In this document: piece after piece, positions 1-54,940 of the stretch
Position numbering within the stretch: the stretch's first letter is position 1
Layout of the letters: each line of letters starts with the position of its first letter
Origin: Stramenopiles sp. TOSAG23-6
Taxonomy: Eukaryota
Direction: 5' to 3'
DNA length: 54,940 nt
Assembly (NCBI GenBank): GCA_900128565.1
Contig: LT635920.1
Coordinates: forward strand, 1 to 54,940
Notes under the pieces: generated by a model
The model's database searches: none
What the model was told of the DNA's origin: nothing
The model's input: the letters and a program-made list of their open reading frames with translations, nothing else
Made by a program: the position numbers and the translations under genes

Positions 1-12149: not shown

Positions 12150-15044
12150 ATGTCATTACCATCAATTGTAAATGAAAAATGTTGTACTACCCAGGTTCTC
12201 TCAATGCTAAGTGACATGAAAACACCATCACCTCGTCAGACCAATCGAAGGTTAGTCAAACAAAAACAATCCTCAAATTATTCAGATACAAACAATTTAC
12301 CCTCAGTAAATGATTCTTCTTGTTGTACAACTCGTGTACTTTCACTGTTAGAAAAAGCGGGAACGCATTCTCCACGACGACAATTTAAACAAAAAAGAGA
12401 TATAAGTTCAGAGTGTGGTACAATTAGAGTTTTAGGTATGCTTGATCGAAACGCTTCACAACACTCCCCACGGCGCAGATCTCAATACAACGTCTCGAAA
12501 AGTCAAAGCAAAAATAGTCGTCGCAATATTACACTCATGCTAGTTGGACTGGACGGTGCTGGTAAAACTACCATTCATAATGCTCTCAGAGGACATACTA
12601 AAAAAAGCGTTAAACCAACAGTAGGATTCACACGTCCATTCATACTTAATCAGGGTAATTATTTATGCAAACTATATGATCTTGGTGGTTCATCAACTTT
12701 TAGAAGTGTTTGGGAAAACTATTATGCTGAAACACATGGCTTTCTTTTTGTCATTGATTCTTCAGATCCTACTAGATTACATGAGGCATGTAAAGAATTA
12801 TATACATTATCTACACACCCATTAGCAAGTGGTAAGCCACTCATTGTCATTGCAAATAAACAAGATCAACCCTCATCAATATCTCTATCAAAATTAATAT
12901 CAGAAATACGTTTAATATGTAAGGATACAGTGTATGTTGATCAAAGCATTGATAAAGGGGGAAATCAGTCCAATGAAAGCTCTCCCAAAGTTATCAAATG
13001 TATCGCTTCGGCAACACACTTTGCAAATAATGTGACCAATAAAGAGGTCAAAACACAATTGTTTGACCAAACCATTACAAATGGAATTGACTGGGTGCGA
13101 CAACAAATTCATAATGTGTATACAAAACTACACGATAGAGTCACAAATGATGTGGCTAAAGCTCATGCTGAAGAGCAGAAAAAGTTTAAAGAACGTTCTG
13201 AAAGAGTTGCTGAAGCCAAAAGGAAACGTACAGAATCTTTACAACGTGAAGATAAATTGGATGCTATAGGTGTTGAGTCATCAAATGTCATTCGAGATGA
13301 GCAGGGTAAAAAGGTCATTTGTNTACAATGCAATGCAAGAGTTGCCACTATGAAATCAATTGCGTCTGCTTGGAGACCAGTTTGTAATGAATGCAACTCT
13401 ATATTAGTTGAAAAGTATAAAAACACAAAGTGTGTTCCTTGTTCACGCTGTGGCAAACCTGCCACAAAAAAGAGTGCATCTCTTGGTTGGAAACCTTCTT
13501 GTGATGCCTGTGATAAAAGTGCTCAATTACAAGGAAAGCGAAAAATTAATACAGTCGTAGCTTCATCGGATGTAAATAATAATACATCCAATGNAAATAA
13601 TAATACATCCAATGCAAATAATAGTACATCCAATGTAAATAATAGTACATCCGATGTAAATAATATTACTTCATCAAAGGACGGTATGACTGTACGTTCA
13701 TCTTCATCTCGAGGAGACATTTGTCTTGATGGTACAGCGCCTGCACCTCCCCCATCTCGTCCGTTGTCACGAGATACAAAAGCTTCAGCACTGTCATTAG
13801 GTGAGGGGTATGGAACATTACGAGCAAATAATTCTACGTTAGAAAATAGTTTTGTTGAAGGAATGGGTGTAAGTCCCGCAGCTGTTTGGAATTTTTCAAC
13901 CTCAAATGCAGCAATGGCAGCTGCTGATGCTGCCAATGCAGCATCAATTGTACTTACAATGGTAAGCCGAATGGCTGCAGAAATGGCAGACTCTGTCGCA
14001 GGAGTTGTTGGTGTTGGTAGCAGCTCGCTACCTGTAGGTGGAAGCGCTGGTTTATTGAGCTCTAGACGATCTGGTCGCAAGTCCCCAATGTTACAATCAA
14101 TGTATTATCCTTCTTCATTTACAAATTCCAGAGCATTCCCAAAATCAAAGCAACGTATACATACACACTCATTTAAAAGACATGGTGGTAAAGAAATGCA
14201 TTACAACTCTGGTAGCTTAAGAACAAAAAGGCAAAGAGGTAGAAGGCGACGATCAAAGTCTCCCCTTCGAAGAATATCTTCGGAAACTTCAATTTTTGGC
14301 AATAAAAACTCCCAATATGGTCGGTTGGCAAATGCGAATCCAAATCTGGGTTATAAAACATCTTTGCACCAACAACACCGGAATCGGAGTAAAAGCCGTG
14401 ATGCGTATAGAAAACGAAGTCGTAGTCGTGATACTCATCGGAGTAGTAGCCGTGATACGTACGGAAAACGAAGTCATAGCCGTGATACTCATCGTAGTAA
14501 TAGTCGTGATACATATAGAAAACGTAGTCATAGTCGTGATACTCATCGTAGTAATAGTCGAGATACATACAGAAAACGTAGTCATAGTCGTGATACGTAT
14601 AGAAAACGAAGTCGAAGCCGTGATAGTCGTGATTCGGAGAGATCACAGAACCAGGTCCCAGCAAATCCAAATGATTGGACATATGATGATTTATCCAAAG
14701 AAATGGATAATTTACTTTCCATACACCGTATGACGAATACAAAAAGCCGTTTGTTACCCAATGCAATATCGAAAACAACAACAAAACGTCAACAATCGAT
14801 TCGCCAAACTAATTCAAATAATATATCTCCTAAAACTGTAGCTACAAAAAAAATAACACCAAGAATTCCAGAAATTAGTTCTACAATGAAAAATCCAGGA
14901 AATAAAAAAACAAAAATTATTTGGACACTCCAAGAGAAAAACACACATTCGGCAGTGAGTACAAAAACTAAAATTAAAAAGTCCGGTATTAGTAGTAGTA
15001 CAAATGAACAACTACCGCTCCCTCATGTAAACGAGTTTAAATAA
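12150..15044 (+). CDS. ARL13: ARL13B-like ciliary Arf-like GTPase with CxxC zinc-finger-like repeats and a long low-complexity tail
   Basis: GLDGAGKTT, DLGGS (no catalytic Gln, typical of ARL13), WENYYAETHG, ANKQD, followed by a coiled coil (LHDRV..D....EE....ER.ERV). Confidence 0.85.
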   Translation: MSLPSIVNEKCCTTQVLSMLSDMKTPSPRQTNRRLVKQKQSSNYSDTNNLPSVNDSSCCTTRVLSLLEKAGTHSPRRQFKQKRDISSECGTIRVLGMLDRNASQHSPRRRSQYNVSKSQSKNSRRNITLMLVGLDGAGKTTIHNALRGHTKKSVKPTVGFTRPFILNQGNYLCKLYDLGGSSTFRSVWENYYAETHGFLFVIDSSDPTRLHEACKELYTLSTHPLASGKPLIVIANKQDQPSSISLSKLISEIRLICKDTVYVDQSIDKGGNQSNESSPKVIKCIASATHFANNVTNKEVKTQLFDQTITNGIDWVRQQIHNVYTKLHDRVTNDVAKAHAEEQKKFKERSERVAEAKRKRTESLQREDKLDAIGVESSNVIRDEQGKKVICXQCNARVATMKSIASAWRPVCNECNSILVEKYKNTKCVPCSRCGKPATKKSASLGWKPSCDACDKSAQLQGKRKINTVVASSDVNNNTSNXNNNTSNANNSTSNVNNSTSDVNNITSSKDGMTVRSSSSRGDICLDGTAPAPPPSRPLSRDTKASALSLGEGYGTLRANNSTLENSFVEGMGVSPAAVWNFSTSNAAMAAADAANAASIVLTMVSRMAAEMADSVAGVVGVGSSSLPVGGSAGLLSSRRSGRKSPMLQSMYYPSSFTNSRAFPKSKQRIHTHSFKRHGGKEMHYNSGSLRTKRQRGRRRRSKSPLRRISSETSIFGNKNSQYGRLANANPNLGYKTSLHQQHRNRSKSRDAYRKRSRSRDTHRSSSRDTYGKRSHSRDTHRSNSRDTYRKRSHSRDTHRSNSRDTYRKRSHSRDTYRKRSRSRDSRDSERSQNQVPANPNDWTYDDLSKEMDNLLSIHRMTNTKSRLLPNAISKTTTKRQQSIRQTNSNNISPKTVATKKITPRIPEISSTMKNPGNKKTKIIWTLQEKNTHSAVSTKTKIKKSGISSSTNEQLPLPHVNEFK

Positions 15045-15205
15045 ACCAAAAAAGGACAAAAGTAATATTACATTGCTAACTCGTTACTATTTATATAATT
15101 CTAAATAAAAGTTTCACACAATACTAATGTACCTCTTTTTACTCTTACACTAAAAGATTGATAGTCACACTAATTGTCAGCAATCATTGATGTTTAAATT
15201 TGTGT

Positions 15206-17503
15206 CTATTGAGCAGTAACGAGGGTGATACGAGTTCTAGAAGCATTAAGACGAAAGACATCAAGTTCTTCATATTGTTCAATTGTCTCTCTGATTTCAT
15301 CTTGATTATATCCTTTTGCAAGAAGAAGCGGCTCAACTCTACTAAAAGATATTGTTGCATGTTCACCTCCAGCAGTACGAATGTGTGATAATATAGAAAG
15401 ATAAATCGCAGAAGTTGCATCCTGTCCGTTACGACGCTCATCATCTTCAAGTAGTTGAGCTTTACAAGTATGTACCAAACGAATAGCTTCATCAACATCT
15501 TCTTCTGTGACTTCATTTGAAAATTGTAATCGGGCAAGAGCCTGTGAAAGCCGCAAAATACTTAGTAACTGTCTCGCTGTCATCAGCGATGCTTCATTCG
15601 CAGCACGTGCATCAGCAACATCACGTTGTCGCATATTTACATACTCTTCAACAATATATGATGATAATTTTGCAGGAATAAAAGGTTCACATCGTCGAGC
15701 TTGTCCAATATATGCTCGAATAAATTTTGCTGAGAGTGGAGTGAATGAAAGATCAGGGTGGCAATTACATCTATGAACATATGCAATATGGTTAGCCAAT
15801 AAACGATCTTTATCGGCACTAGGGCGATCAAGCATTAGAAACATTAAATCAAAACGACTTAGTAATGCAGCAGGAAGGTTTATATTAGCAGATGGAGATT
15901 TCTTTTTGTTATATCTACCCATAAGGGGATTTGCAGCAGCAAGTATAGCTGTTCGAGCATTTAAAGTTGTTGTTATTCCACCCTTCGCAATACTTACTGT
16001 TTGTTGTTCCATTACCTCATGAATGGCTGTGCGGTCACCTTCTTCCATTTTATCAAACTCATCAATACAACAAATTCCACGATCAGCAAGTACCAATGCA
16101 CCACCTTCGAGAACCATTTCACCACTAACTGTATCTTTCATTACTGCGGCTGTGAGTCCTACACCACTACTACCCTTACCTGTAGTAAAAACAGCACGTG
16201 GTGCAATCTTTGCAATGTGTTTGAGAAGCTGTGATTTTGCAACACCTGGGTCACCCATCATACATATATTAATATCACCACGTATGCGCATACCATCACT
16301 TAATTTTTTTGTAACTCCGCCCACTAATTGAAGAAGTAAAGCTTTCTTTATATCCACCAATCCAAATATTTCAGGAGCAATTGATTTTGCTAATTTATCA
16401 TAAATTTCATCATCTTCTACTGCCTGCTCAACTAAAGCACTAATATCATCAGTCATTGTAGCCTGTAATTCATCATATGTTTTTTTATGAGACTGAATAT
16501 GCATTCCTTCTAGATATGTATCTGCTGTAAGACCTGCACGAACGGCACGATAACCAGTATATGGAGTTGGTAAAAACATTCCTGATACCGTTAATTGATC
16601 ACCAGGCATTGCACTTCTTGTTAGCTCTCCACAAAGATGAACAGTCATAGATCGAGGTATATGACCAATTGGAACTTGATCTGGCAATTCTTGCATTTTA
16701 GCAGTCTGAAATTTTACAAATTTGGATCCACGGGTTTGCATGAAAAGTTTACCTCGGCTTTTGTTTGTCATACACATTTGAGAAGGACACTCTGAAAGCG
16801 GCATAAATTTTCGAGCTTTTACTTGTTGATAAATTTCAAATCCACAGACATCGCATGTGTATGTTGCGACACTCATTAATGGTTTTACGTCTGTTACTCG
16901 AGTTATCATTCCTCTTACTTGAACTAAACGACCAATCTGTCTTGCTCCAACCTCCCGAATGGCAACAACTTTACCTCCAGTACGTGGACGAAGATGAACT
17001 TCATATCGCCGCATTAGTTCTGCAGGGAACACCTTAGATGCATCTACTTCACCCCCACGCTCATGTGCTGCTTCTTGTTGTTGTTGTAAACGTTGGTTGC
17101 GCAATACATCGACAGCGTCCTCATCAAAGAGCGTGTCAGCGCCTTGTACAGACGGTAGCAAGGAGTCAATGGCATCGGAAACTAGAGAAATGTATCTCCG
17201 TGCATTGCGCTCTATATGATGAACAAATTCTTCATCCCCCTCAAAATCTAATACATCATCTAAGGAAAGCTCTATTACTTTACATTTACGTTGAGCCACT
17301 TTCTCGAGAATTGTGACATACTTTGGAGTTAGCTTTGAGGGTGCCGAATACGAGGAAGACTTTTTTCCTTTCTCCCGATAATTTGAAATGAAACGCTTGA
17401 ACTTCTCAAGTTCTTCTGTATAGTTTGGTAAAGTTCGGTATTTAGACCCTGATTCCATGGCACCATACGCCCCATTGACTCCTCCACCATCAAGTGATGC
17501 CAT
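15206..17503 (-). CDS. MCM7: DNA replication licensing factor MCM7
   Basis: RGSKFVKFQ..KMQELPDQVPIGHIPRS, MGDPGVAKSQLL, IDEFDKM, NINLPAALLSRFDL; intronless, 765 aa. Confidence 0.97.
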   Translation of the reverse strand: MASLDGGGVNGAYGAMESGSKYRTLPNYTEELEKFKRFISNYREKGKKSSSYSAPSKLTPKYVTILEKVAQRKCKVIELSLDDVLDFEGDEEFVHHIERNARRYISLVSDAIDSLLPSVQGADTLFDEDAVDVLRNQRLQQQQEAAHERGGEVDASKVFPAELMRRYEVHLRPRTGGKVVAIREVGARQIGRLVQVRGMITRVTDVKPLMSVATYTCDVCGFEIYQQVKARKFMPLSECPSQMCMTNKSRGKLFMQTRGSKFVKFQTAKMQELPDQVPIGHIPRSMTVHLCGELTRSAMPGDQLTVSGMFLPTPYTGYRAVRAGLTADTYLEGMHIQSHKKTYDELQATMTDDISALVEQAVEDDEIYDKLAKSIAPEIFGLVDIKKALLLQLVGGVTKKLSDGMRIRGDINICMMGDPGVAKSQLLKHIAKIAPRAVFTTGKGSSGVGLTAAVMKDTVSGEMVLEGGALVLADRGICCIDEFDKMEEGDRTAIHEVMEQQTVSIAKGGITTTLNARTAILAAANPLMGRYNKKKSPSANINLPAALLSRFDLMFLMLDRPSADKDRLLANHIAYVHRCNCHPDLSFTPLSAKFIRAYIGQARRCEPFIPAKLSSYIVEEYVNMRQRDVADARAANEASLMTARQLLSILRLSQALARLQFSNEVTEEDVDEAIRLVHTCKAQLLEDDERRNGQDATSAIYLSILSHIRTAGGEHATISFSRVEPLLLAKGYNQDEIRETIEQYEELDVFRLNASRTRITLVTAQ

Positions 17504-17883
17504 TCTTAGGGTGGTCTGGGTAATATAATATCGATCGAAAGGAAGGTTGATTTATTCCGGTGCTTTCAGACTGATATTCGAGCTGTTTTTTAGGTTGAAG
17601 TTCCTTTTCAAGAAAAGTTTGACGGCAATCAAAAAAGCACACACGAAATCGGCAAACGCATCAAAAAATGACGTTTTACATCCGTTAAAAGTTTGGGAAT
17701 CCAAAACAAGTACTTATGAATGCTATTACAAGTAGCGGAAATATATATATATCTGTGTCAGACCAGAGTGCAGTAGTAGCTTATATATGAGCGCTTAACA
17801 AACTCAATATAACTAGTTTAAATTTAGAAATATTAAGTGGCCTGTATTTAACTTTGGCAATGGCAAATTCAGTTTGAAAGTCG

Positions 17884-20800
17884 ATGGCGACGACGTTATT
17901 TGAAAAACGAAAAGCCGCACATAACGAAGCTCTTAGACTTGTTTCTGAGAAAAACTATCAATCGGCCATAGATTATGGCTTACAATGTATTGCGATTGGA
18001 TCACAGTTGCATTCAACAGATCATTTTCAATTTTTGCATGATCTGCTTCTCCTCATTAATCTTTACTCCCTTACTGGAGATGAGAATAATGTTGACATAT
18101 TCATCACACACGCAGCAAGTATAGCTCTTCGAGCCGGCGAACAAAAGGATAAATGTAAAAGCATCAACATGCTTGGTATTATTGCAAAGATAAGTTTTAA
18201 AAATAAACATCGAATGTCGGAGAGACTATTTAGTGAGTGGATAAGGCTTGCCCAGAAAGTATTTGGAACAAAACACCCCATCGCTACGGATTGCCTTACT
18301 ACCGCTGCTGGATATTACATTGATAAAAAAGATTATGAAACTGCTCAGTTGTTGACAGGGCAGGCATTAGTCTCCCAAATCGAAATTTTTCAAAATGATA
18401 AAGTTCCTTGTATTGGAAATACTTTTCTCACTATGGGATTACTCTACCGCTTGCAAGGAAATATTGAAGAAGCTATTAAATATTTTCAACATGCACGTAA
18501 AGTATATTCTTTTCTTTGGGGAAGTTTTTCTGTAAATGTTGCACAAGTGAAAATGAGCATTGCAGTAGTTGAGGAAGAAAGGGGTAACGTTTGGTGTGCA
18601 CGAGATATGTATGGTAGTGCATATTCGATATTTTGTAGTATTTTAGGCGAAAAAAATAAACATACTCAAAAAGCGCTCAAATGTTTCAATAGAATAAGAG
18701 GTGAATTAAATGAGCATTCAATTACTGTACCAATCGTGGATTTTGTGCCCAAATATGTCGATGAAATGCCAGAAGTGATAGGATGTGTAGACAATGTAAT
18801 GAATGAAAACATAACATTAGATGACTTAGAGTTGATCGTACAAAATATTAATCATGATAGTCTAAATGTCAACAAAAATAACCAAAAATGTATTAAATCT
18901 AAAGATTTCAAATATGAAACTCCAAAAATAATTGCAATTCCATTGTATTTAAAAAAGATCATTGTTCAGTCAGTGTTGGATATATCAAAACAAAGAGGAG
19001 AAATATCTACAAATAATCATGATAATGAAATAAATCAGAAACATTGTGTGACTCTCGCAGAATTAGAAGTAACACTAAATGATATGCCATGTATAATGAG
19101 TTTATTAATCACATCTTTCGTACAAAAATATGAAACTACTGTGCCTATTGATGCTGTGAAGAAGAAAGATACTGTACATAATTATGATACATGTACAGAA
19201 AATAACGTATTACCAGCAATTGATTCTAACCATTCTAAAGATGTTCTAGATTCTAACCATTCTAAAGATGTTCTAGATTCTAACCATTCTGAAGATGTTC
19301 TAGATGTAGCTCAACTATTTTTCGAATATAAACAAAGAGACAATATAACAGATGATGAGATGTTTGCATCCTTCAATCAAATGCATTATGGTTACGGATG
19401 GGGTAATATGTTATCGATAAATGATTCACAAAATGAACCCTTTATTTTCTCAAGGCATGAATCGATATTCCTCAAAAACGCCAGAAAAGAAGCTTTAAAA
19501 GAAGCATCTTTATTAGAAGCAAAAACGTCTGATTTCGTGGGATCTTGCAAAGATGTACTTTCACAGTTGATGTATTCAGGGCTAAGTATACATGCAGCTG
19601 TCATTTGTTCCTGCGAAGTAGCAATAATGCTAGCAATGCGTAAGATAAATGATGAAGACAAATGGACTAAACCTGACTTCGTATTGAAAAAAACTAATAG
19701 ATATATGCTACTAGTGGGCCAGTCAGCAATTAGTTTATTTGTTGCTGGAAAAATAAGAGATGTAGCGACAATGTTGAGATTGTTCTCTTTCTGTTCTGCC
19801 CAAAGTTTTGCACATTTTCTTGTTCGAAAATGTGAAATAACAAATCAGGATACGATAAATCAAGATATGATTGGAACTTTACATGTATCAATTAGAAAAG
19901 CTTTCGATATTGCAGTTAAACAGACTGGTATGAGCAATCAGAAAGCCGATTTATTTACCATACAGTTATTGGGAGCTTCACTTGGGAAAGAATTGCTTCG
20001 AAGAGGCATAAGTGTGAAAAGTGTAGCAAATACATTGTATAGAACACCGATATATTTAGGTAGGTCTCCTAAGGAAGCATCTAAGATGGCATTTGTTATT
20101 GGATCTAGGATTTGCACGGAACATATTATCAACAACTCAATCCAAAATGTAGATCAAGAAAAAGATACAAAGGCGAATTCTATCACAACTAATTGTACCA
20201 ACACCTCTGATGAAAACTATGAAGCAACAAGCATAAGCAGACGTGTTGTACTTTCCGTTTCTGAATTTGTAAAGTGTGTTCTAGATATATGCAACTCGCC
20301 TCTACTTGGCTCAAGTGATACAAACACAGCCCTGCTTGTAGCAGCTGAAATAGTTTCATATGTAACAGCATTCTTTTTAGCCCGCAAAGGCAAAACATTT
20401 TCTCAAATAGTTTTTTCGACAATGAAAATTTGGGATTTATTCAATCTCTCTGGACATTGCGATCTGCAACTAATTCATTCAATTTCGCTTTGGGCTTTTA
20501 CTGTTGAAACTGAAGCTAAATCGAAACAAATGATATCTGAATCCTTGTATACATGTAAAATATATCAAAATAAAGGCGAGGTAATAGATGCAAAACAGTT
20601 GGCGAGCAAGTATAGATTTAAACCCGAGGATAAAGTACTTGAAGAAAGGACTACATTTACTCAAAAGAATGGGGAAATGATGATCAAAGAAGTACAAAGT
20701 CGCTGGAATGATCTAAATTTAGAGATAAACGGAGACTTGTGGCTTCCCTGTGCCAATATTGACAAAGCTCAATGTATGCCGAGTGCTTCAGAGCCCCAAT

Positions 20801-22860
20801 TTCCACGTATTCAAAAAGTTAGTTCTGAAAATCAAGAGACACTTTCAAAGTTCACCTTAAAAGATATTCAATTTGCTATTTCTCATATCTTGGAGCAAGA
20901 AAAACTATGTATACAACCAAATATGACATCTGCTCTATCTAAAGAAAGAAATATTTTAGTAAACAAAGTATTAGCATTTGTTGAAAGTAAGATTGATATT
21001 GGAGGTGTTACACCAGATGAGTTGCTATTTACTTTTGATAATAATAGAAGGTTCATTTATCAAATTATTTCAACGCTTATGGCTCCTATACAAACTGCGC
21101 AGCGTGCACATGACATGGAAGCAAATAATAATAAAGACAACCAAAAGGATGTAGAAGTTAAAGGGGTCAGTGTTGTGACATCAAAGGGTCATCGTGTTAA
21201 AGTTAATCCTATGTCGTCGCGAGACCTATGGCAATTTTTTACACCAAAGATTTATATAATGGGTGCATTTATGCAATCAATCCAAAAGCGACATCGAAAA
21301 CGGCGACTTTTGAAAACGTTATTTTTAGATTTGTCAATGAGAATTCTGAGGAAACAAAGAACAAGAAGACGTACGATGAAACTATTTCTCCTGGATAAAA
21401 CTAGTTGGATCATTCGACGAAAAAAGGTCCAATCTATAGCTTCTACTTTGTTTTGTGGTGGTGTGTTTCAAAGCTTACAGTCGGAGCGAAAATGGATCCA
21501 ACGAGCACGCATGGCATTTAGTATTGGTTCATTCATGAGTATTCACAAAGAATTTCGTAAAAAACATAAAATATCAAAAAAGCACAAGAAAAAGATGCCT
21601 AAAACGATGAAACCAATTCGATGGAATTCTGCATGTGATGTAGATACAAATTTGCTATCAAAAACATTTTGGGGTGACTTAGATTCTACAAAAGAAACAA
21701 AAGAGGATGATATAAATGATTTTGTCCCTGTTCCATTTCAAGATGTATTGGGTGATGTTGTCTTGACATTTCGTCCCACCGCCCCAAAGTCTTCAAAGAA
21801 AGCAATTGGTGCAAATACTTCACAGAAAAATAGTGGTAAGAAAAAGAAGAAAAAGAAAATACTAAAAACATTTCTAGATCCTTCGGCATCACAAAATCTT
21901 ACTATTCTAGTTTCAAAATTTCCAGTGACAGGAAATGATCTAGTTACAGCAATTGAAACTTTTGATATTTCTCTGTTGGATTCTGAAGTAATAGCGAGTA
22001 TCATGAGTATTACGAGAGCTGGTAATTGGAATGATCTCTTATCCCAAGGACGAGCCCACGTGAATGATACAGACATAAATAAATCAGAGAGTGGAGTAGG
22101 AGACCCGGATAATACAATTGTCGCATTTGCAAAGGCAGAATCATTTATTGTATGTATGGCAACTGTTGATTCATTGCCTCTTAGATTGAATATTTTAAAA
22201 ACTTTGTTGACATTTGATGATAATATAGATGAAGTAGAGGGGATGATTGATGACGTCATTGAAATGCTTAATTCAATAAAAGATACAAAAGATCTCACAA
22301 GGTTACTGGTATATTGCAAAGAATTGGGAAATAAAATGAACATAGATACTCCTAGTATACCCAAACGAAAACATATGGGAATCCAAGAAATAAAATTATT
22401 TCATATTACAAGGGGGCCAAAAGGTACAACAGCATTGTATTATTTACTCAAAAAGTTACATGCACACACCGAGACAGAAAGTATATTAAATTTAGGAAAG
22501 AAATTAAATTCCATTAATGGGCATGTTAGTGAAGATAGTATTAAAAATCGTGTATCTTCGTTAGCAAAGTCACTAGATTCGATGGATAAAATATGTGAAA
22601 ATAAAGACAAAACTGGAGATAAAACGTGGACAGAGCACTTGGGCGAGTTTCGTAGTCGTGCTCGAGAAGATGTAACATTGCTTCAAGAACACCTCAAAGA
22701 ATGTTTTGACTTATACACTGAAATTAGAAATAAACTTTTTTATCAACCGATAGACCCAAAGAAAGATAAGATAGAAGAATTTTTCGCTGTGTTGNAAGAA
22801 ATTGCTCAACTAANAGAGGTAACAAGGAAAAGGATTGAAAAAGATATAGCAAAGAAATGA
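17884..22860 (+). CDS. N-terminal TPR repeats + C-terminal formin FH2 domain
   Basis: Kinesin-light-chain-like TPRs (FGTKHP, LGEKNKHT); FH2 hallmarks MKPIRW...TFW, FLDP..SQNL.I, LGNKMN. Confidence 0.8.
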   Translation: MATTLFEKRKAAHNEALRLVSEKNYQSAIDYGLQCIAIGSQLHSTDHFQFLHDLLLLINLYSLTGDENNVDIFITHAASIALRAGEQKDKCKSINMLGIIAKISFKNKHRMSERLFSEWIRLAQKVFGTKHPIATDCLTTAAGYYIDKKDYETAQLLTGQALVSQIEIFQNDKVPCIGNTFLTMGLLYRLQGNIEEAIKYFQHARKVYSFLWGSFSVNVAQVKMSIAVVEEERGNVWCARDMYGSAYSIFCSILGEKNKHTQKALKCFNRIRGELNEHSITVPIVDFVPKYVDEMPEVIGCVDNVMNENITLDDLELIVQNINHDSLNVNKNNQKCIKSKDFKYETPKIIAIPLYLKKIIVQSVLDISKQRGEISTNNHDNEINQKHCVTLAELEVTLNDMPCIMSLLITSFVQKYETTVPIDAVKKKDTVHNYDTCTENNVLPAIDSNHSKDVLDSNHSKDVLDSNHSEDVLDVAQLFFEYKQRDNITDDEMFASFNQMHYGYGWGNMLSINDSQNEPFIFSRHESIFLKNARKEALKEASLLEAKTSDFVGSCKDVLSQLMYSGLSIHAAVICSCEVAIMLAMRKINDEDKWTKPDFVLKKTNRYMLLVGQSAISLFVAGKIRDVATMLRLFSFCSAQSFAHFLVRKCEITNQDTINQDMIGTLHVSIRKAFDIAVKQTGMSNQKADLFTIQLLGASLGKELLRRGISVKSVANTLYRTPIYLGRSPKEASKMAFVIGSRICTEHIINNSIQNVDQEKDTKANSITTNCTNTSDENYEATSISRRVVLSVSEFVKCVLDICNSPLLGSSDTNTALLVAAEIVSYVTAFFLARKGKTFSQIVFSTMKIWDLFNLSGHCDLQLIHSISLWAFTVETEAKSKQMISESLYTCKIYQNKGEVIDAKQLASKYRFKPEDKVLEERTTFTQKNGEMMIKEVQSRWNDLNLEINGDLWLPCANIDKAQCMPSASEPQFPRIQKVSSENQETLSKFTLKDIQFAISHILEQEKLCIQPNMTSALSKERNILVNKVLAFVESKIDIGGVTPDELLFTFDNNRRFIYQIISTLMAPIQTAQRAHDMEANNNKDNQKDVEVKGVSVVTSKGHRVKVNPMSSRDLWQFFTPKIYIMGAFMQSIQKRHRKRRLLKTLFLDLSMRILRKQRTRRRTMKLFLLDKTSWIIRRKKVQSIASTLFCGGVFQSLQSERKWIQRARMAFSIGSFMSIHKEFRKKHKISKKHKKKMPKTMKPIRWNSACDVDTNLLSKTFWGDLDSTKETKEDDINDFVPVPFQDVLGDVVLTFRPTAPKSSKKAIGANTSQKNSGKKKKKKKILKTFLDPSASQNLTILVSKFPVTGNDLVTAIETFDISLLDSEVIASIMSITRAGNWNDLLSQGRAHVNDTDINKSESGVGDPDNTIVAFAKAESFIVCMATVDSLPLRLNILKTLLTFDDNIDEVEGMIDDVIEMLNSIKDTKDLTRLLVYCKELGNKMNIDTPSIPKRKHMGIQEIKLFHITRGPKGTTALYYLLKKLHAHTETESILNLGKKLNSINGHVSEDSIKNRVSSLAKSLDSMDKICENKDKTGDKTWTEHLGEFRSRAREDVTLLQEHLKECFDLYTEIRNKLFYQPIDPKKDKIEEFFAVLXEIAQLXEVTRKRIEKDIAKK

Positions 22861-22942
22861 AATACGTTCATTTCATGTAAAAGTTTTTTTTNCAAATAAA
22901 AAACCATTACGTATGAGCTTAAATTTTAATTGTAATTTTAAT

Positions 22943-25900
22943 TTACATTTCAAAATCATATAAACTATCTGAATCATCTGATGCAGCTCCCACAGAAATT
23001 ATTTCTGGGGAAGTCAAATCACTGGAAGATCCGAACGTGTTTGACATTTTGATGTCTGAGGACACTTGGTCTCCATTGAAACTTTGACTCAATCTATTAG
23101 CGTGGCCAAGTGATTTCCTCAGACGATCTACCGAACCTTCTCTCCGCCTACTTGCTAGTGAGCATAAGTTGCCGTCTTCATCTTTATATTGAACTCGCTC
23201 ACAAAATTGCTTTGTCATTCGTTTTTCTATGTAATCTGGGCTTCGTTGTGGTGGTAATAACGGGAATATTATCCCTTGTATGTGTCCTGGTAGTTTTACA
23301 AAGTGTGCCTGAATAACAGAAGAGTCTACTTTTGTAAATGCTGTTTTAATTATAGATTGTGCTGTTATTTTTCTGAGTGTATTTTCACTTGAGACTTCAT
23401 CAAGCACAACATCTATGACGGAATCTAAAGTCATGACAGAGGTTGCATTGAGCCCATGAGCAAGAATTAATGATCGAAGTACTCGCAACTTGTGGATATT
23501 ATCATGTGTATGAAATATTGTTGCTTGATGTTTTATATCAGAAGAAAGCTTTTGTGTTTGATCATTCTTCATCGAACTTTTCAAATTAGCGAATAAATTA
23601 CGGGTAATTATATCCAATGCTGATGTATGCGACTTTGCAAGTTCGCAAATTGTGGAGTGTACCAGTGCGCGTACACTAGCTCGTGAATCACAAATTATAT
23701 CTAAAAGAGATTTTATCAACGAACTAATAGCTAATCTTTCTCCCCATGAATTCCACGGAATAGTAAAATACTCACATGGTGAAATGTCTTTAGAATCCTT
23801 TTTATAGTTTTGTGTCTTGGACTCGAACGGGGAACCTTCATTATTACTATTTTGATCGGCATTCTTTTGAAGTACATTGTCAGATCGAATTCCAAACAAC
23901 CTCAATAATTTCAATGTTGCTACAAGTACCCTCGAAGATGACATTTGTAATTGTTTCCTCATGATTTTACAATTCATCCTCCACACTTCTTTGACTGTTA
24001 TATCATAGATATTGTCAAATTGTGAAATGTCTATATCCTTCAAAGGTTGGATTGAAGAATGGGCGTCCTTGAACTGTTTTATTATATCAATGACGTAATA
24101 AATTGTTCGCGAGTGAACATCAGGTGTAGAAGTTTCATCACAAAGACATAGAAGTCTATGTTCATCTGTACCATAGCATTTCCCGAATAATGTTATATCT
24201 TTTGGTCCAAGTATTATTTTATGTGTATTCGAAGAGTTTTCAACATTACTCGTGTCAAATAATTCATTTATCGGAGTACCAGATGGTGAGTCGTCGTCAT
24301 GAAATACAACGTTAGAGTTAGGGTTTTCAAGTGATTGTGCGATTCTTTTCTGTGCGAGTAAATCCAAGTCATTAAGAAGTGATGTACGTAGATGTTTTAC
24401 ATAATCATGTATTTGTTTGCTATTGTTCTTTCCAACAACAAAGTAAGCAGTGGCATATAATTTCTTAGCACTTTCTCGTACCCCTTTCCACTTATTCTTC
24501 AAAACTTTTACGTTGAATACCATCACACTATTCATGATTAGTCCAGACCCAACAGGAATCTGTCCAAACCCATATGTACACAAAAGATGTGTCATTGTGG
24601 TGATTATCGCGACTAAAGCATCCTCAGAAGTATTTGAATGGGTAGAAATATCATCGGCTCGAAACTGAATGGCATTTGATATCAGGCCGCGACACTGACT
24701 TGATTTTTCAGCGTAATGTAGTAGCTGATGCATTATAATATTCATTTTACTTACAGAATGTAGCTTCACGCTACTTGCAGTAAGTTTCAATACCATTATA
24801 TCAATTATAGGGCATACTTTTGCATATGACCTCCTGTCTTTATGCATGACCTTCGGTATCCAATCAAGGATCAAAATTTGTGCTAAATCCAAACCTTTTG
24901 ACCAAACTTGAATAATGGGGTCATTCAAGGAATGCACAACAAGGTCTATTATTCTATCAAGTATTATACTAAGATCCTTCCGATCAGTAAATGTTATTGG
25001 TGATGTTGCACTTATTTCGCTCGGAGTGGGTTGTCGTCTCTGAAACTCAGCATTATGATTTGACATTGTGCTTCCAGTTCTAGATTTTGTATTTACTTTC
25101 ATAAGTGAGCCAGCTTCACAACTTCTAATTGTTGCTACAATACGCTGGATGCATACAATCATAGCAGCCACGCGAGACCTCCATTCAGAAGAGTATAAAC
25201 AACATGCAAATGATACACCAAACATTGAAATAAAAGGTTTTGCAATAATATCAAACTCTGGCCGAAGAGGTTTGGAATATGGTAAAATTGTAATTGAGCA
25301 TTTACTTCTATTGTTGGTTTGCATACTTGAATCGTTACTATCTGGCAATAATTTCGTATGTCTAGCAGAATCTCTCTTTTCTGAAGTCCTATCTACATGT
25401 GAGGAAATGTCGTCGTATTGCACTTCGTCGTCAGCTCTCCATACATTAGAAATTCCAGCGGATGCCGAACATTCTTTACCTGTCCAAACATCATCAATTG
25501 GCACAAAGTTACTGATATCTGATTGTACTGTAGAATATAAATTGTTCGTACCTATATTGTTTGACGCAAATATATTTTTTTGTTGAATTTTCTTTTTATC
25601 ACTATTTGAACCGGAGTGCAAAATATTTAATAGATTCATTGCCTCAATTCGCACTTTTTTTTCTCTGTGGCATTTGGCAGCAACGGCAAAATTATTCAAA
25701 GTGTTAAGTGAAATACCTATAACATATTCGCTTTTTCCATACCGTGTAATTATTTTGACAAATAAGCGAAGAATTGAAAGTATATCATACACTCTCCCCT
25801 TTGATATTGAAATATTACTCACCATACGTTCATTGTTTTTTTCATCATCTATACGTGGTTTAATCCCTATTTTCTTTTCTAGCTGAATAAGTCGATGATA

Positions 25901-28900
25901 AATTGCCTTCATCACCTGAGCCGGACCAACATATGAATCTGAACAGAGCATCATCAGTGCTGTTTCAGCAGTAGATGCTACTCTAATATTTGATGAACAT
26001 GAGCGAGACAAAATGGCTTGCAATAGTAAAGGTATTCTCACAGTCAGTATATTTTCCTCATCTGTTACATGTGTGACATTCAATGTCGGTATATACAATT
26101 CCATTATGGCAGATAATAATGCCAATCCTCCATTATATACCATTTTAATATTGTCTTCTATTGCCCGCTGAGCAAATATTAGAAGTTGTGATGCTAATGC
26201 CAAGTTTCCTGGTGGAAGAGGCTTCACGCCACACAGGTCACTGAAAACATCAATATCTGCTAATCCAGGACAATCTGTGCCTTCAGATTTTGCATCCATT
26301 TCAGCCGCCATCCTCCGGATTCGCGCATTAAGTAATTGCATCACTGCATGTCTAGGTTCCCATCCCTTTGCGAAAATGCAACGCACGGTGTCTTCGCCTA
26401 GTAAAGAAACAATATCACCAGATAGTTCTGGAGATGAGTTATCTGTATGGTCAAGTGGAGGAGCATAGGGTAATACAAAGTGACTTGTACGACCACTTGA
26501 TGTAGCTGTACGCATTGCAGTTCGCGGGCGACAGCTTGTACGCGGTCTTCGTGGCGCGATACGCCCGTATTTACTTTCGCTGTGTTTATCTTCAGTGTTT
26601 TTGTTCTTGTCTACTTTATCCACACGACTAATATCTTTTGCAGACATAGCCTCACGGATATGAACTGCATTTTCTTGCATTTGTCGCATACTTTCAAGTG
26701 CTGCTGTCTCTCCTTCAACTTGCGCGATAATTTCAGAAAGTCTTTCTTGCCCAATTGCAGATAAATGAGTTGCTATAGAAGATGCATTCCCCGTTGGCGA
26801 ATTCTTTCGTGAGGTGAGACTATCAGAGATTTTTGTATTATGAATATACTCAATAAACATGTCTTTGCATTGCTTTGGAAAAAAACGAATAATAGTCTCA
26901 AATAATTCATCTGCTAGTCTTCTTATTTTCCTGTGTGCTACATTGAGTCCTAAGTCGGCGACGGCAAGTATATGGGGCACAGAAAGGTGCGCACATACAA
27001 TCTTAGCATCTGTTTTATTATCAGTTGATATATTCTTATCTGACGATTTTTTTATTACGTTTTTAATGTTTGGCCATGGAGTTTTCCCTCTGACACCTTC
27101 CGCTAATAACTTTAAAAGCCTTAATCTATATTGAATCAACCGAAAACTTTCCTTTGGGATATTTATTTTTTGCTTTTCATCGATATTTTGTAGTTCTTTT
27201 GATGATTCATCTCTATTGTTACTTTGTGTATGTTCTTCAGCCACATTGCACCTTTCTATCCCTGCACTCTGATAACAAGCAACTGCTACTGCTTTTAAAG
27301 CAATACTCCCTGTTTGTGCCAACGCAAGAAGAGCTGATAATGTTGCTTCGCGAACACGCGACTTACCATCACTAAATCTATGAATCATATGAACTAAATA
27401 TGAACTATTCGCACTTAATGGACTATTTGTATGGCTTCGCACACTAGTAATTGGATTCTGTAAAATCTTAATCACGCGCGACAACTTTATACGAGGGATC
27501 TTATTACGTATTTTTTTCTCGAGTATACTACTGTTATGATGTTTTATATTATTGCAAGTATGAAGTGTTTCAGTTATATCATCGTGATGCAATATAATTT
27601 CGGGTGATGCTAAACCAGGTATCTCACCGGTGGATTTTAAAGGCGACCCACCCGTTACTAAACGTAGCAAGTATAAGCTTTCTATGTATGCTATTACAAC
27701 ATTGTCTAATAAACCAACTTGTAAAGCGAGTAGCACAGCTTTACCTGTCTCAGGATCGACAAATTTTAATGTTGAGTAAGTCGACATTATGTTCCGTATA
27801 GCATCCCTTCGTTGTATTCCATTACTGCTCCATAACGCACGTGCTACATTTTCTCCAAATGCAAAAGTAATACCTTTTGCAATTTTTTTAGTATTGGAAT
27901 CTAATGGGCTTGCATACGATACTTTGTCTATTGTAGTCATTGATTTTCTAATCTTTCTATGTTTTTTATTTTTTATCTGTTTTGTGTATTTTTTTACTTT
28001 GGAATTGCTATATTTGTATGTTTTACTCGTTACACTATTATCTATGTCGTTAGATTGATTATTTTTATGCATTGAATTTGAAACTGAGAATTGACTAAAA
28101 GATGATTCCTCTTTTGCCATTCTTTCATTAGCTGNTTTTTGTAACATTTCATCCAGTTTTTTAGAGCATTTGAGACGAAGTCTCTCTTGAATAAGAAACT
28201 TCAGATTTGAAAATGTTGTGTTGAATGCATCCTCTAATACATTGGATATCACTGTTTCTGATTCATTTGATGATACCATCCTAGCACGGTCTAATGCATG
28301 CACAACTGTAACTAAACTCAAAACATCTTCAGCTGACTCCCGAACTAATAAACGAGGATGAACTATATGTGTAAGACATAATTTAGAAGTACTTGCATGC
28401 ATTGATGTTAGTGCACGGTTACCATGAATTTCCAATACAGTTTTAAGAAGTTTTATATGAACTAATGTACTACGCCATCCTTTAGAAATTTCATGTTTTT
28501 TACTTGCTCTATTAAAAGCACCTCGGAACACATGTCGGCATATTAATCGAGCACCTATCATACTTTCGACATTTTGATTTTTTATGATGGATTGAGCAAT
28601 TTCATTAGCAATTGTACTGGTGCGTGTATGTGCCTCACTACATCTATTCACTAGACTTGAAATGATTTTGTCCATTTTTGCATGAGCTTCTTTTGATTGA
28701 AGAATTGTTTTGGAGGCACCGGATATTATTTTTTCAATTTGTGGAGCTATTGCATAGAACAATTGAGGCACACGATCAGTTATCGCAACTACAATAAATC
28801 TACAACAAGCACAAAAGAATTCAATTTCACTAATGTTACTATCATATTGCGTTTTATCCCATTGATTTAGCTTTCTACTCGCTGCCTCTACAGCATCTAG

Positions 28901-29389
28901 ACGAACTTTCCAACTTGTAGCTTCCATTTTAGCCATGACCTCACGACCAAATATTTTGCAAAGCTGAAGATCTGCATCATTATCAACAATCATCTTTGAT
29001 GAACCACGAAGTGTAGCCACGTGAATATGTCTTTTATCATCGTTGTGCTGTAATCTCAAGTGTTCTCGTTTCAAGGAAGCTACAGCTGTAAGTGGTCGTG
29101 AAACTATTTTTTTCTCCGTGGTGCTCACTACAGCCAGAGGAACGATAAGTGCTTCAGCACCCCGTAAAGTTCCATTATTCCCCAATCCATGTCTACGTGT
29201 TTTAGAACTACCCCTCAATTTCACTTCTATTTGGGGAACATCATCCTCAACCCAGCCATCATCGAAACGAAGACAAAGTGTTTCGTCCTCATTGACAGAA
29301 ACTACAACCGCATCAAAAGCTACGTCGTCTAATAGACGCTCTACCTTGTCTCCAGCCTTCAGTAGACTTCCTTTCCCTAGAATATCCAT
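22943..29389 (-). CDS. Large multi-TOG/HEAT-repeat protein (CEP104/CLASP-like) with a Tudor-like N-terminus
   Basis: Repeated TOG-start motifs (SWKVRLDA, ALWSSNGIQRRDA, IFAKGWEPRHA, LYSSEWRSRVAA). First ATG at 29389. Confidence 0.75.
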   Translation of the reverse strand: MDILGKGSLLKAGDKVERLLDDVAFDAVVVSVNEDETLCLRFDDGWVEDDVPQIEVKLRGSSKTRRHGLGNNGTLRGAEALIVPLAVVSTTEKKIVSRPLTAVASLKREHLRLQHNDDKRHIHVATLRGSSKMIVDNDADLQLCKIFGREVMAKMEATSWKVRLDAVEAASRKLNQWDKTQYDSNISEIEFFCACCRFIVVAITDRVPQLFYAIAPQIEKIISGASKTILQSKEAHAKMDKIISSLVNRCSEAHTRTSTIANEIAQSIIKNQNVESMIGARLICRHVFRGAFNRASKKHEISKGWRSTLVHIKLLKTVLEIHGNRALTSMHASTSKLCLTHIVHPRLLVRESAEDVLSLVTVVHALDRARMVSSNESETVISNVLEDAFNTTFSNLKFLIQERLRLKCSKKLDEMLQKXANERMAKEESSFSQFSVSNSMHKNNQSNDIDNSVTSKTYKYSNSKVKKYTKQIKNKKHRKIRKSMTTIDKVSYASPLDSNTKKIAKGITFAFGENVARALWSSNGIQRRDAIRNIMSTYSTLKFVDPETGKAVLLALQVGLLDNVVIAYIESLYLLRLVTGGSPLKSTGEIPGLASPEIILHHDDITETLHTCNNIKHHNSSILEKKIRNKIPRIKLSRVIKILQNPITSVRSHTNSPLSANSSYLVHMIHRFSDGKSRVREATLSALLALAQTGSIALKAVAVACYQSAGIERCNVAEEHTQSNNRDESSKELQNIDEKQKINIPKESFRLIQYRLRLLKLLAEGVRGKTPWPNIKNVIKKSSDKNISTDNKTDAKIVCAHLSVPHILAVADLGLNVAHRKIRRLADELFETIIRFFPKQCKDMFIEYIHNTKISDSLTSRKNSPTGNASSIATHLSAIGQERLSEIIAQVEGETAALESMRQMQENAVHIREAMSAKDISRVDKVDKNKNTEDKHSESKYGRIAPRRPRTSCRPRTAMRTATSSGRTSHFVLPYAPPLDHTDNSSPELSGDIVSLLGEDTVRCIFAKGWEPRHAVMQLLNARIRRMAAEMDAKSEGTDCPGLADIDVFSDLCGVKPLPPGNLALASQLLIFAQRAIEDNIKMVYNGGLALLSAIMELYIPTLNVTHVTDEENILTVRIPLLLQAILSRSCSSNIRVASTAETALMMLCSDSYVGPAQVMKAIYHRLIQLEKKIGIKPRIDDEKNNERMVSNISISKGRVYDILSILRLFVKIITRYGKSEYVIGISLNTLNNFAVAAKCHREKKVRIEAMNLLNILHSGSNSDKKKIQQKNIFASNNIGTNNLYSTVQSDISNFVPIDDVWTGKECSASAGISNVWRADDEVQYDDISSHVDRTSEKRDSARHTKLLPDSNDSSMQTNNRSKCSITILPYSKPLRPEFDIIAKPFISMFGVSFACCLYSSEWRSRVAAMIVCIQRIVATIRSCEAGSLMKVNTKSRTGSTMSNHNAEFQRRQPTPSEISATSPITFTDRKDLSIILDRIIDLVVHSLNDPIIQVWSKGLDLAQILILDWIPKVMHKDRRSYAKVCPIIDIMVLKLTASSVKLHSVSKMNIIMHQLLHYAEKSSQCRGLISNAIQFRADDISTHSNTSEDALVAIITTMTHLLCTYGFGQIPVGSGLIMNSVMVFNVKVLKNKWKGVRESAKKLYATAYFVVGKNNSKQIHDYVKHLRTSLLNDLDLLAQKRIAQSLENPNSNVVFHDDDSPSGTPINELFDTSNVENSSNTHKIILGPKDITLFGKCYGTDEHRLLCLCDETSTPDVHSRTIYYVIDIIKQFKDAHSSIQPLKDIDISQFDNIYDITVKEVWRMNCKIMRKQLQMSSSRVLVATLKLLRLFGIRSDNVLQKNADQNSNNEGSPFESKTQNYKKDSKDISPCEYFTIPWNSWGERLAISSLIKSLLDIICDSRASVRALVHSTICELAKSHTSALDIITRNLFANLKSSMKNDQTQKLSSDIKHQATIFHTHDNIHKLRVLRSLILAHGLNATSVMTLDSVIDVVLDEVSSENTLRKITAQSIIKTAFTKVDSSVIQAHFVKLPGHIQGIIFPLLPPQRSPDYIEKRMTKQFCERVQYKDEDGNLCSLASRRREGSVDRLRKSLGHANRLSQSFNGDQVSSDIKMSNTFGSSSDLTSPEIISVGAASDDSDSLYDFEM

Positions 29390-29738
29390 ATACTTATAGA
29401 TAACAGGGATAGAGACGACGGGTGCCTGGAACCCTCTCAAGGGAATACCCAGTCGTATAAAGAATATAGATAACCACAAAATTAATGAAGCTCTGAAGGT
29501 GGTTTATTCAATGATCCGACTACAGTTTCACTTTTTGGAACTTTTGGATTGTAACTGCTGCAGTCGAGATGGTCAAAACTACCTACTACAACTATTGTTT
29601 GTCGGACATCATCATTATTGATAAATATGGCTACATGATGTGTTAATGGGACAACAGCCATTCAAGGTCATGGAAAGATTGAAATAGTGTATTTGGTTTG
29701 AATAAATATATTTCAGTGATATCAGAAAACAAGACAAT

Positions 29739-32700
29739 ATGAACAGAAAGGCACTGCACCCTTCTAATGATCCACACTGGAAAGCTCTAATAGCAAAAAG
29801 TCGTAAAGCCCACGAAAAGGAAAAACAGACTAGTAAACAAAAACAGAAACTTTATCCAGAGAAGCGCCCATCAACTTATAACTCTAGAGTCTATGCTCAA
29901 AATCAGCGGAAGTTGTATAGTCGAAGGAAGCATAAGCGCCCACATACATACTATCAAGGTCAGCGAGAAAAAACTGATAAATGTAGAACTCCTACAGTGA
30001 CAAAAACGACAGCGCAGAAGGAGACTAAAAGGCCATATAAGAAACACATAAACCCTTATAAAGAGTATAATGCCTTAGAATCTAAAGATAAATCAAGACT
30101 CCATAGATATCATCATGAAATAAAATTTAGCAGTTCAATACAACCAAATGTCAACGTTGTAATGAATCACGAGTGTAGTTTAGATAGAGGAAGTTCTCTA
30201 TTCACAGCTCACTCTAGTTGTAATAGAAAAGATACTTATTCAATACGAGAATATTTAAACACAAGCACAACACGTTTACATAATCCTGAATCAAAAGTAT
30301 TAGATCATTCTAGCCCAAAAAGTCAAAAACAAATTAACAAAGATACTACGGGGCAAATATTGAATGATGCTACTGCAGGTATTTTACCAGTGAAATATAT
30401 TGAGTATCTAATGAGTCCACATAAACGCGGTTTGGTGGGCAGAGAAAGCGTAAAGCAATCATTTGAGAAATGTTTTGTACAAACAGGAACAGTTCCAATG
30501 CCACCTCATCAAACACTTCCTATTGAGAAACAAATGACGAATATGATTAAATGGAAACAATTGCATGATAAGAATGCTTTGTCAGAAATTGTTCAGAATG
30601 ATCGAGAAGATATTGCAAAGTCAATAGGATTATCGATGGATGATTTGAATAGATTAGATGTAGAGGATAGTGATGATACAGACGTTAATATTGATATATA
30701 CCGAAGAGCTTTTGAGAAGTTTGACACAGATGGAAATGGGACAATTGATTCAGATGAGTTATCAGTACTCCTTGAAAAATTAGGCGAAACTTTAGATAAT
30801 AAAGAAGTTGATAAGTTGATAAATGATGCTGACGCAGACGGAAATGGAAAAATAGACTTTGAGGAATTTGTTACTGCGATGAATGCAAGAAAACGAATAT
30901 TGAAATTTGCAGCAAAAATATCGCAACAGAATCAAAATGAATCAAATTTTAAGAAGCAAATGCCAATGAAGGTAAATTCAAGAAAAAGAAAACAAACACA
31001 ATTACCTCATCTAAATTCTGGTAATCGTGCTACTAGTTGTCATATAATAAATAGAAGGAAATCATCACCTCAAGCACGGAGTAATCGTGCTAAAAGTAGT
31101 CGTATAGCAAATAGAAGGAAATGGTCACCACGAGATCGGAGTAATCGTGCTAAAAGTAATCATATATCACACAGAAATCGTACTTCACCACGCGCTCGGA
31201 GTGTTCGTGCTAAAAGTAATCATATATTCAACAGAAATCAAAACTCGCCTCAAGCTTGGAGCAACCGCCCTAAAAGTAGCCGTGTATCACATAGAAATAC
31301 TCTTATTGATACATCTTCAATCGATGCATTACAGAGTTCTACGGATTTGTCTTCCATTCGCGAGTTGTGTCTGAATGATGAAACTTCGCAAAAATCTACA
31401 GCTCGAAGTAATGTTAGTGGTGATAGTTGGCATTACACCACAGTTCAACGACCCACGCCACGTCAACTTNCGGAAATAATGTTTTCCAAAACTGCTAATA
31501 GTAAATTGGGCACTTCTCGTACAAAAACAAATATTTGTCGACAACTCATATTCAGTAAAGAAGAGACTGATACAGAAGTTCAAATGTTGGAAGATGCAAT
31601 TGAATCGCATCTTGCATGGACAAGAAGGAATATTCCTGTAGAATCAATACGTGCTCAATTATACTGTTTCAAAAATGGAAGTGATAAACTTGATGCCCTT
31701 TTTGCTCGAATGAGCGATACAAGAATAAATCGAGCATTTCAATTATGGAAGGGTTTTGTTGATCACGAAAAATGTCAAGAAAAGGCGCAACAATATTTAC
31801 GATGGAAAGGGTCCAGGAAACTTATTGCAATGCTGAACAAATCCGTGTTAAATACAATATCTCCAGCATGGAATACATGGTCAAGTAAATATAAAGAATG
31901 CGTGCACAATGAGAGAGAAGTGGCTTGTTTATTAATACAAAGAATTTCTCGTGGGTATTTTGCAAAATTATTTACAGAAAATTTAAGGTCGATGGTACTC
32001 ACTACTAAATGTGCGATTCGTATTCAAAATTGCTGGAGACAGCGCATTAGCCGAGCAGTGCTTAAGCATATGTATATGAACAGAATGGCAGTTCGAGTAC
32101 AGATATGTTGGCGACAAAAGTTAGCTCGCCAAGTGATATATTTAATGAGACTAACTCAAGCTGTCATACGAGTGCAGTCGTTCTGGCGTAATAAAATGGC
32201 GCGAGCTGTTTGTGCAGCATTGTGGCTTATAAAGGAACAAAATCGAGCTGTGACGATTATACAGAATAAATGGAGATGTTATAAATCTACTTTGTTTGCT
32301 GGCATTTTACGTCGTAATCATGCTCATCTAGAGGCTATGGTACTACGAGTGCAATGTGCTTGGAGGTGTAAACAGGGTCGTTTTGCGTATTATTTAAAGA
32401 AACGTGCCAATACCATACAAAAAGAAGAAGAAGAACATGCTGCAATTGTGCTTCAGAATAAAATGCGATGTAGGCAATCCTACGCTAAAGCTACTTTTTA
32501 CAGAAAGAAGAGAGATGAAAATAACGCAGTGACAACAATAAGTAGAATATGGCGTGGGGTTTATACACGACGCATTTATAAAAAAATGTGTGAGGTACGC
32601 GATATGCGATACAAATTTCAAACTCGTAGAGTTCAAAGATACATTAGAAAAACATATCTCCCAAGAATGAGGACTTGGTGGGCTGATCATGAAGCACGCT

Positions 32701-35700
32701 CAAAAGTTTTTGTGGCGCTTTGGAGTCAAAGATATTTTCGTGCACGAAGGGAGCGTCATTTGTTTTATTTGAAACTTCGAGCTGTGCGTGAGCTTCGTGA
32801 GGAAATAAGTCAACGACAAAATACTCGCAAATTACGTACAGCTGCATCAATACGTCTTCAAGCACAATGTAGAAGATTTCTTGTAGTTTTGAATGCAATG
32901 CATGAATGTGAGCGACATAAAGCTGCAGTGTATATTCAGTTTCGTTACCGAGGATTTAGTAGTCGTTTATCGTACATAGCAATGGCCAAGAAGAAGAATG
33001 CATCACTGAAGTTGCAGAAACAATTTAGAGGACGAAAGGTCCGAATTCAAATAGCCAAACAAAATGCAGCTGTCACTTGTATACAGTCGAAATTCCGTGG
33101 CCGTGTTGGTCGGAATGTTTTTNTCAATAAGAAAATGGAATTTGATAGATTAATATGGTCAATAAAACTTCTGCAAAGTTATTGTAGAATGTATCGTGCC
33201 AAAAAGCAAGCGCAAGTCGTTCGGGTGGCTCGCCAGAGATATTATGCAGAAGAGTGTGCTCGAGAGGAAGCAGCTGCAGAATATGAACGGGAATTGAGGT
33301 TTGTGATAAAAATTCAGGGACTGTGGAGAACTAAAAAGGCGAAGCGCAAGGTGGGCAATTTACGTGCAAAGATGTTAAAAGAATTAGCAGCAATAGATGA
33401 TGAGGAGGAACGCGAAAGAGTTCGTTTATATCGCATTACTGAAATTGCGGCTATAAAATTACAGATGCAATACAGACGTCATTCAGCAGTTCGAGCTCTT
33501 GCTCGCGCAAAACAGGAACGTATTCAAAAACTAAAGAGAGATCGCAAAGATGCAATTAGGCGTCGAAAGGACAACTGTGCGATAAAAATACAATGTCAAT
33601 TCAGAGTAAAAATTGCGTGTAGAAAAATGAATAAAGCTAAACAAATAAAGCAGGATATACTTGATGAAGAAGAGCGACAACGTATGGATAAAATTCTTAA
33701 GATTGAAGGAGTTCGGGACATGCAAATATTTGTCAAGTTCAATACAGCGGAGTCTCGGGTAAAAGAACTGGAAACTTTGTTGAAGAAACTTGAAGAACCT
33801 TATCAAGATTCATCACAAATTCCAAAGGTTCACATTGAGCTTGAAGAGGCTAAAGCAAATTTATCCAGACTCGCTTTGAAAAAGAATAACGTAGAAAAAC
33901 ACCAAGCTGCCGCATTACGTATTCAGAATAGACTTCGTATATGTTTAGGAAAAATGCGATTAGAAGCAGAACGTAATGGACAAATGTCAGAGTTATTCAA
34001 AATGAGAATGGCGGGTGCTTCGGTAGAGGAATTGCGCAATGTATCACTAGCACACTTAAAAGTTATGTCAGCGGTTCGTCTACAGGCAATCATGCGGGGC
34101 CATTGGGCAAAAAAAGAAATGTCAGAAAGGGTCCGAAGGCAACGAAATTGGATCAAAAAGAACACAACAGAAATTAATAAAACAGATATGATTACTCGTT
34201 TGCAGTGCTTTGTTAGACAAAGACAAGCAAAGCGAAGTTTACAAATCCACAAGGATAGATTGTTTTTCGCTCAACGCCGGGAACGCAAAAAACAAGAATT
34301 GGAGCTTTTGATCAATAAATCCTGGCGTTTGGAATGGGATGATAAATATCAGTGCGAAGTGTATGTGAATCATCATACAAAAGAGATATCGTATAAAAAA
34401 CCAGAGTACTGGGCTCTGTCCGAGCTTTGGGCAGCGAGTGAGTATGCTCTAGAGTTTGAGATACCTCCAGAAGCTGATGCTATAGTCGATGAGTCAAAAC
34501 TGTGCGCGGAATGCGGAGACAACCCTGTGAGAGAATGTCATCAATGTATTAAGGAAAACAAAGATAAAACTACACACCCTTTACGTTTTTGTGAAAAATG
34601 TTGGGGGGAGAAGCACAAAATGGGTCGTTCAAAAAGTCACACGTATCGCAATCTAACACAAAACCTTTGTGTTGAATGTGAAGAGCCTGGGAAACGGTCT
34701 TGTCAGCAGTGTGGTGATATGTTTTGTGAGGAGTGTTACACTCTCAAGCATTCTCGCGGAGATGAAAGATCACATACATGGAAACCAGTAACTGCGTCTA
34801 CAAAATCGTCAAAACCTGGCGATGTAGAAAGACGACCATGTATACAGTGCAACGAATTTCCAGAATGCGACCGGGAAGCTGGGCGATATTGTATTCAATG
34901 TGCCGATGATTTCTGTGTTCTTTGTTACCAATCGGTCCATTCCAAAGGAAAGAAGAAAAGTCACACATGGCAGAGGGTTCGTAGTTTAGCAGACGAGAGA
35001 GCACATCAAAAATATATCTTAGAAAAACGTAAACGAGAGTTCGCAAAACGAAAGCAACGGAAAGGTAAAACAAAGGGTAAATATAAAATAGTTTGGAAAC
35101 CCATTTTTGATGAAGAATCAGAAACGTATTATTATTATCATTCTCTTAGTGGGGAATCATTGTGGGAAGATGAGTTTTACGATTTTCGGCATAAATTAGG
35201 CAGTTTCAAGAATGGTTTGTTAGATAAAGATGGTGACATTATTGTTTGGGAACCTGGTACAGCAATTTTGCGGAAGCCAGACGAAAAAGTAATAAATGAA
35301 GCTTCTACTAATGAGGATAAATCAGATGACTCGACCGTGAAACAAATAGTTACTCCTTTTGATTTTGCAACTTTTGCAAAAACAAAGCAAAATTGGAAGC
35401 GAGATATTTATCAAGCTGAAAAAAACACTCAAGGCGAAGAAGAAAAGAAATCTGCGATAGAAAAAATGATTGCGGAAAATATTAGAGTTGCCAAAGAAGC
35501 AAAGGAAGCACAAGAAAAAATCCTAGAATTAAAGAACAAAAAATTAGTAAATAGAATAGGTCGACAATTCTTTGGTGGCATTGGAAAACGCGGCGTTCAG
35601 GCGTCTAGTAATGTAACAGAAGATTCCAAAGACTATGAAGTTGAAGACCACAAAGATAATACAGCAGAAGATTCAGAAAAAAAAATAGAAACAAGTAATA

Positions 35701-35813
35701 TTGCAGATGTTAGTAGTTCTCGTGCTTTATATCTAAAAATGATAAGTGCCTCTAGCACGGGTTTAAATAAGACAGGTAAAAAGACTACAACAAAGAATAA
35801 ATTTAGACACTAA
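29739..35813 (+). CDS. EF-hand + many IQ motifs + WW + B-box zinc fingers
   Basis: DTDGNGTIDSDEL and DADGNGKIDFEEF EF-hands; numerous IQxxxR motifs; two WW-like segments; three CxxC...CxxC...H B-box units. Confidence 0.85.
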   Translation: MNRKALHPSNDPHWKALIAKSRKAHEKEKQTSKQKQKLYPEKRPSTYNSRVYAQNQRKLYSRRKHKRPHTYYQGQREKTDKCRTPTVTKTTAQKETKRPYKKHINPYKEYNALESKDKSRLHRYHHEIKFSSSIQPNVNVVMNHECSLDRGSSLFTAHSSCNRKDTYSIREYLNTSTTRLHNPESKVLDHSSPKSQKQINKDTTGQILNDATAGILPVKYIEYLMSPHKRGLVGRESVKQSFEKCFVQTGTVPMPPHQTLPIEKQMTNMIKWKQLHDKNALSEIVQNDREDIAKSIGLSMDDLNRLDVEDSDDTDVNIDIYRRAFEKFDTDGNGTIDSDELSVLLEKLGETLDNKEVDKLINDADADGNGKIDFEEFVTAMNARKRILKFAAKISQQNQNESNFKKQMPMKVNSRKRKQTQLPHLNSGNRATSCHIINRRKSSPQARSNRAKSSRIANRRKWSPRDRSNRAKSNHISHRNRTSPRARSVRAKSNHIFNRNQNSPQAWSNRPKSSRVSHRNTLIDTSSIDALQSSTDLSSIRELCLNDETSQKSTARSNVSGDSWHYTTVQRPTPRQLXEIMFSKTANSKLGTSRTKTNICRQLIFSKEETDTEVQMLEDAIESHLAWTRRNIPVESIRAQLYCFKNGSDKLDALFARMSDTRINRAFQLWKGFVDHEKCQEKAQQYLRWKGSRKLIAMLNKSVLNTISPAWNTWSSKYKECVHNEREVACLLIQRISRGYFAKLFTENLRSMVLTTKCAIRIQNCWRQRISRAVLKHMYMNRMAVRVQICWRQKLARQVIYLMRLTQAVIRVQSFWRNKMARAVCAALWLIKEQNRAVTIIQNKWRCYKSTLFAGILRRNHAHLEAMVLRVQCAWRCKQGRFAYYLKKRANTIQKEEEEHAAIVLQNKMRCRQSYAKATFYRKKRDENNAVTTISRIWRGVYTRRIYKKMCEVRDMRYKFQTRRVQRYIRKTYLPRMRTWWADHEARSKVFVALWSQRYFRARRERHLFYLKLRAVRELREEISQRQNTRKLRTAASIRLQAQCRRFLVVLNAMHECERHKAAVYIQFRYRGFSSRLSYIAMAKKKNASLKLQKQFRGRKVRIQIAKQNAAVTCIQSKFRGRVGRNVFXNKKMEFDRLIWSIKLLQSYCRMYRAKKQAQVVRVARQRYYAEECAREEAAAEYERELRFVIKIQGLWRTKKAKRKVGNLRAKMLKELAAIDDEEERERVRLYRITEIAAIKLQMQYRRHSAVRALARAKQERIQKLKRDRKDAIRRRKDNCAIKIQCQFRVKIACRKMNKAKQIKQDILDEEERQRMDKILKIEGVRDMQIFVKFNTAESRVKELETLLKKLEEPYQDSSQIPKVHIELEEAKANLSRLALKKNNVEKHQAAALRIQNRLRICLGKMRLEAERNGQMSELFKMRMAGASVEELRNVSLAHLKVMSAVRLQAIMRGHWAKKEMSERVRRQRNWIKKNTTEINKTDMITRLQCFVRQRQAKRSLQIHKDRLFFAQRRERKKQELELLINKSWRLEWDDKYQCEVYVNHHTKEISYKKPEYWALSELWAASEYALEFEIPPEADAIVDESKLCAECGDNPVRECHQCIKENKDKTTHPLRFCEKCWGEKHKMGRSKSHTYRNLTQNLCVECEEPGKRSCQQCGDMFCEECYTLKHSRGDERSHTWKPVTASTKSSKPGDVERRPCIQCNEFPECDREAGRYCIQCADDFCVLCYQSVHSKGKKKSHTWQRVRSLADERAHQKYILEKRKREFAKRKQRKGKTKGKYKIVWKPIFDEESETYYYYHSLSGESLWEDEFYDFRHKLGSFKNGLLDKDGDIIVWEPGTAILRKPDEKVINEASTNEDKSDDSTVKQIVTPFDFATFAKTKQNWKRDIYQAEKNTQGEEEKKSAIEKMIAENIRVAKEAKEAQEKILELKNKKLVNRIGRQFFGGIGKRGVQASSNVTEDSKDYEVEDHKDNTAEDSEKKIETSNIADVSSSRALYLKMISASSTGLNKTGKKTTTKNKFRH

Positions 35814-36016
35814 TGTCCACAAAAACATTAAAAATGAAATAAATAATAATCACTGGTTATTTTCTTGACTCCCTTAATTCTTTGACATTAACAAATCACC
35901 CAATTTTTATCAACGTATAAAATAATGAGAGAAAGTTTGGTGTTAACATATACGCAAAATATACGGTATTTTTTAATTGTTTCTCATAAGCTATGATATT
36001 GGAAAAAATATTTTAT

Positions 36017-37552
36017 TTATCTAGAATTATATCGATTTATCAAACCTTTAGGGCTTGGGGTATGCCTGATGTTCGATGGACTTTTACCACCACTACTTCT
36101 TATACGAAGGTCTCTCATAGCTTGAGCGCGCAATCTATTTTTAATCTGTAATTGGATTGTTTGTTGTTGAGTTTTATTCCCTTCTTTCGCAAAGTCAGGT
36201 TTTACCAAGGAAATTATAAATTCACTATTTAGTAGTTGTTTAGCCGATGGTCTTTCTTCTGGATTTCTTCTAAAACAAGCTGAAAGAAATGTTTTCAGTT
36301 CATGTGGTGCTTTTTGTGGTATATCTTGAACAGGAGTTTCACCTGATTCAGCTAAGAAAAACATCAAAGCATGTACAGAAGGGAAATTTCGTTTTTTCCA
36401 AGGAGGGTTTCCAGTTAACATTTCCAGGACACTACAACCAAGACTCCAAATATCAGCAGCAAAACCGACATCGCCATGATTAGTCACACATTCAGGAGCC
36501 ATATAGTAAGGAGTTCCACGAATCATTGTCGCTGCTGCACCAAAAGCTAAGGGCGAATCAACATCTGATTGTTTTTGAAGATGTTCTTTCAGAGAGTCTC
36601 GTGATTGAGAAATATCACCATCTGTCTTTGTTGCTCTAACTTGTGCAGGATCTAATCGTTTCGATGCACCAAAATCAGCTAATTTTACAATACCTTGGTC
36701 ATCGACTAAAATATTCGCACATTTAATGTCACGATGAATGACATTATTAGCATGTAAGTAAGCTAAACCATCTAATAGTTGCTTAGTATAAACACGGATG
36801 ACATTTACATGCAGTTTTGTAAATTTCTCCAACATTGTTAGTAAAGATCCACCAGGGACCCATTCTGTAAGAATATATAATGTTTGATCTCGAACTTCAG
36901 CACCAGTGTAGGCGACAACATTTTTATGACGCAGGGATCTCATTAAATTTATTTCATTACGAAGCTCATGAAGTTTTTCAACATTTTTTCCAAATGTTAT
37001 TTCTTTAATAGCAAGCATACCACCGGTTTGGTTATCGAAGCCTACATAAACTTTGCCATATGACCCTTTTCCTATTTGTTCACCCTTCTTCCAGCGAAGT
37101 CCTGAAGGTTTTGAATTTGTACTAGATAATGGAGTTACACAGACTTGTGCGCTTTTTGGAGGTTGTGTTTTTGGCGGTACAGGGCGTCGAGGATTACTCA
37201 TTTTTGCTATGTTGCGTTTGTATGCTTTATCTACTATTTTATGTCGTTTCATTGAGGGAGATACACTTGGTGTTATCCGTCTCTCCCTCCCTCCACCAGA
37301 AGGCGGAGTTTTGGTGAAAGATATAATCTGACCAGTCTCTTTTAATTTTGAAACTGGATGATCCGAAGTTATACATTGCCGCATTTTCGTTGATTTAACC
37401 TCGAATGAATGCGATGCATCTAATGAAATGGTTGACGTAGTTTTCTTTTCTTCAATTGCTGCACGACGAAGAGCTTGGTCAAGATCTTCCGCGGAAGTCA
37501 TTCGGGGTTTTTCAGGAATAGTAAAATCTGCACGAGATACTTTGGCCCCCAT
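36017..37552 (-). CDS. STE11/MEKK-type MAP kinase kinase kinase
   Basis: WKKGEQIGKGSYG, HRDIKCAN, KLADFGASK, GTPYYMAPE; MGxxxS myristoylation-like start. Confidence 0.9.
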   Translation of the reverse strand: MGAKVSRADFTIPEKPRMTSAEDLDQALRRAAIEEKKTTSTISLDASHSFEVKSTKMRQCITSDHPVSKLKETGQIISFTKTPPSGGGRERRITPSVSPSMKRHKIVDKAYKRNIAKMSNPRRPVPPKTQPPKSAQVCVTPLSSTNSKPSGLRWKKGEQIGKGSYGKVYVGFDNQTGGMLAIKEITFGKNVEKLHELRNEINLMRSLRHKNVVAYTGAEVRDQTLYILTEWVPGGSLLTMLEKFTKLHVNVIRVYTKQLLDGLAYLHANNVIHRDIKCANILVDDQGIVKLADFGASKRLDPAQVRATKTDGDISQSRDSLKEHLQKQSDVDSPLAFGAAATMIRGTPYYMAPECVTNHGDVGFAADIWSLGCSVLEMLTGNPPWKKRNFPSVHALMFFLAESGETPVQDIPQKAPHELKTFLSACFRRNPEERPSAKQLLNSEFIISLVKPDFAKEGNKTQQQTIQLQIKNRLRAQAMRDLRIRSSGGKSPSNIRHTPSPKGLINRYNSR

Positions 37553-37840
37553 TTTAATGATATCGTTCCATACTAATTAAGGACATATCATATCAAATGT
37601 TTTATCAAGAACATCTTTGTTATATACTACAGTAGTTAAGTATGGAGGTAAAAAAGAAAAGTCCACGTAGAATGTGAAACCGTTTTTTTACTCAATTTGA
37701 CACGTGGCATTGAAAATACTACGAACGATTTGATTGAAAACAACACGTGGTCAGGCAGATTATATTCAGCACTGTGACTGATGGAAAAACAGTTGTTCCA
37801 ATAAAGAATACAAAAAGGAGTATCCATTGTTATATCAAAC

Positions 37841-38749
37841 ATGTCTACATTAATTCCACTTACCCTCGCTGCTGGTACGACAGCTACAATTATGTACCCC
37901 GTTGATGTTGTCCGTGCACTTCGAATGGCCAGTGCTGGAGGAACCGAAACGTTCTCTATTACCAAGTTTATAAAAACTCATGGCGTTAGAGGTTTGGCGT
38001 CTCAGGGCGCAGTTGCTGAGATCGTAAAGAGCAGTGTAATGCGTGTTAGCAAGTTTTTCTTTTTCCCTCTTACATGTAATGGTATGTTTGGAGCAAGCAG
38101 CAAAGAGCTTGCGCCTTGGCAAAAAGGTCTTGCTGGTTGTGCGGCTACCATACCTGAAATTTTTTTAATCACACCACTTGAAGGCGCAAAACTTGGACTA
38201 CAAACTGATTCTACGAAACGATACAGTAACAGCATGACTAATATTATGAAACATGTATACCAAACTCGCGGTTTGGGTGGTTTGTGGACTGGATGGGCAG
38301 GTTTACAATTGCGTAATGGATTATGGACTGGTACTTATTTTGCGACGTTGAGTTCATTTAAAGAAGTAATCGAACCTGGTGTTGTTGGTGTCGGTTTACC
38401 ACAGGGAGTGGCTCAGTTCACTGCTGGTTTCTGTGCTGGTACATTTGCTGCAGCATTTAATACACCAGCTGATGTCATACGTACAATTGTACAAAGAAGA
38501 ATGTTCAATGAAATCACTGCAAGTATGAAAGGTTCTTCTGAAGTAACTGTCACAAGAACTGGATTTTCTTTAGGTTTGGGGTTCCCTGAACATTTCAGAG
38601 TTTTTAAGGAAATCATTGGCAAATCGGGTATTAAAGGTGTTTATCCTGGATTTGGATTCAAGGCTATGCATCTTGGAGGTTCTGGGGCGTTAATGGCAAT
38701 GTTTATTCCTATATTTTCTCGTTTACTTGGTATTAAGTATGATATCTAA
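37841..38749 (+). CDS. Mitochondrial carrier family (SLC25) protein
   Basis: Three Px[DE]xx[KR] signatures: YPVDVVR, TPLEGAK, TPADVIR. Confidence 0.9.
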   Translation: MSTLIPLTLAAGTTATIMYPVDVVRALRMASAGGTETFSITKFIKTHGVRGLASQGAVAEIVKSSVMRVSKFFFFPLTCNGMFGASSKELAPWQKGLAGCAATIPEIFLITPLEGAKLGLQTDSTKRYSNSMTNIMKHVYQTRGLGGLWTGWAGLQLRNGLWTGTYFATLSSFKEVIEPGVVGVGLPQGVAQFTAGFCAGTFAAAFNTPADVIRTIVQRRMFNEITASMKGSSEVTVTRTGFSLGLGFPEHFRVFKEIIGKSGIKGVYPGFGFKAMHLGGSGALMAMFIPIFSRLLGIKYDI

Positions 38750-39166
38750 AGCCTCTCTCAGTATAAATATATATATTATGGATACGGGATAATGCCTTAT
38801 TATTGGGTGAAAATATGATGGAAATTATCTAGAGTATAAAATTCATTGGTAGTAATATGAGATGAAGTTAAAAACTCATGATTTGTCTGAAAAGTTTATA
38901 AATTTTATAAAGAATTCATTTTTTAAAATTTGAAATTGATATTTATGACGCAGGTATTATTTTATTACCATTATAATTATTATTTAGTATATAATAGGGA
39001 TAGCAGATCAAGATCGATCGGCGGTTGATTTTCTCAAATTTCAAATTTCAAAATTTCAAAATTTCGAATTTTCATTTCAAAAGCGCGCTGACGTACCGAA
39101 AGGAACACTAATTCCTTTAACAAACAACTAGAGTACTACTCCTCCTCTTGACGAAATCAAGGAAAT

Positions 39167-40716
39167 ATGCTCTCAACACGTTTGAATATTCGCCGCGTTG
39201 TTCTTCGGGGAATATCAAGTCGATCTGTATCAACTCAATCTGTACCAATAAAAAAAAGTACTGATAGTCACCGCGAGACATATCGTTATGAATTTTATAA
39301 CGGAGAAAAGGTCAAGTCAACCTTTTCGAACAAAGAGATGGACCGGAGAACAACCAACCTTCGAGAAACGATGTCGAAGATGAATTTAGAAACATGTTTG
39401 ATGACTTCAATGCATAATATTGCTTACTTTAGTGATTTTGTGTATTGTAGTTTTGGCCGGCATTATGGTCTTGTTGTTGGTCACGAAGGTCCTGTCAAAA
39501 CAATTAGCGCTGGAATCGATGCTGGCCAACCTTGGAGACGAACAGCAAACGGCGGAGAAAATGTGACTTATACGGATTGGCAGCGTGATAACTATTTCAA
39601 GGTAGCTGTTGAAGAGCTTATTAGATCTTCTTTGTCGAATCATGGGTGTTTTCGCGTTGGAGTTGAGTATGTATGTTTTATTTTTTTCAATTTCGAATTT
39701 ATTTTTTTATAGGAAATTTTGTACCTAACAAATTTTTTAAAGATTTCTTTTGAAATATTTTACCAAAATAAATGACCACTTGACTCTGGATATGTTTTCA
39801 AAATTAAGAAGTGCTCTACCTGACTCAGTTGAACTGGTTGATATAAGTAAAGATATTATGAAGAGTCGCATGGTAAAATCTGCTGAAGAAATCGAACTTA
39901 TTCGCTTAGGTGCTTGGGTTGCTGATCAGGGTGGAGAATCAGCAGTGAAGGCAATATCTGATGGTATTGGAGAATACGAAGTTGCATTAGCATCAACACA
40001 GAGAATGGTAACTGAAATTGCTAAGCATGCTCCTGGAAATGCTGAATTGATGGATACATGGACATGGTTTCAAAGTGGTATAAATACTGATGGTGCACAC
40101 AACCCCGTGACTACACGAAAACTGAACTGTGGAGATATTCTTTCTCTGAATTGTTTTCCGATGATTGGAGGATACTACACTGCTTTGGAGAGGACTTTAT
40201 TTCTAGGTGAACCTGATAAAGTATCATTAAAAATGTGGGAGGCTAATGTTGCTGTACATGAATTGGGTAATAAGTTAATCAAACCAGGAGTAAAATGTAG
40301 TGATATTGCAGAAGAACTTAATGTACGTTTTCAAAATTGAATTTCAAATTTATTTATTTTTTCGTACGAAATTTTGTACTTAACGATTTTTTTGACTAAA
40401 TTGTTTTTTCTTCACAATACATGAACTCTGTGAATCTTTGGATGTTTTACAATATCGTACTTTTGGTTATGGTCATAGTTTTGGCGTATTAAGTCATTAT
40501 TATGGTAGAGAAGCTGGTTTGGAATTACGTGAAGATGTCAATACTGTACTTGAACCTGGAATGGTCGTTTCAATGGAGCCAATGATTACAATTCCAGATG
40601 GTTTGCCTGGTGCTGGTGGATATAGAGAACATGATATTCATGTAATTACAAAAGATGGAGCTGTAAATATTACTGGTTTTCCCTACGGACCAGAACAAAA
40701 TATTATTCACGCATAA
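39167..40716 (+). CDS. Creatinase (creatine amidinohydrolase, M24 family), 448 aa, exons 39167-39670, 39774-40322, 40423-40716; mitochondrial-type presequence
   Basis: YCSFGR.YGLVV, ISAGIDAGQPWRR, DTWTWFQSGINTDGAHNPVT, RTFGYGHSFG.LSHYYGREAGLELRED, GAGGYREHD. Confidence 0.93.
39671..39773 (+). other. Family-1 intron, 103 nt, non-AG end (GTATG...AATAAAT; slides to AT-AA)
   Basis: Removal restores GVEY-DHL. Both internal AGs lead to an in-frame TGA. Confidence 0.85.
40323..40422 (+). other. Family-1 intron, 100 nt, non-AG end (GTACG...AATACAT; slides to AT-AC)
   Basis: Removal restores ELN-ELCESLDVLQYRTFG. No AG occurs anywhere in the interval. Confidence 0.9.
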
Positions 40717-40920
40717 GAATAATAATAACCTAAGAAGAATCTACCAATGATGAAAAACATTTCAAATAATTATACAGTAATAAATAATGGTTTATTAGGT
40801 GTACCGGGTACACGATTTGACCGATGTTTCAAAACATCACTGAATTTTCTTGATTTTTTTTATTATTTTAATTTTTTTATTATTTTTTTTCTCGAAGCAA
40901 CTTCTATAAAATTAGGGCAA

Positions 40921-42642
40921 ATGATATTCCGCTCAAATTTCTTGCCTAGGGCAAATACCGGATATATGTTCCGTCGAATGTGTACCACGACTTCAAAACG
41001 GAAAAAGACCTTTCATTTTTTTGCTGCTGGAGCTGCAGTTTCTGGTGGTTATTATTTTATTAGAGATTACTTTTCTCACCTATCCGCTAATAATGTACAT
41101 TTGTCGTCTTCTATTGATACAAGTGAAGCAATATTAGATGCATCTTCTTTTTCAGATGAATTAGTTTCGGTAACATTTGAAGCTGCAAAGGATCATGCGG
41201 TGTATATAGATGACGTAGAAAAAGAGTTTACTGATTCAGGAAAAGAAACATGCCAAGTAGTATTAGACAAAGTCGACCTTGTTCAACTTATATCTGAGCG
41301 TATTTTTTATTTATTACAATCAAAACAGCAATGTTACATTACTCCATAATACCACTATTTATTCATCATCATCAAAAATGGCGTATTGTTCACATTAAAT
41401 GGCATATCAAATTAGAAAATTTACGTATCCAATTGAAGTCTTTAGCAAAAGAATCAATTGAAAAAGGAACCTCATCTATTTTTGATACTGCTAGGTCTGA
41501 AAGAGTTCCGATATTCTCATCATGGTATTTCTCATATCCAACTACATATACCCTGATGTCGGAAGCTATATCAGCTGCATTTGCCCATCAAATTCCATGG
41601 CGTCGAAAGTCCGCCAATTGTACATTTTCATCATTCATTTCAAATTTATGTTTCATACCAAAGTTTGTACCTAACGAATATTTTGACTGAAAAAAAATAT
41701 TTTTTACAATATTCGGGATGCAACTACAAAATCAGCAGTATCTAGTCGAATTCAAGAGGTTATTCTTGCAAAATATGAAGCAATAGTGCTACGACCTGAG
41801 GTAAATGATACTAAATTTCAAACTGTTTTTTCTTCTTCAGCAAATGAATTACATGTAAACTTTTTGAGTGGTTTAGATACTGTTGAAGATGATTTTCGTT
41901 GTAAATTAAGTTCAAATAATACTTTTATAGATAGTTACTATAGTTCTTCTTCTTCAAAGGAAGATGATAACAATAGATCTAATAAACCCAATAAACCTAA
42001 TACACCTAATACACCTAATAAACCTAGTAAACGTCGAAGGAAAGGAAAACGGGGTAAAGTTCGATTGAAATTGGATTGGAGAGCTCAAATGAGAAAAATC
42101 CGTCATGTACCTCACACGATTGGACGACTTCCAGCAGAGGCATCTATTGGCTTAGCTTTTGGTGGCGCTGTCGCTGGTAAAGTTGCTGGAGGTGCTATTG
42201 CTAAGACTGCCACGACAACATTTTCTAGTAAATTGACAGCACCATTTGTAGGTAAGGCGATGAGTTCTGTTGCTGGTACATCAGGGGCAGCTGTAGGGGC
42301 TTTAGGTGGTATATTTTTTTTATAACATATATATGTATTTTTAAAGATTATTTGAGTTCACAGATAATTTGCTAAGTTTATAATTTTTATATATATATTG
42401 CAAATAATACATGTCCTGGTGGAGCAGTTGCAGGGGCAACACTTGGGATAGGTGTTGATGCTGTTTTGAATGTCATGCATAGAATGATTCATCAAGATGA
42501 CTTTGTTGCTGAGGTTAGAGATGTCCTTTGTGCCAGTGAAGAACATTTTAATAATTTACTAATATCAGAGTTAAATCGTGCTATTGACGTCTGGATTGAT
42601 ACTTCTATTGATGCCATATCACTTGTTGAAACTGAAAAATAA
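40921..42642 (+). CDS. Uncharacterised protein with presequence-like N-terminus, TM segment and C-terminal glycine zipper; three introns (~41300-41415, ~41620-41735, 42309-42412; boundaries uncertain)
   Basis: Four consecutive coding segments joinable in frame (RVPIFSSWYFSYPTTY; LRPE; GALGG-PGGAVAGATLGIGVDAVLN). Confidence 0.7.
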
Positions 42643-42698
42643 TGAAAAAAACCCGAATTATTTTTTTAATTTAGATTGTAATACAAAAAGAGGTTGAA

Positions 42699-44039
42699 TT
42701 ATTTTTTTAATTTAGATTGTAGTACAAAAAGAGGTTGGTTTTTCCAACTTTCGCCTTTCCATAAAACTTTCCCCAAAATTGAATTATTATTATTATTATT
42801 TGCTTTCCCTTCATTTATTGGTACATAATTTTCATCAACAGGATGTTGAGTTTGTATTGCATCTAATAATTTCCAACCACGACTTTCATGTGTTAATGCT
42901 TGAAATCGTTTCTTTCCATAAATTCGATGTCGATTACCTGAGATTAAACCGTTACCTTCACCTATAGGAATACCCAAGAAAAGTAAACCACCTGGCTTGA
43001 GTAACATTTTAAATTCATCCATCGCTGCAAAATCTCCACGTGGATCCAATGGTTCGCCATATCTACCTAATCCATCATGTTCAATAGATGAAAAGGAACA
43101 AATAATATCAAATTCACGAAATTTTGAAAATTTCCCGTTAAGTAAATCTTTAGCATGAACCGTTTGAATGAGTGGTGATTTAGAAATTAAATTTTGATAT
43201 TCACTTGTAACGACAATTGATGCTTTGTATGCAATGGCAATAACTTCAATCCATGGCATTTCAGAACCCACAACCAAAACTCGAAGGCCGTTGACTGGGT
43301 ACCTAGTAAATGCTTCATAGAAATCAGGGATTGCATTAGGATATGCTCGGTGGTTCAGATCAATACCTTCACGTGCCTGATTAAGGAAATTATTAACAAG
43401 ATCTATTTCCCACACAATGTCACCAGTACCACCGAAACGAGAATCTTCAAACTTATCTTCAAATTTTTCGCCAAATTCCGTAAATTCATCAAAGAATGGA
43501 AGTGTCTGCAAAGGTATTGGCCCAGTGGCCCGGTAATGTCTAGTCGTTTGTATACATTTACTTGTATTTATCATTTCATTTTGCAATTGTAAGTTTGATC
43601 CTTGAGATGAAATATTACGAATATGACGATCGACTGAGTTTTGTTTTTGGTGTTCAGTCAATGCACCATCCACCAAAGACTTCGCACAGTCTGTAGAACT
43701 ATCAATATGGTGGGCTCTACAGAATTCTTGAGCATAATTGTGGACATTATCAGAAGCTACACCATCAAAATCACGAACAGCAAAAATCATAGGAGAGCCA
43801 TCCACCATCACAGGCACCTCAACGTGAGTGTCAATTTTTTTTTTATGTTCTTCTTCAAGTTGAGAATGACTTTGAGTTCTCTCCAATAACATTTTATGAA
43901 GGGCTTGCACTAGATCTTGATCTCCTAATCCATACTCTTTTTCAACAAATTTTGCTAAATTATGAGACTTTATTGGAATATTCGACTGACAGAAGCCAAT
44001 GCAAAGTGATAAAAACAAAGCAACTGCTTGAAAGAACAT
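42699..44039 (-). CDS. Secreted DUF268-like SAM-dependent methyltransferase-fold protein
   Basis: Signal peptide; VLVVGS..PWIE, FSSIEHDGLGRYGEPLDP.GD, LLKPGGLLFLGIP, N.HRIYG..R. Confidence 0.85.
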   Translation of the reverse strand: MFFQAVALFLSLCIGFCQSNIPIKSHNLAKFVEKEYGLGDQDLVQALHKMLLERTQSHSQLEEEHKKKIDTHVEVPVMVDGSPMIFAVRDFDGVASDNVHNYAQEFCRAHHIDSSTDCAKSLVDGALTEHQKQNSVDRHIRNISSQGSNLQLQNEMINTSKCIQTTRHYRATGPIPLQTLPFFDEFTEFGEKFEDKFEDSRFGGTGDIVWEIDLVNNFLNQAREGIDLNHRAYPNAIPDFYEAFTRYPVNGLRVLVVGSEMPWIEVIAIAYKASIVVTSEYQNLISKSPLIQTVHAKDLLNGKFSKFREFDIICSFSSIEHDGLGRYGEPLDPRGDFAAMDEFKMLLKPGGLLFLGIPIGEGNGLISGNRHRIYGKKRFQALTHESRGWKLLDAIQTQHPVDENYVPINEGKANNNNNNSILGKVLWKGESWKNQPLFVLQSKLKK

Positions 44040-44274
44040 GCCAATAATATATAATAAAAGACAGAGAAACGTGCAATATTTTTTCTATTTTTTTTGAGAA
44101 AAAAAAAATAAAAACGTCAAAGTTTCGAAACAAAAATAATTCAAATCCAAAAACACGAAATATCGAAACAATAAAAATGTGACACTTCAAGTAATTTAAA
44201 TTATATATAGACAGTTATAAATATATGATATTTTTAAATGATATACTTGTATTTTATAATGATATATTATCCTA

Positions 44275-45610
44275 TTACAATTGCTGTTGTCGTTTTTGAT
44301 AAGAATAATAAGCAGGTCTAATAGGAGCTTGGATTACTTCAAGAGGAGCATATTCATTACAACTGTTTTTTTCCTGTCCTTGTTTAGATTTCGTGTCTTT
44401 TTTCATATTTTCCTGTGAAGAACAAATATCCATTGTTTCACGACATGTACGCATGAGTGTATCAGCAGCAACTGTTGCATTTTCTCCCATTTTCATACTC
44501 AAATCATAAGACATATGTATTTTGTAAAAATATTTCAAAAAAAAAATCTGAAAAAAATTGTTAGGTACAAAATTTACTATGAAAAAAAAAATATAGATAA
44601 AAAATTGAAAAAAAATAAAAAACATACATCCGCATCAAAACCAGATAAATCTCCACAAGCAACAAATGGGGTAATAATTCGTTGCATTGACGATTCTTTT
44701 TCTAAATTTTTATAACTATGATCTAAAAGAGGATTTAACATTGTTGGAATGTAACCAATCGGAGGATTATAGCGACGACATACAACAAAAGCTTCAATAG
44801 AAGAATTACGGCTACCTATTTTGTGAAAAAATATTTCAAAAAAAAAATCGTTTTTCTTTAAGTACAAAATTTCGTACGAAAAAAACTAAATTCGAAATTG
44901 GAAAAAAAATAAAACATACTTTTTGGTTTACAACAAATTACCTCTTCGAAATATACTTTAAGCTGAGAATATAAAAGACAAACATCTTTACCTCGAAATA
45001 TTTTTGCTACAAAAGTACCACCGGGTCGTAAAAGATTGGTAGTAATATTTAACGCAGCCAAAAGAAGTTGTGCCTGAACATATTCATCAAGGTCATGCAA
45101 ACCTGTCACATCAGGTGCTCCATCACATATCACAAGATCCGCTTTTTCCCCTTTAAATTGAGAAATTATATTTGTAGCAGTTTCATGAGATGTTATATCA
45201 CCTTGCATATGTACAACACCTTCTATTGGAGTCATTTCCTGTAAGTCTACAGCAACAATACGCGCAGCGCCATTTTTATCAAATTTTCGTGTATTTTTAC
45301 AAATTGGAGAAACACTATCCCCAGGAGTTTTACAAATTGGAGAAACACTATCCCCAGGAGACGTTTCACTAGGACTCTTTTTATCATTAGTTTTTTCTAT
45401 TGATTGTTGGAGTGTCTTTAGAATACGCCTACTACAAACTTGACTCCAACTACCGGGTGCTGCACATAAGTCAACTACTCGTTCCACACCCGTAAAAATA
45501 TCAAGTTGTTCATCAATTTGTAGTAGTTTAAAAGCTGATCTAGCTCGAAAACCAACCTCCTTGGCTTTGCGATAATATATGTCGCGTTTATCTTTGGACG
45601 TGCGACCCAT
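44275..45610 (-). CDS. FTSJ1: tRNA 2'-O-methyltransferase TRM7/FTSJ1; exons 45610-44920, 44815-44628, 44514-44275
   Basis: [71 protein letters not shown]. Confidence 0.95.
44515..44627 (-). other. Family-1 intron, 113 nt, GTATG...AATACAT (an in-frame upstream CAG alternative exists)
   Basis: Removal gives GFDAD-MSYDL. The CAG option inserts [11 protein letters not shown], which is the conserved tail of the repeat family. Confidence 0.7.
44816..44919 (-). other. Family-1 intron, 104 nt, canonical GT-AG
   Basis: GTATG...CACAAAATAG; removal restores KPKSSRNSS. Confidence 0.92.
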
Positions 45611-45949
45611 TTGTTATAATGAATGTTGTATTTCGTCAAATATTCCAAGACTTTACAATAAGACTTGTGACAATAGACAACTGTTTACACGGTTAAAATG
45701 GGTAGTACTGCCTTGGCCTGACAGAATAATTTTTTTCATGCGCTGACTAGGCGTTACCGGGTTTCCTCTCCTTCGAATAAAATTCACTCGAGCGTCGTCG
45801 TCCTTACCGATTTTTCGTATGCTNGGAGGAAAGCAAATTTGTAGTCACAATACTTTGTACCCATTTGATATTATTTCGCATCTATTGAATTATATCAAAA
45901 TGTCATTAGTATAGATAGATATATTGTTTATAAAGTATCGTATTGAATC

Positions 45950-48900
45950 ATGTCAGCAGCTCAGAGTAGCGTCTCGCAGTGGTGTTCGGACGAGTTGCAT
46001 GGGTTGTTAGGTTTTACATCTGCCACAATGACGGAATATGTTCTAGCTTTAGGTCGCACTTCGAAGAGCCATGAAGAATTTTGTAAAAAGTTGGTTGATG
46101 CAGGTGTTAATGATATCAATAAAGCAAATGCATTTGCAGAAAGGTTGCTCGCGCGAGTACCAAGAAAAAAGTCAGTGAATGCTTCAGTGTCAAAGTCAAC
46201 GTCCAGGTCTGTAAGCAACGCAGCAGAACTTGAACGGTCAAGCAAATACTCTTTAGTTCTTAGCAGTGAAGACGAATCTACACATCAGTTTGATTCGGTA
46301 CGTCGAAAAAAAAAGTCGAAAGTAAAATCAAAGAGTAGTAAAAGTAGCAAACGAAAAAAAGAAAAAGTTCAAAATGACGGACAGGAATTTGACTCTAAAA
46401 GTATTTCCAAAAAGAAACGAAAGCGTCGTAAAAAGTTTAGACAAAAAGATGTCGATAATAGTTCCTCTGGAGATGAGGTTTCAATCAATCGAAGACAACG
46501 AATTATGGAGACACTTCCCGTGGAAGAGGAGACTGAGGAAGCTAGAGACCAACGTGAGAGACAAGAATTTGAGGAACGTCTCCGAGCTCGTGATGTTTCT
46601 AAAACTCGTCATTTGGCTGACAAAACTGACTATGAAAATGATCAGATGAAAACGAATAAACCTTCTGATAAAGCGAATTCTACGCGTGATGGTATGACGC
46701 AATCTGAGCAAAGACGAAATTTAAAACGACTTCGTGAATTAGCTCGTCGAAAATATTTGGGAGAACGTGAAAAAAAACAACTCGATTTACTTGAATTTCA
46801 AGTTAAAGATGAAGATTTTCTTTTTTCTGGTCAAAAGCTTACAAAGAAGGAACTTGAATTACATNAAAAAAATAAGCAACTTTTAGACATTGCGACGAAT
46901 CGAATCAAAAAGATAGGACCAGTGAATGATGATTATCATATACCTGGTAATGAGTCAGACAATGATAATAAACAAGATATGAAGAGTAAAGAAGCACTAT
47001 TAGAAGCACGTTATGTCGAACCTACATACACTGAAGTAAAATCAATTCAACAAACATGGGAAGAGGATCGTGCTAAAGGTGCATCTTTTACATTTGGTAG
47101 TAAATCAAAAATATCAAAAGAAAACAAATATGAATTTGTGATTGATGATTCGATTGATTTTATTTCTGGTACAACAGCAAACAATAATAAGAACACAATT
47201 AAACCAGGTAGTAAAGAAGACCTTGAAAATCAAAAACAAATGAAAAAGAAAAAGTCAATGGCTCTTTCAGAAGTTAGAAAAACTTTACCTATTTATGGTT
47301 ATCGCAATGAGTTGCTTGATACAATAAAAAATAATCAAATAGTCATTGTTGTTGGTGAAACTGGTTCAGGAAAAACAACACAAATCCCTCAATATTTACA
47401 CGAAGCTGGTTATACAAAAAAAGGTACGAAAGAAAAAGCTGCTATCAAAGTTGGTTGCACACAACCTCGGCGTGTAGCTGCGATGAGTGTAGCTGCACGT
47501 GTTGCACAAGAAGTTGGAGTTAAAATAGGAAATGAAGTAGGATATTCGATTCGTTTTGAAGATTGTACATCACCAAAAACTATTTTAAAATATATGACTG
47601 ATGGTATGTTACTTCGTGAGTTTTTGACATCACCAGATTTAGAAACGTATTCCGCAATTATGGTAGATGAAGCACATGAACGAACTTTACATACTGATGT
47701 TTTATTTGGTCTTGTTAAGGATATTGCAAGATTTCGTGAAGATATTCGACTTGTTATCTCATCGGCTACAATGGATGCTGAAAAGTTTTCAGAATATTTT
47801 GATGATGCTCCAATTTTTGTCATTCCTGGTCGAATGTATCCAATTGATACGTTATATTGCAAAGCTCCTGAAGCTGATTATATTGATGCAGCTGTAGTTA
47901 CTGCATTACAAGCTCATATATCACAACCAGTACCGGGAGACATTTTAATATTCATGACGGGTCAATTGGAAATTGAAACTGCTGAACAAATGTTACGTGC
48001 AAGAACAGAGGCACTTGGATCTAAAATACGCGAATTGATAATTTGTCCAATATATGCTTCTTTACCCTCAGAGAAGCAAGCTTTAGTATTTCAGCCAGCG
48101 CCACCTGAGGGACGTAAAGTTGTATTAGCTACAAATATTGCAGAAACTTCGTTGACAATTGATGGAGTCACTTTTGTAATTGATACTGGATTTTGTAAAC
48201 AGAATAGTTATAACCCTCGAACTGGAATGGAATCTTTATTAGTTACGCCAATTTCAAAAGCTGCAGCGAATCAACGATCAGGTCGTGCAGGAAGAACTGG
48301 ACCGGGAACATGTTTTCGTTTATTTACTGCTTGGAGTTATAAGCATGAATTAGAGGATAATACAGTACCAGAAATTCAACGAACAAATTTATCTTCTGTA
48401 GTTCTTATGCTTAAATCTTTAGGGATAAATGATCTTATGAATTTTGATTTCATGGATCCTCCTCCTGCTGAAACATTAATGATGGCATTTGAAAGTTTGT
48501 ATGCATTAGGCGCGATCAATTCTAAAGGTGAACTTACAAAAATGGGACGGAGAATGGCAGAGTTTCCATGTGCCCCACAACTATCTAAAATGATATTAGC
48601 CTCTGAAAAATTTGGATGTGTTGAAGAAATTCTAACAATATGTGCAATGCTTGATGTGAATAATTCAATATTTTTAAGACCAAAAGAAAAAAAAGTTCAT
48701 GCTGATAATGCTCGGATGGCGTTTGCACGTGGTAATCATGGTGATCATATTGCATTATTGAGAGTATATCAAGGATGGGAAGAGTCTGGATTTTCACGTC
48801 CATGGTGTTTTGAAAATTATGTTCAAGAAAAAACAATGAAAAGAGCGCGCGATATTAGAGAACAATTATTAGGTTTATGTAGTCGTGTTGAAATAGAAGT

Positions 48901-49252
48901 TGTTGGTAATTCAAAGGAAGGTATGGATGATATTTTAAAAGCTATAACAGCTGGGTTTTTTTATCATACTGCAAAATTACAAAAATCGGGTTCATATAGG
49001 ACTGTCAAACATGGACATTCTGTGAATATACATCCATCATCTTCGTTTTTTAAACAAGAAACTTTACCTACATGGTTACTTTACCATGAACTCGTATTTA
49101 CTACAAAAGAATTTATGAGACAAGTTATTCAAATAAAATCTGATTGGCTAGTTGAACTTGCACCACATTATTACAAACCTAAAGATTTGGAAGATCCAGG
49201 CAAAAAGAAAATGCCTAAAAATAAAGGTCGTGTAGCTGAAGCATTTAAATAA
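45950..49252 (+). CDS. DHX16: Spliceosomal DEAH-box helicase Prp2/DHX16
   Basis: N-terminal PWI-like [58 protein letters not shown]. Confidence 0.93.
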
Positions 49253-49402
49253 AATAAAATTAATCATGAAAATTATTCGATTTATTTCGATTTCGGAGGT
49301 TTTTTGTAAACGTCGGAGGAGGTAATATTTCTACTAGTGCCATTTTGTTGTCGGTAATGTGTCTCGAGGAAGTGTTCCAAAAAACTACATGTTGAATCTT
49401 AC

Positions 49403-50542
49403 ATGCACAAATATACACCCAACCAATCGTATAACTGGATCCGTTTAATATTTATAACACGTACAATGGCATCTACAACATGCGCTTCTAATTATCACTC
49501 TGTAGGTGAAGATGGTAGTCTTTATCGTCACGATGGCGTTCGTATTGTACACGATCCATTTTCTCCAGATATGGCTGCAAAGTATGGTGCTCCTGGAAAG
49601 ACAGACAGTGACGGATTTAATCCATACGCAGATGCAGTTGGGGCTGGTATTTATGGCGGAACAGTTCAAAGATCGGCTAATGGAGCTATTGTCATTGGTC
49701 GACAGTACCAAAATCATAATCCTCGACCAGGTCCAGTCTACTCTAATGGTGGATATTCTCCAATTTCTATCGCACTGCAGTCTTTCCACTCCAAATCATC
49801 TCATCTCAAAGCGTTACTTGAGAAATATCCTGACTTAGTAAATGATACAAGTACAGGGGGTGCACTACCACTCCATAATTGTGGGATGAGCCAGAGAAAT
49901 CAATTGGCAACAAGTTTCATAGTTAGTCACGGCGGTGACATTGAAGCTGTCGACACTTATGGTTTTACACCATTACATCGGATGGCATCTAATAATCTTC
50001 CTATTGGTACCAAAGCACTGTTAGATGCAGGAGCATCACCCATTGGATTACCTGGATTAAATACACCAACACCTTTACAGATTGCGCGTGAGTCAAGAGC
50101 TGAAGCGGTGATTTCTATCTTGGAAACTTTTGGTAACAAACGAAAGGTAGATAATACTACACTTGTATCATCAATAACTATTTTTACTGCATCATATCCA
50201 GCCATTATAGGTAAATACTCACGTCGTGATGGTCGTACTGAAATACCTAAAGGATTTGTTTCAGTCTGCCACGAAAACCAATGGAATCCTTCTACAACTT
50301 GGAAAAAGCTTAATGGTGGAGAAAACTTGACTTGGTTTGCTCATGAAGATAATGATTCCTATATTTATTTTAATAAGTCAGATGGTTGCTGGTGGATTGA
50401 TGGCCCTGATGGTCTTGGTGCGTATAAAGCAAAAGGTCCAGCATATGCACCTCCTTGTGGACAAATTCGATGGGATGGTTTGAAAGGAAATGAAACAAAT
50501 GTTGGCCCAGTCTTGGCTGTTTATCGGGGGATTGATGAGTAA
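49403..50542 (+). CDS. Ankyrin-repeat-containing protein (start may be 49466)
   Basis: GALPLH, DTYGFTPLHRMASNN...LLDAGA ankyrin motifs. Confidence 0.8.
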   Translation: MHKYTPNQSYNWIRLIFITRTMASTTCASNYHSVGEDGSLYRHDGVRIVHDPFSPDMAAKYGAPGKTDSDGFNPYADAVGAGIYGGTVQRSANGAIVIGRQYQNHNPRPGPVYSNGGYSPISIALQSFHSKSSHLKALLEKYPDLVNDTSTGGALPLHNCGMSQRNQLATSFIVSHGGDIEAVDTYGFTPLHRMASNNLPIGTKALLDAGASPIGLPGLNTPTPLQIARESRAEAVISILETFGNKRKVDNTTLVSSITIFTASYPAIIGKYSRRDGRTEIPKGFVSVCHENQWNPSTTWKKLNGGENLTWFAHEDNDSYIYFNKSDGCWWIDGPDGLGAYKAKGPAYAPPCGQIRWDGLKGNETNVGPVLAVYRGIDE

Positions 50543-50735
50543 ACATTTTTATTTTTATGCGGTTTGAATGGAAATGAAACAAATGTTGGCCTAGTCTTGG
50601 CTGTTTATGTTGGGATTGAGTACACATTTTTATTTTATGCGTTGTTTACCTACAACTTTGTGTTCCGGTTATTTTGTATAAAAAAGTTTATTTACAAAGG
50701 TACAATCTCTATGAATTGTTTTTCGGTTTCTATAT

Positions 50736-51235
50736 TTATAAAGGAACAATATCTATGAATTGTTTTTCGGTTTCTATTTCAAAGTCATAATAATTTTGAG
50801 ATTTTCCTTCATCAGTTGGAGTTATTTCCTTATCTATTTTAGGAAATTTTAATCTCACACATCGAAGGCATATATTTGGTGTATGTGGATCAATTCCTAT
50901 AGCATCATCCCAATTCAAAGCATTTGAACCTTTAATGAATGGTATCCGATCAACTATTCTCTTGGAATATTTTGTCTTCGAATCTGAATTTTTTTCTAAA
51001 TATTTTTTCTGACTTTTAGACTGATTTTCTAACAAGTTAAAATAATTCTGCCGTTTAATCATCATAGCATTTAAACTATTATACATTACATCACCAACAA
51101 GTGGATAACCACGATGAGCTAGTTGTGCTCTTATTTGATGTGTTCTACCTGTAATCAATGTTATATCAACTTCAGCTATTGTAGATAATTTTGTTTCTGC
51201 AATTGGAATTGTATTACAATCTGACTTATTATTAC

Positions 51236-51272
<37 letters not shown>

Positions 51273-52319
51273 TGAGTCATTTATACATCTATTTTTGAGT
51301 TTTTGTTTACAATACAAGTCATCTTGAATACATTTCATTGCGCTTGCTTTAGTAAATGATATCCATTTTGGATATTCGGACACATCATCACTGAATACAC
51401 GAATTCCAGTTATTTTCATAATACATTTTTGCCACTTTCCTAATTGATCTAACTTTGCCTTTTCTACAACATCACTTGAAGTATTACACATTATCTTTGG
51501 AGCCCTAGGAGTTTTCAACATATAGTCTGAAAAATAATGTTCACTATATTTCTGTTCTTTTTTATTATCATTATTCATTTCTATTTCATCATTTTGCAAT
51601 AGTTTTGTGAGTTTTGTCAAATTAGTATCACTTGAACAGTGTACTAGAGCTCTATATTCTTTGCAAACTTTACCAGCTTCGACTAATTTATTAAATTGGC
51701 GTTGAAATTCTTTAGATTTTGCATAGACTAACAATCCTTGTGTTGGAACATCAAGCCGTGTTGTTGGTAAAATAGCGTTTCCATTATGACAACTGACACC
51801 CAAAGAAATAAAAAGCTGCTGGGGTACATTTTCAATAAAATTATCAACACTCGGAACGCTCGGCACTCCAGCAGGTTTATCAACTACAACAAAGTTCTCG
51901 TTATTGTAAACAATTCTTTCTGACCATTTTGTGGACAACGCAGATAAAAAACGCTTCGGTTTCGAATGAACTCGGAGATATCCTCCACTATGTAAGATTG
52001 TCGAACGACCATTATCTCCAAGTAAACGACGAAGTAATATTTTAGGTGCATCTGGACCCTTCGGATTATAGTAAACAGCTCCCAAATCGAAAATATTGTC
52101 AATATCTTGGTTAGGCATACTACATAAAATGCTCTTCACTACTTCATGGGCAGTTTTACCCGTAGAGTCCACGCAAGCATTACTACCAAGAATAACGTGG
52201 CATTGACGACCTGACCACGTCACATCCATATCAGAAGTAGTAGAGATACTTCGAATAATATGTTTACCTGCTGAACAGAAAAATTCCACTTGCTTTGCTT
52301 TTCTCAAAACATGAAACAT
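50736..52319 (-). CDS. RluA-family RNA pseudouridine synthase, probably organelle-targeted
   Basis: VVVDKPAG, RLD..T.GL, ITGRTHQIRAQLA..GYPLVGD.MY. Confidence 0.9.
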
Positions 52320-52896
52320 GTATGAGTTGAGTATTTTACGAACGTAGTAAGGAAGAAATTTTAGAAAATGATCGAACTATCTATCTCTAATCTACTCTCA
52401 GATCAGCTGCTGAACTCAAAAACACGAAATCTAACATTCCAAATTGTTGAATTGGAAAAACAACATTCCTTTGAAAGATACGCGAAAAAGATACGTATCC
52501 ACCACCACCAGAAAAGCATATCTACTATTTCCAAAGGCTTTTGCTTACTTTAAAAGAAAACTATTTCAAATAAGAAACAAATATAATCGACATATAGTAG
52601 AAGTTTATCACATTTAAATGGTTCAAACCTATCTTGTTTCACTCGAAAGATTCCACGAGTAAGACAACGAGTAAGATCTTTTTTGTTGTTGTAAAGTTTT
52701 ACTCCGTTACGGTTTTTTTTGTGTAGATATTATATAGTCAACAAACTACTTTTTAACAATAGATGGAATATAAAGATTAGCATATATGACTTATAAGTAA
52801 TATAGTAACAAGAGTGTGAAAAATATAGTTATAGAGAAATTTTTACTCAGTCGTGAAAGCGTACAATATAACTTTTGAAACTACATTCAAACAATA

Positions 52897-54184
52897 ATGT
52901 CTGGAAATAAAACAAACTCTACAACAAAATCAACATCTTTTCGTCCTATAGCATCGAGTGTTTCTAAATCATCTCCAGAAAAATATTTTGCAGGATTTAG
53001 TGGTCAATGTCGTAATGTGAAAAATACTATTGTCACAACTCCATTTCTAACATCGACAGCATGTAAAAAAATAATAACAATGTGTGAAGAATTTGCAATT
53101 TCAAAAAGTGGTTGGTCTAGAGATCACTCTTCCATATATACACAATCTACTACTGATCTAGAAGTTGTATCAATTCCTTCACTTCGTAAATGGTTTTTAA
53201 AAACTGATTTTATGAATGAATTACAATCTTTTTATGACGAAGCATGTACGTTTTATTTTTTTTCAATTTGAATTTTTTTTTCGTACGAAATTTTGTACCT
53301 AACAAATTTTAGTTTTTTTTTTTGAATTATTTTCCAAAATACATATGGAGAACAAATTTATTTTATGGATGATTTTTTTGTAGTAAAATACTCAACAGAA
53401 ATTGGTGGACAGCGTTCCTTACCCATTCACAAAGACGCTGGAAATATTAGCTTTATGATAGCATTAAGTGATCGTTCCGAATATAGTGGAGGTACGTTAT
53501 TGTTTCAACCCTAACCCTAACCCTAATTTTTTCAACAATATTTTTTGTATCAAAGAGTTATTTCTAATTTCTAATTATTTTTCAACACATTTTTTTTTTC
53601 GTACAGGCGGTACATATTTTGAAAGTACAGATAAAATATTACATCTTGAGCAAGGAGAATTAGTATCTTTTGGAGCTAATTTGATGCATCGTGGGGAAAA
53701 TATTGAAAACGGTACCAGGTATCTTTTAGTAGGATTTTGTCATACAAAAAAAGATTATACACCAATGTCAGGAGATATAGATCCATCAAAATTACAAGTA
53801 GTTCCGGGAAATAGACTTTCTCTTCCTAGTTGTGCTTTTAAAGCATCTGAAGTGTTAGCAAAAGCAAATCAGAGTAAGAATAAAAATGTACACATTGAAC
53901 AAAATATCAAACATATAAATCCTATACTCGATCATGAAAATGAAACCGATGAAACATTTAGTTTTCATACACCAAATATGAAATGCTTCTTAGGTGAACA
54001 TCCAGGAGTATATAGCTCAAAATGTCTTAGCAATGTGTATAAAGAACAAAAACGATTACGAAAGCGACACCAAGCAATAATAAGTAATAAAAGGGCGCGT
54101 TTATCGCCTAGAATTGATGTCGACGAACGGTATCAAAAGAAGAAAAAAAGGAAAAAATCACACAAAAGACATTTTCAAAAATAA
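52897..54184 (+). CDS. 2OG-Fe(II) oxygenase (PLOD/prolyl-hydroxylase-like); exons 52897-53245, 53345-53491, 53607-54184
   Basis: Spliced product contains TTDLEV, DFFVVKY...QRSLPIHKD...F.IAL...YSGGGTYF, HRGE.I..GTRYLLVGF. The middle exon is missing from the ORF track. Confidence 0.85.
53246..53344 (+). other. Family-1 intron, 99 nt, non-AG end (GTACG...AAAATACAT)
   Basis: Contains an in-frame TGA. The internal AG (53312) is out of frame and the next AG (53350) would create TAA. Confidence 0.85.
53492..53606 (+). other. Canonical GT-AG intron containing (CCCTAA)3
   Basis: GTACG...GTACAG; removal restores YSGGGTYF. Confidence 0.88.
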
Positions 54185-54437
54185 ATTATATTTTTCTGTT
54201 CGTTTCTGTTTTTGTGTATTCACAAAGTTGTATTTATTTTTTTATACATGTGTATTCGCTGTGTTCTAGCACTAGTAGCTAGGGTTAGGGTTGATTGACT
54301 GGTCATATATATATATGGCCAAAAAACACGACGACGACGTCTCAAAAAAAATCTCAATCCTCGGGACACTCAAAAAATACTACTTTCATCCATACACTTT
54401 TTTTTGAAATAGAACAATAACTATAACACATTATAGA

Positions 54438-54887
54438 ATGTCTCTCGGTCCTCGATCTGTGGGTCGTCTTTTAGAGCGGGGTACTACAAAGCTATTTGTC
54501 TGTGATATGCAGGAACGCTTTCGGTCTCTCATTCTTGATATGCCGAAAGTGATCTCTTCAACGAAGTTGCTTGTTGAAACTGCAAATTTATTGAACATTC
54601 AATGTGTTGTAACAGAACAATACCCCAAAGCTTTAAAACACACTATTGACGAGCTTAAAAGTGTATTGGATGCTTCTGCATTAGTTGTAGAAAAGAAAAA
54701 ATTCTCAATGATGACTTCTGATGTCGAAAATGCTTTATGTCCACCTGGAGAAAAAGAAACTACATCTGTTATTCTTTGTGGTATCGAAGCACATGTATGT
54801 ATCTTACAAACAACATTAGATCTACTTGATCGTGGTATTGACGTTCATATCGTTACAGATGCTGTTTCAAGTCAACGGGAAGAGGAT
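54438..54887 (+). CDS. Isochorismatase-domain protein (ISOC1/2-like), first exon; gene runs off the window
   Basis: FVCDMQERFR, TEQYPKAL, KKKFSM, LCGIEAHVCILQTTLDLL, HIVTDAVSS; not in the ORF track. Confidence 0.9.
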
Positions 54888-54940
54888 GTATGTTTTATTT
54901 TTTTTCAAATTCCAATTTTTTTTCGTACGAAATTTTGTAC
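54888..54940 (+). other. Family-1 intron, truncated by the window end
   Basis: GAT|GTATGTTTTATTTTTTTTCAA...TTTCGTACGAAATTTTGTAC. Confidence 0.85.

What the first reader, a model, noticed from the sequence alone, without database searches (positions are those of the whole stretch)
39671..40422. Two introns in creatinase that cannot end in AG: GT-AT (or AT-AC/AT-AA) splicing
Seen: both insertions carry stops and frameshifts, so they must be removed. Intron 2 (40323-40422) has no AG at all, and the next AG is out of phase inside GYGHSFG. The two AGs in intron 1 lead to a TGA. Junctions are TAT|GTATG...AATAAAT|GAC and AAT|GTACG...AATACAT|GAA, restoring GVEYDH and ELNE as I recall them from bacterial creatinases. 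Because AT is repeated at both ends, the GT-AT, TG-CA/AA and AT-AC/AA registers give the same mRNA. Known: U2 introns end in AG, and U12 AT-AC introns start ATATCC, which these do not. Inference: a spliceosome with relaxed or altered 3' splice-site chemistry, or another precise removal mechanism.
Basis: partly seen in the sequence, partly recalled or inferred. Interest (0 to 1): 0.92.

Follow-up and report, generated by a model that had tools for sequence, protein, structure and literature searches.

The report
Transposon-like introns ending in AT
Two short insertions in a marine protist's creatinase gene are copies of a repeated, transposon-like intron family that ends in AT instead of the near-universal AG and is still cut out exactly, so this organism's splicing tolerates an unusual intron end.

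Summary
The creatinase-like gene (39167-40716, +) is interrupted by 103 nt (39671-39773) and 100 nt (40323-40422). Each insertion shifts the frame and carries stops. Only removal at TAT|GTATG...AAAT|GAC and AAT|GTACG...ACAT|GAA restores residue-for-residue continuity with solved and metagenomic creatinases.

One polyA metatranscriptome contig (262 nt, no mismatch) joins 40320 to 40421, which is exact removal of intron 2. Intron 1 has no RNA support.

All 7 copies that can be assigned to a gene lie in sense. The family carries a strong GTAYGT 5' site, a CTAAC branch-like motif 40-46 nt from the 3' end, and a ...AAAATAC-AT or -AG terminus.

Four copies need an AT end. A sister copy (44816-44919) and an unrelated intron (53492-53606) are ordinary GT-AG. 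AT-ending copies are preceded by AT, a 2-nt direct repeat that is also part of a 6-nt inverted terminus.

Best reading: introner-type, transposon-derived spliceosomal introns whose 3' dinucleotide is AT. The GT-AT register is favoured but unproven. The host is a stramenopile with MAST-3-labelled nearest relatives. An existing gene model of this locus is mis-built.

The parts
39167..39670 (+). Creatinase-like gene, exon 1 (ATG 39167; N-terminal extension plus the Creatinase_N domain); ends ...RVGVEY
   Evidence: Pfam PF01321; 1chm_A residues 8-113; alignment A1
39671..39773 (+). Intron 1, family copy s2, 103 nt: GTATGT...TACCTAAC...AATAAAT; preceded by AT; phase 0
   Evidence: (E 2.6e-16). No RNA junction among the rows shown.
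39774..40322 (+). Exon 2 (DHLTLD...EELN), Peptidase_M24 domain
   Evidence: Pfam PF00557; 1chm_A 125-305, E 2.5e-67
40323..40422 (+). Intron 2, family copy s3, 100 nt: GTACGT...GTACTTAAC...AATACAT; contains no AG; preceded by AAT; phase 0
   Evidence: (E 6.4e-12). RNA contig X8 record 20 joins 40320 to 40421 with 56 and 206 nt on the two sides and 0 mismatches.
40423..40716 (+). Exon 3 (ELCESLDVLQYRTFGYGHSFG...IIHA, stop TAA 40714-16)
   Evidence: 1chm_A 311-400 from query residue 6; ORF end
44515..44627 (-). Family copy s5 in the Trm7/FTSJ1 gene, 113 nt: GAT|GTATGT...ATACAT|ATG. An AT end is needed to give GFDAD|MSYDL.
   Evidence: In alignment A2, 4 of the 7 homologues aligned continue D(S/A)D directly with x(S/T)YxL.
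44816..44919 (-). Family copy s6 in the same gene, 104 nt: AAA A|GTATGT...AAAATAG|GT AGC. This is an ordinary GT-AG intron.
   Evidence: Against 8y2o_B, exon 1 ends at residue 201, the split codon AGT gives S=202, and the next exon starts at 203.
53246..53344 (+). Family copy s7 in a 2OG-oxygenase-like gene, 99 nt: GCAT|GTACGT...ATACAT|ATGG; phase 1. It joins a 122-codon ORF to a 55-codon ORF.
54888..54940 (+). Family copy s8, 5' part only (cut by the window end): GAT|GTATGTTTT...
   Evidence: nhmmer E 4e-6; sequence
41620..41712 (+). Degenerate family copy s4 in the gene downstream of creatinase (GTACAT...TACCTAAC...ACAATAT). Its boundaries and reading frame are not resolved.
   Evidence: nhmmer E 8.5e-6; frame reasoning
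3568..3663 (-). Family copy s1, ending ...AAAATACAG, in a region with no long ORF. It is not shown to be an intron.
   Evidence: nhmmer E 2.5e-19
53492..53606 (+). Unrelated canonical intron, GTACGT...CGTACAG, phase 1. It shows the same 5' consensus with a normal AG end. It contains (CCCTAA)x3.
   Evidence: coordinates corrected by 2 and 1 nt from the output

Best explanation
WHAT IT IS. The two creatinase insertions are spliceosomal introns created by a short (~100 nt), non-autonomous, transposon-like 'introner' family. The host is an intron-poor marine stramenopile.

ANATOMY OF THE ELEMENT.
- It brings its own strong 5' splice site, GTAYGT.
- It has a TACYTAAC branch-like motif, followed by a T-rich stretch.
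- Its terminus is ...AAAATAC.
- The last two intron letters are AT. The same AT also stands just before the 5' GT.
- This AT is either a 2-nt target-site duplication or a fixed AT insertion site. Because AT is self-complementary, it also completes a 6-nt inverted terminus, ATGTAT...ATACAT.

WHAT SPLICING DOES. It removes the element plus one AT copy and so restores the original coding sequence exactly.

MOST LIKELY CHEMISTRY (inferred, not shown).
- The major spliceosome cleaves at |GTAYGT, as it does in the GT-AG sister copy and in an unrelated intron.
- It then ligates after ...ACAT|. This is a GT-AT intron whose 3' site is set by position or terminal sequence, ~40-46 nt from the branch motif, rather than by an AG.
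- AGs lying 9-13 nt after the branch motif are passed over.

SHOWN: family membership, the exact junctions required, RNA removal of intron 2, and coexistence with GT-AG introns.

INFERRED: the register, which spliceosome acts, and the transposon origin.
For: FAMILY.
- The motif TTTGTACYTAAC (<=1 mismatch) occurs 7 times against 1.32 expected; 0 of 100 shuffles reach 7.
- A profile built from six copies finds 8 places with E<=8.5e-6. Six match by construction. The two new ones are 54888-54940 and 41636-41684. The next hit has E 0.14.
- Pairwise identity among the six full copies is 72-83%.
- All 7 copies that can be assigned to a gene lie in that gene's sense strand.

EXACT JUNCTIONS.
- Creatinase.
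- Trm7 s6 (GT-AG).
- Trm7 s5 (AT).
- s7.
- Each proposed boundary joins the longest upstream ORF to the longest downstream ORF in one phase: 173/188, 194/97, 86/79, 231/78 and 122/55 codons.

RNA. Run X8 (polyA metatranscriptome), record 20, is 262 nt with 0 other letters. It covers 40265-40320 and then 40421-40626.

DNA.
- In run X3, depth at the copies is 406-10,003 against about 5-15 in flanking bins. The tool warns that this is not a copy number.
- X3 contigs run into both introns at these positions.
- Of the six X3 differences listed inside the exons, 4 are synonymous and 2 are not.
- Other copies' contigs lose similarity exactly before the A of the AT at 39669 (28 contigs) and at 40321 (30 contigs) (table 7).

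AT BEFORE THE 5' GT. AT precedes the 5' GT in 6 of 9 copies: s2, s3, s5, s7, s8 and L062, but not s6, s4 and s1 as I placed its boundary. The chance of >=6 of 9 is 7e-5 at an AT dinucleotide frequency of 0.103.

REGISTER. GTAYGT stands at the GT register in every full copy, in the GT-AG copy s6 and in the unrelated intron 53492-53606.

SPLICEOSOME. A full-length DHX16/Prp2 orthologue lies at 45947-49249; residues 6-1098 align to 5z56_x 4-1038.

PRECEDENT IN PRINT.
- Introners that carry one splice site and take the other from the target-site duplication or insertion site (PMC9860276, passages read).
- GT-AT is spliceable, though rare (PMC1557818, passages read).
Against: - RNA support is one contig of depth 3 from one run, and for intron 2 only. 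No junction for intron 1 appears among the rows shown (53 joint rows and 4977 pieces were not shown).
- For an element with a duplicated AT, the spliced mRNA is identical to an empty (never-inserted) allele. A metatranscriptome contig therefore cannot by itself distinguish splicing from expression of an intron-less strain.
- The register cannot be read from mRNA.
- One way of aligning the 3' ends (ATAG| of s6 against ATAC| of the others) would favour AT-AC instead.
- A G at intron start with a U at intron end is not the usual pairing of first and last intron bases (recalled from general knowledge).
- No snRNA was found in the window (0 Rfam matches), and no genome is held. U1/U6, U11/U12 and U2AF1 could not be examined.
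- The inverted terminus is only 6 nt, inside AT-rich sequence. Folds of six copies give z from -1.29 to +0.58.
- Copies s1 and s4 could not be fitted to a reading frame.
- Only 1 further copy was found outside the window: L062, as 1 of 6 loci. None was found in 61 IMG/VR loci. Family-wide statistics therefore rest on 9 copies.
Confidence: 0.72

Rival explanations
1. The same introner family and the same removal, but in the AT-AC register (AT-AA for intron 1). The intron would be ATGTAYG...ATAC, cut by the major spliceosome as a U2-type AT-AC intron or by a minor (U12-type) spliceosome.
For: - The mRNA is identical in this register.
- A first A with a last C is the classical compatible pair (recalled).
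- AT-AC, AT-AA and GT-AT ends are documented for U12-type introns (PMC1557818).
- TACTTAAC and TACCTAAC resemble the U12 branch consensus TCCTTAAC (consensus recalled).
- The ATAG| end of copy s6 can be aligned to ATAC|.
Against: - In this register the 5' site would be ATGTAY. That is unlike both the U12 ATATCC motif and the organism's own GTAYGT, while a perfect GTAYGT lies 2 nt downstream.
- The branch-like motif is 40-46 nt from the 3' end, far beyond the short spacing typical of U12 introns (recalled).
- Intron 1 would end in AA.
Confidence: 0.15
2. The insertions are plain transposon insertions that disrupt genes in the sequenced cell or strain. The RNA junction would then come from intron-less alleles elsewhere in the population, and the genes here would be pseudogenes or mis-spliced.
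For: - An empty site and a spliced mRNA are indistinguishable for this element.
- The RNA run (X8) and the DNA runs come from different samples.
- Introner presence/absence differences between isolates are described in print (PMC9860276).
Against: - Four AT-ending copies sit in three different conserved genes. All are in sense, and all exons are intact.
- An independent metagenome (X3) carries both creatinase introns at the same places, at single-copy depth, with 4 synonymous and 2 non-synonymous exon differences.
- A sister copy in the same Trm7 gene is a verified GT-AG intron.
Confidence: 0.05
3. Intron 1 is removed through a cryptic canonical pair, GT 39634 to AG 39742, as in the existing gene model P0241. 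On this view no non-AG splicing is needed for intron 1.
For: P0241 (297 aa, 100% identical over exon 2) reads ...IRSSL|FLLKYFTKINDHLTL. This corresponds to GT...AG at those positions.
Against: - It deletes SNHGCFRVGVEY, whose RVGVE(Y/F) is aligned in all 5 homologues of A1, and it inserts 10 residues translated from the repeat.
- Its 5' site GTCGAA does not fit GTAYGT.
- The same model then reads into intron 2 and stops (...ELNVRFQN). This contradicts the RNA contig and loses the C-terminal 97 residues that align to 1chm_A.
Confidence: 0.04
4. Removal is not spliceosomal. Either the paired intron ends guide an endonuclease and ligase, as proposed for euglenid non-conventional introns and Amoebophrya introners, or the DNA itself is eliminated.
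For: - Short direct repeats overlap the boundaries and the termini are complementary, as in Amoebophrya introner elements (PMC7789003).
- In 3 of 6 minimum-energy folds the ends pair.
Against: - No fold is more stable than shuffles; z runs from -1.29 to +0.58.
- The complementarity is 6 nt.
- The copies carry a textbook 5' site and a branch-like motif, and some are ordinary GT-AG introns.
- Metagenomic DNA keeps the introns at single-copy depth.
Confidence: 0.04

Closest known systems
Introner elements: transposon-derived intron families in Micromonas, Aureococcus, Chrysochromulina, Symbiodinium and others (PMC9860276; PMC12130899)
   Same: - Many similar ~100-nt copies at unrelated intron positions.
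- Sense orientation in genes.
- A short repeat at the boundaries.
- The element carries one splice site and takes the other from the duplicated or target sequence.
- Removal restores the mRNA exactly.
- The 'ATgt...at' pattern here is the analogue of the 'AGgy...ag' pattern, which that paper calls ambiguous between a target-site duplication and an insertion site.
   Different: - The duplicated or terminal dinucleotide is AT, so the intron ends in AT and not AG.
- The later survey listed AG and AC as expected 3' ends and discarded families with mainly non-canonical sites that lacked transcript support (PMC12130899 methods passage). A family like this one might have been filtered out.
Non-canonical introner elements of Amoebophrya (PMC7789003)
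   Same: - Marine protist host.
- Repeated introns without GT-AG.
- Direct repeats (3-5 nt there) overlapping the exon/intron borders.
- Inverted repeats at the intron ends.
   Different: - Here only the 3' dinucleotide deviates. The 5' site (GTAYGT) and the branch-like motif are strong and uniform.
- The inverted terminus is 6 nt (8-20 nt there), and no stable hairpin is predicted.
- The host is a stramenopile.
AG/AT and AG/AC introns of the tunicate Fritillaria borealis (PMC13326754)
   Same: - Introns ending in ...YAT, with a matching YAY triplet just upstream of the 5' site.
- Here the last three letters are CAT (3 copies) or AAT (1 copy). The triplet before the 5' site is TAT, AAT, GAT or CAT.
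   Different: - The 5' end here is a canonical GT with a strong consensus.
- Canonical introns coexist in the same genes.
- Nothing is known here about U2AF paralogues or snRNA modification.
Rare GT-AT, AT-AA and AT-AC introns of animals and plants (PMC1557818)
   Same: - The terminal dinucleotide pairs themselves are documented as spliceable.
- Most are U12-type, but one conserved U2-type GT-AT intron (DGCR2) is reported.
   Different: - Those are isolated introns: 7 GT-AT among 66 non-canonical U12-type introns in that table.
- Here 4 of the 6 introns resolved in one 55-kb window end in AT, and they belong to one mobile family without a U12-type 5' site.

Membership tests
Introner (transposon-derived intron family) | Many similar copies at unrelated genomic positions | tested here: met
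   8 places in the window with E<=8.5e-6; 72-83% pairwise identity; 1 further copy in L062; very high summed depth at the copies in metagenome X3.
Introner (transposon-derived intron family) | Copies occupy intron positions and are absent from the mRNA | tested here: met
   RNA contig for 40323-40422. Protein-homology junctions for 39671-39773, 44515-44627 and 44816-44919. ORF continuity for 53246-53344. Two copies (s1, s4) are unresolved.
Introner (transposon-derived intron family) | Transposon signatures: target-site duplication and/or terminal inverted repeats | tested here: inconclusive
   AT stands before the 5' GT and as the last 2 nt in all 4 AT-type copies. The termini ATGTAT/ATACAT are complementary. 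However, AT is the same in every copy, so a target-site duplication, a fixed insertion site and an inverted terminus cannot be told apart. No autonomous element or transposase was seen.
Introner (transposon-derived intron family) | Recent gain: orthologues or other strains lack the intron at that position | not testable with these tools
   No genomic orthologue locus was available. The metagenome scan found only L062.
U2-type GT-AG intron | GT at the 5' end with the lineage's consensus | tested here: met
   GTATGT or GTACGT in all six full copies and in the unrelated intron.
U2-type GT-AG intron | AG at the 3' end | tested here: not met
   The ends are AAAT, ACAT, ACAT and ACAT in s2, s3, s5 and s7. 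s3 holds no AG at all.
U12-type (minor) intron | 5' site (A/G)TATCCTT (consensus recalled) | tested here: not met
   The 5' site reads GTAYGTTTT in the GT register and ATGTAYGT in the AT register.
U12-type (minor) intron | Branch motif TCCTTAAC close to the 3' end (spacing recalled as roughly 10-20 nt) | tested here: not met
   A similar motif, TAC(C/T)TAAC, is present but lies 40-46 nt from the end.
U12-type (minor) intron | Presence of U11, U12, U4atac and U6atac in the genome | not testable with these tools
   No genome is held. There are 0 Rfam matches in the window.
Structure-guided non-conventional introns (euglenid or Amoebophrya type) | Stable pairing of the intron ends that juxtaposes the splice sites | tested here: not met
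   z-scores run from -1.29 to +0.58 for six copies. The ends pair in 3 of 6 minimum-energy folds, over about 5-10 bp.
Creatinase (creatine amidinohydrolase, M24 family) | Creatinase_N plus Peptidase_M24 domains, colinear with solved creatinases | tested here: met
   Pfam; 1chm_A residues 8-113, 125-305 and 311-400. Enzyme activity was not tested.

The most novel reading that the evidence does not exclude
In this MAST-3-related stramenopile lineage, a mobile element has seeded hundreds or more introns that end in AT. GT-AT would then be a major, perhaps the commonest, intron class of the genome. The major spliceosome would choose their 3' site without an AG, by the element's terminal sequence or by pairing of the self-complementary AU-containing ends with the 5' exon/intron junction. 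That would be a natural system in which 3' splice-site chemistry (U instead of G as the last intron base) is relaxed genome-wide while the 5' site stays canonical.
Probability: 0.4. Interest if true: 0.85.

Novelty: new variant of a known kind. Interest (0 to 1): 0.72.

Why it matters
- AG at the 3' end of spliceosomal introns is one of the most constant signals in eukaryotes. Known wholesale departures are few: Fritillaria, Amoebophrya and the euglenozoans.
- This case changes only the last base, in an otherwise textbook intron, and has AG-ending sister copies in the same gene. It is therefore a clean natural comparison for asking how the second catalytic step picks its site.
- It ties a non-canonical terminus directly to the way an introner inserts, because the duplicated or target dinucleotide becomes the splice site. 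That mechanism could make non-AG introns arise in bulk.
- Gene finders that insist on AG mis-build genes in these abundant, uncultured ocean flagellates. The existing model of this creatinase is truncated and carries translated repeat.

Tried and rejected
- Whole genome: none is held, so no genome-wide census, snRNA search or U2AF search was possible.
- Collection scans for more copies:
  - A 16-mer in IMG/VR gave 61 loci, and 0 of 61 matched the family profile.
  - A 21-mer in metagenome contigs gave 1 locus, L062. It holds the 5' two-thirds of a copy joined to unrelated sequence.
  - Two patterns in GTDB genomes gave 0 loci and 5 loci. None of the 5 matched the profile.
- RNA runs X6 and X10 gave only exon pieces, short repeat pieces, or a piece from another organism. 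There is no junction for intron 1 among the rows shown.
- Rfam on the whole window gave 0 matches.
- Folding gave no stable structure.
- Sequencing error at the acceptors is rejected. Four copies share the T, and X3 lists no difference at 39772-3.
- Alternative AG acceptors:
  - s2 and s7 run into stops (read).
  - s3 has none.
  - s5 has an in-frame CAG that would add about 12 residues. None of the 7 homologues aligned has such an insertion after the D(S/A)D motif; 4 of them continue directly with x(S/T)YxL.
- A ciliate-type eliminated sequence is rejected. The standard stop TAA ends the gene where homologues end, and DNA in a metagenome keeps the introns.
- Copies s1 and s4 could not be fitted to any reading frame.
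- Literature: searches, and passages in PMC5778133 and the preprint 10.64898/2026.04.17.719054, gave no mention of non-canonical introns or introners in MAST-3. Supplements were not seen. Huff et al. 2016 is not held.
Full report
OBSERVATION

The window is eukaryotic and gene-dense with few introns. It holds MCM7, a formin, a CEP104-like protein, a mitochondrial carrier, a Prp2/DHX16 helicase and other genes, mostly as single long ORFs.

A creatinase-like gene starts at ATG 39167 and ends at TAA 40714-16. It lies in three open pieces with Creatinase_N and Peptidase_M24 domains. The pieces are separated by 103 nt (39671-39773) and 100 nt (40323-40422).

Both insertions shift the frame by +1 and carry in-frame stops: TAG at 39710-12 and TGA at 40338-40.

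Against the solved creatinase 1chm_A:
- exon 2 covers residues 125-305;
- exon 3 starts at residue 306 by gap-free extrapolation from 6->311.

In alignment A1, exon 1 ends RVGVEY and exon 2 begins DH, exactly where five homologues have RVG(V/L/I)E(F/Y)|DH. ELN|EL sits at ELN|KI.

Intron 2 contains no AG. Intron 1 has two AGs, at positions 41 and 71, and both lead into TGA. Because ATG is repeated at both borders, the GT-AT, TG-CA and AT-AC (AT-AA for intron 1) registers give the same mRNA.

RNA AND DNA FROM PUBLIC RUNS

Twenty-one runs were listed, all marine apart from the two coded organisms A and B; 20 of them hold the stretch or part of it. I laid one DNA run (X3) and three polyA metatranscriptomes on 33200-45800.

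RNA result. In X8, a 262-nt contig without a mismatch covers 40265-40320 and continues at 40421-40626. This is exact removal of intron 2, with 56 and 206 letters on the two sides. It is the only junction evidence. Nothing among the rows shown bridges intron 1, and many rows were not shown.

DNA result (X3).
- Flanking sequence has depth of about 5-15. Bins holding the insertions reach 406-10,003, so the insertions are a very abundant repeat in that sample. The tool warns that this is not a copy number.
- Unique X3 contigs run into both introns: 38117-39697, and, from the from_end figures, 39712-40350.
- No difference is listed at 39772-3.
- Of the six exon differences listed between X3 and the window, four are synonymous.
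- Contigs from other copies lose similarity just before the A of the AT that precedes the 5' GT: 28 contigs at 39669 and 30 at 40321.

WHAT THE INSERTIONS ARE

They are two members of one repeat family.
- A shared 12-mer occurs 7 times in the window against 1.3 expected.
- A profile of six copies finds 8 places with E<=8.5e-6: 3568-3663(-), 39671-39773, 40323-40422, about 41620-41712 (degenerate), 44515-44627(-), 44816-44919(-), 53246-53344, and 54888-54940 (cut by the window end).
- Full copies are 96-113 nt long and 72-83% identical.
- The common plan is (AT)GTAYGTTTTATTTTTTTTC...TTTCGTACGAAATTTTGTACYTAAC...T-rich...GAAATATTTTTCCAAAATAC, followed by AT or AG.
- All seven copies that can be assigned to a gene are in the sense strand.

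Junctions of the other copies:
- In the Trm7/FTSJ1 gene, copy 44816-44919 is an ordinary GT-AG intron. Exon 1 ends at residue 201 of 8y2o_B, the split codon A|GT gives residue 202, and the next exon starts at 203.
- Copy 44515-44627 in the same gene must end in ACAT to give GFDAD|MSYDL. This matches DSD|RTYPL, DAD|TSYAL, DAD|TSYPL and DSD|ATYEL in homologues. An in-frame internal CAG would add about 12 residues that no homologue has.
- Copy 53246-53344 must end in ACAT to join a 122-codon ORF to a 55-codon ORF.
- An unrelated intron, 53492-53606, is GTACGT...CGTACAG.

Of six introns with both ends resolved, four end in AT and two in AG. All six start with GTAYGT.

HOW IT MOST LIKELY WORKS

Several features are those of introners, the transposon-derived introns described in many aquatic protists:
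- many similar copies;
- sense-only orientation in genes;
- exact restoration of the coding sequence;
- a short repeat at the borders.

In those families the element often carries one splice site and takes the other from the duplicated target. Where every copy shows the same dinucleotide (AGgy...ag), a duplication cannot be told from a fixed insertion site (PMC9860276). Here the pattern is ATgtayg...acAT.
- AT precedes the 5' GT in 6 of 9 copies (chance 7e-5), and in all four AT-ending copies.
- AT is self-complementary, so the same letters complete a 6-nt inverted terminus, ATGTAT/ATACAT.
- One AT must be host sequence, because it lies inside conserved codons (TAT for Y, AAT for N).

The simplest account is that the element (GTAYG...ATAC) inserts at, or duplicates, an AT. 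The transcript is then spliced so that the element and one AT are lost.

WHICH REGISTER

mRNA cannot tell. I favour GT-AT for three reasons:
- a perfect copy of the organism's own 5' consensus (GTAYGT) stands at that register in every copy;
- the same position is the proven 5' site in the GT-AG sister copy;
- the AT-AC register would put cleavage 2 nt upstream, at ATGTAY, which resembles no known 5' site.

Against GT-AT:
- a U as the last intron base is unusual;
- one way of aligning the 3' ends (ATAG| of the AG copy against ATAC|) fits AT-AC.

The branch-like motif TACYTAAC lies 40-46 nt from the 3' end in AT-type copies and 43 nt in the AG copy. AGs 9-13 nt behind it are not used in three AT-type copies. 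The 3' site therefore seems to be set by distance or terminal sequence and not by the first AG. This last step is inference.

U12-type splicing is unlikely because both the 5' site and the branch spacing fail. Structure-guided excision is unlikely because folds are no better than shuffles. A full-length Prp2/DHX16 orthologue in the window shows that ordinary spliceosome parts exist.

THE MAIN CAVEAT

For such an element, the spliced mRNA equals the empty site. One metatranscriptome contig from another sample therefore cannot exclude an intron-less strain.

Against that reading:
- four AT-ending copies lie in three conserved genes with intact exons;
- an independent metagenome holds both creatinase introns at single-copy depth with mainly synonymous exon changes;
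- one gene mixes an AG copy and an AT copy.

ORGANISM AND PRIOR ANNOTATION

The MCM7 ORF has its nearest named relatives (79-81% identity) in two EukProt-sourced records, one of which (P0126) carries a MAST-3-type label. Brown algae and oomycetes follow at about 55%. The host is therefore a stramenopile close to MAST-3.

A record with the same kind of label, P0241, is 100% identical over exon 2 and appears to be an existing gene model of this locus. That model:
- forces GT 39634...AG 39742, losing SNHGCFRVGVEY and gaining ten residues translated from the repeat;
- then reads into intron 2 to a stop.

The AT-ending introns were thus not recognised in that model.

COMPARISON WITH WHAT IS KNOWN

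The kind is known, since these are introner families. Three sets of precedents exist for the unusual termini:
- Amoebophrya introners with border repeats and inverted ends (PMC7789003);
- Fritillaria AG/AT introns with a YAY triplet at both borders (PMC13326754);
- rare GT-AT, AT-AA and AT-AC introns in animals and plants (PMC1557818).

What is new is the combination:
- a canonical, strong 5' site and branch-like motif;
- an AT 3' end as the majority state of a mobile family;
- AG-ending siblings in the same genes;
- a stramenopile host.

My searches and the passages I read in two MAST single-cell genome papers mention nothing of the kind. Supplements were closed, and Huff et al. 2016 is not held.

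VERDICT

- This is a new variant of a known kind.
- The decisive data still missing are junction and lariat reads from raw RNA of this organism, and a genome-wide census of the family.

Noticed in passing
39634-40340 (protein record P0241): An existing gene model of this locus is mis-built. It uses a cryptic GT...AG pair that deletes conserved residues and translates part of the repeat, and it ends inside intron 2. Other genes of this lineage that hold the repeat are probably mis-annotated in the same way.
   Followed up: partly
53509-53526 and 54279-54290: Telomere-type repeats: (CCCTAA)x3 inside the canonical intron 53492-53606, and TAGGGTTAGGG-like sequence in the spacer before the next gene. 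There are 4 matches in the window against 0.09 expected.
   Followed up: no
45947-49249 (+): An intronless, full-length orthologue of the spliceosomal helicase DHX16/Prp2. It aligns over residues 6-1098 to 5z56_x.
   Followed up: partly
1-2600: A GC-rich stretch (47% against about 35% elsewhere) with strong GC skew (0.46). Long ORFs are open on both strands, and they encode short Thr/Asn/Cys/Pro-rich repeats.
   Followed up: no
4000-10000: A very AT-rich stretch (23-28% GC). It holds at least four minus-strand ORFs that share a peptide motif of the type YSC(R/K)IILTYCIHY (6618-6950, 7167-7409, 7629-7955, 8497-8868). This looks like a second repeat family.
   Followed up: no
39030-39075: Just upstream of the creatinase start there is a run of TTTCAAA(A)T-type units, including AAATTTCGAATTTTCATTTC. 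It resembles the CAATTTCGAATTT part of the intron family. Run X3 shows small indels here.
   Followed up: no
Family copies, e.g. 40369-40380 and 53279-53290: A perfect 12-nt palindrome, TTTCGTACGAAA, sits just before the branch-like motif in 4 of the 6 full copies, and also in the cut copy at the window end and in L062. It is mutated in the other two copies with no compensating change.
   Followed up: no
41620-41712 and 3568-3663: Two family copies do not fit a simple intron model. One is a degenerate copy in an unannotated gene, and neither a GT...AT nor a GT...TA boundary there gives a clean long ORF. The other is an AG-ending copy in a region without long ORFs.
   Followed up: partly
L062:89-173: The only copy found outside the window lies in a 1076-nt metagenome contig. 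Partway through the element the contig continues into unrelated sequence and ends in adapter-like letters, so it is probably a chimeric assembly.
   Followed up: partly
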